Assembly (NCBI RefSeq): GCF_964204645.1
Contig: NC_134034.1
Coordinates: forward strand, 6,484,914-6,548,913
Reading direction: 5' to 3'
Length of the DNA: 64,000 nt
From: Tubulanus polymorphus
Lineage: Eukaryota; Animalia; Nemertea
Shown: piece after piece, positions 1 to 64,000 of the stretch
Numbering within the stretch: position 1 is the stretch's first letter
Layout of the letters: each line of letters begins with the position of its first letter
Notes under the pieces: model-generated
Databases searched by the model: none
The model's input: the letters and a program-made list of their open reading frames with translations, nothing else
What the model was told of the DNA's origin: nothing
Program-made: the position numbers and the translations under genes

Positions 1-3000
1 CAGTAATAAATGTTCAAAATGAAGATAATAAATGTTTTCTATGGTCAATTATTAGTTTTTTTACACCCAACTCAGGAAAATGTTTGTAGAATAACAGATT
101 ACCGGAAATATGAAACAATATATAAAATTGATCAATATCGAGTAACTATAAAAATGATTCCTAAAATAGAAGAAGTTAATAATTTAAAAATAAATGTATT
201 TGAATTAATGCAATTACCAAAGACAAAGGGTGAGAATATTAAAGGTTATACATTAGAAGCTTTATATTTAACAGAATATTATGATGATGAAAATGCTGAG
301 GATTTGTTATATTACAAAAAAGATGAAAATGAACATTATATGTGGTTAAAACAAAATGATTTATTCTTTAGAACAGAAAGTGATCATCATCGTACAATTT
401 ATCTATGTAGAAAATGTTTATCTAAATTTATGACTGAGAATACATTATTAAAACATAAAGAATTATGTGATAATAAAGATTTTTGTAAATTAATAATACC
501 AACAAAAAAAGATTGTAAGTTGAAATTTACTATTCATAAATTTAAAAATATTGTTCCATTTGTAATTTATGGGGTTTTGAATCGTTGAATAAAGAATTAA
601 CTGATCAAGATAGAAAAGAAATATACAATAAAAAGCAATTTTTAAAATCAATGGATAAAGGAAATGAACTAAATGAAGATATAATTCAAGACCTACCAAT
701 TATAAACACAATTAAAAAAGTTCATCAAAGAGCTACTGCTTATGGAATTTACATAAAATCAAATTATCCCGAATTATATGAAAGTCAATATATTTCTTTT
801 AGAGGTGAAAATGTAGTTAATGATTTTTATAATAACATAATTGAATTAGAAAGTGATTTTGCAAAATTATTAAACAAAAATAAAAAAATAGTTATGACAA
901 AAGAAGATAGAATTGATTTTAATTATGCAACTCATTGTTGTTATTGTGAAAAACGTTTTTATTCATTTGATAAAAAGTTAGAGATCATGATCATTTAAAT
1001 TCAAAATTACGCGGAGCTGATCATGAAGATCGTAATTTATAAGCTAAGAAAGTTAATTTCGTACCAATATTATTTCATGAGTTATCAGGCTATGGTACCC
1101 ATCTATTTATAAAACAATTATCGGGAAAATTAGGCGCAATTAATCAAGAAATAGAAGAATACAATGCTATGAATGGCGCAAATGTAAGAAAATATGACTT
1201 TTAAACTATTAGCTAAGACATCTGAAAATTATATTTCATTTCAATTTGGTTGCATTAGATTTTTAGATTCTTATAGATTTCTAGCAAGTTCGTTAGATAA
1301 TTTAGCAAAAAGTTTAGTTGATAATGATTTTATAATAACTCGACATTATTATCCAAATGAACAAGATTTAAAATTATTGAGATATAAAGGCGCAATCCCT
1401 TATTCATTTTATAAAACACATGATGATTTTTATGTAACAGAATTATCAAAAGAACAGTTTTATGATCAATTTAAAGAGGAGTATGTGAAAGATGAAGTGT
1501 TTAATATAACATTAAATATTTGAAAAATTTAGAGAAGTTAATTTGAATCATTTTTATGTTGATCCTAGCTATTGTTATTCAAGTCCTGGTTTAACCTGGC
1601 AATGTGGTTTAAAATATACAAATGTAGAATTACATTTATTAAAAGAACCAGACATGGTTTTATTATTTGAAAAATCAATTAGAGGTGGAATTAGTGGTGT
1701 TATGGGAGATAGACATTTTAAAGCAAATGATGAATATAAATTATTATATATTGGCGCCAATAATATATATGGTTGGGCAATGATGCAACCTCAACCATAC
1801 AAAAACTTTATATTAACAGAAGTTGAAAATGATGATAAAACTAATTGGGAAAGTGCAATGATGGGTTTAGAAGATGAAGCACCAATTGGTTATTTCTTTG
1901 TAGTTGATTTAGAATATCCTGATTACATAAAGTTTAAAACAAGAAACTTACCTTATTGCCCAGAACATTTAACCGTAGATGATAGTTATTTAAGTGAATA
2001 CCAGAAAAAAATAAAACCGAAAGATCATGGTTTTACAGAAAAATTAATACTTACTCAAAATAATAAATACAATTATATTGTTCATTATAGAATGTTAAAA
2101 TTTTATCTAAAACAAGGAATGAAATTAAAGAAAGTACATAGATATATTGAATTTAATCAATCGAAGTGGTTAGAAAAATATATAGATTTCAATACTCAAC
2201 AGAGAACCATATCAAAAACAGATTTTGAAAAAGATTTCTTCAAATTAATGAATAATAGTTTTTATGGAAAAACATGTGAAAATATTAGAAATAGAAATGA
2301 TATTGAATTAGTAAATAATTCTGAAAGATTAAGACATTTACAATCAAGCCCTAGACATTTAGGAAATAAAAGATTTGAAGATTATTTAACAGCAGTTAAA
2401 TTAAAAAGAACTTCAATGAAATTTAATAAACCAATATTTATAGGTTCAATTGTTTTAGAAATATCAAAATTATTAATGTATGATTTTTATTATAATTTTT
2501 TACAACCACTTTTTGGGGAAAAGCATATTGAAATATTATATTTTGATTCTGTAACAGCTGACACCCCAATATTATTAAAATGTAATGATAAAATATTGAT
2601 AAGAAGAATTTCAGAAATAATTCCAAAGCAAAATGAACGTTATATTTCATATGGTGAAAAAGAATTAATACTAAATAAATGGATTGATGGATGTATGGAC
2701 AAGAAATGGATGGAAAAAATTAAAGAATATAATTAGGCATAAAACAAATAAGAAAATCGATAGAGTTAGAACTAAATTAGGGTTTGTAGATGTTACAGAA
2801 GATTAAACGAAATGGTGATGAAATAAAACCAACTGATATAAAAATTGGAGATGAATTATTACATAAAAGATTTTTCCAAAGAATGAATCATATGTCATTT
2901 GATGAAATAATTGATAATATTTATAATATAGAACCCGAAACATTAGAAGAAAAAGAATATTTTATCAAAGGATTTTTCATGGGAGATGGTTCAGCAGGTG

Positions 3001-4057
3001 TGTATAATTATGTTTGGGGTTATAAATATTGTTGGTATTTATGCAATCAAGATTTGAAATTATTAGAAAGAATAAAGAAATACTGTGAAGAAGTTTACCC
3101 AAATAAAACATTTAAAATCATAGATTTTATGAAATCATCAGCAGTTTATAGAATACATGTAAATAATACTAAAGATTTTACTATTAAATATAATGATGAA
3201 TTCTATATTCATGCAATAGTGAAAGTAATACTTCAACTAAAGAAAAGATAGTTCCAGATTATGTATTAAATGCAAAAGATAATTTAAGAAAATGATTCTT
3301 CATTGGATTCTATGCTGCAGATGTCTCAAAAAACTATACAAAACAGAAAACATATCTTTGACACAAAAAGGAAAAGTTGCTATATCAGGATTGAATATAT
3401 TATGCAATTCATTAGGTTTTAATATGAATATTGGATTGATTAAATCTAAACCAAATTGCTTTAATTTAAGCCACACAGAAAAAGATTTAACTGAAGAAGT
3501 TAGAGATTTATTTGAAATATATAACCCAACAGATTATGTTTATGATTTATCAACTGAAGATGGAACATTTAACTGTGGATTTCCATTAATAGCGGTCAAT
3601 ACGGACGCGTACATACTAAGAATCAAGACAAATGACATAACAAAGGACTTAAAAACATTAAAACATCATTTTAATTTTAGCAATTATCCCAAAGATCATG
3701 AACTATTTACCAATGATAATAAAAAGATTCCTGGTAAGTTTAAAGGTGAATTAGGGAGTGATGAAATGATTGAATTTGTTGGGATAAGAAGTAAAATGTA
3801 TAGTTATAGAACAAAAGATCATGAAGCTAAAAAGTTAAAAGGAATAACAAAGCATGTGGTTGATAAATATATAGAATTTCAAGATTATATAAAGTGTTTA
3901 TATAACTCAATTGTAATGAAACATAAAATGAATTGTTTAAGATCAGAAGATCACGAGATGTACATTAATGAAGTTGAAAAAAACTAGTTTAAATCCATTC
4001 GACGATAAGAGATATATTTTGGGTGATGGAATAAAAACATTACCTTATGGTTATTAA
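1..4057 (+). pseudogene. polB: Protein-primed family B DNA polymerase (type 1), intein-containing, frameshifted
   Basis: Fragments 10..588, 585..998, 1194..1523, 1543..2736, 3292..3987 are collinear with copy B polB; motifs SIRGG, (D>G)ANNIYG, KLMNNSFYGK, YFD|TD, RSKMY, KLKGI. Confidence 0.93.
2548..3600 (+). mobile_element. Intein with LAGLIDADG homing endonuclease in PolB motif C (degenerate)
   Basis: 1053-bp insert between YFD and TDAY, absent from copy B. Block A SVTADTPILL, block B RVRTKLGFVDVTED, LAGLIDADG motifs FIKGFFMGDGS and FFIGFYAAD, blocks F/G YVYDLSTEDGTFNCGFPLIAVN followed by Thr+1. Confidence 0.93.
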
Positions 4058-5229
4058 AACATAAAATCAAGATCATCATACTCGAAATCACTACTGGTTT
4101 CTTCATTTTTTTTAAATTGTTTAGGTTCTTCCATTTCATTTTTCTCATTTAAATAAAGTTCTACATTGTACCACATTTCATCTCGCTCTCTTTGTTTCTT
4201 TTTGTTTGTTAATTCATCAAATGGAATTATAATATCGATGTTTAAAAAATTTACAATCTTATTTAAAAAGAATTCATAATTAATTGACTCTGTAATTCTA
4301 TTATCCACATAATATCTTAATATTTCTTTGAATGTTTCTTTTATATTTTCCATATCTTCTTCTGTTTAGGTTTTTTATAATAATCGTTAAATGATAGATA
4401 TAAATACATTTTCTTTTCTTGTGTGTTAAATGTTGACGGAATAATTGTTTTTATAATATCTTTTTTAGTTATTTCACCATTTTTATTTTCTATCCTTTTC
4501 ATTTTTTCAAGCCATTGCTTATATTCTGGTGTATAATCTTCCATAGAAAATATTTTAAAAATTTCATCTAGATATTTTGATTTTGGTTCTATGAGAATAT
4601 CTCTAGTTTTTTCATCACCCCATAAATTTCTTTGCCATCCACATTCATTACAAAATATCACAGAATTTTCTTGTCTTAAGTACTCATAAACACATTGTGG
4701 GCATTTTTTTCTATCATATCTTGGTAATAGATCTTCATTAAGCTCTTGGTATTTTCTTACGTTTTCTTTATGTTTTATTGTTCTATTATGTAGATTTAAA
4801 TTACTTGTTGTAATAATCAATTTACAATATTTACAATAATATGTTTTTCTTACTAATTCATTATATTGTTTTTCTAAATTTTCAACTGTTTCTACATTAT
4901 CTGGTAACGTTTTCTCATATTTCATTTTTTCAGAAATAATCTTTTATATTATTCTTATCATAGAATAAGAAAGGTCTTTTCCAAATAATTTCAGATTCAA
5001 CTTCAACAGAATTACTATTACTTTCATTAATATCAACATTAACCTTTGAATCATTAATTCTACACTTCTCTGAATGTTTTTTAACATAATTTCTTGAGAA
5101 TAATTCATTACAATTTGGGCAGTTTGTTTTAGTGGGTTTATAATTTTTATCATGTTTTTTCATATGTCGAGCCAAATTACTTTTTCTTAGAAGTTCACCA
5201 CAAATTTCACATGGTATCTTCTCATCCAT
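4054..5229 (-). pseudogene. Zinc-finger / VLTF3 (poxvirus A2L)-like transcription factor, copy A (frameshift and internal deletion)
   Basis: ORFs 4930..5229, 4341..4925, 4054..4353: C2H2 fingers, CxxC..CxxC ribbon, INYEFFLNKI and RDEMW motifs. Confidence 0.75.
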
Positions 5230-5297
5230 GTATTTAGGAAAAATTTTATTAAAATTAATTTTGAGTGATGAGAGGTAATTTTTTTATGTTATAAATA

Positions 5298-5870
5298 ATG
5301 GTTGAATTAAAAGAATATAGAATATTTGTTGATTCTAGAAAACTTAAAAATTATAAATCACATAATTTACTAGTACAATTAGATAGAGAATTTAAGAATT
5401 GTGTAGATTTAAAATTAGTAAATGTAAGTTTATGTAATTCTTTTAATATATCGAATAAAAGTCTTGATCATTTAGCTTTTAAAATTCATGTTAGAAATTT
5501 GAATAAATGGTTTCATCTTTATCTAAAACCAGGATTATATAATTTAGAAACATTAGCGCAGGAAATTAATAGAAGAGCTCGTTTAAAAATGGGTGCAGCT
5601 GCTAGATTTGAAATTAAATTTGTTAAAAGTGATAGTTCGAATAAAGTAAGAATAAAGTTAACTAATGAACAACATAGATTTCTAGTAAGAAAACCTTTAG
5701 CTAAACTGTTTGGAATTCTTCCAGATAGAGATTATTCAAGTATTGAAACTTATACAAATTTAATTACTTTTACACACTTTTATATTTATTGCAATTTATT
5801 TGATCCTACAAAAACATTTGAAGCAACTAAAGATACGATTTGTAATTCTAGTATATTAAAAAAACAATAG
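5298..5870 (+). pseudogene. Minor capsid protein (penton), 3' end deleted
   Basis: IFVDSR, LVNVSLCNSF, PGLYN, FYIYCNL; homologous to the intact 25763..26515; fused by deletion to the next gene near 5858. Confidence 0.72.
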
Positions 5871-6078
5871 ATAAGGAAACTTTAAATGTAGAAAAGATTA
5901 CCAATTTAATTAGAGAATCTTTAAGATTTTATGAATTAGATGAATATTTTATCATTGATGATATTAAAAGAATAATAACTGAAATATATGAAAATGAAAC
6001 TAATAATACTATAAATGTTGAAATAATCATAAATAAGATAACTGAATATTTTGAAGATAAAAATTTTTTTCTAAATAA

Positions 6079-6299
6079 ATGGCGGATCAGAAGTGGATAA
6101 TAACTGGATTATATAATGGTGCCTTACTATCAGTTGGAACTGTTGGTTATTCAATGGTATTAAAAAAGTATTTAAAATGGGAAGTGTTAATGTTGATAGA
6201 TTTGATATAAATGATATTTTAAAATTAACGTTAGCAGTTACTTTATCTAATCTAACTATTGATTATTTGGAAAAACAAAAATATATTCCTCCTATATAA
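6079..6299 (+). pseudogene. Small hydrophobic Polinton protein (73-aa family), frameshifted
   Basis: Homologous to 26889..27110. Confidence 0.7.
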
Positions 6300-6323
6300 A
6301 TGCATAATTTTTTTGCTAAATAA

Positions 6324-6746
6324 ATGGCATCTGCAATTATAACTATAATAGGATCGGCAATTGTTAACGCTTTAGCATTTACTGGTGGTGGTTATTTATT
6401 TAAGCATATTGATAAAAATGGATCATTATCAGAACAAAAAAGACATAACTTAGCATTAGAGAAATACAATAAAGCAGCAGAAGAATATAGAGAAAAAAGA
6501 CAAAATTACATGGATTATATCAATAAGGAATTATATGATCAGAAGATTTCACATAGAGATTTTCAATCAGTTGATGATGCAATGATTTTATATAACGCAG
6601 TAACAAATAAAGAAAAATTACATCTATACAAACCTAAATTATCAGATTATTATACCCCAAGTAAAGAAAAACAGAAATATGAAATAATATGGATTTTAGG
6701 TGGAACTGTTATTGTTATATTTGTAGCATATAAATTTACTAATTAG
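6324..6746 (+). CDS. 140-aa Polinton protein with N-terminal hydrophobic helix and C-terminal TM
   Basis: Intact; near-identical copies at 27139 and 38457; TAAATG start. Confidence 0.8.
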   Translation: MASAIITIIGSAIVNALAFTGGGYLFKHIDKNGSLSEQKRHNLALEKYNKAAEEYREKRQNYMDYINKELYDQKISHRDFQSVDDAMILYNAVTNKEKLHLYKPKLSDYYTPSKEKQKYEIIWILGGTVIVIFVAYKFTN

Positions 6747-7015
6747 TAATTTCTTTTGTAAATAAATGGATGATAAAGTTGATAATATTGATATTATTCC
6801 TCATGATATAAATAAAACTAAATTAAAAACATATTTAGAAAAACAAATATTAGAATTTGAAAGTGACTTTAAGATAAAAAAGAAAAAATATTTAAAAAGT
6901 AAAATTATCTATTATTTTCACGATAGGTAAAACACAATATCCGTGTTGACGCGATGAGGAGAGAATCCCACAATGATAATAAAAAGTCCGAAAATGAAAC
7001 TTTGAGATAGTAGTT

Positions 7016-7060
7016 TATTCAACGTTTCGACTATATCCTAATAGTCATCTTCAGGAATAA
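7016..7060 (-). ncRNA. Minimal type I hammerhead ribozyme in Penelope pLTR (minus arm)
   Basis: Reverse complement of 10776-10821. Confidence 0.72.
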
Positions 7061-7648
7061 TGAGATACTACAGAAATTATGAGATATATATACAATCCAG
7101 AGACAAAGAGACTAATTCAAGTAATCAGAGATGATACAAACTAAAGGAAAATTAACGTAGAAACAGTTACACGCTAAAATAGATTAAAGGGAAGCAAACT
7201 AAGGGGTGATTATAAACAACAATAGTGAGTATAAATATAAATGAATCTTAAAGTCAGTAGTAAAAAGAAAGACAAACTAAGGGGCACTTAAATTAAAACA
7301 AAGGTGAATACAAGTTAAGTCAGAGACGAAATTGATGAGAGAACAAATAACAAATAATCAAAGGGGAAATCAAGTGTTGAGTTTAACCAGTTTACAGAGG
7401 AAGTTTATTATGGGGTGAAAAACCATTATTAAGGTTTACAACGTTGTTCGAATTTTCAATAATTAATGCAGATTCCAAAATATGTCTTCTAGTTTTATCG
7501 CTGCAAGGGTAAACTAATTCAGCATTAGCAAAACCAAAATTGTGTGAAGTCTGAAAAACATGACTAGCAACTCCGCTTTCAGGTTTAAAGTTTTTTACAT
7601 CTAATTTATGCTCTTTTATGCGTTGATTAAGATTCCGACCTGTTTCTC

Positions 7649-9406
7649 CTATATATACTTTGTCGCAAACTTTACAAGGTATTTTATTTTATAAATTCCA
7701 CAGTTTAGGGATTCGGTTTTCGGTTTGTTGTTAATCAATATGTTACTAAGTTTATTATTGTATTTAAAGATGAGTTGTTTATTTAGTGACCGAAGAGAAA
7801 CTTTAGAATTCTCGAGGAAAGGTACATACGGTACAATGATAGGCTGTTTATCGGTAGCCAACGTAGGAGTTCTAAGGTTGTTATTTCTAAAATGCGTAGT
7901 ACGAGCTTTAAGTAGGGCTTTTTTCAATAGGAAATCGGGGTAGGCAAGTTTTTTGAGAGATTGGTTAATATGGTGAATTTCATCGGGTAGAAATGAGGGG
8001 TCGCAAATTCTCAAAGCGCGAAGAAATAATCCTTGAGCTAAACCGAGTTTAATATCCGGAGAAGTAAAAGAGAAGTAATGGAGGTAGGATTCAGCGTTGG
8101 TAGGTTTCCTATAAACCGCGAATTTCAAAAAGGATCCACAGTTAAAAATCAAAACATCCAGAAAAGGTATTTTACTATTAGATTCCCATTCATACGTAAA
8201 AGCCAGAGACGGGTAAAGGGAGTTTAAATATATAAGAAAGTTATCAACATTGAAGTCAAAGGGAACCAAAGCCAGAACATCGTCAACATATCTGAGCCAG
8301 ATTTTAGGGTGAATATCAGTGTAAAGAGGCAATATTTCAGATTCAACATGTTCTAGGAATAAATTAGCTAGAATAGGACTTAGAGGATTTCCCATAGCGA
8401 TACCGAATGTCTGTTCGTAAAAACAATTGTTGAATTCAAAAAAGGAGTCCGTCGTACAAATAGAGATAAGGTCGATGATACAATCCGTAGGAATGCCGAA
8501 GTTAATGTTAAGTGATGGTAATCTGCGTTTTAAGAAATCAAGAGTAGGTCCAAGACGAACATTGGTAAAAAGGGAAGTAACATCAAATGATATAAATTTG
8601 TCGTTGCCAGGGATAATATTCTTAATACGTTCAAGTAAGTGTTGATTATGGCGAAGGTGCGACGGAGAGAACGAACCGAGCACCGGAGATAACTGTTTCG
8701 CGAGAAATTTAGATAACCGGTATGTAGGAGAATTACAATTGGAGACTATAGGGCGCAGTGGAACATTATCTTTATGAATTTTAGGCAATCCATAGATATA
8801 TGGTAAAGAGGGAAGACGTGAATGGAACTTATTCAGAGTTTCTTTAGCGGAGGGGAAACGTTTAATAATATCCGAAAGACTTCTGTTGAAATTAGCTTGC
8901 ATACGAGGAAGAGGATTCGATTTAAGTTTCTTATAAACACCAGGATTATCCAAGAGAGATTGCATTTTAACATTATAATTATCCCGATCTAAAATCACAA
9001 TCTTGCCACCTTTATCAGCCTTAGATATTTTAATAGTTTTTAACTTCCGTAGTTCTTGGAGGGCGAGCCGAAATCGACGAGGTAGATATTCAAAAAGGTT
9101 CCTGTTGAGTTGATCGCATATAGCCTGTAGATTCATGAATATAAAGTTATAGTCCAAACTGTTCGGAGATGATTTGCGATATTCCAATTGGGTGACAAAG
9201 TCTAAAACATGTTTATCTTGATGAGGAAGAGAGAAATTCAAACCGTAGCCGAGAAGTTGACACTGAGTAGAAGATAACGTGGTTGAAGACAAATTTACTA
9301 TGTTTTCGGTGTTGCTAAATCTAGTCCAAGGGCTGGAATCAATGAGTTTATTCAGTTGGTTGGTAAGATCCACGGACTTTCTGTGCTGATGATTTTTTCC
9401 AGAGCC
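7649..9406 (-). pseudogene. Penelope reverse transcriptase running into a frameshifted GIY-YIG endonuclease
   Basis: KADKGG, YGLPKIHK..PLRPI, SFDVTSLFT, GIAMGNPLSP, RYVDD, IPFLDV; [20 protein letters not shown] follows a 5-bp duplication. Confidence 0.92.
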
Positions 9407-9490
9407 TTTCATTTTCGGACTTTTTATTATCATTGTGGGATTCTCTCCTCATCGCGTCAACACGGATATTGTGTTTTACCTATCGTGATC

Positions 9491-10010
9491 ATGCTACCCA
9501 CGGATCGAAATATCGTATTAAAATTCTTCTTCTTCACGTTCCCGTACCTCATCGCTAGCTTCCGAAATTATGAGAAATGCTATATCAAATCCAGGACTGC
9601 TAAAAGTAAAGTCAAGTTCCTTCAGGAGTGTTATGCCGAAAAAGTGGTTCCGCGATCACTTTCTTGGATTTGGAAATACGACTCCAGCTCTGCGTTTCCA
9701 CCCGAAGCTAACAAGCAACTCAAATTCGCTATAGATCGTGCTAAGGAAGACTGTAACTATCAGTTCTACAAATTCCGTCAATCTCAAAATTATTTGAAGT
9801 CACACGTACCGGACCTATTCCTCTGGAAATCGCTCTCCACTATTGCTCAAGGCTCTGGAAAATATCATCAGCACAGAAAGTCCGTGGATCTTACCAACCA
9901 ACTGAATAAACTCATTGATTCCAGCCCTTGGACTAGATTTAGCAACACCGAAAACATAGTAAATTTGTCTTCAACCACGTTATCTTCTACTCAGTGTCAA
10001 CTTCTCGGCT
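9491..10010 (+). pseudogene. Penelope ORF N-terminus (MLPTDRN...), joined by deletion to the GIY-YIG/3' region
   Basis: Overlaps the minus-arm sequence GSGK..QLLG, then jumps to LENSKVSL at about 10010. Confidence 0.85.
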
Positions 10011-10775
10011 CGAGAATTCTAAAGTTTCTCTTCGGTCACTAAATAAACAACTCATCTTTAAATACAATAATAAACTTAGTAACATATTGATTAACAACAA
10101 ACCGAAAACCGAATCCCTAAACTGTGGAATTTATAAAATAAAATACCTTGTAAAGTTTGCGACAAAGTATATATAGGAGAAACAGGTCGGAATCTTAATC
10201 AACGCATAAAAGAGCATAAATTAGATGTAAAAAACTTTAAACCTGAAAGCGGAGTTGCTAGTCATGTTTTTCAGACTTCACACAATTTTGATTTTGCTAA
10301 TGCTGAATTAGTTTACCCTTGCAGCGATAAAACTAGAAGACATATTTTGGAATCTGCATTAATTATTGAAAATTCGAACAACGTTGTAAACCTTAATAAT
10401 GGTTTTTCACCCCATAATAAACTTATATCAAAATTCCTCTGTAAACTGGTTAAACTCAACACTTGATTTCCCCTTTGATTATTTGTTATTTGTTCTCTCA
10501 TCAATTTCGTCTCTGACTTAACTTGTATTCACCTTTGTTTTAATTTAAGTGCCCCTTAGTTTGTCTTTCTTTTTACTACTGACTTTAAGTTTCATTTATA
10601 TTTATACTCACTATTGTTGTTTATAATCACCCCTTAGTTTGCTTCCCTTTAATCTATTTTAGCGTGTAACTGTTTCTACGTTAATTTTCCTTTAGTTTGT
10701 ATCATCTCTGATTACTTGAATTAGTCTCTTTGTCTCTGGATTGTATATATATCTCATAATTTCTGTAGTATCTCA

Positions 10776-10821
10776 TTATTCCTGAAGATGACTATTAGGA
10801 TATAGTCGAAACGTTGAATAA
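10776..10821 (+). ncRNA. Minimal type I hammerhead ribozyme in Penelope pLTR (plus arm)
   Basis: TTATTC-C-CTGAAGA-T-GACTAT(tagg at)ATAGTC-GAAAC-GTT-GAATAA: core boxes plus stems I and II. Confidence 0.75.
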
Positions 10822-11190
10822 ACTACTATCTCAAAGTTTCATTTTCGGACTTTTTATTATCATTGTGGGATTCTCTCCTTATCTATTATTTTATTATCAG
10901 TGGTTCAGTTACAATTAGTTCTGTAATAATATTTCTAGCAATATTCAGTCCATTAACACCTTTAGCTATATCAATTGGCGTGCTAGGATTATCATCAAGT
11001 GTTTTAACTGGTATAAGTTCAAAATTAAATATAAAAAGTAATAAAGAAAAAATTAAAACTAATATAAAAGAAATTAATAAATTAAAAAATACACTAGATT
11101 ATATAATAAGTTTAAATGGTAATATTACAGTTGAAGAACAAGATAAATTATTAAAAGAATTAATAAATTATTAATTTTTTAATTATATAA

Positions 11191-12512
11191 ATGGGGTTTC
11201 CAAAAGCTTTCCAATATAATAAATCAATTAAATATAATATTCCTGCAATAGATTTTTATAAAAATATTACATATAAAAATTTGGTTTTAAATTCATTAAC
11301 TAATTTAGAAATGTATGTTACTGAAACTAAAAATTTTAATGTTAAAATGGAAAATATATTTTATGTGTATACAATCAATTTTAGAAATTTAAATGAGGCA
11401 AAACAATGGTTATTAAAATCTAATATGAAGTATTGGCATAACCAATTAAATTTTGCTGTTTATTGCGCAACAACAGGGTGTGGTATAAGTTGGAATGATC
11501 ATTTAAACAAACCAAGTTTACCATTGATGTTATCACTTTTTAGATTTCATACATATTTTCAAATGAAATTAATATTAGATGAATTAGAATGTCCTTTACC
11601 AGGTTCAAAATATTTTAATGAACTAAATAATAATATTAATTTCTAAGTTTTACAAAATATGTAATGAATTTAATATTAATTCAAATAATGATTTTAGATC
11701 AAAAATTGGAACAATGGGCGGATTAGGAATATTATATACTAAAGAATTTGGAAAAATAATAACAAATTCAGATATAAGAACACTAAATTGGAATGAATTA
11801 CCAAAATATTATAACAATATACAACAACAAAACAATAATGGTTGGATTAATTTTATTTTAGAAAATAGTGAAGGTTTTACAAAATCAGGCATACAAAGAA
11901 TAAATCAATCAATTAGAACTTATTTGATATGTTTTTAGGTGCGCAAGTTGAAACAAGATCACCAATAGATGATTTGATGCGCAGAAACAATTCAAAGTAT
12001 TATTTGAAGATTCAATTCATAATGATAAAAATAGATCGATTCCAGAAAACATAGTTAGGTACCAAAATTATTTAGATAAATCTCATGTAAGATTAAATTA
12101 TTGTATAGGCCCTAATCTATTAATTATTTCTAACGATTAAGTATTAAAGATGGGAAATATAATTGGTTATAATAATTTAATTAAGACTGCAGCAATAAAT
12201 AATTCATTTGGATTGAATGATATAAATAAAAAGATAAATACTGCTCCAAAATTAATGGAAGGTGAAAACATTAAAAAACATATTCAATCAAAAGAAACTA
12301 AAACTAAGAATATTAAATTAAATGATGATTCTAAAATAAAAGATTACAATTCTACAGAAAATGGTGCCGTACGGCACCTACACGGTGATATAAAAACTGA
12401 TAATATTCAACATGACATAATTAAAACTGATAATGATGATAAATCCCATGAAAATACTAAATTAGCTATTACTTGTATAGGAATTGTAATAGGAGGAATA
12501 TTATATTTTTAA
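11191..12512 (+). pseudogene. Conserved Polinton protein with NQLNFAVYCATTGCG motif and C-terminal TM, copy A
   Basis: Fragments homologous to 28032..29421. Confidence 0.8.
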
Positions 12513-12534
12513 TTTTAATTTTTTTATTATGTAA

Positions 12535-13948
12535 ATGGCAAAAGGTGGAGGAGATTATGAAATGGAAAACATGGGAAATAATAATGATGATTATAATGAT
12601 GATGATTATAATAATGCTGAAACTAATATTGATAATGATGATGAAACATCATATAATTCTAATTTAGCAGATAGTGGTTCTAAAGGCCCATCAACAGATG
12701 AATTTGATAGAAGAACTAAATCGAGAATAAATCCTGAAAATGAAAATCCAGATTTAGTAAAACAAAATTTAGAATATAATGAATATATTCATAATTTTAA
12801 ACCTATATTTGAAAGATCTGGGTATGATATCAATGATAGAGGTGCTAGACTTTTAGTACAAGAATTAAAATCTTTAGATGGTGAATAATACTATCATTTG
12901 AAAGATGATTATTATATTAATATCACTTATAAAAATCAAGATAAAATATTAGCAGAGTCAACTTTGCTTAAGTTAGACCCATCTAGAATTAAAAGAATAG
13001 GAAATAGTAATGAAATAGAAAATGCTACCAGCACAGAAATTATTAAAAATGAAAGAGTATTTAAACGAAGAATTAATGAATTATTTGAAACAATCAATGA
13101 TGATTTAGAACCAGAAAGAACTTCTGAACAGAATATAATTTCCAAAACTAGTAAACTTAAATCAAATAAAGTACCAATTGAAAAACTTTTACCAAATGGA
13201 TTACTTGATGCAACAGATCAAGAATTAGAAGATTTAGATATATTTTCTGATAAAGCAATTAGAGAAATTATTAGTATAAGACTTGCATCTGATAAAATTG
13301 CGCATGATAAAAGTATAAGAGATTTTTAAATTAGAACTTTGGAAAAAGATAGAACTGTTAAAATTAAATAAATAGAACAACTAAATTAAGATAGAGATAA
13401 TAAAGTTATTGAAGAAATCGAATTTAAAAAAAGAAATGCATATTTAGAAAAAGAAAAAGATGATTTAGAATAAAACATAGAATTACAAAAAGAAGAAATT
13501 AAATTATTATTAAAATCATATGATTATAATATTAATAGATTAAAAATTATTTTTAAAGATTTGTTGATAAAACCAAATTCTGAAATATCATTAAAAGATA
13601 GAATAAAATTATTATTTAAGTTAGAAGGAATAACAATTCTTTCAATTCTAACAGCTGTACCTATGTTATTTACAACAATAGGTTTAGCAATATCAAATGC
13701 TTTAAAATCTACACCAAATCCTAATAAACCAGATAAACCCCAAATGATAATAATTCTATACAAGATAAAGTTAAGGATGGTTTAAAAGAAATTAGCAAAA
13801 TATCTATGGGAACTATCTAAAAAATCTGCTGCAGCTTTACAGGGAGTTATTGCATCGATTGGTGGTTTTATATTGAAATCTGCAGGAAACATTATTATTG
13901 TAAGTGCAATTATTTTTGGGTTAGTGAATATGATAAAAAATAAATGAT
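12535..13948 (+). pseudogene. Acidic / coiled-coil / TM Polinton protein (477-aa family), copy A
   Basis: Fragments homologous to 29445..30878 and 40642..42116. Confidence 0.8.
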
Positions 13949-13967
13949 TAATTTTTTTGTTAGATAA

Positions 13968-15125
13968 ATGAGTGGGAGTTACATAAATCCTTCTAAGAAT
14001 CATAGAATATCTAATGCTATTAAAGCAGAAAGATCTCATCATACAATTACTCATAATCCTTCCAATATTAATCCCGATGAAACTTTATATGTTAGAATCC
14101 CTAGATTAACACAAAATACTTTTTATGTTCCAAATAGTATTTATTTATCAGCTGATATAAAAGTAACTGGCAATAATAATAATTATGTTGTTGATAATGT
14201 TGGAAGATATTTGATTAAAAAATTAACTATAAAGATTGGCCCAGAAACAGTTTTCTCATTAGATGATTATAATTTATTTACCCATTACAAAGATTTATGG
14301 TTAACTAAAGAAAATAGAAATAATATGATATTTCAAGGTATCCAATCAGAAAACCAAAATAAATTAAGATCAGAAGCTAATAATGCAGTAGTAACTAATG
14401 CTATAGATAATTTGATAAAAAAATATTTATGGAAGCAAATATAAAATTCCATTAGACTTTGAATTGATAAATAATAATGCACCTTTATATAAATATGCAA
14501 TTCAAGAAGATATTATATTCGAAATAACATTTGCTCCGGTTAATGAAATTGTATTATCTAGCGTTGTTAAAGATATGGGTTATAAATTATCGAATATATG
14601 TTTAGAATATAATACAATAACTGATGAAAATATTGCTAACACAATTCAAACTCAATACAATCAAGGATTTTCATTATTATATGATTATATTGATAAATTT
14701 AAAACTGTAACTATTAATGCTCATAATGAAATAATTAATGAGAATATTAACTTCCCAAGAAGATCTATTAAAGGCATATTAATATTTTTTACCATTGCAA
14801 CATATTCTAATGGCGCAATACAGGTTGATAAGTATTATAATCCTGAAATAACAAAAGTAGAAATAACTATCGAAGGAATAGCAAATAAAATATTTTGTCA
14901 AGGAATGAGAATGATAGATCAATGGCCAGAAATTAGAAAACATTTTATGAATGAAAAAGTAAAATCATCTGAAAATTGTAATATTAATCAAATTGATTAT
15001 TATACCGGTAATAAATACGCATTATGGTTAGATTTCAGAACAACAGAGGATAATTCATTACATGGTTCTGGGAAAAAACTACAGAACACTAAAGATGGAA
15101 AACAATTATTCATGACCAAGAAAAC
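13968..15125 (+). pseudogene. Major capsid protein (double jelly-roll), one frameshift, C-terminus deleted
   Basis: LYVRIPRL, LIKKLTIKIG, YKIPLDF, YKLSNICLEY, NINFPRRSIKGI, YALWLDFR; position between the structural block and integrase. Confidence 0.75.
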
Positions 15126-15951
15126 AACACATAAAAAAATTGTTAGAAAATATGAAACTCGTAAAACTTTCGTAAGTTATGTAGATCAACAGTGGCAAGG
15201 AGATTTAATTGCTATGAAAAATGTTAAGAAAGATAATGATGATTATTGGTGGATATTGAATATGATTGATATTTTTAGTCGTTAAGTATGGAGCTTCCAA
15301 CTTTATAGAATAGATGTTGATCAATTTGATGATGGAAAAGAATTTGATAATTCACTTGTTCATGAACTCTTAGAAAATCATAATATTAGATATTTTTCAA
15401 CAAAATCGGATAAAAAAGCAGCAGTTGTTGAACGATTTAATAGAACATTAAGAACAAGAATGTGGAAATATTTTACAGCAAATAATCCTTTTAAATGGAT
15501 TGATGTTTTACCAAAATTGATAGAAGGTTATAATAATTCTTATCATTCTTCTATTGGAATGAAACCTATTGATGCTAGAAAACCTGAAAATGCTGAAATT
15601 GTTTGGAATAATTTATATGGAGCATTTCTTGTAGATGATTTTGGTGAACCTAAATTTAAAGTTGGTCAAAATGTTAGAATTTCTAAGTATAAAAAGATAT
15701 TTGACAAAGGATACGATCGTAATTTTACTAGAGAAATATATAAAATAAAAAAGGTAATAACAACAAAACCATATGTCTATAAATTAGAAGATTTAAATGG
15801 TGAAGAAGTTGATGGGTACTTTTATGAAAAAGAATTAAGTTTAACTACTGAAAATCTAGAACAAGAATTTAAAATTGAAAAAGTATTAAAAACAAAAACT
15901 ATTAATAGAAAAAAAATATTCTTTAGTAAAATGGGTTGGATGGCCAGATAA
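15126..15951 (+). pseudogene. Retroviral-type (rve) integrase with C-terminal chromodomain, copy A
   Basis: QWQGDL, IDIFSR, QFDDGKEF, VERFNRTLR, YHSSIGMKP, FKIEKVL..KWVGW. Confidence 0.9.
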
Positions 15952-16559
15952 AATAAGGAATTATTTATATTTGAGCCTCATAATATGTTAATTTCTGGCG
16001 TAACAAATTGTGGAAAAACTTATTTTATATTAAATTTATTAGAAACTATTTATAAAAACTATTTTGATAATATAGTATTATTCTGTCCAACATATGAATT
16101 TAATCAAACTTATGATAGAAATATTACTAGAAATAATAAATTTATTATATTTAATCCTAAAACAGTTATTAAAGATATTTAGATAATTGTATAAAAATAG
16201 CAATTGATATTTATAAAGATTCAAATACATTATTCATTATAGATGATTGTGCAAATTTACATGATTCAAAAGTTAGAGAAAGTAAGTTATGTTATTTAGC
16301 TTTCTCTGGTAGACATTTTGGGATAACAACATGGGTTTTAAATCAAAAATATAATTAAATTGTTAAAGATTTTAGAGAAAACATTAAATTTTTAGTATTA
16401 TTCTACAATAAAGATAGAAAATCGATGAAAAATGCGCTTGAGGAAAATGATATCATTCCACATGATTTACAAAATGAATATATGGATAAATTGAAAAATA
16501 ACAAAAAATCAAAATTACTATTTCGATTACAACACCCATTTAAATATGAATTCATTTAA
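15952..16559 (+). pseudogene. Genome-packaging ATPase (A32/FtsK-like), copy A
   Basis: Walker A GVTNCGKT, Walker B FIIDD, GRHFGI..LNQ; frameshift and stop. Confidence 0.88.
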
Positions 16560-16597
16560 ACACAACTAGCTTGTTAATCTAAAATTTATTGTGAATT

Positions 16598-18630
16598 AGA
16601 ACATCTAAAAACGGAATTTGGTCATTTTTTCCCATTCAAAAGTGAATTTCAAAGATGGATATTGGGAGTTGATGAAGTCGATAAAAGAGGTAAGATCAAA
16701 ATTATCAGAAACTAAGCACAGAATGTCATCAACATATCGAATCCAAAAGTTAGGTTTAGAGCCAGCGTACTTAGGGAGAATTTCGGATTCAAAGTTCAAG
16801 GAAAAGATTAGCCAAAATCGGGGATAATGGGTTACCCATAGCGAAACCGAAAATTTGTTCATAGAATTTGTCTTGGAATTGGAAATAGAAATTGGTTGTA
16901 CAGAGTTCCAAAAGTTCAAGTAAACATTCTACAGGAATTGGGAGATCAAGATTGGAGTCCGGGAGTTTTCTTCTTAAGAAATTGAGAGTTGGTTCCAATG
17001 GTATATTAGTGAACAAGGAAACAGCGTCGAAAGATATAAATTTTTGTCCATTAGGTTTGAGATTTTTTAGTTTGTCTGAAAGATCCATATTGTGCCGAAT
17101 GTGAGAATCAGAAAAAGTACCCAAAGCCGGGGAGAGTACTTTAGCCAGATATTTGGAGAGCCGATATGATGGAGAATTAATATTAGAAATGATCGGTCTT
17201 AACGGTGAATTGGGTTTATGAATTTTTGGAAGACCATAAGCATAAGGAAGATTTGGAAGCCGAGAGTTAAATTTGGAGATGAAGTCCGAATGGTCAGGAA
17301 ATTTCTTAGAGATGTTTTTTAAACCTAAATTAAAAGCCGATTGTACCTTTTTCAAAGGGTTGTTTCTGGTGGATTTGTAGAAATTGGAATCAACGAGAAT
17401 AGCAAACATTTTAGAATTGTAATTGATAAAATCTTGAATAACAATTTTGCCGCCTTTATCAGCCTTGGAGATGCGGATGGTTTTGATGGATTTTAGTTCC
17501 TGGAGAGCAATCGAAAATCTCCGAGGAAAGAACTGATTAGATTGACCTTGAAGGGTATTCCAAATGGTGTCCAAATTCATGAATATAAAATTGTATTGAA
17601 AACTAGCCGGAGGAGATCTTTCCATACGTTCAACGAAATCCAAAATGTGTTGTTTTTTTATGTGGGAGAGAGAAATTTAATCCTAAACCGAGAACTTGAA
17701 TTTGTGGTTTGGTTAATTTAGCCGAAGATAGATTGACAACATTATCATTAGCGCAAAATTTGGTCCAAGGGCTGTTGTCTATTAATTTATTCAGAATGGA
17801 AGAGAAATGCGAATTTTTCTTTAGACGATGTACTGCGCAAAGATTCTTGATGCCTGAATGAAGAGAGTGCCAAAGGGAACCATCAGGGATATGGTGTCTG
17901 AGAAAACGTTGTGCTTGTCGCATTTTATAGAAATTGGAGTTGGTAGTTTTTTTTTGCTTCCAAAATGCAATGTCTTAGACGAGATGCTGCTTCATTGCAA
18001 AATGGTTGATCTGATTTGAATTTATTCAACCAATTCAGAGATTTAGGAATAACCTGTTCTTGGGGACATTTTTGAAGAAATATGACTTTTTCTTTGGATT
18101 TGTGAGCTTTATAAGCAGCAGATTCGTATTTTCGAAAAGCAAAGATCAAATGAGGAAAGTTTATGAATAAGCATTTCAAAGCCAAATTAAAATCCGTGGG
18201 TAACATAATAGAACGATGTTCACACTCAAACGTGGTGAACGGATAATAAGATAAAATCCCACTATTTACAGAGAATTTAAAAACCACAATTTATTTATTA
18301 AATCTAAAATATATAAAAGACACGACGTTTCGATCTCACCCTAGAGATCATCGTCAGGTGTGAGAAATAGACTAAAAACCAGGGTATATATACAGAGGAG
18401 GACAGGTTAATTGAGTAAATTGGTGAGTGAGTAAATAATTAGTGTTTGGCAAGGCATGAAGTAATATACTTAGAAAGAAGGGAATTATGCGGGGAAAAGC
18501 CATTATTTAAATTGGTACTAATATCTGAGTGACGAGTAATTAGGGCAGACTCAACTATGTGGCGTTTAGTGTAATTGCTGGAAGTATAAATAATTTCGGC
18601 TTTATCAAAATTAACCAAATTTACCAAAAC
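16598..18630 (-). mobile_element. Penelope-like element family 2: GIY-YIG tail, pLTR, then ORF (ATG at 18206) truncated after the RT
   Basis: IVESALI..LNNGFSP; MLPTDFN; KADKGG, YGLPKIHK, FDAVSLFT, GFAMGNPLSP, RYVDD; several frameshifts. Confidence 0.9.
18320..18361 (-). ncRNA. Minimal type I hammerhead ribozyme in Penelope family 2 pLTR
   Basis: Minus strand ACAC-CTGACGA-T-GATCTC(tagggt)GAGATC-GAAAC-GTC-GTGT, with a GUC cleavage triplet. Confidence 0.85.
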
Positions 18631-18799
18631 ACAAATTCAAGTTTGAAGACAGATTTAGAATAAAGACTGTACAAGTTTATAGAGTTTAGAAATGCAAAAT
18701 ACAATACGAACAGGTTCAGCGCACAAACTCTGAGCACACAGCGAGCGATAATGCGAGAGAGGACTGTAATCCAATCCTAGAGTTACTCATTCATCAAAT

Positions 18800-20112
<1,313 letters not shown>

Positions 20113-20311
20113 AAAAAATACCTTGTAAAGTTTGCGACAAAGTATATATAGGAGAAACAGGTCGGAATCTTAATCAACACATAAAAGAGCATACATTAGA
20201 TGTAAAAAACTTTAAACCTGAAAGCGGAGTTGCTAGTCATGTTTTTCAGACTTCACACAATTTTGATTTTGCTAATGCTGAATTAATTTACCCTTGCAGC
20301 GATAAAACTAG
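20113..20311 (+). mobile_element. Fragment of Penelope family 1 GIY-YIG region
   Basis: Near-identical to about 10140-10337. Confidence 0.9.
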
Positions 20312-20360
20312 AGTAATTAGAAGATGGCGTTTTCAGATCAGAGTACTAGAGTACTAGACA

Positions 20361-20399
20361 CCACTCATCACCACAAGTAATTTTTTTCCCTAATAAATG
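20361..20399 (+). promoter_or_regulatory. Putative promoter CCNCTCATCAC...TTTTTCCCTAATAAATG upstream of polB
   Basis: Same motif on the minus strand upstream of ZnF-VLTF3 (5265-5275, 25730-25740). Confidence 0.5.
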
Positions 20400-23300
20400 G
20401 GAGACAGTGAGTTCCAAACAGAAAAAAGTGATGTCAATAAAAATCAATATTATTGCCCATATTTTAAAAAATACATCGATAAATCTAATAAAACTAAACA
20501 TGAAAAATCTTCAAATCATATAAAAAATGTAATAGATTTTGAAACTCCAGAAAATTCCAATGAAAGAAAAGAACGATTAGAAAATATGAATGTGGATGAA
20601 ATAAAATGTGAAGTTTGTAATGAATTTATAGTAAAAAGGAATTATAAAAGACATCTCGAATCACAAAAACACCATCAAAATTTGAGTAATAATGTTTTAG
20701 GAAAAGATTATTTTGATAATAAACCTCAACAAGTAAAAGAATCAACTTCAAAAACAAAATCCATTTCAAATAAACCTTACATGGAAAATGTTAGAAATTA
20801 TATTGATTCACTAGAAATAAAAGATACAATTGAAATCTTAGAAACATTACATAGTAAAATTGGTCCTGCAGCTATTATATTTAGATTTTTTAAAGGTACA
20901 ACAATAGAAGATTATAGTAAATTTAATGAAATAATAGAAAAAATACTAGATTTGATAACAGATGTTGAATATCCAAAAATTAGTATCTCTGGGAAAGTAA
21001 GTTTTATAAAGTCAGAAGAAAAAATGGATTATAATATTCAAACACTCTCTGAAGAAATAATTTCAAAAACACAAATAAAAGAGAAGTTAGAAAAAATATT
21101 AAATGAATTTAAACGTCATATTGAAGAAAGATATTTTGAGGGTTCTGGTTTAACATTGAATGAAATTATATATTTAGATTTAAATGTTTATAATACAAAA
21201 AGAAATAAAACATCAAAAAGTAATAAAATGTTTAAAAATAATTCAAACTTTATAATAGAAAAAGATATGAAAGCATCAAGTTATATTAAATTACCATTTT
21301 TATCAAAAGCAATTATAAATGTTAAAAATGAAGACAACAAATGTTTTCTGTGGGCAATTATTAGTTGCTTACATCCATCACAGGAAAATGTTTGTAGAAT
21401 AACAGATTATCGGAAATATGAAACATTATATAAAATTGATCAATATCCAGTAACTATAAAAATGATTCCTAAAATAGAAAAAATTAATAATTTAAAAATA
21501 AATGTATTCGAATTAATGCAATTACCAAAGACAAAAGGTGAAAATATTAAAGATTATACATTGGAAGCTTTATATTTAACAGAATATTATGATGATGAAA
21601 ATGCTATAGATTTGTTATATTACAAAAAAGATGAAAATGAACATTATATGTGGTTAAAACAAATTGATTTATTCTTTAGAACAGAAAGTGATTTTAACAG
21701 CCATAAAATTTATCTATGTAGAAAATGTTTATCTAAATTTAGAACTGAGAATACATTATTAAAACATAAAGAATTATGTGATAATAAAGATTTTTGTAAA
21801 TTAATAATGCCAACAGAAAAAGATTATAAATTGAAATTTACTAATCATAAATTTAAAAATATTGTTCCATTTGTAATTTATGGGGATTTTGAATCGTTGA
21901 ATAAAGAATTAACTGATCAAGATAGAAAAGAAATATATAACAAAAAGCAATTATTAAAATCAATGGATAAAGGAAGTGAATTAAATGAAGATATAATTCA
22001 AGACCCACCAATTATAAATACAATTAAAAAAGTTCATCAAAGAGCTGCTGCTTATGGAATTTATATAAAATCAAATTATCCCGAATTATATGAAAGTCAA
22101 TATATTTCTTTTAGAGGTGAAAATGTAGTTAATGATTTTTGTGATAAAATGATTGAATTAGAAAGTGATTTTGCAAAATTATTAAACAAAAATAAAAGAA
22201 TAGTTATGACAAAAGAAGATGAAATTGATTTTAATTATGCAACTCATTGTTGTTATTGTGAAAAACGTTTTTATTCATTTGATAAAAGAGTTAGAGATCA
22301 TGATCATTTAAATTCAAAATATCGTGGAGCTGCTCATGAAGATTGTAATTTACAAGCTAAAAAAGTAAATTTCGTACCAATATTATTTCATAATTTATCA
22401 GGATATGATACCCATCTATTTATAAAACCATTATCGGGAAAATTGGGCGCAATTAATCAAGAAATAGAAGAATATAATGCTATGAATGAAGCAAATGTAA
22501 GAAAATATGATTTTAAACTATTAGCTAAAACATCTGAAAATTATATTTCATTTCAATTTGGTTGCATTAGATTTTTAGATTCTTATAGATTTCTAGCAAG
22601 TTCATTAGATAATTTATCAAAAAGTTTAGTTGATAATGATTTTGTTATAACTCGATATTATTATCCAAATGACCAAGATTTTAAATTATTGAGATATAAA
22701 GGCGCAATTCCTTACTCATTTATAAAACACACGATGATTTTAATGTAACAGAATTATTAAAAGATCAATTTTATGATAAATTAAAAGAGGAGTATGTGAA
22801 AGACGAAGTTTTTGATAGAACATTAAATATTTGGAACCATTTTAAGATGAAAAATCATGGTGAATTAGTTGATTTATATTTAAAATCAGATGTTATGATA
22901 TTAGCTGACATATTTGAAAAATTTAGAGAAGTTAATTTGAATCATTTTAATGTTGATCCTTGTTATTGCTACTCTAGTCCTGGTTTAACCTGGCAATGTG
23001 GTTTAAAATATACAAATGTAGAATTAGATTTATTAAAAGAACCAGATATGGTTTTATTATTTGAAAAATCAATTAGAGGTGGAATTAGTGGTGTTATGGG
23101 AGATAGATATTTTAAAGCAAATGATGAATATAAATTATTATATATTGACGCCAATAATTTATATGGTTGGGCAATGATGCAACCTCAACCATATAAAAAT
23201 TTTATATTAACAGAAGTTGAAAATGGCGATAAAACTAATTGGGAAAGCGCAATTATGAGTTTAGAAGATGAAGCACCAATCGGTTATTTCTTTGTAGTTG

Positions 23301-24397
23301 ATTTAGAATATCCTGAAAATATAAAGTTTAAAACAAGAAACTTACCTTATTGCCCAGAACATTTAACTGTAGATGATAGTTATTTAAGTGAATACCAGAA
23401 GAAAATAAAACCGAAAGATCATGTTTTTACAGAAAAATTAATACTTACTCAAAATAATAAATACAATTATATTGTTCATTATAGAATGTTAAAATTTTAT
23501 CTAAAACAAGGAATGAAATTAAAGAAAGTACATAGATATATTGAATTTAATCAATCGAAGTGGTTAGAAAAATATATAGATTTCAATACTCAACAGAGAA
23601 CAATATCAAAAAATGATTTTGAGAAGGATTTTTTTAAGTTAATGAACAATGCATTTTATGGAAAAACATGCGAAAATATTAGAAATAGAAATGATATTGA
23701 ATTAGTGAATAATTATGAAAGATTAAGGCATTTACAATCAAGTCCTAGACATCTAGGAAATAAAAGATTTGAAGATTAATTAACAGCAGTAAAATTAAAA
23801 AGAACATCTATGAAATTTAATAAACCAATATCTATAGGTTCAACTGTTTTAGAAGTTTCAAAATTATTAATGTATGATTTTTATTATAATGTTTTGCAAC
23901 CACTTTTTGGGGAAAAGCATATTGAAATATTATATTTTGATACTGATGCGTACATATTAAAGATAAAAACTGATAACATAACAAAAGACTTAAAAACATT
24001 GAAACATTATTTTGATTTTAGCAATTACCCCAAAGATCATGAACTATTTAGCAATGATAATAAAAAGATTCCTGGTAAGTTTAAAGATGAATTAGGAGGT
24101 GATGAAATGATTGAATTTGTTGGGATAAGAAGTAAAATGTATAGTTACAGAACAAAAGATCATGAAGCTAAAAAGTTAAAAGGAATAACAAAACATGTGG
24201 TTGATAAACATATAGAATTTCAAGATTATATAAAGTGTTTATATAAATCAATTGTAATGAAACACAAAATGAATTGTTTAAGATCAGAAGATCATGAGAT
24301 GTACATTAATGAAGTTGAAAAAACTAGTTTAAATCCATTTGATGATAAAAGGCATATTTTAGATGATGGTATAAAAACATTACCTTATGGTCATTAA
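20397..24397 (+). pseudogene. polB: Protein-primed PolB type 1, full length and intein-free; one frameshift (~22725) and one stop (23779)
   Basis: N-terminal zinc fingers, DNKCFLW..EHY (vOTU-like), ExoI YGDFES, EndoVII-like RDHDH..AHEDCN, ExoII FHNLSGYD, DANNLYG, KLMNNAFYGK, YFDTD. Confidence 0.95.
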
Positions 24398-25694
24398 AAC
24401 ATAAAATCAATATCATCATACTCGAAATCACTATTAGCTTCTTCATTTTCATTTAATTGTTCAGGTTCTTCTTCCATTCCATTTTTCTCATTTAAATAAA
24501 GTTCTATCTTGTTCCACATTTCATCTCGCTCTCTTTGTTTCTTTTTGTTTGTTAATTCATCAAATGGAATTATAATATCTAGGTTTAAATAATTTACAAT
24601 CTTATTTAAAAAGAATTCATAATTTATTGAATCTGTTATTCTATTTTCCAAATGATACATTAATATTTGTTTAAATATTTTTTTTATATTTTCCATATCT
24701 TCTTCTGTTAATTTAGGTTTTTCATAATAATCGTTAAATAATAAATATAAATACATTTTCTTTTCTTTTGTGTTAAATGTTGGTGGAATAATTGTTTTTA
24801 TAATATCTTTTTTAGTTATTTCACCATTTTTATTTTCTATTATTTTCATTTTTTCAAGCCATTGCATATATTCTGGTGTATGATCTTCTATAGAAAATAT
24901 TTTAAAAATTTCATCAAGATAATTTAATTTTGGATTTATAAGAAAATTTCTAGTTTTTTCTTCATCCCATAAATTCTTTTGCCATCCACAATCAACACAA
25001 AATAACACAGTACCTTCTTGTCTTAAGGTCGCATAACTACATTGTGGACATTTTCGTTTATAATTTATTGGTAATAGATCTTCATTAAGCTCTTGGTATT
25101 TTCTTACGTTTTCTTTATGTTTTATTGTTCTATTATGTAGATTTGAATTACTTGTTGTAATAATCAATTTACAATATTTACAATAATATGTTTTTCTTGT
25201 TAATTCATTATATTGTTTTTCTAACTTTTCAACTGTTTCTTCATTATCTGGTAACGTTTTCTCATATTTTATTTTTTCTAATAAATTATTTTTTCTTTCA
25301 TTGAATTCAGTTTCAAATTTATTAGAAATTTTATCTATGTGTGCTTTACTAAATTGATGATTCTCCCAATCTTCTATATTTTCGGGGTTATATTTTATTT
25401 GACAAGGCTCACAGAAATCATTCTTTACATTATTCTTGTTATAAAATAAAAAAGGTTTTTTCCAAATAACTTCAGGTTCAACTTCAGCAGAATTATTATC
25501 AACATTAGCTGTTGCGCCATTAATTCTACACTTCTCTGAATGTTTTTAACATAATTTCTTGAGAATAATTTATTACATTTTGGGCAGTTTATTTTAGGGG
25601 TTTTATAATTTTCATTATGTTTTTTCATATGTCGAGCCTTATTACTTTTTCTTAGAAGTTCACCACAAATTTCACATGCTATCTTCTCTTCCAT
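24394..25694 (-). pseudogene. Multi-zinc-finger / VLTF3 (poxvirus A2L)-like protein, about 430 aa, single frameshift near 25548
   Basis: Frame read open by hand from about 25480 to 24394; four Cys/His fingers, then CPQC..CVDC, NFLINPKLNYL, IFKQIL..INYEFFLNKI, RDEMW. Confidence 0.78.
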
Positions 25695-25762
25695 TTATTA
25701 AGGAAAAATTTTATTAAAATTAATTTTTAGTGATGAGCGGTAATTTTTTTATGTTATAAATA

Positions 25763-26515
25763 ATGGTAGAATTAAAAGAATACAGAATATTTGTAGATTC
25801 TAGAAAACTTACAAATTATAAATCACATAATTTACTAGTACAATTAGATAGAGAATTTAAGAATTGTGTAGATTTAAAATTAGTTAATATAAGTTTATGT
25901 AACTCATTTTATAATATAACAGCTAAAAGTCTTGAACATTTATTTTTTTCAATCAAGAGTAAGGATAAATGGAATTATCTATTTTTAAAACCAGGATTAT
26001 ATAATTTAGATACATTAGCGCAGGAAATTAATAGAAAAGCTCGGATCAAATTAGGTAGTGATGCTGAATTTAACATTAGATTTTTGAAAAGTGATAATTC
26101 TAATAAAATGAAGATAAGGTTAGCCCATAATGAAAAATATAAATTTTCAGTTAAAAAACCTATAGCTAAACTATTAGGAATTACACCAGATAAATATTAT
26201 TCAAATGTTGATACTACACCAAATATAATACCTTTTACACACTTTTATATTTATTGCAATTTAATCGATCCTACAAAAACATTCGAAGCAACTAAAGATA
26301 TAACTTGTAATTCTGGTTTACTAAACATTTTACCAATGAAGAATGTTAAACAATTTGGAACGCAAATAAATTATAATTTAGCTGAATGTGATTTCAAACC
26401 TTGTATTCCTCAATTTAATAATTTTAAATTAGAAATAAGAAATCATAATGGATACTTAATTGATTTGAATAACTTTCCTGTAATTTATGAATTAGTTATA
26501 AGATGTAAAGAGTAA
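25763..26515 (+). CDS. Minor capsid protein (penton), intact 250 aa
   Basis: IFVDSR, LKLVNISLCNSFYNI, FYIYCNLI, LEIRNHNGYLIDLNNFPVIYEL, typical of Polinton single jelly-roll pentons. Confidence 0.78.
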   Translation: MVELKEYRIFVDSRKLTNYKSHNLLVQLDREFKNCVDLKLVNISLCNSFYNITAKSLEHLFFSIKSKDKWNYLFLKPGLYNLDTLAQEINRKARIKLGSDAEFNIRFLKSDNSNKMKIRLAHNEKYKFSVKKPIAKLLGITPDKYYSNVDTTPNIIPFTHFYIYCNLIDPTKTFEATKDITCNSGLLNILPMKNVKQFGTQINYNLAECDFKPCIPQFNNFKLEIRNHNGYLIDLNNFPVIYELVIRCKE

Positions 26516-26531
26516 TTTTTCACCTATATAA

Positions 26532-26888
26532 ATGAATATAACTGTTGGACCGAGTATATGTTTTGGGTTTGATTTTAAACGTGAGAAAGAAATGAAATTT
26601 AACATTAATGATGTAATAACACATATAAAAAATATTGCATTTTCTAATGAAACAACATTTGAGTATGAAACAACAATAGATAAAGAAACTTTAAATATAG
26701 AAAAGATTACTAATTTAATTAGAGAATCTTTAAGATTTTATGAATTAGATGAAGATTTTATCATCGATGATATCAAAAAAATAATAATTGAAATATATAC
26801 AAATGAAACTAGTAATGAAATAAATGTTGAATTAATCATAAATAAGTTAACTAAATATTTTGAAGATAGTAATTTTTTTGATAAATAA
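26532..26888 (+). CDS. 118-aa acidic Polinton protein, unknown function
   Basis: Intact; homologues at about 5860-6078 and 37856-38211; TAAATG start. Confidence 0.72.
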   Translation: MNITVGPSICFGFDFKREKEMKFNINDVITHIKNIAFSNETTFEYETTIDKETLNIEKITNLIRESLRFYELDEDFIIDDIKKIIIEIYTNETSNEINVELIINKLTKYFEDSNFFDK

Positions 26889-27110
26889 ATGAGTGATAAT
26901 AAGTGGATAATAACTGGATTATATAATGGCGCATTACTATCAGTTGGAACGGTTGGTTATTCAATGGTATTAAAAAAAGTATTCAAAATGGGAAGTGTTA
27001 ATGTTGATAGATTTGATATAAATGATATTTTGAAATTAACGTTAGCAGTTACTTTATCTAATTTAACTATTGATTATTTGGAAAAACAAAAATATATTCC
27101 TCCCATATAA
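26889..27110 (+). CDS. 73-aa hydrophobic Polinton protein
   Basis: Intact; three copies in the window. Confidence 0.72.
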   Translation: MSDNKWIITGLYNGALLSVGTVGYSMVLKKVFKMGSVNVDRFDINDILKLTLAVTLSNLTIDYLEKQKYIPPI

Positions 27111-27138
27111 GAAGTGTGTAATTTTTTTTGCTAAATAA

Positions 27139-27561
27139 ATGGCTTCTGCAATTATTACTATTATAGGATCGGCAATTGTTAACGCTTTAGCATTTACTGG
27201 TGGTGGTTATTTATTTAAACATATTGATAAAAATAGTTCATTAGGAGAACAAAGAAGACATAACTTAGCGTTAGAGAAATACAATAAAGCTGCAGAAGAA
27301 TATAGAGAAAAGAGACAAAACTATATGGATTACATCAATAAAGAATTATATGATCAGAAGATTTCACATAGAGATTTTCAATCAGTTGATGATGCAATGA
27401 GTTTATATAACGCGGTAACAAATAAAGAAAAATTACATCTATACAAACCCAAATTATCAGATTATTATACCCCAAGTAAAGAACAACAGAAATATGAAAT
27501 AATTTGGATTTTAGGCGGAACTGTTATTGTTATATTTGTTGCTTATAAATTTACTAATTAG
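27139..27561 (+). CDS. 140-aa membrane-type Polinton protein
   Basis: Intact; three copies. Confidence 0.8.
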   Translation: MASAIITIIGSAIVNALAFTGGGYLFKHIDKNSSLGEQRRHNLALEKYNKAAEEYREKRQNYMDYINKELYDQKISHRDFQSVDDAMSLYNAVTNKEKLHLYKPKLSDYYTPSKEQQKYEIIWILGGTVIVIFVAYKFTN

Positions 27562-27580
27562 TAATTTTTATTCTAAATAA

Positions 27581-28015
27581 ATGGAAGATAAAGTTGATAG
27601 TATTGATATTATTCCTCATGATATAAATAAAACTAAATTAAAAACATATTTAGAAAAACAAATATTAGAATTTGAAAGTGACTTAAAGATAAAAAAGAAA
27701 AAATATTTAAAAAGTAAAATTATATATTATTTGATTATAAGTGGTTCGGTTACAATTAGTTCTGTAATAACATTTCTAGCAATATTTAGTCCATTAACAC
27801 CTTTAGCTATATCAATTGGTGTGTTAGGATTAAGTTCAAGTGTTTTAACTGGTAAAAGTTCAAAATTAAATATAAAAAGTAATAAAGAAAAAATCAAAAC
27901 TAATATAAAAGAAATTAATAAATTAAAGAACACACTAGATTATATAATAAGTTTAAATGGTCATATAACAGTTGAAGAACAAGATAAATTATTAAAAGAA
28001 TTAATAAATTATTAA
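27581..28015 (+). CDS. 144-aa two-TM Polinton protein
   Basis: Intact; hydrophobic hairpin flanked by basic coiled coils. Confidence 0.78.
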   Translation: MEDKVDSIDIIPHDINKTKLKTYLEKQILEFESDLKIKKKKYLKSKIIYYLIISGSVTISSVITFLAIFSPLTPLAISIGVLGLSSSVLTGKSSKLNIKSNKEKIKTNIKEINKLKNTLDYIISLNGHITVEEQDKLLKELINY

Positions 28016-28031
28016 TTTTTTAATTATATAA

Positions 28032-29421
28032 ATGGTAGATAGTTTTCCAAAAGCTTTCCGATATAATAAATCAATTAAATATAATATTCCAGCAATAGAT
28101 TTTAATAAAGATATAACATATAGAAATGAAGTTTTAGATTCATTAACTAATTTAGAAATTTATGTTACTGAAACTAATAATTTTAATGCAAAGATGGAAA
28201 ATATATTTCATGTATATTTAATTAATTTTAAAAAATTTAAAGATGAAAAACAATGGTTATTAAAATCTAATATGAAGTATTGGCAGAATCAATTAAATTT
28301 TGCTGTTTATTGTGCAACAACAGGATGTGGAATTAGTTGGAATGATCATTTAAATAATTCTAAATATAAACTAATTCAAAGTTTATTTAGATTTCATACA
28401 TACTTTCAAATCAGAATAATATTAAATGAATTAGAGTGCGCTTTACCAGGATCTAGATATTTTAAAGAATTAGATAATAATATTAATTTATCTAAGTTTT
28501 ATAAAATTTGTAATGAATTTAATGTAGATATAAATAATTCTGATTTTAGAACAAAAATTGGAACAATAAGATCACTTCCTTGCCCTAAAAAGATTGCAGA
28601 ATATTGTGCACTTCCCATACCATCTAATAGTTTTTATAATATCTATAATAAAAAATTAGGTTATGGTAAAATAGAAACAAAGGATTTAGAAACATTAAAT
28701 TTCAATAAATTACCGAAATTTTATGATAATTTAAAACAAGAAAACAATAATGGTTGGGTTTATTTTATTTTAGAAAATAGTGAAGGTTTTACAAAATCAG
28801 GTATAGAAAGAATAAATCAATCTATTAGAACTTATTTGATTTGTATTCTAGGATCACAAGTTGAAACAAGATCACCGATAATTGGAAATTTGAATACATC
28901 ATTTGATACACAAAAACAGTTTAAAGTTTTATTTGAAGATTCAATTCATAATGATAAAAATAGATCGATTCCAGAAAACATTATAAGATATCAAAATTAT
29001 TTAGATAAATCTCATGTAAGACTTAATTATTGTATAGGCCCTAATCTATTAATTATTTCTAATGATTTAGTATTAAAGATGGGAAACATAATTGGTTATA
29101 ATAATCTAATTAAAACTGCAACAATAAATAATTCATTTGGATTAAATGATATAAATAAAAAGATTATTACTGCTCCAAAATTAATGGAAGGTGAAAAAAA
29201 TAAAAAACACTTTCAATCAACAGAAACTAAAACTAAGAATATTAAATTAAATAATGATTCTAAAAGATTACAATAAAAGATTACAATACATCAGAAAATA
29301 TAAAAACTGATATTATTCAACATGATATAATTAAACTAAATGATGATAATAAATCCCATGAAAATACTAAATTAGCTATAACTTGTATAGGAATTGTAAT
29401 CGGAGGAATATTATATTTTAA
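28032..29421 (+). pseudogene. CATTGCG-motif protein with C-terminal TM, copy B (late frameshift)
   Basis: 414-aa ORF, then the tail LAITCIGIVIGGILYF in another frame. Confidence 0.8.
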
Positions 29422-29444
29422 ATTTTAATTTTTTTATTATATAA

Positions 29445-30878
29445 ATGGATGTAGAAGGTGTAGAAGATATTGGAATGGATCCTTTTGATGAACCTGGTAT
29501 AACTGATGAACAACCACCTGATTTTGATGAAACAAGTTTTAATGATGGTAATGAAACAGCATATAATTCTAATTTAACTACACCCCAATTTATTGACAAA
29601 GCACGTTCAAAGATAAGTATTGAAAATGAAGTACCAGAAATAACAGAAAAAGAATACAATTATAATGAAATTGTTCATGAATTTAAACCAATATTAGAAA
29701 AATCAGGATTCAATATAACAAATAAAGGTATGGATCATTTAGCAAAAGATTTGAAATATTTAAATGGTGATTATTATTGGAAATTGAAAGGCGACTATTA
29801 TTTTAAGATTTCAAATCTTAAAAGTGGTGATAAAATAATAACAAAATCAACTTTTAATTTATTTAAACCAGATAGAATTAAGAAAATCATTGATGATGTT
29901 ATAACCGATGTTACACAAGAAGAAAGAGATTATAATATAAAAGAATTTAAACAAAGAAATGCTAAATTTTTTGATATAATTAATGCAAATTTAAGACAAA
30001 AAAAAATTCCTAAAGAAGTTATTAATTCCAAAACTAGTAAACCTAATTCAAGAGAAGTTCAAACTGAAAAACTTTTACCAAATGGATTACTTGATGCAAC
30101 AGATCAAGAATTAGAAAATTTAAATATATTTTCTGATGAAGCAATTAGAGAAATTATTAGTATAAGAAATGAAGCTGATAAAATTGCACATAATAAAAGT
30201 ATAAGAGATTTTAAAATTAGAACTTCAGAAAAAGAATTAACTGATAAAAATAAAGAAATAGAACAATTAAAATTAGATAGAGATAATAAAGTTATTGAAG
30301 AAATTGAATTTAAAAAAAGAAATGCATATTTAGAAAAAGAAAAAGATGATTTAGAATATAACATAGAATTACAAAAAGAAGAAATTAAATCATTATTAAA
30401 ATCATATGATTATAATATTGATAGATTAAAAGATGTTTTTAAAAGATTTCTAATAAAACCAGATTCTAGAATATCATTGAAAGATAGAATAAAGTTATTA
30501 TTTAAATTAGAAGGAATAACAATTCTTTCAATTCTAACAGCTGTAACTATGTTATTTACAACAATTGGTTTAGCTATATCAAATGCTTTGAAATCTACTC
30601 CTACTCCCAATAAACCGGATAAACCCCCGAATGATAATAATTCTATACAAGATAAAGTCAAAGATGGTTTAAAGAAATTAGCAAAATATTTATGGGAACT
30701 ATCTAAAAAATCTGCTGCAGCATTACCAGGAATTATTGCATCAATTGTTGGTTTTATATTGAAATCTGCAGGAAACATTCTTAACTTTGCTGCTGAACAT
30801 ATTATTTTATTTTTAATTACAGTTGTAAGTGCTATTATTTTTGGGTTAGTAAACATGATATCAAAAAATATCAAGTAA
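29445..30878 (+). CDS. 477-aa acidic / coiled-coil / TM-amphipathic Polinton protein, intact
   Basis: Long open frame; hydrophobic segments EGITILSILTAVTML.. and ALPGIIASIVGFIL.. Confidence 0.82.
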   Translation: MDVEGVEDIGMDPFDEPGITDEQPPDFDETSFNDGNETAYNSNLTTPQFIDKARSKISIENEVPEITEKEYNYNEIVHEFKPILEKSGFNITNKGMDHLAKDLKYLNGDYYWKLKGDYYFKISNLKSGDKIITKSTFNLFKPDRIKKIIDDVITDVTQEERDYNIKEFKQRNAKFFDIINANLRQKKIPKEVINSKTSKPNSREVQTEKLLPNGLLDATDQELENLNIFSDEAIREIISIRNEADKIAHNKSIRDFKIRTSEKELTDKNKEIEQLKLDRDNKVIEEIEFKKRNAYLEKEKDDLEYNIELQKEEIKSLLKSYDYNIDRLKDVFKRFLIKPDSRISLKDRIKLLFKLEGITILSILTAVTMLFTTIGLAISNALKSTPTPNKPDKPPNDNNSIQDKVKDGLKKLAKYLWELSKKSAAALPGIIASIVGFILKSAGNILNFAAEHIILFLITVVSAIIFGLVNMISKNIK

Positions 30879-30919
30879 ACCATGATAAAAAATAAATGAT
30901 TAATTTTTTTGTTTAATAA

Positions 30920-31547
30920 ATGAGTGGGAGTTATATAAGTCCTTCTAAGATTTCTAGAATATCTAATGCTATTAAAGCAGAAAGATCACATCATATAATT
31001 ACTCATAACCCTTCAAATATTAATCCCGATGAAACTTTATATGTTAGAATTCCTAGATTAACACAAAATACTTTTTACGTTCCAAACAGTATTTATTTAT
31101 CAGCCGACATAAAAGTAACTGGCCATGATAACAATTATGTTGTTGATAATGTTGGGAGATATTTGATTAAAAAATTAATTATAAAGATTGGTCCAGAAAC
31201 AGTTTTCTCATTAGATGATTATAATTTATTTATGCATTATAAAGATTTATGGTTAACTGAAGAAAATAGAAATAATATGATATTCCAAGGTATTCAATCG
31301 GTAAACCAAAATAAATTAAGATCTGAAGCCAATAATGCAGTAGTAGCTAATGATGTAGATAATTTGATTAAAAAGATTTATGGAAGCAAATATAAAATTC
31401 CATTAGATTTTGAATTGATAAATAATAATGCACCGTTATATAAATACGCAATTCAAGAAGATATTATATTTGAGATAACATTTGCTCCTGTAAATGAAAT
31501 TGTATTATCTAGCGTTGTTAAAGATATGGGTTATAAATTATCGAATA
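30920..31547 (+). pseudogene. Major capsid protein, N-terminal half
   Basis: Homologous to 13968 onward; broken after YKLSNI. Confidence 0.75.
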
Positions 31548-34510
31548 TAAATCAATATATAATATAAATTCTCATTCACAACATATTATTTCAAAACAAC
31601 ATATAGATGAAAAATTAGATAAATGTTATAATGAAGTAAGAACTAAAATAGAAGAGAAATATTTTGAAGGATCAGGTTTAATATTTGATGAAATAATACT
31701 TATGACTTTACATGTATACAATACAAAATATAATAAGTTAACTAAATCAAAACCAATAGATGAAAATAATTTATCATATTATAAAGATGATAATATAAAT
31801 GGATCAAGTTATATCAAATTACCATTTAAAACTAATGCTGTTATAAATGTACAAAATAAAGATGATAAATGTTTTCTATGGACAATTATAAGTTGCTTAC
31901 ATCCAGTTGAAGATTATAATCAACATATTTATAGATTAACACATTATAAACAATTTGAAAATAATCATAATATAGATAATTATCCAGTTAGAATTAAAAA
32001 TATCCCGAAAATAGAAAGAGATAATTATATAAAGATAAATGTGTTTGATTTAGTCAAATTACCAAAAACAAAAGGTAACAATATAAAACATTATACATTA
32101 GAACCTCTATACTTATCAAAAGATTATGATTCAAATGATGTTATAGATATATTATATTACGAGAAACATTATATGTGGATTAAAAGAATTGATTTATTTT
32201 TCAAATCAGAAAATGATTATACTCGTAAAATGTTTCAGTAATGAAAGTGCAGTATTGAATCATAAACAATTATGTGAAAATCATGATTATTGTAAAAAAG
32301 TTTTACCAAATGAAAAAGATAAGATTTTAGAATTCAAAAAATATGATTACAAGAATAAAGTTCCATTTGTAATATATGGAGATTTCGAGTCACTCAATAA
32401 AGAATGAAAATGATGTAATTGATTATTCAGATCCTCTAATAACAAATACAATTAAAAATATTCATCAAAGTGCTGCAGCTTTCGGGTTATATATTAAATC
32501 TGATTATCCAGAACTAATCAAAAGTGAATATTATCATTATAGAAATGAAAATGTTATTAATCATTTTTGTGCCTTATTAATTGAATATGAAATAAATTTA
32601 ATAAATTGTTGAATAAAAATAAAGAAATAATTATGACAGAAGAAGATAAAGAAGAATTTGAGTTTGCTGATAAATGTTATTATTGTGAAAAGATATTTAA
32701 TCTTAAAGATATAAAAGTTAGAGACCATGATCATTTGAATGGAAAGTATAGAGATGCAGCGCATGAGAATTGTAACTTACAAGCAGAGAAAATTAATTTT
32801 GTTCCAGTTACATTTCATAATCTATCAGGGTATGATGCTCATTTATTCATCAAACAATTATGTCATAAAATAGAAGAAATCAATAATGAAATAGAAAGAT
32901 TAAATTCAAATAGATCAAAAGATAGAATACCAACTTATAAATTTAAAATGTTAGCTAAATCATCTGAGAATTATATATTTTTCCAATTTGGATGTTTAAG
33001 ATTTATAGATTCATATAGATTTTTAAGCAGTTCATTAGATGATTTATCAAAATCATTAGTTGATGATGAATAAGAAATATTTAAGCAACACTATCCAAAT
33101 AATGACGATTTTCAATTAATGAGATATAAAGGAGCAATTCCATATTCATTTTATAAATCACATAATGATTTCAAAATAACTGAATTATTAAAAGAACAAT
33201 TCTATGTTGAAATAAAAAATGAATATGTTAAAGATGAAGTATAAATAGAACATTGAATATTTGAAATCATTTTAGAATGAAAAATCATGGACAATTAGTA
33301 GATTTATATTTAAAATCAGATGTATTATTATTATCTGATATATTCGAAAGGTTAAGAGATGTAAATCTAAAATAATAAAATCGATCCTTGCCACTGTTAT
33401 TCATCACCAGGTTTAACTTGGGATTGTGGTTTGAAATTTACAGATATAAAAATGGATTTGTTAACAAATATAGATCAATTATTATTATTTGAGAAATCTA
33501 TAAAAAGAGGAGTTTCGGGTGTATTAGGCGATAGATATTTCAATGTAAATGATAACCCTGGATATAAGTTATTATAAATGGATGCAAATAATCTATATGG
33601 TTGGGCAATGATGGAACCCCAACCTTATGGAGTATTTGAAATAACTGAAAATTTACAGTATGAAAATAATCATAAATTTGATTGGAAGAAAAGAATTCTA
33701 GATATTGCAGATGATTTAGATACTGGTTACTTTTTTGTTGTAGACTTGGAATATCCTGAAGATAAAAAATTTAAATCCAGAAATCTAGCATACTGTCCCG
33801 AACATAAAACTGTTACACATGAAGAATTATCAAATTATCAAAAAAGAATTAAACCCGAAAATCATATTCATACAGAAAAGTTAATGGTGATTCAGGAAGA
33901 TAAATATAATTATGTAGTGCATTATCGGATGTTGAAGTTTTATTTGAATCAAGGAATGATCCTAAAAAAAGTACACAGATATATTTCATTCAGTCAATCT
34001 AAATGGTTAGAAAAATATATAGATTTTAACACCAAACAGAGAACTAAAGCTAAAACTGATTTTGAGAAAGATTTCTTCAAGTTAATGAATAATGCATTCT
34101 ATGGTAAGACTTGTGAAAATATTAGAAATAGAAATGATATTGAGTTAGTTAGTAATGGTAAAAGGATAAGGCATTTACAAACATATCCTAAGTTCATAGG
34201 TAACAGAATATTTGATGAAAATTTAGCTGCAGTTAAAATGAGGAGAACTTCTATGAAATTTAATAAACCAATTTATGTTAGTGCCTCAGTTTTAGAAATA
34301 TCAAAACTATTGATGTATGAATTCTACTATAACGTATTACAACCTCATTTTGGAGAAAAGCATATAGAAATCTTATATTTTGATAATGACAGTTACATAT
34401 TAAAGATTAAAACTAATAACATAACAGATGATTTGAAAACATTAAAACATCATTTCGACTTCAGTAATTATCCTAAAGATCATGAATTGTTTAACAATGA
34501 TAATAAAAAG
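31548..34510 (+). pseudogene. polB: Protein-primed PolB type 2 (divergent), truncated at both ends
   Basis: DDKCFLW, YGDFES, RDHDH, DANNLYG, KLMNNAFYGK, YFDNDS; much closer to 42585..45890 than to type 1. Confidence 0.9.
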
Positions 34511-34511
34511 G

Positions 34512-35764
34512 GGCTGTTCGAATATCACGGATACCGGATACCGGACACCTAAATACCGGATACCGGATACTCGAGATTGCGGAGTATATAGCGCATCGGG
34601 TCTAAGGAGTCGTTTCCGTGCTGTTGTAAGTAGTACTGCCGCGACATACAATTTATTTGTCAAATTATTACAGAGGCTAACCAACTTATTTGTCAGCCTG
34701 ATTACAGCCTGCTTTCACGTTTTTAGTGTCATCATCGATCTCAATATTATACATATTTCTTTCTGAATACTGTTGTTCTTTGGTTAGGTGAAGTTAAACG
34801 TTATATTCATTTTTTATTATCTTACTTCACTGGTGATGGATATGTATTGGTGGCCCTTTTTGGTTTTCTGTAAAATCCTTTCGTTAATAGGGCTGAGTAC
34901 TGCTAGGCCCTATATCTCAAGTTAGAAAGCCATAAGCGAGTCTGGCATTTGTAACGTTTCTTCTAATAAAATTTGTTTTAAAGATCTCTACATTTTGTAT
35001 TTGTTGATTTAGGATGAACACCAATGAAAAACAAGTATTTACAAACAAAGAATTAAAATTCGTTTTCTTATTTTATGGAGTAGAATATTCGGTCTATTCT
35101 ATTTATTGGACGATATGTCTACATTTCATTCTCAATCACAATGTCCCTAAAAATGAAATTGAGTCCATGGCGATCGTCGAAAATCAACACCCCTGGACAC
35201 CAATTGTTTTGGTATAACCTTCAAAAATCAGTTCGTCGAATACCGGTACCTACCATTTCTCTAAGTGACTATTTACCCTGATGTTAAATTTGATTCTAAA
35301 GATCATGAAAATATAGATCGTCAATAACGCTTTACTTAATTAAAATGGCCTTCTTCGTGAAACTGAATGATAAAGATATTTTGTATTGTACAGAAGCTCT
35401 GCCCAAAACGGTAACGGTCTATTCGGTAATCCGTTCAAATTGGCAGAATTATAAAAAATATTTTCTGTCCACTGTTTGTTACCGGGTCTGTCGTATGTAA
35501 TCGTGTTATTACTCGGAAGCAATAAATCTGTATTGAATTGTCTATACCGGTAACATTTGTATGCTACTTTACTTGAAAAGCATATACCGATGTATTATGA
35601 AAATAATCTAGGCCTTTTATTCTTCTACTTGATCTCACACGAACTGCCGTTTACCGCTGACCGTTAGACCCGATACGCTATAAACTCCGCAATCTCGAGT
35701 ATCCGGTATCCGGTATTTAGGTGTCCGGTGTCCGGTATCCGGTATCCGTGATATTCGAACAGCC
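34512..35764. mobile_element. Non-autonomous DNA transposon (MITE-like) with about 95-100 bp TIRs
   Basis: GGCTGTTCGAATATCACGGATACCGG... mirrored at 35664-35764; internal 7-mer ATACCGG repeats; no coding capacity recognised. Confidence 0.88.
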
Positions 35765-36271
35765 AACATTTATGGGGGACCTCTTCTTCACTCTAGCTAC
35801 TATGGTCCGGCCATACGCATTTTCAAGCTACTAACCTATTAATTGTGGTCTGATGCAAGTTGAAAATGTTGAAGGGAGCCGAAGACAACGACCTTGTAGG
35901 CGTCTCTATAACCCGAAAGAAATCGGTAAAGACTAAAGCACGGTTTAGGACCCGGCAGCAGACACCGGGCCCGGAAAAATTTTTCAAAACGTGTATCGTC
36001 GGTTCCTAGCACGATTTCAGCGTTTTTCGGGAATTCCCTGAAATTTCAGCATTTTTCTAGAATTCCCTGAAATTTCAGCGTTTTATTTTCAGCGTTTCAG
36101 CTTTTTCAGCGAAGTTCAGGAACCGGTCATTTCGATCACCACGTGATCGAAATGGTAGGTAGCAAAAAACGATTTAGAATTGTGGGAGATAATATAAATT
36201 GGAAAGTTGGCGTACATGATACGAGGATTGATTCGCATGATAAAATGTACCACGCGTTCTGATCAGCAATT

Positions 36272-36553
36272 ATGGAACAGACACTTGATTTTCGACTCAG
36301 TACGGAGCCTCCGCCTTCGTACGAGTTAATTCACAGTAGCGAGTTCATTCCGTCATCTATGGATTATAATGCAACTGTACAAGATTACATTATCCTAATG
36401 TCGAGAGTTATGTTCGAACACATTCCCTTTTTCACTCGCTCCAAGGAATACATTTCAAAGCACATTAGTCCGCCAGTTTTTCCAGACCTGTCAAAGAAAG
36501 CGAAAGTAATTCCGATCCCAGTAAAATTTCTCAATGAGCAGTATTATCAAGAT
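36272..36553 (+). pseudogene. Academ-type (DUF6589-like) transposase, upstream part
   Basis: FIPS..DY..LMSRV..HIPFF..KHI..SKK..VIPIPVKFLNEQYY. Confidence 0.65.
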
Positions 36554-37067
36554 AAATTCTCACACGCTCGAATTTATTTTTATTTTTTCCCACTCGACCC
36601 CTCAACCTTTGATATAGAACAACTAATTCCTATTTACTCTTAAAATATTCATCTAATAACTTCTAAAATAAATTTTAATAAAAAATATGTTATTGAAATG
36701 GAGAGTAAACAAGTACACAGTGAATTCTTAAATAGAATAAAAGATACTTCAAACGTCAAATCTGTAGATTATAAATTTAAGAAGTTAACAGAATTAACAA
36801 TTCCTAAGAAATATCTAATTACAAATATTGATACAGTTACTAATAGATATGGTAGTAAATTCTCCAAATTAGTAAAGTTATCCACTTAGAATATGAAGGA
36901 TTAAAAGGAAATAAATATAAATTCAGAACATATTTACCAGATAGATTTTATAGATTATCAAGTGAAGATTTAGAAAAATTATGTTCAGGTGATTTCTATT
37001 TCATATTTAAGGGTAAGAATGAAAAAGGGCACCATGAAATATATTTCGAATAAAAAAAATGTAAAAT
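36554..37067 (+). repeat. Left TIR of Polinton C (outer about 65 bp lost)
   Basis: Matches 51866-52103 directly and 51054-51325 as reverse complement. Confidence 0.78.
36698..37053 (+). pseudogene. About 113-aa gene X inside the TIR (possible OB-fold nucleic-acid-binding protein)
   Basis: FKKLTEL..KKYLIT..NRYG..TYLPDRF; 14-bp insertion frameshift; second copy in the right TIR. Confidence 0.55.
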
Positions 37068-37069
37068 AA

Positions 37070-37840
37070 ATGGTAGAATTAAAAGAATATAGAATATTTG
37101 TTGATTCTAGAAAACTGTTAAATTCTAAATCACATAATTTACTAGTACAATTAGATAGAGAATTTAAGAATTGTGTTGATTTAAAAATAGTAAATGTAAG
37201 TTTATGTAATTATTTTTATAATATATCGGATTAAACTTTTGAACATAGAGGGTTTATGATTTATATGAGAAATAGAGATAAATGGTTTCATCTATTTTCA
37301 AAACCAGGATTATATAATTTAGAATCATTAGCGCAGGAAATTAATAGAAGAGCTCGGTTGAAAATCGGGGGCACTTCTGAATTTGAAATTAAATTTAATA
37401 AAATTGATAATACTAATAAGATAAGAATAAAGATATCTAATGAACAACATAAATTTATGGTAAACAAACCAATGGCTAAAATGTTAGGAATTAAATGTTA
37501 GGAATTAAACCGCTTACAGTTACTGGAAACACAGAAGCCATCTCAAATATAATACCTTTTACACACTTTTATATTTATTGCAATTTAATCGATCCTACAA
37601 AAAGTTTCGAAGCAACTAAAGAAACAATTTGTAGTTCTAGTATATTAAATATTTTACCGCTAAAAATGTTAAACAATTTGGAACTCAAATAAATTATAAT
37701 TTAACTGAATGTGATTTCAAACCATGCATTCCTCATTTTAAAAATTTTAGATTAGAAATTAGAAATCATAATGGATATTTAATTGATTTAAATAATTTTC
37801 CTGTGATATATGAATTAGTTATAAGACGTAGAGAATACTT
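37070..37840 (+). pseudogene. Penton, copy C
   Basis: Homologous to 25763..26515; stop and frameshifts. Confidence 0.75.
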
Positions 37841-37855
37841 TTTTGACTATATAAA

Positions 37856-39334
37856 TATATATAACTGTTGGGCGGAGCATATATTTTGGATTTGATTTTA
37901 AACATGAGAAAGAAATGAAATTTGACATTAATGATGTAATTACACATATTAAAAATATTGCATTTTCTAATGAAGCAACATTTGAGTATGAAAAAACGAT
38001 CGATAAAGAAACTTTAAATTTAGAAAAGATTACTAATGTAATTAGAGAATCTTTAAGATTTTATGAATTAGATGAAGATTTTATCATTGATAATATTAAA
38101 AGAATAATAACTGAAATATCTGAAAATGAAACTAATAATACTATAAATGTTGAAATAATTATAACTAAGATAAATAAATATTTTGAAGATAGTAATTTTT
38201 TTGATAAATAAATGGGTGATAATAAGTGGATAATAACTGGATTATATAATGGAGCATTATTATCAGTTGGAACTGTTGGTTGTTCAATGGTATTAAAAAA
38301 AGTATTTAAAATGGGAAGCGTTAATGTTGATAGATTTGATATAAATGATATTTTAAAATTAACATTAGCAGTTACTTTCTCTAATTTAACTACTGATTAT
38401 TTGGAAAAACAAAATATATTCCTCCTATATAAATGTATAATTATTTTACTAAATAAATGGCTTCTGCAATTATAACTATTATAGGATCGGCAATTGTTAA
38501 CGCTTTAGTATTTACAGGTGGTGGTTATTTATTTAAGCATATTGATAAAAATGGTTCATTATCAGAACAAATAAGACATAACTTAGCATTAGAAAAATAT
38601 AACAAAGCTGCAGAAGAATATAGAGAAAAGAGGCAAAATTATATGGATTACATCAATAAGGAATTATATGATCAGAAAATTTCACATAGAGATTTTCAAT
38701 CAGTCGATGATGCAATGCGTTTATATAACGCGGTAACCAATAAAGAAAAATTACATCTATACAAACCTGAATTATCAGATTATTATACCCAAAGTAAAGA
38801 ACAACAGAAATATGAAATAATTTGGATTTTAGGTGGAAAAGTTATTGTTATATTTGTAGCATATAAATTTACTAATTAGTAATTTTTTTGCTAAATAAAT
38901 GGATGATAAAGTTGATGGTGTTAATATTATTCCTCATGATATAAATAAAACTAAATTAAAACTATATTTGGAAAAACAAATATTAGAATTTGAAAATGAT
39001 TTAAAAGTTAAAAAGAAAAAATATTTAAAAAGTAAAATTTTATATTATTTTATTATCAGTGGTTCAGTTACAATTAGGTCTGTAATAACATTTCTAGCAA
39101 TATTCAGTCCATTAACACCTTTAACTATATCAATTGGTGTGCTAGGATTAAGTTCAAGTGTTTTAACTGGTATAAAATCAAAATTAATTATAAAAAGGTA
39201 ATAAAGAAAAAATTAAAACTAATATAAAAGAAATTAATAAATTAAAAAACACATTAGATTATATAATAAGTTTAAATGGTAATATAACAGTTGAAGAACA
39301 AGATAAATTATTAAAAGAATTAATAAATTATTAA
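37856..39334 (+). pseudogene. 118-aa, 73-aa, 140-aa (38457..38879 intact) and 144-aa genes, copy C
   Basis: Collinear with 26532..28015. Confidence 0.8.
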
Positions 39335-39350
39335 TTTTTTAATTATATAA

Positions 39351-40610
39351 ATGGGGTTTCCAAAAGCTTTCCAATATAATAAATCAATTAAATATAATAT
39401 TCCTGCGATAGATTTCAATAAAAATATTACATATAAAAATTTTAAATTCAGTTTTAAATTCATTAACTAATTTAGAAATTTATGTTACTGAAACAAAGTT
39501 TTTTATTTCTAAAATGGAAAATATATTTAATACATATGAAGTTACTTTTACTCGTGATGAATATCATATATATAAAGTAAAATCTAATATGAAATATTGG
39601 CAGAATCAATTAAATTTTGCTGTTTATTGTGCAACAACTGGTTGTGGTATAAGTTGGAATAATCATTTAAATAACTTAGATAAAAATTTGAAGTATTCTG
39701 ATTTGAAATTAATTCACACAATATTTAGATTTCACACATTTTTTCACATCAGAATAATATTAAATGAATTAGAATGTCCTTTGCCCGGATCTAAATATTT
39801 TAAAGAATTGGATAATAATATTAATCTATCTAAGTTTTATAAAATATGTAATGAATTTAATATAAATATTAATTCCGATTTTAGAGCGCATGGTGAATTG
39901 CAAGGTATTGGTGAACAGTATGAAATAAAAAGAATTGATTATATGCATAGAATTGGAGCTTATCATAATTATAAAATTGATAATAATAATGGTTGGATTA
40001 ATTTTATTTTAGAAAATAGTAAAGGTTTTACAAAATCAGGTATACAAAAAATAAATCAATCAATTAGAACTTAATTGATTTGCATACTAGGCGCTCAAGT
40101 TGAAACAAGATCACCAATAGTTGGAAATGATAATACTTCATTATATACACAAAAACAATTCAAAGTATTATTTGAAGATTCAATTCATAATGATAAAAAT
40201 AGATCGATTCCAGAAAACATAGGTACCAAAATTATTTAGATAAATCACATATTAGATTAAATTATTGTATAGGCCCTAATTTATTAATTATTTCTAATGA
40301 TTTAGTTTTAAAAATGGGAAATATAATTGGTTACAATAATTTGATTAAAACTGCAACAATAAATAATTCATTTGGATTAAATGATATAAATAAAAAGATT
40401 ATCACTGCTCCAAAATTAATGGAAAGTGAAAAAATTAAAAAACATATTCAATCAACAGAAACTTAAACTACGAATATTGAATTAAATAATGATTCCAAAA
40501 TAAAAGATTACAATACATCAGAAAATGGTGCCGTAGGGCACCAACACGGTGATATAAAAACTGATAATATTCAACATGACATATTTAAAACTGATAATGA
40601 TAATAAATTA
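39351..40610 (+). pseudogene. CATTGCG-motif protein, copy C
   Basis: WQNQLNFAVYCATTGCG; frameshifts and stops. Confidence 0.8.
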
Positions 40611-40641
40611 TTTTAAATAATTCAATTTTTATAGGATATAA

Positions 40642-42116
40642 ATGGAAGTAGAAGGTGGAGAAGATAATGAAATGGGAGAAATGGGAAATAATAATGATGG
40701 GTATATTGATGATGATTATAATGATGCTGAAACTAATATTGATAATGATAATGAAACAGCATTTAATAATAATCTAGCAAATAGTGGTTCTAAAGCCCTA
40801 TCAACAGATAAATTTGATAAAAAAAACTAAATCAAGAATAAATCCCGAAAATGAAAATCCAGATTTAGTAAAACAAAATTTAGATTATAATGAATATAAT
40901 TATCATTTCCAACCTGTATTTGAAAGATCTGGATATAATATAAATAATAAAGGTGCTAGACTTTTAGTAGAAGAATTAGAATTTTTAGATGGTGAATATT
41001 ATCATCATTTGAAAGATGATTATTATATTGATATCTCTTATAAAAATCAAAATAAAATATTAGCAGAATCAACTTTGAGTAATTTAGAACCATCTAGAAT
41101 TAAAAGAATAATTATTAGTTATGAAATATGAAAATGTTACTGACGCAGAAATAAATCAAAATTAAAAAGTATTTAAACGAAGAATTAATGAATTATTTGA
41201 AACAATCAATAATAATTTAGAACCAGAAACAACCTCTGAACAGAATATAACTTCCAAAACTAGTAAACTTAAATCAAATAAAGTTCCAATTGAAAAGCTT
41301 TTACCGAATGGATTACTTGATGCAACAGATCAAGAATTAGAAGATTATGATATATTTTCTGATAAAGCAATTAGAGAAATTATTAGTATAAGACTTGCAT
41401 CTGATAAAATTGCGCATGATAAAAGTATAAGAGATTTTAAAATTAGAACTTTAGAAAAAGATAGAACTGATAGAATTAAAGAAATAGAACAATTAAAATC
41501 TGGTTTAGATCATCAAGTAATTGATGAAATTGAATATAGACAAAAAGAATTACGTTTAGAAAAAGAAAAAGATGATTTAGAATATAACATAGAATTTCAG
41601 AAAGAAGAAATTAAATTATTAAAAAAATCACATGATTATAATATTAATAGATTAAAAGTTATTTTTAAAGATTTGTTGATAAAACCAAATTCTGAAATAT
41701 CTTTGAAAGATAGAATAAAATTATTATTTAGATTAGAAGGTATAACAATTATTTCAATTCTAACAGCTGTTACTATGTTATTTACAACAATAGGTTTAGC
41801 AATACCAAATTCATTAAAATCTACGCCAAGTCCGAATAAACTAGATAAACCACCTCCAAATGATAATTCTATACAAGATAAAGTTAAGGATGGTTTAAAA
41901 AAATTAGCAAAATATTTATGGGAACTATCTAAAAAATCTGCTGCAGCTTTGCCTGGAGTTATTGCATCGATTGTTGGTTTTATATTGAAATCTGCAGGAA
42001 ACATTATTAGCTTTGCTGCTGAACATATTATTTTATTTTTAATTACAGTTGTAAGTGCTATTATTTTTGGGTTAGTGAATATGATAAAAATAGATAATGA
42101 ATTTTTTGTTAAATAA
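40642..42116 (+). pseudogene. 477-aa family protein, copy C
   Basis: N-terminus resembles copy A; C-terminus shared by all copies. Confidence 0.8.
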
Positions 42117-42580
42117 ATGAGTGAGAGTTATATAAATCCTTCTAAGAATCCTAGAATATCTAATGCTATCAAAGCAGAAAGATCTCATCATATAATTACT
42201 CATAATCTTTCTAATATTAATCCTGATGAAACTTTATATGTTAGAATTCCTCGATTAACACAAAATAATTTTTATGTTCCAAATAGTATTTATTTATCAG
42301 CCGATATAAAAGTAATCGGTAATAATAATAATTATGTTGTTGATAATGTTGGAAGATATTTCATTAAAAAATTAACAATAAAGATTGTTCCAGAAACAGT
42401 TTTCTCATTAGATGATTATAATTTAATTATGCATTATAAAGATATATGGTTAACTAAAGAAAATAGAAAAAAAATGATATTTCAAGGAGAAATCAAATCC
42501 CGAGATTAAATGAAAATACTTTTTATGTTCCAATTAGTATTTATTTGTCAGCTGATATAAATGTAACTGGTAATAATAAT
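42117..42580 (+). pseudogene. MCP N-terminal fragment with short internal duplication
   Basis: Homologous to 13968 and 30920. Confidence 0.75.
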
Positions 42581-42584
42581 AGAT

Positions 42585-45500
42585 AATTAAAAAAGTCAAT
42601 ATAAATCTAAAAGTCATATAAGAAATATGAATAATGATATTTTAGGTGAGGATTATTTTGATAAAGATAATGATAAGAGACAGAAGACAATTAAATGAAT
42701 AAAAAATAAATTAAACAATAAAAGACCATACATGGAAGATGTAAGAAATTATATTAATTCATTAGATAATAAAGAAGAAATAACTGAAGCATTTAAAAGT
42801 GATATTGTTCCAGCTGCTATTGAGTTTAAATTTCATAAAGGAAAGACAGAGGAAAATAAAAACATTTAGAAAATATGAAAAGTATTATAAAAATAATACT
42901 GGTGTTGAATACCCTAAAATTAGCATATCAGTTAAAGTTAAATTCATAAAATCTGAAGATAAACCATAATATAATATAAATTCCCGTTCACAACATATTA
43001 TTTCAAAACAACATATAGATGATAAATTAGATAAATCTTATAATGAAGTAAAAACTAAAATAGAAGAGAAAAATATTTTGAAGGATCTGGTTTAATATTT
43101 GATGAAATAATATTTATGACTTAACATGTTTATAACACAAAATATAATAAGTTAACTAAGTCAAAACCAATTGATGAAAATAATTTATCATATTATAAAG
43201 ATAATAATATAAATGGATCAAGTTATATCAAATTGCCATTTAAAACTAATGCTGTAATAAATGTACAAAATGAAGATGATAAATGTTTTCTATGGACAAT
43301 TATAAGTTGCTTACATCCAACAGAAGATATTACTCATAGTTTTAGATTAACAAATTATAAACAATTTGAAAATGATTATAAGATAGAAAATTATCCAGTT
43401 AGAATTAAAGATATGCCAAAAATAGAAAGAGATAATAATATAAAGATAAATGTGTTTGATTTAGTCAACTTACCAAAAACAAAAGGTAACAATATAAAAC
43501 ATTATACATTAGAACCTCTATACCTATCAAAAGATTATGATTCAAATGATGTTATAGATATACTATATTATGAAAATCATCATATGTGGATTAAAAGAAT
43601 TGATTTATTTTTCAAATCAGAAAATGATTTTGATAATAAAATATATCTATGTAGAAAATGTATAACTAAATTCAGAACTGAAAACGCATTATTAAATCAT
43701 AAACAATTATGTGATAATCATGATTATTGTAAGATAGTTTTACCAAACGAAAAGGATAAAGTATTATAATTCAAAAAATATGATTACAAGAATAAAGTAC
43801 CATTTTATATATGGAGATTTTGAATCACTAAATAAAGAATTAACTGATCAAGATAGAAAAGAAATATATTATAAAAGAAAGAAATTAAATTCTAATGAAA
43901 ATGATTTTTCAGATGAACCACCAAAAACAAATACAATTAAAAAGATTCATCAATCAGCTGCAGCTTTCGGGTTATATATAAAATCTGATTATCCAGAACT
44001 AATTGAAAGTGAATATTATCATTATAGAAATGAAAATGTTATCAATCATTTTTGTGACATATTAATTGAATATGAAATAAGATTTAGTAAACTATTGAAT
44101 ACAAATATAGAAATTATAATGACAGAAGAAGATAAAGAAGAATTTGTGTTTACAGGTAAATGTTATTATTGTGAAAAGATATTAAATTATAAAGATAAAA
44201 AAGTAAGAGACCATGATGTAATTGATTATTCAGATCCCCTAATAACAAATACTATTAGAAAGATTCATCAATCAGCAGCAGCTTTCGGGTTACATATAAA
44301 ATCTGATTATCCAGAACTAATTGAAAGTGAATATTATAATTACAGAAATGAAAATGTTATCAATCATTTTTGTGACTTATTAATTGAGTATGAAATCAAA
44401 TTTAGTAAAGTATTAGATACAAATAAAGAAATCATAATGACAGAATAAGATAAAGAAGAATTTGAGTTTGCTGATGAATGTTATTATTGTGAAAAACTAT
44501 TTAATTATAAAGATAAAAAAGTGAGAGACCATGATCATTTGAATGGAAAGTTTAGAGGCGCGGCGCACGAGAATTGTAACTTACAAGCTAAGAAAATCAA
44601 TTTTGTTCCAGTAATATTTCATAATTTATCAGGATATGACGCACATTTACTTATCAAACAGTTCTGCCATAAGATAGAAGAAATCAATAATGAAATAGAA
44701 AGATTAAATTCATATAGATCAAAAGATAAAATACCAACATATAAATTTAAAATGTTAGCTAAAACATCTGAGAATTATATATCATTCTAATTTGGGTGTA
44801 TAAGATTTATAGACTCATATAGATTTTTAAGCAGTTCATTAGATAATTTATCAAAATCATTAGTTGATGATGAATTAAAAATATTAAAGCAACACTATCC
44901 AAATAATGATGATTTTCAATTAATGAGATATAAAGGCGCAATTCCATATAGGGTTTATTAATCACATAATGATTTCAATATAACTGAATTATTAAAAGAA
45001 CAATTTTATGTTGAATTAAAAAATGAATACGTTTAAGATGAAGTTTATAATAGAACATTGAATATTTAGAATCATTTTGGAATGAAAAATCATGGACAAT
45101 TAGTAGATTTATATTTAAAATCAGATGTATTATTATTAACTGATATATTCGAAAGGTTAAGAGATGTAAACCTAGAATATTTTAATATTGATCCTTGCCA
45201 TTGTTATTCTAACCCAGGTTTAACTTGGGATTGTGGTTTAAAATTTACAGATATAAAAATAGATTTGTTGACAAATATAAATCAATTATTATTTTTTGAA
45301 AAATCGATAAGAGGAGGAGTTTCAGGTGTACTGTGGGATAGATATTTCAATGTAAATGATAATAAGGATTATATTTTATGATTATATAGGTATTATCCTG
45401 GTTTATAAGTTATCATATATAGATGCAAATAATCTATATGGTTGGGCAATGATGGAACCCCAACCTTATGGAGTATTTGAAATAAGTGAAGTTTTACAAC

Positions 45501-45890
45501 ATGAAAATAATGATAAATTTGATTGGAAGAAAAGAATTCTAGATATTGCAGATGATTCAGAGACTGGTTACTTCTTTGTTGTAGACTTGGAATATCCTGA
45601 AAACATTAAATTTAAATCTAGAAATCTAGCATACTGTCCCGAACATAAAACTGTAACACATGAAGAATTATCAAATTATCAAAAGTGAATTAAACCTGAA
45701 AATCATATTCATACAGAAAAGTTAATGGTAACTCAGGAAGATAAATATAATTATGTAGTGCATTATAGAATGTTGAAGTTTTATTTGAATCAAGGAATGA
45801 TTCTAAAAAAAAGTGCATAGATATATTTCATTTAGTCAATCTAAACGGTTAGAAAAATATATAGATTTTAATACCTAACAGAGAACTAAA
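42585..45890 (+). pseudogene. polB: Protein-primed PolB type 2, copy C (truncated, internal duplication)
   Basis: DDKCFLW, YGDFES, RDHDH..AHENCN, FHNLSGYD, SIRGG, DANNLYG. Confidence 0.9.
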
Positions 45891-45993
45891 GTTTCTACTG
45901 GAGTTATAATATTTTCTAACATGAAACCTATAGAATATAAGGACAAAAGTAAATCAGATAATATCGAATCAGAACAAAAATTAACTAAAATAA

Positions 45994-46150
45994 ATGAGTG
46001 ATGATGTTAAGAAGAAGCCTGGATCTGAGAAACAAATTAAATGGGCAAGGGAGTTGGGAAAAAGATCTTCAGAATTGAAAAAAGCTAAGAAAAAGAAATT
46101 AACTGATCTAAATGAATCACAGAAATTATCTGATATTGATTCGAATATTT
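45994..46150 (+). pseudogene. Small basic Polinton protein (SEKQIKWA motif), truncated
   Basis: TAAATG start; MSDDVKKKPGSEKQIKWARELGK; joined by deletion to integrase. Confidence 0.45.
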
Positions 46151-49100
46151 GCATATTTTGATCAACAATGGCAAGCTGATTTAATTGACATGAAGAATCT
46201 CTCCGACTAAAGTGGTTTTATTCAGCTGTGATTTTATTTCGACTACGACATTGGATACCTGTACATCAGTGAATACATCAGGATTCTATACATGCATTTA
46301 TTAACTTTTAACTTTGCGGTTTTAATGAACAAATGGTGTTTTTAGTCTGAAGAATTTATTTGGATTATATGTATGAAGATGGCAGCACGGCATAGTATTT
46401 GGAATGTTATTAAAGAACTTGGTGAACTCAGTTCAACATACAGAATATCAAAACCAATTTATGACAGATTGCATGAACTATCGATCAATGCCAAACAATC
46501 AACCAGTCGCGGTTGTAGAGGTGGATCAAAACTCAACAAAAGGAATTACTTCTACTATGGTGAAGCTGACAATGGTGCTATTCCTGTCATAATGTCAAAC
46601 AGACCGTTAATTCCTGACCAGACTTTTAACTTAGTCAATCAGAAAAATTTAATATATGTGCCTATGGTCAAGGACAAATCTGATTTAAAACTTAACCTCG
46701 CAGTCATCAATGCTCAATCTATCTGTAACAAATCGCTAGCCGTATCTGATTATCTTTTTGATCATTCAGTCTCAATTGCTGCTGTATCTGAAACTTGGAT
46801 GACCGATAATGACTGCATTGTGAAGGCCAAATTTAAACAGTCTGGTTATAACTTAATGCACTCACCCAGGCGTAATGGAAAGGGCGGCGGTGCCAGAATT
46901 ATCTATGATGCCACCTTGCAACCGAAGGAGGTTAAACTCCCAAATGTCAAGAGTTTCGATGCGATAGCTATAGACTTGATTTTTAAAGAAGACTGTATAC
47001 GTCTGATAAACATTTATCGCCCACCTCCAAACAGAAAGAATAGATTAACTGTTTCCCAGTTTCTGACTGAATTTGGAAATCTCCTAGAAGAAACCATTGC
47101 TTGTTCTAGTAAATTATTAGTTGTTGGTGATATAAATTTCCATGTGGATGATCCAAAAGATTCAACTGCCAAGAGATTTTTATCATTCCTGCATTCCTTC
47201 AACCTCTGTCAAAATGTCAATGTACCAACGCACAGGAAGGGCCATACATTGGATTTAGTGATCACCCGCCTTTCTGAAGATTCATTTGTTCGATCTATCA
47301 ATGCTGCTGATATTGGACTTTCCGATCATTTTCCAGTTAACTTTACTGTCAACATCTCACGTCCGTGTGCTTAAACAAAAACTATATCTTACAGAAAACT
47401 TAGAAATATCAATGTCTGTGAATTCAGTGAGTCGTTCAAGAGTAGAGTGGATATGTTAAATTTTCGCGATCCCCGCGTCGTGGCCTTGGAGCTAGACGCC
47501 GCTCTGACCTCTTCACTGGACGAACATGCCCTTGCTGTTACAAAGCCTATTATACTTCGTCCCCACGCTCCTTGGTTTAATGATGACATTCGCATAGCTA
47601 AAAAGCTACGCCGTAAATTGGAAAAGCAATGGCGAGCAACTAAACTTTCAATTCATAGAGAAATGTTCCTTACTCGTTCAAACGTTCCTGTTGGACGAAC
47701 CCGAATTCAATGGTATTCACTTGGATGAATTTAAGTTGGTTACTGAGGCTGAGCTGGCTAAATTTATAATGCAGTCTCCTTCTAAGCATTGTAAACTCGA
47801 TGCCATTCCTACATGGCTGTTAAAAGCAGCTCTACATTACCTCATTCCGTTTTTACTGATATGATTAACAAATGTCTCGAGTCCGGTGTTTTTCCGGACT
47901 CTTATAAAGTTGCATATATTCATCCACTTTTAAAAAAACCTAGTCTTAATGTTGAATGTCTCAGGAATTACCGACCAGTGTCTACTCTGCATTTCATATC
48001 AAAAGTAAAAGCGAGTAGTAGCTTATTAGCTTAATCAACATCTTCAAAATAATGGTTTACATGAGGTTTACCAGTCGGCTTATAAGTCAGGTTGTAGTAC
48101 AGAGACTGCTCTTGTACGTGTTCAGAATGATATTTTGATGTCAATTGACCATGGTAGTTGGGCTGGTTATGCTCGATTTGAGCGCCGCCTTCGACACAAT
48201 TGACCATGATACTCTACTCGCTCGTGTTGAACATCAAATTGGTCTGTCAGGTACTTCCTACCAATGGTTAGAATCTTACCTTACTGATCGCTATCAAACT
48301 GTTTGTATAGGCGACTCTAACCATGTTTACTCAAATTTGGTGTACCGCAGGGGTCTGTTTTAGGTCCACTGCTGTACACCATTTATGTTCTTCCTATTGG
48401 CGATATCATAAGGAAATTCAATTTAGATTTTCATTTTTATGCAGATGATTCACAGTTGTATATCAGGATAAAACCAAAAGTTAACGAATTGGTGTCCAAA
48501 AATACACTCCAACTTTGCAATACTGAACTTAAACATTGGATGGATATAAACTTTCTTCAGGCAAACGGTGACAAAACCGAGTTCTCCCTAATTGGCTCTC
48601 CATCACAACTTACTAAGCTTCGCACATTTGATCTCAATCTTGATGATGCAGTTATTACTTCATCTCACTCCTTACGTAATCTCGGCGTCATTTTTTATCA
48701 GAACATGTCCATGGTAAAACATGTAAACCACTTATGCTCTGTAGCTTTCTATCACCTTAGAAACATTAGTAAGATCAGACAGTTTTTGAATCAAGGAATT
48801 GCTGAACGCCTTATTCACGCTTTTGTGACAACTCGCCTTGACTATTGCAACTCTTTACTCTTTGGCCTCCCTGACAACATTTTAGATAAATTACAACGTG
48901 TTCAAAATTCAGCTGCCCCGGATCCTGACTCGAAACTTAAAATTTTGTCACATAACACCGATTCTACACGATCTGCATTGGCTTCCAATCAAATACCGCA
49001 TCCAATTTAAATCTTGATCCTTACTTATAAATCATTGAATGGTCAGGCCCCACAATATTTGAAATCATTAGTGCAATACAAGGCATCCTCTAGAGTGTTA

Positions 49101-50238
49101 AGATCAAACAGTCAATCACTTCTAGTCATCCCGTGTCAATCTAGTCTCTGCGGGTCACAGGGCCTTTTCTTACTCCGCCCCACTACTTTGGAACTCCTTA
49201 CCAGATGCAATTAAATCTAGTCCTTCTACTGATGTTTTTAAATCGCAACGAAAACCCATTTGTTCACTAAAGCTTTTAACTAATGATGTAAATTGTTTTT
49301 TCTATCTTTATGTTTAAATTGTATCTTTATATTGTAAAGCCAATGAGCATATCTTATATGGATTTTAGGCTCAATAAATTATTATTATTATTATTATGAA
49401 GAACTTAGAAGAATACAACAAAGGATATTTCTGGATATTAAATGTTATAGACATATTCAGTAGATACGCATGGTCAATTCCAATCAAAAATAAAACTGTT
49501 ATAGAAGTTACAAATGCTTTTAAATCAATATTTAAAGAAGCTATTCCAGGTATGATACAATTTGATGAAGGTAAGGAATTTCATAATAAACATTTTAAAA
49601 AACTATTATCTGATAACGATGTAGAGTATTTTTCAACACACTCAGATAAAAAAGCATCTATTATAGAAAGATTTAATAAAACATTGAAAACTAGAATGTG
49701 GAAATATTTTACTGCTAATGAAACATATAAATATATCGATGTGTTAGATGATTTAGTCAAAGGTTATAGTAATTCTAAACATTCGAGTATTGGTATGAAA
49801 CCTATACAAGCTAGAAAAGAAGATAATTCAGAAATAGTTTGGAATAATCTATATGGTGCATTTGTTACACATGATTTTGGTGAACCTACATTTAAAATAG
49901 GACAACATGTTAGAATATCTCAATATCGAAAAACATTTTATAAAGGTTATACTCCTAATTTATACTCCTGAAAAATATTTAAAATTAAAAAGATAATACT
50001 TACTAAACCATTATTTTATAAATTAGAAGATTTTAAAGTTGAAGAAATATTAGGATATTTTTATGAACAAGAATTATCACTTGTACCAAATCCAGATGAA
50101 ATAGAATACAAAATAGAAAAAGGATTGAAAACAAAAACTCTTAAAGGAAAAAAGTATTCTTTGTTGAAATATAAAGGGTATGATGATAAATTTAATGAAT
50201 GGATTTTATCTAGTAAAATTAAAAGAATAAATGAATAA
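46151..50238 (+). pseudogene. rve integrase with chromodomain, copy C, interrupted by L2
   Basis: DQQWQADLIDMKN before the insertion; IDIFSRY, QFDEGKEF, IERFNKTLK, YKIEK..KYKGYDDKFNEWI after it. Confidence 0.9.
46198..49395 (+). mobile_element. L2/CR1-group LINE (APE endonuclease plus RT), decayed, 8-bp TSD
   Basis: TSD ATGAAGAA at 46190-46197 and 49396-49403; NAQSI, SETW, YRPP, GDINFH, LDLV, SDH; [28 protein letters not shown]; AATAAA(TTA)n tail. Confidence 0.93.
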
Positions 50239-50842
50239 AGATTTATTTATATTTGAACCGCATAATATGTTAGTTACTGGGGTAACAAACTGTGGTAAAA
50301 CGCATTTCATATTAGACTTGTTAGAAACTATTTATAAGAATCATTTTGATTATATAATATTATTCTGTCCTACTTATGAAATGAATAAAACATATAATAG
50401 GGATATAGTTAAGATGAAAAAGTTTACTATATTAGATCCTATAACAGTAAAAGAAAATTTAGATAATTGTATAAAAATAGCTATTGATATTTATAAAGGT
50501 TCAAATACATTATTCATTATAGATGATTGTGCAAATTTACATGATTCAAAAGTGAGAGAAAGTGAGTTATGTTATCTAGCTTTCTCTGGGAGACATTTTG
50601 GGATTACAACATGGGTTTTAAATCAAATATATAATTCACTTGTTGAAGATTTTAGGGGGAATATAAGATTTCTAGTTTTATTCTACAATAAAGATAGAAA
50701 ATCTATGCAACAATCATTGGAAGAAAATCAAATTATACCTACTGAATTACATGATGAATATATGAATAAATTAAAGAATAATAAAGGTTCAAAATTACTT
50801 CTGAGGCTTCAATTTCCCTATGAATATAAATTTATAAAATAA
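50231..50842 (+). CDS. Genome-packaging ATPase (A32/FtsK-like), intact 203 aa
   Basis: GVTNCGKT, FIIDD, SGRHFG, LNQ. Confidence 0.9.
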   Translation: MNKDLFIFEPHNMLVTGVTNCGKTHFILDLLETIYKNHFDYIILFCPTYEMNKTYNRDIVKMKKFTILDPITVKENLDNCIKIAIDIYKGSNTLFIIDDCANLHDSKVRESELCYLAFSGRHFGITTWVLNQIYNSLVEDFRGNIRFLVLFYNKDRKSMQQSLEENQIIPTELHDEYMNKLKNNKGSKLLLRLQFPYEYKFIK

Positions 50843-50859
50843 GGTGTTTTAAGCATTTA

Positions 50860-50893
50860 CGTATTAGATACGTATTAGATACGTATTAGATAC
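50860..50893. repeat. 3 x 11-bp tandem repeat CGTATTAGATA inside an imperfect hairpin
   Basis: Direct reading. Confidence 0.85.
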
Positions 50894-51053
50894 CTTAATA
50901 CTTAAAACCCCCTTTTTTAAAACAAATATGATTTATACAATTTTCAAACCAATTTATTTTTATTTTTTCAACTAATATATGAATAAACTTGAAAATAATA
51001 AAGTTTATTTATTATTACTGAGGTTTCAATATATATTTTAAAAAAATAATATG

Positions 51054-51325
51054 ATTTTACATATTTTCTTATTCGAAATCTATTTCATGGTGCCCTTTTT
51101 CATTCTTACCCTTATATATGAAATAGAAATCACCTGAACATAATTCTTCTAAATCTTCACTTGATAATCCATGAAATCTATCTGGTAAATATGTTCTGAA
51201 TTTATATTTATTTCCTTTTAATCCTTCATATTCTAAGTGGATAACTAATTTACTACCATATCTATTAGTAACTGTATCAATATTTGTAATTAGATATTTC
51301 TTATGAATTGTTAATTCTGTTAACT
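51054..51325 (-). repeat. Right TIR of Polinton C, inner part (3' half of gene X)
   Basis: Reverse complement of about 36783-37067. Confidence 0.85.
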
Positions 51326-51493
51326 ATCTGGAACCAGTTGCATAGTTCTAAGTCAAGGTTATTCTCAAAGTTAACTCATTGAATCATAATTTAACTGATA
51401 CTCACAACTGTGGAACTGGGATCCTGAAATTTTTAGTATAGCAGCTAAACCTGGATTTGAGAATAATAATGGGAGATGTATATAATAACTTAC

Positions 51494-51796
51494 CGATGAT
51501 TTTTTCTGCATTCAGTCTATTCCTTTCTTCATACGGGAAAACACATTCTCTGACCAAGCGCGTCATTGATTCAAAATACCACTGTTCAGTTCGATCTTTT
51601 TCTTCTAAAGGAATGTTCTTTTCTGGTAACGAGTGTATATCGTCCATACCAAAAAACTCCGATACACATTCAATGATGTACGCATCGAATACGGAAACCA
51701 TAAAATCCTTATCAGCGTCATAGTGTTCGTTGGTATTCGCGTTCACAGAATTTCTCGATATTTTCTCTTGTAACGATTTGAGAGTTCCAATGTCAC
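51494..51796 (-). pseudogene. Academ transposase exon lying in an inverted segment
   Basis: ttacag|GTGAC acceptor and G|gtaagt donor; GTLKSLQEKISR..HYDADKDF; phase matches the exon at 54897. Confidence 0.72.
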
Positions 51797-51801
51797 CTGT
51801 A

Positions 51802-51950
51802 AGTAAATAGGAATTAGTTGTTCTATACCAAAGGTCGAACGGTGGAGCTCGTAAAAATAAAAATAAATTCTCACACGCTCGAATTTATTTTTATTTTTTA
51901 CTCACTCGACCCCTCAACCTTTGATGTAGAACAACTAATTCCTATTAACT
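51802..51950. repeat. About 150-bp imperfect palindrome at the outer end of the right TIR
   Basis: AGTAAATAGGAATTAGTTGTTCTA...TAGAACAACTAATTCCTATTAACT; central stem GTAAAAATAAAAATAAATTC / GAATTTATTTTTATTTTTTAC. Confidence 0.88.
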
Positions 51951-52103
51951 CTTAAAATACATCTAATAACTTCTAAAATAAATTTTGATAAAAAATATGT
52001 TATTAAAATCGAGAGTAAACAAGTACACAGTGAATTCTTAAATAGAATAAAAGATACTTCAAACGTCAAATCTGTAGATTATAAATTTAAGAAGTTAACA
52101 GAA

Positions 52104-54837
52104 CACGTTCGCTGCCACCGCTAGCGGTTGAGTCCGGTCGCCATTGCCAACGCTAATTTTTTACATTATACAGTTTATATGCTGCCAGCACTATTTGTAC
52201 ATTGATAAATCATTACACCGATGTATTTTAGTATAAAAAAACCGACGACGAGATAACTCGTCACTGGCAATAGTGAAGAGATTCTCTTATTTTTCCTGTC
52301 CCCGTTGCTAGTGACAAGTTATCTCGTCATGGCTTTTTTAACAGGGATCGAACAATGTAGTAAATATAAAGCCTACTATTGTTTCTAAGGTAAATGAGAC
52401 CCATATAAATGCTAGACACACATGCCCATTACAAAATGGCGTGGCTGACGGCATCGCAAGTGACTGATATGCTGATGGATTCTGCGACGGAGCATACGAC
52501 AGACTCCGACGACGATGTTGGATCCGAAAAATCGGATGCTGGTGATGATACTGGTACCGGTAATGTCACTACTGGCAATGAATCCCAACTGGGATCATCA
52601 GTCCTGGAAGACTCAGGAGAAAGTTCAGATTCTGATGAGTCAGATGGTCCCGATGAGTCAAGTGGAGATAACTACCACAACTCATCAGGATCCACTGAAA
52701 GTGAAGATAATTTGGTACCAGGACCCCGAGTTCGCGGCACAGGAGTCCGTACAAGAGGTGGAGGAGTCCGTACAAGAGGAGGAACATCACAAGCTCGTGG
52801 GCGCCCAAGAGGTCGACTAAGAGGTGCGGTGAGAGGACTGAGAGGTGGGACAATATCCCCACCCCCAGGAACTAGAGGCCCCAGAAAGCGTCTGAGAGAT
52901 GGTGCCATAATCGCCCGAGCTGGTGTAACAGCTGGACGTATCTGTCGGGGTCGAGTTGGTCGTCAGAATCCGGCCGCCCAACGTGCTGCTCAGCCTGGTC
53001 GCCCAGCTGGACCACAAGCAAGAGTCCACCAGTGGACAAATGTGCCGGAAGATGCTCCCAATTTTGCTTTCAATCAAAATCCAGGACTCATAAATCCCCC
53101 ACTAGATGGAAAACCAAATGACTACTTTGAGATGTTCCTCAACCAAGATCTGATAGATATGATGGTCAGAGAGACAAACAGATACGCTAGAGGTGTTATC
53201 AACGTAAATCGGCCAATGAGGAGAGAATCAAGACTGAAAGCTTGGAAGCCTACCGACGCCGAAGAGATGAAGCTATTTATCGGTCTACTCATGCATATGG
53301 GCCCAGTTACAATGCCCACATTAGAATATTATTGGAGTAAGAGTGGGCTTTACAATATTCCAATATTTGGCAAGGTTATGCCTCGTAATCGCTTTCAATT
53401 ACTTCTGCGATTCTGGCATTTTGTAGATAACAATCAGCAACACGACGATCGCTTGTATAAGATACGGCCAATTTGGATCATTTTGCCAATATAATGGACA
53501 ATATTTACTACCCCAAAAAAGAACTAAGTATTGATGAATCAATGGTTCTTTGGCGCGGTAGGCTGGTTTTCCGCCAGTATATAATAAAGAAACGCCACAA
53601 ATATGGCATCAAGTTATATGAACTTTGTGAGTCACGTGGACTCATTTTGAGAGTTCGTATATACAGCGGCATCCAGGTTCCAGATCCCGACAGTCTTGGA
53701 CAGGCTGCTGCTGTAGTTCTTGACCTCATGGAAGGATTCTTTGACCACGGACATGTGGTTTTTACTGATAATTTTTACAACTCTGTCAGTTTGGCAAAAA
53801 AAATGACTGACAGATCAACCTATTTATGTGGTACACTGCGTTTTGATAGGAAGGAAAATCCCAAAGATGTTGTGAAGAAAAAGCTAAAAAAAAGGCGAGC
53901 ATCATTGGCTAAGATCGCAATCAGTTGTAGTTTCTAAATGGAAAGATAAACGGGACGTTCTTACTATTTCAAATATGCACCGTGTAGAAATGGTCCCAGT
54001 TACAAATCGAAACGGCAAAATTGCAAACAAGCCAAACATTGTCCGCGACCACAACAATGGAATGTCTGGAATCGATAGAGCCGATCAGATGCTCTCCTAC
54101 TATACAGCCCTCAGAAAAACTGCACGTTGGTATAAAAAAATTGGCACACACATGCTTGAGATTTTCCTTCTGAATGCCTTTATCTTGTATCATGATTATT
54201 GTCAAGCTGATGACAGAATGACATTGCTGAAATTTCGTCAAGCTATCACATGTAGTCTTCTTGGTAACTTTGTTGAACCGGCACCTCATGTAGCTCAGGC
54301 TGCAGTGCAGCATTTCCCTATGTTTATAGAACCCACAGGCAATTAACAATACCCAACTCGTAGATGTCGTGTCTGCTATAATAACAACATTCGACGAGAA
54401 ACACGATACATGTGTAACGCATGTCCCACTAATCCAGCCTTGTGCGTTGACCCCTGTTTTCAGATGTACCAACTTGTTAACTGGTAAAATTGTGAACGAT
54501 CAAATGGTTAATTAAAGGAATAAAAGTTTTATTGTAAAACTAATATACAATGATCTTAGTCGTTTTATTCTCTCTAAATATCGGCCGGAGTCTGAAATTC
54601 GTGCTTCCTGGAGATTTTTTATAAAAAAAATTCAAGTGTGCACCAAACTCGAGTTACCCCCATAAATTTTATATTTGTCTCTCCATACTGCCAGACTATT
54701 ATTTAGCCGGTTTCTCGCCTCTGCCAGGTCGTTCATAACGCTATGAAATGACGTTGAATCGATGACGATATAACTCGTCATGGCAAGCTGCGGTGCACCC
54801 GCCATGACGATTTATCTCGTCATTGGCAGCGAACGTG
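52104..54837 (+). mobile_element. piggyBac DNA transposon
   Basis: TIR CACGTTCGCTGCCA / TGGCAGCGAACGTG; TTAA at 54838; subterminal GACGAGATAACTCGTC-like palindromes at both ends. Confidence 0.93.
52436..54488 (+). pseudogene. piggyBac (PGBD4-like) transposase, frameshifted
   Basis: SIDESM, KYGIK, TDNFYNS, GIDRADQ, C-terminal CRVC..CNAC..LCVDPCF. Confidence 0.92.
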
Positions 54838-54896
54838 TTAAATTGCTTGGATACCTCTACCGTTACGATCTGTTTACTCTTATTCTTTATTAACAG

Positions 54897-55637
54897 TCGA
54901 TGGTGAGGTTTTCACACTGAAACTGGGTAATGGTGTTAAGGTTGATTTGTTAAAGCCAGCAAGATCGAAACCAAAACCTACAGATGATGGTGTGAAGAAC
55001 TACGGTCACCTTATATTACAGACCGGCTTATTGTTCAAAGACTTATTAGATATGTCCCATCTACCAGAGCAAAAAAGAGGGATACGTTTGTTTAAATTTA
55101 TAATGCTGTATCTGAAAAGCTACAAGAATCTCTCGAAGTATGCCTACGAAATTATGCGTATTCTAGTCCACCAGATCTGTTTACTTTCACCGCAAAAGGC
55201 GTCTGAAGAATTTTATGGTATTTTTGTCAACACAACTGGTTCTGTAACTGGACACATACCCGTTGATAAACGAATGGAGTATCTTGTGCAACAAGTCAAA
55301 AGGCACATTAAGCACTCGTTTTCGAACAAGGACGCTAAAACGATTATCAAGAAGTCATCAGCATTAGCTGGCGTTGCAGTGATTTCAGAAAACTTCGATC
55401 AAATAAGCGATACTCGTGTAAGGTTTGACAAACATTCCGACAAATCTTCATTACTCGATGAACAAGTGATGTTGAATGACCTTAGAACAATTCGTCCGTT
55501 CGAATATGTTGCTGGGAGACGTCACGAAAATTTTCCACCAGAGGCGCAGTGTTACTAGAACATTAGATGCCTATCATTATCACAAATGGCTGGAAACCAA
55601 AAAAAAACAACAGTTTGCACTTGAATTAGGAAATTAA
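54897..55637 (+). pseudogene. Academ transposase last exon
   Basis: taacag acceptor; DDGVKNYG, KYAYE, FVNTTG..HIPVDKRMEYLV. Confidence 0.72.
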
Positions 55638-55672
55638 ATGTTACTTATTGAATATGATCATGCCTGGTTTTA

Positions 55673-57343
55673 TTATTTTTTGAAGTGCGACAAAATACTA
55701 TCTACATTTTCAGCGTATATAGGTTTTAAGAAACAAAAGTTATTCACAATGTCACTAGGTGCGTTCAGGGTGTTGAATTTTTGCGCAATTTGTTCCGCTA
55801 AACTCTCAGTTAATCCTGTAAAAATTTCCGCATCGACGTATTCCATTTCAATTGATCTGTTCTCTTCCTCGAAGTAGGACATCAGCAGCTCCTTTACTTT
55901 AGATTTATAGGGTGTTTCAGGTGTGTAGTATAATCCTTCAATTTTTCTGAAATGTTTACTAAGCATTCATCACATTCACATTGTTTTTCACACACGTCGC
56001 AGCAGTCATGTTTAAGTCCACTAAAGACTTGTTCATTGAAGCCAAAATTTTGGCAAACATATAAGCAGCGACACGTATTTAGTAAGCAATATTGCCTCAT
56101 TTCTGGCGATACATGGGTATTTGTTGCTATGTCATTCATGTTAAAAAAGATTCTTGCCAAACATTTTTCTTGATTTCTCCCAGCTCGTCCGATTTCTTGA
56201 AGATAAACTGTAACCAAAATAAAAATGTATTAAATTCACAATTTGTGGACACCGGTTCATCTGAGTTGATAAAGCAATCAGGCAGGTAAGGATTTTTTAT
56301 TTTGTTTTGATAAGATATGGAAACATTGAAAACATTGATGGTTGGTAGACACAATACAGTAGTAGAGATAGAATAACCCGCAGGCATACACTCCAACGCA
56401 GAGATTATATGATTAAAACCCAATTCAAATTTAAGAGTTAAAAAACAATTTTTCAAAAAAGAGAACGTTTCAAAGTTTAATGTAGAATTTTGTTTCTAAT
56501 GTTTTAAATTAGTACAAAGTGGGTTTTAATAATATAATGATACTTTACCTTCCAATGAATTTGGGGATCCTATGTGTATGATCTGACATATGCCTCGTGC
56601 ATCAGCTCCCATTCCCTACGCTTCTGTAGCTATTAATAACCGAATTTTGCCTTCTGCTTGGTTCATATCAGTGCCTATACATTTCTTCATCTGTAATACA
56701 ATGTATGTAATATTAAATTTTATATAGGCCTATTTTTATTGGGTCAATCAGACACAAGATGGCCCTCCCGTGAGCTTCCTAATCGCATCATTTTTCAATT
56801 CACTGAAATTTGTAATCTACTTTCGTAAGGGATTTGTATTTCAAATGTGTACTTTGAAATGTGTATTGATAGCTGAAAAATAAATTTTATTGTTTTACTA
56901 CTGATTATCAAGCTTACCTCTGCTGTTGAGGTTGGATGAAACTGAGACACTAACTCCATTTTTTTCGGGATGATTTCTAACTACCGACTGTTGGTAGATG
57001 TGGTCAAAAAGTAATCCACACCATTTCAGCTTGACATATATAATAGTCCTCGGGAAATCAGTACTTTCGAAAAACAAATTAATCACATGTTTGGCCGTTT
57101 CTAAAAATACCATTTCAGCTGAATGGTGTTGACTTGGAGACATTCTTTTCACTACTGACCGTTTTATGTTCTCTCTGTCAGGATTTGCACAAATTGTAAC
57201 ATAGTTTTGTATCAACAGATTTATTTTGATTTCATCCTGCATTCTTACAGTTGCAGTTCCTGTCATCGCAATAAATTTTGCACTTATATATATGCTATTA
57301 ACTTCGATAACTGATGGTATTCTGGTCGAAACTTTTCACCCCA
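55673..57343 (-). pseudogene. RecQ-like SF2 helicase of AcademH, spliced, disrupted
   Basis: WGEKFRPEY, MTGTAT, NPDRENI, ATEA*GMG, YLQEIGRAGR, CCDVC; GT-AG introns. Confidence 0.82.
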
Positions 57344-57345
57344 CT

Positions 57346-57722
57346 AGTAATAGGGGTAATAGGCTTTCAAATCAAAGGTCGAACGGTCGAAATCATTAAA
57401 AAACAAAATATTAAAAGTAATTTAAAACTATAATATATTTTCATAACCGTGTGCATTTCATATTATAACTAAATATTTATTCTAAGATATTAATAATTTT
57501 AATTTTAAAAGCATATTGTATTAAATCAATTGGTCGCTCCGCTTCGCTACCGCTCCGCTCCGCGACCAATTGATTTATTACAATACACAAATTCATAATC
57601 AAATATATTTTAATAATAATAATTATTCTATTATTCAACTGAAATGCACACGGTTATGGAAATATATTATAGTTTTAAATTACTTATAATATTTTGTTTT
57701 TAATGAACTCGACCATTCAACC
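57346..57722. repeat. Long palindromic (fold-back) MITE-like element, right arm cut by the LTR insertion
   Basis: CATAACCGTGTGCATTTCA / TGAAATGCACACGGTTATG, AAATCAATTGGTCGC / GCGACCAATTGATTT and flanking arms. Confidence 0.85.
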
Positions 57723-60700
57723 TGTAGCGGGCTTATTTTCCTAACCATTTGGTTTTACTCTATTTTACTTTACGTCCGGTACGTTGTCCGGTCCGGGACC
57801 GCAGTTTAGTGTGGAGTGTGCGGGCGCGTGTTTAGAAAGTTCGTGACCTGCCCAATATATTAGTTTTACCCTCAGTTCTTGAGGCTTCACTGTCGGTGAG
57901 TGCATTCTCTATTGTTTGTTTAGGATGTATAGGCTATATTGACGTATGTTATTTCTGTGTAAATCTCCTGAGAGAATTGTATCACTGGTTTTCGAGATTG
58001 GCACTCGCATGCCAGAGGCTGATACCCCTTAAGGTTATAGGACGTTTCCTGGTCTTACTAGACTTGATTATTCGTGAGTTGATTACTTAGTATTTTTCTT
58101 AGTGTGTTTTCATTTCTTGTCTTTTTAGTCAATCGTAGTTTACTGTTTGACGTCGGATCTTGTGTGATGTCTATATGCGATGTAAAGAATGTGATCTGAG
58201 ATTTGTACTCCTGAGTCTGAGAAGAGAAAATAAACAAAAGCAGTAATAACACGCATATGACGGAAGCTAATTAGTGGTTTTATTAACTTAGTCAGAACTG
58301 AAGGATATTACATATAGACGACAACGCCACCTAAGATGTCTGATACTGGTGTTAACAACAAAATAACTGCAGAATGGATTGTCAGTGGAGGTGATGCCGA
58401 TGGCTCAGAAACCGGTAAGATTGCCGACTTAAAAAAATCGGCCCTTGACGACCAGGATGATAGGCAGTCCATCCAGTCGTCCGTGAAAACACATGACTCT
58501 ACCAAATCCAAGGCTAAGCTCGAAATAAAGCTCAAGGCCCTGAAGAGACAACAAGAACTCGAGACGCGAAAGTTGCAGTTAGAGCAGGAGCAAGCCCAGC
58601 TTGACCTTCTCACCCAAATGGAATTGGCAAGTTTAAGCGATGACGGAGATGAACGGGATTTAAACCCGAAAGCTCCCCCATTTGAGCCAGATAAGTGCCA
58701 TACACCTACGCCCCCAGGTTCGTCTACGTCGCAGGATGTCATCGCCATTGAAGGCCTGATCAACGAACTTAGAAAGCCCAAGGTGGACATCGCTAAGTTT
58801 GCCGGAGACCCGCTTCGGTATCCGAAATTCGTTCGGGAATTCACAGCGAAGGTCGTGAATTACACTAAATCTAATGCTGAAAATCTTAGTTATTTGGAGC
58901 AATATACCACCGGTGAGGCGAACGAGGTGGTGTCGGGATTTACGTTCATGGATCCTGAGGCCGGTTACTTGGCAGCTATGACTGAGTTAAAGGAGAGATA
59001 TGGTGACTCTGAGGTCATTGCGCATGCATTTATTAATAAAGCGCTTTCATGGCCCGCGATTAAACCAGACCGGCCTCGAGAATTAGATAAATTCGCGATG
59101 TTCCTTACTGAATGCAAATACGCCGTCGAGTCGCTGCAAGAAGTTAGAATTCTCGAGTACTCAGAAAATCTGAAAGGGTTAGTTTCAAAATTGCCGCGAT
59201 TTCTACACGATCGATGGAGGACGATGGTCTATTCGAACAAAGAGCGTGGTCGTTCGACAACATTTACTCAGTTAGTCGATTTCGTGCGTCGAGAGGCTCG
59301 TAAGAGTATCGACCCAGTGTACGGTCGCCAAGTATTAGATGGTGAACAAGGTAGCAAGTCTTTCGATAAGAGATACATGAAATACGATAAAGGCAAACGT
59401 GCCTATGCTACTTGTAGTACGACGTCGGTCGGTGTCGGTAGCAGCAGCGACCCTCCCTCCCAGTGTAAACCTAAGTCCGGTTATGATAAACCATGTTTAC
59501 ATTGCGGTGATGAAAGGCATAACCTACTAAATTGTGCGACGTTCGCTAACATGTCGGATTCCCAGAAAACGGAATCAATTAAGATCGCTAGACTCTGTTT
59601 CGGTTGTCTCCGTCCAGGACACATGAAAAAGTTCTGTAAACAACCGTTGAAATGTTTGAAATGCAATAGAAATCACGCAACGTTCATGCATTTCGAGAGA
59701 CCTCTACCGCGAACAACGGCGTCTGATGAGAAAATTGGTCTATCCACGACTCGGGAGGAAACAACGAATGTAGCTTCGATAATCGGACACACCAACGATG
59801 GTTACGATTCGGGAGTTCTCGCGATTGTCCCGGTGAAAGTTGGGCTACCCAACAGCCCATACAAGGTCAGTACCTATGCGTTTTATGATGGAGGTAGTTC
59901 TGGAACACACGCAACAGAACTCATAAAGTGAAAACTTTGAGCTACGGGACCGAAGGGCAAAGTTAAATTCGACACGGTTTTCGCGCGTCATGAAGGGGAT
60001 AGCTATAAAATCGGCACACTAGTCGTCTCCGACTGGAATGAAAAAGACACGGTAAAACTGAGTAAAGTGTCTACAATGAAAGACATTCGCGTTTTAAGGT
60101 CATTTATCCCGCGTCAAGAAGATATCGTGAAATGGCCGCACTTAGCCGACCTGGATATTCCTGACTTAGACATGGAGATCGGTCTCATTATAGGTTACAA
60201 CAGTGTTGATACATATCGGCCGATCGAGTTGCGTCCTGGTTCCTCAGGAACACCGTTCGCTACCAAGACTAAACTTGGTTGGGTGGTTTGGGGCCTTATT
60301 AAGGACCCAGACCCACATTCGAGACCTATGTGTAACTTTATCGCTAGTTCCACGACTACGGAGAACCTAGAAAACTTAGTTGCTACGGCTATGAAGTTCG
60401 ACTTCCCCGAAGGGCAATCCGAGGAGAAACAAGAAATGTCGGTCTTAGACAAACAGTTCATGAGTTCGATCGAAAGTTCGCTGAAGCTTAAGGACGGACA
60501 CTACGAGATCGGGCTCCCACTCCGTGAAAACTGTAAATTACCGAACAATCGAAACATGGCGTTAAAGAGTCTGATGGGTCTCAAGTCGAAATTTCGAGCG
60601 GATGGAAATTACCATGATCAGTATAAATTATTCGTGAGCGATATGATTAGGTTAGGCTACGCCGAAGTGGTTCCGGTCGAACTCAGCAATGACGAAAGTG

Positions 60701-63700
60701 TGTGGTACTTGCCACACCACGGCGTGTACCACCCCCAAAAACCTAATAAGGTGCGCGTAGTATTCGACGCCTCAGCGAAATTTCAGGGGATTGCTTTGAA
60801 TGATGTACTCTTGCAAGGCCCAGATGTCACGAATTCGTTGATTGGAGTTCTTCATCGCTTCCGCGAAGGCCAGGTGGCGCTAAAGGCCGACATCGAGAAC
60901 ATGTTTTTTCAGGTACGTGTTCCCGAAAACGACCGAGATTTCTTGAGATTCTTGTGGTTCGAAGACGGTGATATAGAGAAAGGAATCGTTTCCTTGCGCA
61001 TGAAAGTCCATATGTTTGGCGCCGTCAGTTCGCCAGCGTGTGCGAACATCGCCTTACAGCGTACGGCTACAGATAATGCGGCTAAATTCAGTACTGAAAT
61101 CGTCAAGTCGATAGCTCGAAACTTTTATGTCGATGATTTTCTTAAATGCCCATTCAAAATCGCCGAATCCGAAGAATTAGCCGTCAGTACACAAAACATT
61201 TGTAGGAAAGGTGGATTCAATCTTACGAAATGGTCATCGAACAAGAGCACTGCGTTAAATAGTATTCCCCCAGATGATCGGGTTGATGAAACTAAACAAG
61301 AGGACTCAGTCTTAGGGTTGAAATAGTCCATTGTTGATGATACATTGTCATTCATTGTCAATATGAAGAACAATCCTACTACGAGACGCGGAGTGCTGTC
61401 AACAACTAGTGCGACGTATGATCCGATAGGGTTTATCGCACCTGCAATACTGCCGGCAAAGCTGCTATTGCAGCAGCTGACTTGTCGGAAAGCTGATTGG
61501 GATGAATGTTTAAATGACACAGAGTTGATCGAATGGAAGAACTGGCTCACTGCGATGGAAAATGTTGACAAAGTCCGGGTAACCCGCAGCTTGCGTCCGT
61601 CAGGTACTGTTAACAACGAAATTATATCATGCGAAATTCACTGTTTTTCGGATGCGAGCGAAGTCGGATATGGGTCGTCGTTGTATGCTCGACTGGAAGA
61701 TAGCGATGGAAATGTCCAGTGTTCGTTGATTCTTGGTAAATCCAGGGTTGCTCCATTGAAGCGACTGTCGATTCCGCGGTTGGAGCTCACTGCAGCGGCC
61801 ATGTCGGTCCGGCTGTGTAATATGATGCTGCACGAGATCGACTTAGAAGTCACCGATACGGTTTTCTGGACTGATAGTTCCATATTCCTATGCTACATTA
61901 AAAATGAATCGAGTAGGTTTAACACATTCGTTGCGAACCGTGTCTCGTGTATTCAGCGGAGTTAAGATGTAGACAAATGGCGTCATGTTAGGACCGCTGA
62001 AAATCCGGCTGATTTGGCATCGCGTGGCATGACTCTCGATGAATCATGTTTGAATCGATGGCTTCATGGCCCTGAGTTTCTGAGTAAACCGAAATCGGAG
62101 TGGCCAGACACCCGCGTAGGCAATAACGTTTCGCTCGACGGTGATCCAGAAGTGAAGCGTGTTACAACGATCAACACTACGTTGGCTGTAGATCTGCCGG
62201 AAGACGAGCATCCAGTTGACAGAATCCTTAGACGTCGGTCGCAGTGGTCTCGTGTTAAACGTATATTGGCATGGGTCCAGCTAGCGGTGAAAAAGTTCAA
62301 GCGTCAGTCCTTAGATAAGTTCAAGCTCATAACCGCTGATTTAATCGCAGCTGAACTATTGATTATTTCGCATGTTCAAAAGCAAGACTTTCCCGAAGTC
62401 TACCGTCGCTTGGAGGAAGGTCACGAGTTAAAAAAGAAGTGTAATCTTAGGAAGTTAGATCCCAGGTTAAACAAAGATGAGGGTGTTATTAGGGTTGGTG
62501 GCCGTCTTGGTTATGCCAGTCTTGCTTATGATCAGAAACATCAAATCTTGCTAACGAGCAGATCCAGATTAGCTACAATACTGATCGAAGACGCGCATCT
62601 TAAAGTTGGTCATCTAGGTTGCGAGAGTATTCTAGCGTACCTCAGGACACGATACTGGATGACTCAAGCGCGTAAATCAATCAAAAGTTTCCGAGGGAAG
62701 TGTATCGTGTGTATCACTTCTCATAGTCCGCCTGGCAATCAGAAAATGGCGGACTTACCGATCGAGCGTGTCACGCCAGACAAACCGGCATTCGCAAACT
62801 CCGGTGCGGACTATTTCGGGCCGATCGAAATTAAAAGCGGTCGAAGCGTGGTGAAAAGGTACGGCGTGATATTCACCTATTTGGCTAGTCGCGCAATTCA
62901 CATCGAAGTAGCGTACTCGCTTGATAGCGACTCGTGTATAAATGCTACCAGGCGATTCATGGCAAGACGGGGAAATGTGAAATCGATAAGGTCGGATAAC
63001 GGTACGAATCTTGTTGCTGCTGATCGCGAATTGAAGGAATCCATTCAAGGCTGGAACGCCTCAGTTATTCATGATTCATTGCTTCAGGATGGCGTCGATT
63101 GGTCCTTCAATCCCCCTGCTGGTTCGCACTTCGGGGGTGTGTGGGAAAGGCTAATCCGTTCCGTCCGCAGAGTGTTGAGATCGTTGATGAAGGAGCAAAT
63201 GACACGCTTGGATGACGAGTCGTTTCACACGCTCCTATGCGAAGTGGAGAGTATTCTAAATAATCGGCCGATTACGAGAAACTCGTCAGACCCCGCGGAC
63301 ATGGAAGTTTTGACCCCGAACCACGTGCTGTTATATAAACCTGGTCTATGTTTACCTCCAGGTGTGTTCGTTAAGACGGACATGTACGTAAAACGCAGGT
63401 GGCGCCAGATTCAGTATTTAGCGGACATTTTTTGGAAGCGCTGGATAGCAGAGTACATTCCTACATTGCAAGTACGTCAAAAGTGGCAAACTCAAAATCG
63501 AAATGTAGCTGTCGGAGATATAGTTTTGGTAGCAGACAGTACACCAAGAAACTCGTGGGCAATGGCTAAGGTCATTGAGGTGCTTCCGGACAAATATGGT
63601 GCAGTACGCGTAGTTCGGATTAAAACTAAAACAAATGAGTTGATCCGTCCCATAGACAAGTTGGTTTTATTACTGGCGGTCGATGAGGAATAGTGTGTAA

Positions 63701-64000
63701 ACCATCCATAGTTAAGTTTTGATTGTTTAAATTTTTGACAGATGTATGTATGCCTAGTTGGTACAGTGGTATTGTATTATGTTCTTATTCCCTCACTCAG
63801 GGTGAGATGGTTTTGCCGTTAAGGTGTGTTCTAATCTGTGATGCTGCTGTATCCATTTAGTTTAGTAATAGTGGTTCATTTTGCAGCAGTGGTGTATAAT
63901 TGCTAGTTGTTATTTTCTGCTGAGTAGTTTGCGTAAATTGTATAGGATACGTACCATTCTTAAAAGGAGTGCGTTAGTAGTACTATCTTCCTGTATTAAG
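57723..64000 (+). mobile_element. BEL/Pao LTR retrotransposon; 5' LTR begins TGTAGCGG, 3' LTR beyond the window
   Basis: TG start interrupts the palindrome; gag-pol order PR-RT-RH-IN. Confidence 0.92.
58336..63693 (+). pseudogene. BEL/Pao gag-pol polyprotein (frameshift near 59930; stops at 61326 and 61965)
   Basis: FAGDP, Cys/His knuckles, YDGGS, WYLPHH, RVVFDAS, YVDD, FSDAS, IPRLEL, DYFGP, SDNGTN, GGVWER. Confidence 0.93.

Follow-up and report, generated by a model that had tools for sequence, protein, structure and literature searches.

A broken intein with a LAGLIDADG endonuclease lies in motif C of a Polinton protein-primed family-B DNA polymerase (pPolB) in the 64,000-nucleotide stretch analysed here (the window). 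Comparison with related polymerases makes it likely that such inteins stem from an RNA-primed viral PolB and reached Polintons in a single ancient event, after which they have likely persisted by homing between Polinton copies, probably in an animal host.

The insert measures 1053 bp (351 codons) and splits the polymerase exactly between YFD on its left and TDAY on its right. It opens with a Ser codon, closes with Val-Asn and is followed by Thr, all as described in an earlier note on this DNA, and its Ser1, terminal Asn and Thr+1 are the canonical residues for cis-splicing. We take the motif-C insertion site to be the one labelled 'pol-c'. The window copy is a dead pseudo-intein: the block-B His is missing, the reading frame changes four times (near 2672, 2803, 3221 and 3350) and there is an in-frame stop at 3293, so that the frameshifts, single stop and lost His reported in the earlier note were all recovered, as were the intein motifs that it had quoted, which are scattered over five reading-frame pieces. 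The penultimate Val, regarded there as atypical, is less odd than claimed: this position varies among 157 related inteins (His 69, Lys 62, Ser 14, Val 2, other 10), and given this spread Val was dropped as a special sign. The flanks have a GC content of 24.1% and 26.6% and the insert one of 25.2%; its identity to the intact intein in the Polinton polymerase P0153 is 64%.

Table 1. Features of the intein-bearing Polinton and of the other polymerase copies in the window.
Feature	Position	Strand	Remarks
N-extein, pPolB copy A	1..2547	+	begins before the window; several frameshifts and an 83-bp deletion relative to copy B
Intein with two-motif LAGLIDADG endonuclease	2548..3600	+	in motif C of the copy A polymerase; frame changes four times, one stop
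N-terminal splicing region	2548..2803	+	Ser1, block A, block B to VTED; block-B His absent, frame breaks there
First LAGLIDADG motif (GFFMGDGS)	2970..2993	+	
Second LAGLIDADG motif (GFYAAD)	3305..3322	+	just past the in-frame stop
C-terminal splicing region	3532..3600	+	blocks F and G; last residues GFPLIAVN
C-extein, copy A	3601..4057	+	Thr+1; one frameshift near 3977
Divergent flank, candidate co-conversion tract	3601..3645	+	unusually different from copy B
Remainder of Polinton A	4057..16556	.	interrupted by a Penelope-like insertion (~6918-10872); includes unnamed ORFs
VLTF3-like gene of Polinton A	4057-5079	minus	
Capsid remnant of Polinton A	from 13968		
Integrase of Polinton A	~15205-15948		
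A32-type ATPase of Polinton A	15952-16556		
pPolB copy B	20397..24397	+	empty site 23941/23942; subfamily of A; one frameshift, one stop
pPolB copy C	31543..34510	+	empty site 34384/34385; more distant subfamily; ends 126 nt past the site
pPolB copy D	42585..45899	+	a LINE cuts the polymerase before the intein site

All four polymerase copies in the window are decayed or truncated. Alignment of copy B to copy A (94.8% identity over 1516-2551 and 90.8% over 3599-4953) confirms the junction at which the earlier note had found copy B uninterrupted; copies C and D, the one empty and the other cut before the site, did not figure in that note. The insertion is in frame, and its exact empty allele is present in copies B and C. 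Copy B is 56% identical to P0153 and 51% to P0155, relatives in which Pfam recognises a protein-primed family-B polymerase (PF03175); the window pieces searched alone gave no Pfam match. Element A extends past the start of the window, and the other Polinton copies are nested or truncated. Its integrase and ATPase have counterparts in matches to rve at 49378 (E 1e-7) and Pox_A32 at 50231 (E 2e-11), while Capsid_N matched weakly and under the cutoff (E 0.001) and no cysteine protease was matched in the 68 open frames scanned, a subset of frames from decayed copies. The window also holds BEL/Pao, Penelope-like, LINE and piggyBac transposons, of which BEL/Pao is described as a metazoan subclass of elements (PMC3118150). 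These neighbours point indirectly to an animal host; no cellular marker gene was seen in the window.

The identity of the insert is supported by a custom profile built from 126 non-Polinton PolB inteins (347 model positions), which matches it in pieces from position 1 to 346 (iE 2.7e-35, 3.8e-20, 3.3e-17 and 4.9e-4), the runner-up elsewhere in the window reaching an iE of 0.08. A full-length match to a Hint/LAGLIDADG profile, one of the checks that the earlier note had set, was therefore obtained with a profile free of Polinton inteins. The broken pieces alone matched nothing in Pfam or among the NCBIfam intein models, and neither P0155 nor a piece of the window gave a useful match to PDB sequences. 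Among the relatives, PF14890 scores over its cutoff in P0155 (37.7 vs 35.8 bits) and under it in P0153, P0165, P0167 and P0303, while PF14528 is over its cutoff in P0153, P0155, P0167 and P0303; P0153 and P0155 are intact carriers that combine Pfam pPolB, intein and LAGLIDADG domains. The predicted fold of the intact Polinton intein P0304 resembles those of TliVMA, PI-PfuI and PI-SceI (pLDDT 86, E 2e-18), and its LAGLIDADG part has an I-DmoI-like fold. Profile and tree (below) agree in supporting membership in the LAGLIDADG intein family that occupies motif C of giant-virus PolBs, as proposed from the letters alone.

Full-length inteins sit at the identical insertion site in 20 other Polinton polymerases, whose exteins are as low as 37-57% identical. 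Both acidic residues of the endonuclease are kept in all 20 and the block-B TEDH in 18; the conservation of Ser1, terminal Asn and Thr+1 is no independent evidence, since these residues belonged to the pattern by which Polinton inteins were selected. A C-terminus of the G[FY]PL type is found in 19/19 Polinton inteins versus 14/126 RNA-primed PolB inteins. Among 120 polymerase relatives 82 are empty, four are full and 34 were unscored; pairs of full and empty relatives measure 1537 and 1191 aa, and nearly identical full and empty polymerases with open reading frames occur on contigs of 0.1-1 Mb. The extein set comprised 176 rows (54 without a scorable site), 116 of which, at least 200 aa long, were used for a tree made with FastTree only, in which many branches are weakly placed. 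Over this tree the intein state is scattered: it changes 20 times among the 116 rows, where shuffling gives a mean of 22.8, and the starred branches force nine or more of these changes. Such scatter could also arise from repeated exact loss or from ordinary recombination among copies. Taken together, these sequences indicate that several Polinton families carry the intein as a polymorphism and that it has intact members. This polymorphism is the main point absent from the earlier note.

Homing with co-conversion predicts that full and empty alleles differ most beside the site, and a divergence peak is found there in two of three full/empty comparisons with nearly identical backbones. Copies A and B show 11 differences in the 45 nt that directly follow the site on its 3' side, compared with 45 in 915 nt elsewhere (permutation p 0.003). 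They diverge again, at 12 of 60 nt, in a patch 270-330 nt before the site, which indicates that mosaics also form away from it. P0155 differs from four empty members of its family at 6-14 of the first 1000 columns and at 13-20 of the 100 columns around the site, and its 19-residue flank has up to 16-17 matches to the empty sites of other families compared with 10-11 to its own relatives. No flank tract separates the full P0289 from the empty P0292, which differ at 6 of 577 and 0 of 169 residues.

The age of the association is read from phylogeny. The careful tree contained 52 rows picked from 149 (the near clades plus a sample of others) and was computed under LG+G4, with no mixture model; P0251, which formed a long branch next to the Polinton clade in FastTree, was excluded from it. 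Its eight Polinton rows form a single clade (100/100) on a long stem among giant-virus-type PolB inteins. The sister group consists of P0013 and P0107 (98/91); we do not take it as the donor, since a union with another clade survives the AU test (p 0.37). Intein identity follows N-extein identity over 36 pairs, which are not independent (Pearson 0.95, Spearman 0.80), and the deep branching of intein and extein trees agrees; this tracking of the polymerase by its intein argues for an ancient rather than a recent entry. Such congruence was the outcome that the earlier note had named as counting against recent transfer from Nucleocytoviricota (NCLDV). Scans of viral, metagenome and prokaryote collections (alignment A2) yielded at least 130 loci, among which the closest non-Polinton intein to P0153 is ~42% identical and tblastn found no pPolB carrier; neither a piece of the window nor P0001 picked out a relative in viral contigs, and a phage collection gave one chance match only. 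As the same intein family is also represented in viral topoisomerase II, in PolB of the T4-like type and in archaeal-bin sequences, no single donor is named. The simplest view is that the Polinton intein arose among the inteins of RNA-primed viral PolBs. That part of the proposed NCLDV transfer can stand; its recent, one-off character does not fit a clade that is old and specific to Polintons and in which intein and polymerase identities go together.

Raw reads of organism A cover the insert ~200-fold and the majority lack the breaks of the window copy, although short reads span pieces rather than any single copy from end to end. Depth is 185-257 over the 5' two thirds of the insert and 236-337 on the left flank, and position 2547 shows 59 loose ends and 5 joints. 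The empty site of the C subfamily is crossed by 334 reads, with no intein end among the reads listed. A marine metagenome run (X1) contained a small share of matching reads (4 records searched), from which we draw no habitat.

The mechanism that we prefer begins with one long-ago entry into Polintons. An intact intein would use Ser1, the block-B His, the terminal Asn and Thr+1 to excise itself and restore the catalytic D-T-D motif, so that carriers would keep a working polymerase. The freed endonuclease would cut empty sites in related Polintons, and repair templated by a full copy would transfer the intein together with some flank, while distant subfamilies with altered sites would escape cutting; integrated copies such as that in the window would then decay as a whole. 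We infer splicing and homing by intact copies, and the presence in public records of intact relatives alongside empty ones makes both self-splicing and copy-to-copy spread likely. A bolder formulation, to which we lend somewhat less than even credence, is that animals carry true inteins: the old LAGLIDADG clade in Polinton polymerases would act as a homing gene drive among germline copies, with one subfamily swept (~70-75% of A/B-type reads) and a sister subfamily with a changed site left empty.

Homing might instead have been confined to free Polinton virus genomes during co-infection, the integrated copies being passive fossils of a polymorphic virus population. This reading departs from the best explanation solely in the place of homing, and we consider it a serious possibility that is nonetheless not the favoured one. 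The decay or truncation of four out of four window copies, the capsid, integrase and ATPase remnants in element A and the known virus-to-virus exchange of inteins among giant viruses (PMC5784728) speak for it; the open, nearly identical full and empty polymerases on long contigs, which show that both substrates can share a genome, and the lack of a pPolB carrier among the loci listed from the viral, metagenome and prokaryote scans speak against it. Were the intein instead ancestral to the Polinton clade and inherited vertically, with homing ceased, the empty alleles would reflect repeated exact loss or ordinary recombination. The correlated identities, the agreement of the deep branches and the missing tract in P0289/P0292 suit such a history, which is still unlikely, as 82 empty and four full states among 120 relatives (34 unscored) would demand very many exact losses, the endonuclease acids are kept throughout the 20 inteins and the flank differences concentrate at the site in two families.

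The first proposal, that a Mimivirus-like giant virus passed the intein to this Polinton recently and only once, has very little to recommend it beyond a motif and intein family common to giant-virus PolBs, including a named mimivirus polymerase. Grouping of the Polinton and Mimivirus inteins is rejected (AU p 0.025); together with the fully supported, long-stemmed Polinton clade and the distance of the best non-Polinton match among the loci listed, this led us to rule out a recent Mimivirus donor, and the GC of the insert equals that of its flanks. A chimeric assembly or contaminating giant-virus fragment is more improbable still, to the point of being negligible. The insertion is codon-exact, the intein recurs at this very junction in independent, intact proteins from databases, and raw reads cover insert and flanks; mis-assembly, which the earlier note had wished to see checked, was discarded on these grounds and the insert is real.

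The closest known systems are the motif-C inteins of giant-virus (Nucleocytoviricota) PolBs, such as that of the Acanthamoeba castellanii mimivirus polymerase P0209, which share the motif, the Ser...Asn|Thr ends, the splicing blocks, the two LAGLIDADG motifs and a length of ~340-350 aa. The Polinton intein differs in its protein-primed host polymerase, its many integrated copies, its own clade and an identity of at most ~42% among the loci listed. Klebsormidium, Tetrabaena and Hondaea likewise carry viral polymerase inteins on nuclear scaffolds, within DNA polymerases of endogenised giant viruses (PMC10710043); these hosts are algae and a protist, their polymerases are described as viral-like, and the available text of that paper mentions neither Polinton nor animal nor metazoa. 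Fungal nuclear inteins (Prp8, VMA1/PI-SceI) are LAGLIDADG inteins of similar fold in eukaryotic nuclear DNA, but they occupy single-copy host genes (PMC5784728). The hosts named in the accessible part of that survey are fungi, choanoflagellates, amoebozoa, apusozoa, algae and four NCLDV families, with no animal nuclear or Polinton intein, and surveys, so far as their accessible text goes, record eukaryotic inteins from fungi, protists, plastids and giant viruses, with animal nuclear DNA and Polintons absent. The literature searched held no description of an intein in a Polinton polymerase; Repbase, subscription papers and supplements lay outside the search and may already note it.

Endonuclease domains of another kind, HNH and VSR, are inserted in the pPolB2 of nematode, oomycete and mollusc Polintons (bioRxiv 10.1101/2023.08.22.554363; PMC11071308). 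They are described as conserved fusions, and the available preprint text contains neither 'intein' nor 'homing'; the Polinton intein, by contrast, combines a complete splicing domain with a nuclease of the LAGLIDADG type, lies in a catalytic motif and is polymorphic, with full and empty alleles. One sentence in the accessible text of PMC11071308 attributes endonuclease domains of Polinton polymerases to intein invasions, as a suggestion, and the Polinton intein lends that idea direct support. If real, an intein that splices and homes within a multi-copy family of Polintons would be a parasite of a parasite within an animal genome, and would link the gene pools of giant viruses and Polintons through a common catalytic motif. 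Its endonuclease could harm empty Polintons and thereby limit their spread, and a single genome with full and empty copies in large numbers would allow the homing cycle to be measured from sequence.

The broken pieces of the insert, taken alone, matched neither the Pfam families nor the NCBIfam intein models. A search of 1.84 billion representatives with the longest piece gave 272 relatives at E 0.001 or below. Among the 150 of these matches that were listed, the long relatives are RNA-primed family-B polymerases, and in most of them an intein follows the first Asp of motif C, the position called the 'pol-c' intein site. A custom profile of 126 inteins from such polymerases, with no Polinton sequence included, aligns to the insert from model position 1 to position 346 (model length 347), which bears out the earlier note's reading of it as an intein; the profile finds nothing better than iE 0.08 in the rest of the window. 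P0304, an intact Polinton relative, has a predicted structure (pLDDT 86) that resembles the intein structures TliVMA, PI-PfuI and PI-SceI (best match E 2.3e-18, TM 0.67). The insert begins with Ser and ends with Val-Asn, followed by the Thr of the polymerase, and its GC content of 25.2% is the same as that of its flanks. It was also rightly called dead: it has four frame changes (near 2672, 2803, 3221 and 3350), is interrupted by a stop at 3293 and lacks the block-B His, and the N-extein, the polymerase part before it, is likewise broken. Copy B is uninterrupted as described, its two sides being 94.8% and 90.8% identical to copy A. The penultimate Val had been considered atypical against His, but His is no general rule here: among 157 inteins of the family this residue is His in 69, Lys in 62, Ser in 14, Val in 2 and another in 10. 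Overall, the insert is a genuine though dead member of an intein clade that truly exists in Polinton polymerases.

Polymerase copies, intein and neighbouring elements in the window
Feature	Position	Remarks
Intein insert	2548-3600	1053 bp; in copy A, between the YFD and TDAY codons of the family-B polymerase
Polymerase copy B	23941/23942	junction without insert
Polymerase copy C	34384/34385	empty site; variant junction
Polymerase copy D		interrupted by a LINE ahead of the site
VLTF3-like zinc-finger genes	4057-5079, 24394-25545 (minus)	tail to tail with polymerases A and B
Decayed Polintons	1-50900	at least four copies on one strand, head to tail, nested and truncated, with inserted retroelements
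Penelope-like retroelements	6918-10883, 16605-20312	RT and GIY-YIG remnant; terminal repeats of both inverted and direct type
Interrupted Polinton ORF	6918/10872	split by one Penelope-like element
(TA)n microsatellite	19981-20120	about 130 nt, within a Penelope-like element
piggyBac-type transposase remnant	52409-55558	with a DUF6589 ORF
BEL/Pao retrotransposon	58318-63693	nearly intact; few in-frame stops

The intein in copy A is not a one-off. A second database search found further Polinton polymerases that carry this intein at the identical position, including P0153 (1693 aa, on a 13-kb JGI contig), P0155 (1537 aa, from a 136-member cluster with ENA contigs as long as 1 Mb), the P0165 and P0167 clusters (121 and 17 members) and several more. 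Both intein ends were recognised by pattern in 157 of 432 collected proteins, 20 of the 157 being of Polinton type. All 20 retain the acid residue in each of the two LAGLIDADG motifs, and 18 retain the block-B TEDH; the conserved ends are no independent evidence, since they belonged to the selection pattern. Many empty Polinton polymerases (those lacking the intein) among P0275-P0432 have Cys for Thr at motif C +1 (35 of the rows tallied), which may mark sites that resist inteins or formerly held them. One Polinton-type polymerase, P0326, stands under a Sulfurimonas label in UniRef, probably because eukaryotic DNA was binned with a bacterium.

In an unrooted IQ-TREE phylogeny (LG+G4) of 52 inteins picked from 149, the eight Polinton rows form one clade (100/100), within which the window intein pairs with P0153. 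P0013 and P0107 are the rows sister to this clade (98/91); the best PDB match of P0013 is 8ywg, presumably the African swine fever virus polymerase. A C-terminal G[FY]PL occurs in all 19 scored Polinton inteins and in 14 of 126 others, a set different from the sister rows. One of these outside carriers has a polymerase most like 1clq/1ig9, which we take to be that of phage RB69. Grouping the Polinton inteins with the G[FY]PL set was not rejected (AU p 0.37); grouping them with the mimivirus intein was (AU p 0.025). Among 130 fetched loci the best non-Polinton match reaches about 42%. Over 36 non-independent pairs, the identities of intein and N-extein rise together, from about 44% to 88% (r 0.95). 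The single clade, the distant outside match and the tracking of the N-extein indicate that entry into Polintons was old and probably single, and together with the mimivirus test they contradict a recent transfer from a Mimivirus-like giant virus. The tree is unrooted; a direction into Polintons is suggested by carriers being far more diverse outside them. The same intein family occurs in viral-type topoisomerase II (P0166, seemingly with three inteins, P0202, P0219, P0221, P0225, P0229 and P0253). P0021, P0175 and P0189 form one intein subclade, and since the P0021 polymerase is nearest T4-type phage enzymes, the family seems to cross phage-like and eukaryotic-virus PolBs.

Judging from intein chemistry, splicing would restore the catalytic motif, and the intein would therefore be tolerated only while it splices. 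Following the homing cycle as outlined in PMC2814812, the endonuclease would cut empty sites and repair would copy the intein in; the exchange may take place among integrated copies or among free virus genomes. On a FastTree phylogeny of 116 N-exteins (25 full, that is with intein, and 91 empty) there are 20 changes of state, close to the mean of 22.8 after shuffling (28-36 of the 500 shuffles gave so low a count), and the starred branches force at least nine changes. When four empty members of the P0155 family are compared with P0155, the first 1000 columns hold 6-14 differences but the 100 columns round the site hold 13-20; six full members show 1-3 differences there. The 19-residue flank of the full P0155 allele agrees with empty sites in other families at as many as 16-17 positions, compared with 10-11 for its eight nearest empty relatives. 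Copies A and B differ at 11/45 nt just 3' of the site versus 45/915 elsewhere (permutation p 0.003). Against a homing tract stand a patch of 12 differences in 60 nt between A and B, 270-330 nt upstream of the site, and the identical flanks of P0289 (full) and P0292 (empty); plain recombination may have made the tracts. The flank tracts, which two of the three comparisons show, are compatible with co-conversion or with selection favouring cutting-resistant empty sites, both of which require an active endonuclease.

In reads of organism A from a 2026 Illumina run (1934 Mb, about 12% of the run; 88% filter), depth is 236-337-fold on the left flank and 185-257-fold across the insert's 5' two thirds, and it falls to 95-167 in the insert's 3' third under this filter. 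Empty alleles appear at 2547 as 59 loose ends and 5 joints; from these values about 70-75% of A/B-type molecules would carry the intein. At the breaks, most reads differ from the state in the window (133/134, 103/192, 158/184, 138/139 and 28/29). Only 110 of 3841 reads reach at least 99% identity, which points to many different copies, and organism A may be the same or a close species. A genome of 0.2-2 Gb would imply 20-200 copies; the reads are short, so the end-to-end intactness of any single copy lies beyond them. The C subfamily of polymerases is covered more deeply, 368-632-fold; its empty site is spanned by 334 reads, and the loose ends listed there include no intein end.

The intein clade of Polinton polymerases is apparently undescribed so far. 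Outside supplements, subscription papers and repeat databases, the literature, as far as its accessible text goes, yielded no description of an intein in a Polinton, Maverick or adintovirus polymerase. One sentence in PMC11071308 suggests that nuclease domains of Polinton polymerases stem from intein invasions, and a nematode preprint (10.1101/2023.08.22.554363) describes such domains, HNH and VSR, and leaves inteins unmentioned. PMC5784728, in the part available, lists no animal nuclear and no Polinton intein. The passages on inteins in PMC10710043 concern viral polymerases that became endogenised in algae and in a protist, whereas the carrier here is a Polinton polymerase. Those in PMC12220804, PMC5718144, PMC3671162, PMC13768754, PMC9939771 and preprint 10.64898/2026.06.19.733378 contain no such case.

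The element hosting the intein is a Polinton: polymerase copy A is followed by a VLTF3-like gene, unnamed ORFs, a remnant of a capsid gene with a weak Pfam match, an integrase and an A32-type ATPase. No protease was seen among the 68 open frames scanned, nor was a cellular marker gene seen. Decayed Polintons are piled up with Penelope-like, LINE, piggyBac and BEL/Pao elements, and judging from these neighbours the host is likely an animal, since BEL/Pao is termed a metazoan subclass in PMC3118150. The arrangement of the first 50,900 nt resembles a heterochromatic or piRNA-cluster-like transposon graveyard.

Follow-up and report, generated by a model that had tools for sequence, protein, structure and literature searches.

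A broken Polinton copy in Tubulanus polymorphus carries a VLTF3/A2L-like gene and a pox-type start signal that suggests transcription by a helper virus

The window, by which we mean the whole stretch of 64,000 nucleotides analysed, contains several Polinton copies that are nested and cut, which sets the scope of the test for terminal inverted repeats and a 6-bp target duplication. All of these copies are decayed or broken. Positions 20312..31547, given in the original prediction as the element itself, delimit copy B, a truncated and broken member of a Polinton family of high copy number, with at least tens of copies in the genome. The features of copy B are as follows.

20104..20312, no strand assigned: Penelope-like retroelement fragment, left boundary of copy B (97% match to 7488-7696 and 10129-10337)
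20379..20399, plus strand: predicted PolB promoter (T-run, spacer, TAAATG), from motif layout
20397..24397, plus strand: PolB, broken (33-58% identity, over the length of the gene, to P0051, an intact PolB matching PF03175 at 62 bits)
24394..25545, minus strand: main part of the VLTF3/A2L-like gene, a single uninterrupted frame (383 codons) with U1-type zinc fingers, zinc ribbon and VLTF3 domain
24397-25059, minus strand: VLTF3 domain of this gene, from profile and fold search
25425..25694, minus strand: ORF with C2H2 zinc fingers, in another frame and probably the 5' portion of the VLTF3 gene, judging from relatives
25695..25762, no strand assigned: divergent intergenic region of 68 nt with the start signal at both ends, from motif layout
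Before 25694, minus strand: predicted promoter of identical layout
25763..26515, plus strand: ORF of 250 aa, candidate minor capsid protein by size and position alone (43% to locus L001)
26532..28015, plus strand: four small conserved ORFs of 118, 73, 140 and 144 aa, present in relatives
28032..29276, plus strand: conserved ORF of 414 aa (69% to L001, 38% to L006)
29445..30878, plus strand: ORF of 477 aa, C-terminal part hydrophobic and conserved in comparison with relatives
30920..31549, plus strand: major capsid protein, cut near codon 210 of about 415 (77% identity to intact P0002)
Before 26532, 26889, 27139, 27581, 28032, 29445 and 30920, plus strand: predicted promoters of identical layout

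Other copies in the window contribute the following.

2548..3600, plus strand: intein with LAGLIDADG endonuclease at PolB motif C (YFD|S...N|T), copy A, frameshifted
About 15200-15951: second RVE integrase, copy A
31543..34510, plus strand: copy C, fragments of PolB from a second subfamily, fused to the cut capsid gene (53-84% amino acid identity to copy B)
49396..50230, plus strand: RVE integrase, broken, copy D (PF00665 at cut-off)
50231..50842, plus strand: A32-type packaging ATPase with a TAAATG start, copy D (PF04665, E 2e-11)

The sequence at 20301-20400 has no second match in the window or the relative loci, and no terminus of copy B was defined there. At its other end the truncated capsid gene runs on into the PolB of copy C; 583 genomic reads show that in other copies the capsid gene continues past 31549. 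Depth of run X1 over the element is very high; we rejected amplification as its cause, as depth tracks the number of overlapping contigs.

Taken across the family, the gene set is that of Mavericks/Polintons: pPolB, RVE integrase (with a chromodomain in L001), double jelly-roll capsid and A32 ATPase, integrase and ATPase being confined, within the window, to copies A and D and lacking from copy B. The window PolB pieces have no Pfam match and were assigned by alignment along intact P0051. The intact capsid P0002 was modelled as a double jelly roll (pLDDT 86; Foldseek E 3e-16 to such capsids); in a PDB search with this model the Sputnik capsid ranks 42, below NCLDV capsids, at identities that are all 8-16%. 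The 25763..26515 ORF has only a weak Pfam match, to DUF5901 (E 0.011), the four small ORFs gave no convincing family in Pfam or PHROG, and NCBIfam and PHROGs searches yielded no names. No adenain-type cysteine protease was found in the scanned ORFs of the window and loci, which represent partial elements. The original prediction that an RNA polymerase gene is absent holds for the 33 window ORFs scanned, in a window that contains no whole element: none belongs to an RNA polymerase or capping family, and a short-motif scan gave no match either.

TAAATG, predicted to stand at almost every start codon, is present at 9/10 copy B gene starts, compared with 26/428 other ATGs (Fisher p 4e-10); the 10 starts were hand-picked from the ORF list, without the ATGs that lie inside the broken genes for PolB and VLTF3. 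The sole exception, the start at 25763, reads TAAATAATG. All 10 starts have a run of at least five T at -24..-8, as against 2/26 non-start TAAATG hexamers, and the spacing from T-run to TAAATG is 4-7 nt. The window has 17 matches to the composite AATTTTT-N4-7-WATAAATG, where 0.04 are expected, and all 17 are at Polinton gene starts, whereas the bare hexamer is mildly enriched (142 compared with 112.7 +/- 10.1 expected). The vaccinia late promoter has the same layout, with a T-rich core, 5-7 bp and TAAAT(G/A) (PMC5294985), and poxvirus intermediate and late promoters in general place TAAATG over the start codon after a short spacer. The pox early terminator TTTTTNT shows no clear pattern in the element.

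The signal is conserved well beyond the window. In metagenome relatives, counted over 16 of 18 loci after removal of two near-duplicates and with loci of 40-44% GC included, TAAATG stands at 44/52 starts, down to 52% capsid identity and up to 44% GC; by set, the figures are 27/30 and 17/22 starts, compared with 48/930 and 28/898 other ATGs. It also precedes the VLTF3 gene, the PolB of copy B and, in L002, integrase and ATPase, and four of six divergent gene pairs have 19-30 nt between their ATGs with TAAATG at both ends. More distant relatives have it at 0/12 starts. The controls, which were other transposon ORFs of the window (1/11 starts) and three virophage-like loci (0/5, 0/14 and 3/16), did not include canonical Mavericks. 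In IMG/VR, a motif scan returned 68 loci with TAAATG at 73/480 starts, one per locus being built in, and no locus among them is a homologue of the element; protein scans found no member of the family, and a further one gave three distant ATPases.

These counts bear on whether the signal might be translational or vestigial, namely a start-codon context, polycistronic stop-start coupling, or the relic of a virophage-like past in a nuclear transposon. Such an origin would suit DNA of 77-80% AT, the decay of every window copy, and the one copy B junction that is a direct stop-start (gap 0). Against it, the other 8/9 junctions are not stop-start and divergent genes also carry the signal; intact genes keep the signal where GC is 40-44% and among relatives down to 52% capsid identity; other transposons of the host do not have it; and the T-run at fixed distance is left unaccounted for. 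We regard this explanation as improbable.

The identification of the minus-strand gene as VLTF3/A2L, also claimed originally, is confirmed, both the zinc ribbon and the Pox_VLTF3 domain being present. The Pfam Pox_VLTF3 score is marginal (27.3 bits against a cut-off of 25), and the longer frame has no listed match. Foldseek with the protein model, whose alignment included P0050, places cowpox A2 at the top (E 3.8e-6, TM 0.60) and entomopoxvirus proteins at ranks 3 and 5. The compact zinc ribbon and VLTF3 domain are shared with poxvirus A2L; the element protein differs in its extra N-terminal zinc fingers, which in the intact relatives P0047 and P0048 are in one chain with the VLTF3 part, and has 17-27% identity. 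A search of 1.84 billion proteins returned four VLTF3 matches, of which P0050 is the only non-element one; it shares 63% identity with the A2L encoded by a virus of 232 kb and 17% GC that has MSV199 genes and an NAD ligase. A word-based search, and a search of four giant-virus bins with the window VLTF3, found nothing. The tree, which is unrooted, has 12 rows without chordopox-, asfar-, ego- or mriyaviruses and includes a pox row flagged for compositional bias, separates the element VLTF3s, P0050 and the 232-kb virus A2L from seven giant-virus-bin VLTF3s (support 100/99). The nearest non-element relative found is an entomopoxvirus-type A2L. Linkage of VLTF3 and capsid in relatives is suggested only by a cut zinc-finger gene in L001 and by contigs of equal length (P0058/P0033, 16883; P0049/P0008, 12994).

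The original prediction counted an NCLDV-type PolB intein in copy A as a third independent nucleocytovirus-like trait. The intein is real, with the Pol-c hallmarks (motif C insertion, S...N|T junctions, splicing domain and LAGLIDADG), but it is broken, lies outside 20312-31547 and is absent from copies B and C. Intact P0051 also carries it (Intein_splicing 30 bits, under the cut-off of 35.8). Its closest relatives after P0051 are in the Pol delta-like P0052 and the archaeal-type P0053, those of giant viruses being further off and none being hosted by a pox-like polymerase; an intein tree gave no clear branching order. Because its relatives spread over Pol delta-like, archaeal-type and giant-virus polymerases, the intein is not NCLDV-specific. 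A role for it as independent evidence of a pox-like or NCLDV helper is not supported by these sequences.

We believe, at a probability of about 60%, that the family is a lineage of virophage-like Polintons whose genes are transcribed by a helper virus polymerase, most likely one of pox type. Helper transcription, proposed originally for a co-infecting pox-like virus, remains the best fit, and now draws on the full promoter layout, its clade-wide conservation, the short divergent regions and the pox-closest VLTF3. The pox-like nature of the helper is a more tentative matter, which we would put at slightly below even. TAAATG does not single out poxviruses: it is enriched in non-pox giant viruses too, standing at about a third of starts in giant-virus bins (6/18 in one Pimascovirales bin, 5/14 in one other), and at 5/12 in an entomopox-type locus, as against about 85-90% of element genes.

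In the proposed mechanism, RNA would start inside TAAAT and so have nearly no templated leader, perhaps a slipped poly(A) one. A single promoter class would serve replication, integration and capsid genes, and expression would therefore switch on jointly, late in helper infection, as for mavirus, whose promoters match the late motif of its helper (10.1101/068312). Because PolB, integrase, ATPase and VLTF3 share the signal, there would be no separate early class for bootstrapping. The element VLTF3 may act as a TFIIB-like adaptor recruiting the helper late machinery to element promoters, and integrase would let copies persist in host DNA from one helper infection to the next. Copy B is broken and truncated, and therefore not itself inducible; the suggestion that integrated copies are inducible, protective provirophages is ruled out for all window copies, every one being broken.

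Other points weigh against transcription by a helper. A cytoplasmic polymerase would have to be reconciled with the nuclear location of the element copies. Mriyaviruses, small-genome viruses taken to be nuclear and autonomous, have VLTF3 and lack an RNA polymerase; unlike the element, they have VLTF2 and an HUH endonuclease and no DNA polymerase (PMC11253617). The element could itself be an autonomous nuclear virus. Its VLTF3, either carried in the virion or expressed from a leaky promoter, would then bring host RNA polymerase II to short captured TAAAT promoters, gene and promoters having been acquired together, once, from a pox-like virus. Herpesvirus late factors reportedly direct Pol II to short TA-rich promoters (PMC12197705). 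The VLTF3 model is weakly like TFIIB/cyclin folds, below the level of trust (Z 5.3, rmsd 3.4, 97 aligned), a nuclear genome has accumulated at least tens of copies of the family, and a helper-dependent element would not need its own late factor. This account is harder to square with VLTF3 and PolB sharing their start signal with the capsid genes, or with divergent regions of 19-30 nt, too small for two Pol II core promoters and leaders. Poxviruses have several late factors and the element has just one of them. We consider it unlikely.

If transcription does depend on a helper, the element resembles Mavirus with CroV, Sputnik with mimivirus and the Gezel-14T PLV, which use one helper promoter class genome-wide, have an integrase and lack RNA polymerase; in those systems, however, hosts are protists, helpers mimivirids and motifs different, and dependence and protection are experimental, whereas the element is known from sequence. 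That the clade is a widespread animal counterpart of mavirus, with a pox-derived A2L, all genes on a pox late promoter, tens to hundreds of copies in an animal genome, and intact members induced by pox infection and maybe curbing it, is possible but rather doubtful, and protection of the host by integrated copies is less probable still. A further comparison is with the entomopoxvirus-associated PLVs, likewise small Polinton-like elements proposed as parasites of an animal poxvirus; as described, they are of ~12 kb with a protease and no RVE integrase, and linked to the helper by co-purification (PMC11296320).

Those PLVs, and VLTF3 in a subgroup of animal polintoviruses including coral ones (PMC11131425), were already known, as were Mavericks (Polintoviricetes, adintoviruses) with many integrated copies; what appears to be new is the uniform pox-type start signal. 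We found no report of it in a search that covered few subscription papers and almost no supplements: the main texts of the coral polintovirus (PMC11131425) and adintovirus papers do not contain the word 'promoter', nor does that of Barth et al. (PMC11296320) contain 'promoter', 'VLTF', 'TAAAT' or 'intein'. A conserved start signal makes the expression mode and helper need of animal Polintons cheaply testable, and may serve as a sequence marker sorting Polinton clades by way of life. If our reading is true, this host, and the habitats where relatives occur, are predicted to have an unsampled pox-like virus, and inducible virophage defence would reach from protists to animals. Three small assemblies under the same species label, which argue neither for nor against transcription, contain 4, 4 and 6 short pieces of the element; one is presumed to be RNA, and two are apparently the same data.

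The window carries four decayed copies of one Polinton family, AT-rich (20-25% GC) and interrupted by other transposons:

Copy A, 1-16.5 kb
Copy B, 20.3-31.5 kb, the subject of the present finding
Copy C, 31.5-34.5 kb, PolB only
Copy D, 37-51 kb

Copy B contains PolB in three pieces, seven conserved ORFs, a capsid gene that ends near codon 210 and continues into copy C, and, on the reverse strand, a zinc-finger/VLTF3 gene split between two frames; integrase and ATPase are located in copies A and D. A structure model of an intact capsid relative (P0002, 77% identical to the copy B capsid) has the double jelly roll fold of this capsid family. No Polinton terminus or protease was found in the window copies. 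At 36546-37067 and 51054-52103, where genomic reads end loosely by the hundreds, duplicated sequence in both direct and inverted orientation surrounds a palindromic core and is possibly the terminus. In copy A (14575-15285) the 3' part of the capsid gene is joined in frame to the 5' part of integrase, and in copies B and D (31549; 42488-42585) a cut capsid gene runs into PolB of a second subfamily. Pao/BEL, Penelope-like and piggyBac elements are also present and point to an animal host; BEL/Pao elements are not known outside animals. Penelope-like retroelements with long inverted repeats lie within and after copy A (6918-10883 and 16500-20312), and copy C ends in the insertion of a 1.25-kb DNA element (34511-35765) whose terminal inverted repeats are ~95 nt long.

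Genomic reads bearing the same species label (1.93 Gb) covered copy D at a depth of 255-1053 compared with ~6 in the lowest flanking bins, giving at least about 40-180 genomic copies of the family, provided those bins represent single-copy sequence. Of the 51413 reads placed on window 20130-37000, only 3245 were 99% alike. Because most reads lack most of the differences and breaks of the window copies, less decayed copies may exist elsewhere in the genome. The window copies themselves cannot be active, and the proposal that integrated copies are inducible fails for them.

TAAATG had been noticed at almost every start codon, and in copy B it is found at 9/10 gene starts compared with 26/428 other ATGs. 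A run of at least five Ts at -24 to -8 precedes all 10 starts, compared with 2/26 non-start TAAATGs, and the composite pattern AATTTTT-N4-7-WATAAATG occurs 17 times in the window (0.04 expected), always at a gene start. Since the window copies are related to each other, the independent test of the signal lies in relatives, for which we used 18 metagenome loci (two near-duplicates dropped) with starts called by an objective ORF rule. TAAATG was present at 27/30 starts in relatives of 72-77% capsid identity, at 17/22 in those of 52-55% identity, where GC content reaches 44%, and at 0/12 in distant relatives (34-43%), with 3-5% at other ATGs. Among the 44 TAAATG starts of relatives, positions -18 to -12 are nearly devoid of G and C, and T occupies -12 in 41. 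The two controls gave 1/11 for the window's other transposon ORFs and 3/35 for three virophage-like loci.

Stop-start coupling as the cause of the signal is ruled out by the gaps between copy B genes (-4, 68, 16, 0, 28, 19, 16, 168 and 41 nt) and by divergent gene pairs in relatives, four of six of which begin with TAAATG on either side and have their ATGs only 19, 28, 28 and 30 nt apart (L016 and L017 in this count may not be independent). Genes for replication, integration, packaging and the capsid, as well as VLTF3, carry one compact signal, which sits on the start codon; it leaves no space into which core promoters of the host would fit, and no RNA polymerase of the element's own was found. 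Mavirus genes use the late motif of their helper CroV (10.1101/068312), and Gezel-14T likewise uses an early motif (10.1101/2022.07.28.501842), a single-motif layout like that of the window family. We therefore favour, at a probability of roughly 60%, transcription of the family by the polymerase of a putative helper virus late in infection, with VLTF3 perhaps acting as an adaptor that would bias this polymerase towards element promoters. The main rival, an autonomous element that uses host Pol II, a scheme put forward for mriyaviruses (PMC11253617), would have to do without that promoter space, and we regard it as unlikely. That the signal is translational or vestigial seems more doubtful still. 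According to a review, the vaccinia late promoter has a T-containing core, 5-7 bp, and then TAAAT(G/A) over the start site (PMC5294985), a layout that the element signal matches.

Many salmon gill poxvirus genes bear TAAATG (PMC4542343), and poly(A) leaders arise by slippage at poxvirus TAAAT-type starts (PMC6211774). Poxviruses are not alone in having this signal: in fresh stretches with 3-5% background it occurs at 6/18 starts in giant-virus bin G001 (L098, L077), listed as Pimascovirales PM_01 (PMC8575486), and at 5/14 in bin G002 (L099, L083), near the share in an entomopox-type locus (5/12), with 0-4 of 8-18 starts in five other bins. Both bins have a pox-like late initiator outside poxviruses, and G001 also has a related PolB intein.

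A second upstream motif, TTTAATAAAA, lies at about -24 to -15 ahead of VLTF3 and a small number of other genes:

Window 25718, 5253, 36674
L001 541, 11030
L002 2437
L005 2263

Vaccinia A2L belongs to the intermediate-type promoter class, and this motif could represent such a class.

The VLTF3/A2L-like assignment was borne out. PF04947 scored just over cut-off on the C-terminal ORF (with no listing for the 383-residue frame), Atlas returned Pox_VLTF3 clusters at 0.96, and with a structure model of pLDDT 79 Foldseek gave seven matches at E <=0.001, poxvirus A2 at ranks 1, 3 and 5 and the rest unnamed or giant-virus; the model's likeness to the TFIIB fold is weak. Against 1.84 billion proteins, phmmer found four matches, three element-type and one non-element (P0050), the latter 63% identical to A2L of an entomopox-type record (L105; 232,392 bp, 17% GC, with MSV199 genes and NAD ligase). 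Compared with P0050 and this A2L, the domain from the window reaches 42 and 23 bits, and with seven giant-virus-bin VLTF3s <=10. Element and pox-type rows joined at 100/99 in a tree from which a relative without the zinc ribbon (P0049) was left out. With thin sampling and biased composition, there is a fair case that the element VLTF3 is closest to the pox type, and its capture from a poxvirus is something we infer. Coral polintoviruses and other PLVs with VLTF3 have been published (PMC11131425; 10.64898/2026.06.19.733378; PMC8502044).

An intein is indeed present in copy A, as a 1053-nt insertion at PolB motif C spread over several frames; the site is empty in copies B and C, and copy D stops short of it. 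Its supposed NCLDV type was not upheld. An intact relative lies in a pPolB (P0051; 54-85% identity by piece), the other three of four matches belong to polymerases of different kinds (one Pol delta-like, one archaeal-type, and one of 1951 aa, a giant-virus size), and a fifth relative is in G001 (39, 37, 32 and 31% identity to the P0051 intein). The intein therefore shows that the family and such polymerases were once in the same cell, but it names no helper. One Pol-c intein family (P0051-P0054, L097; 31-41% identity) spans protein-primed PolB, Pol delta-like, archaeal-type and giant-virus polymerases, and 4/6 members lack the usual penultimate His at their end. For the archaeal-type polymerase, structure 1s5j is Sulfolobus PolB1. 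Homing endonuclease insertions in Polinton PolBs have previously been read as intein invasions (PMC11161782).

Neither Polintons as a class of element nor the way of life of virophages is new, and poxvirus-associated PLVs are known too, described, so far as that account goes, without the promoter or VLTF3 analysis made here for the window family (PMC11296320). Our literature search found no published report of a TAAATG-type start signal in a Polinton; what is new is that an integrating Polinton, with an animal as the likely host, combines a clade-wide pox-type promoter and a late factor of pox type. At 10340-10981 the close relative L001 encodes a deoxynucleoside kinase (PF01712, E 1.7e-31), an unusual Polinton cargo. 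Three distant relatives (L011, L012 and L018; 34-43% capsid identity) have TATATATG/TATAATATG-like starts in place of TAAATG, L012 also having Bro-N and VRR-NUC genes, and the start signal may track helper type clade by clade.
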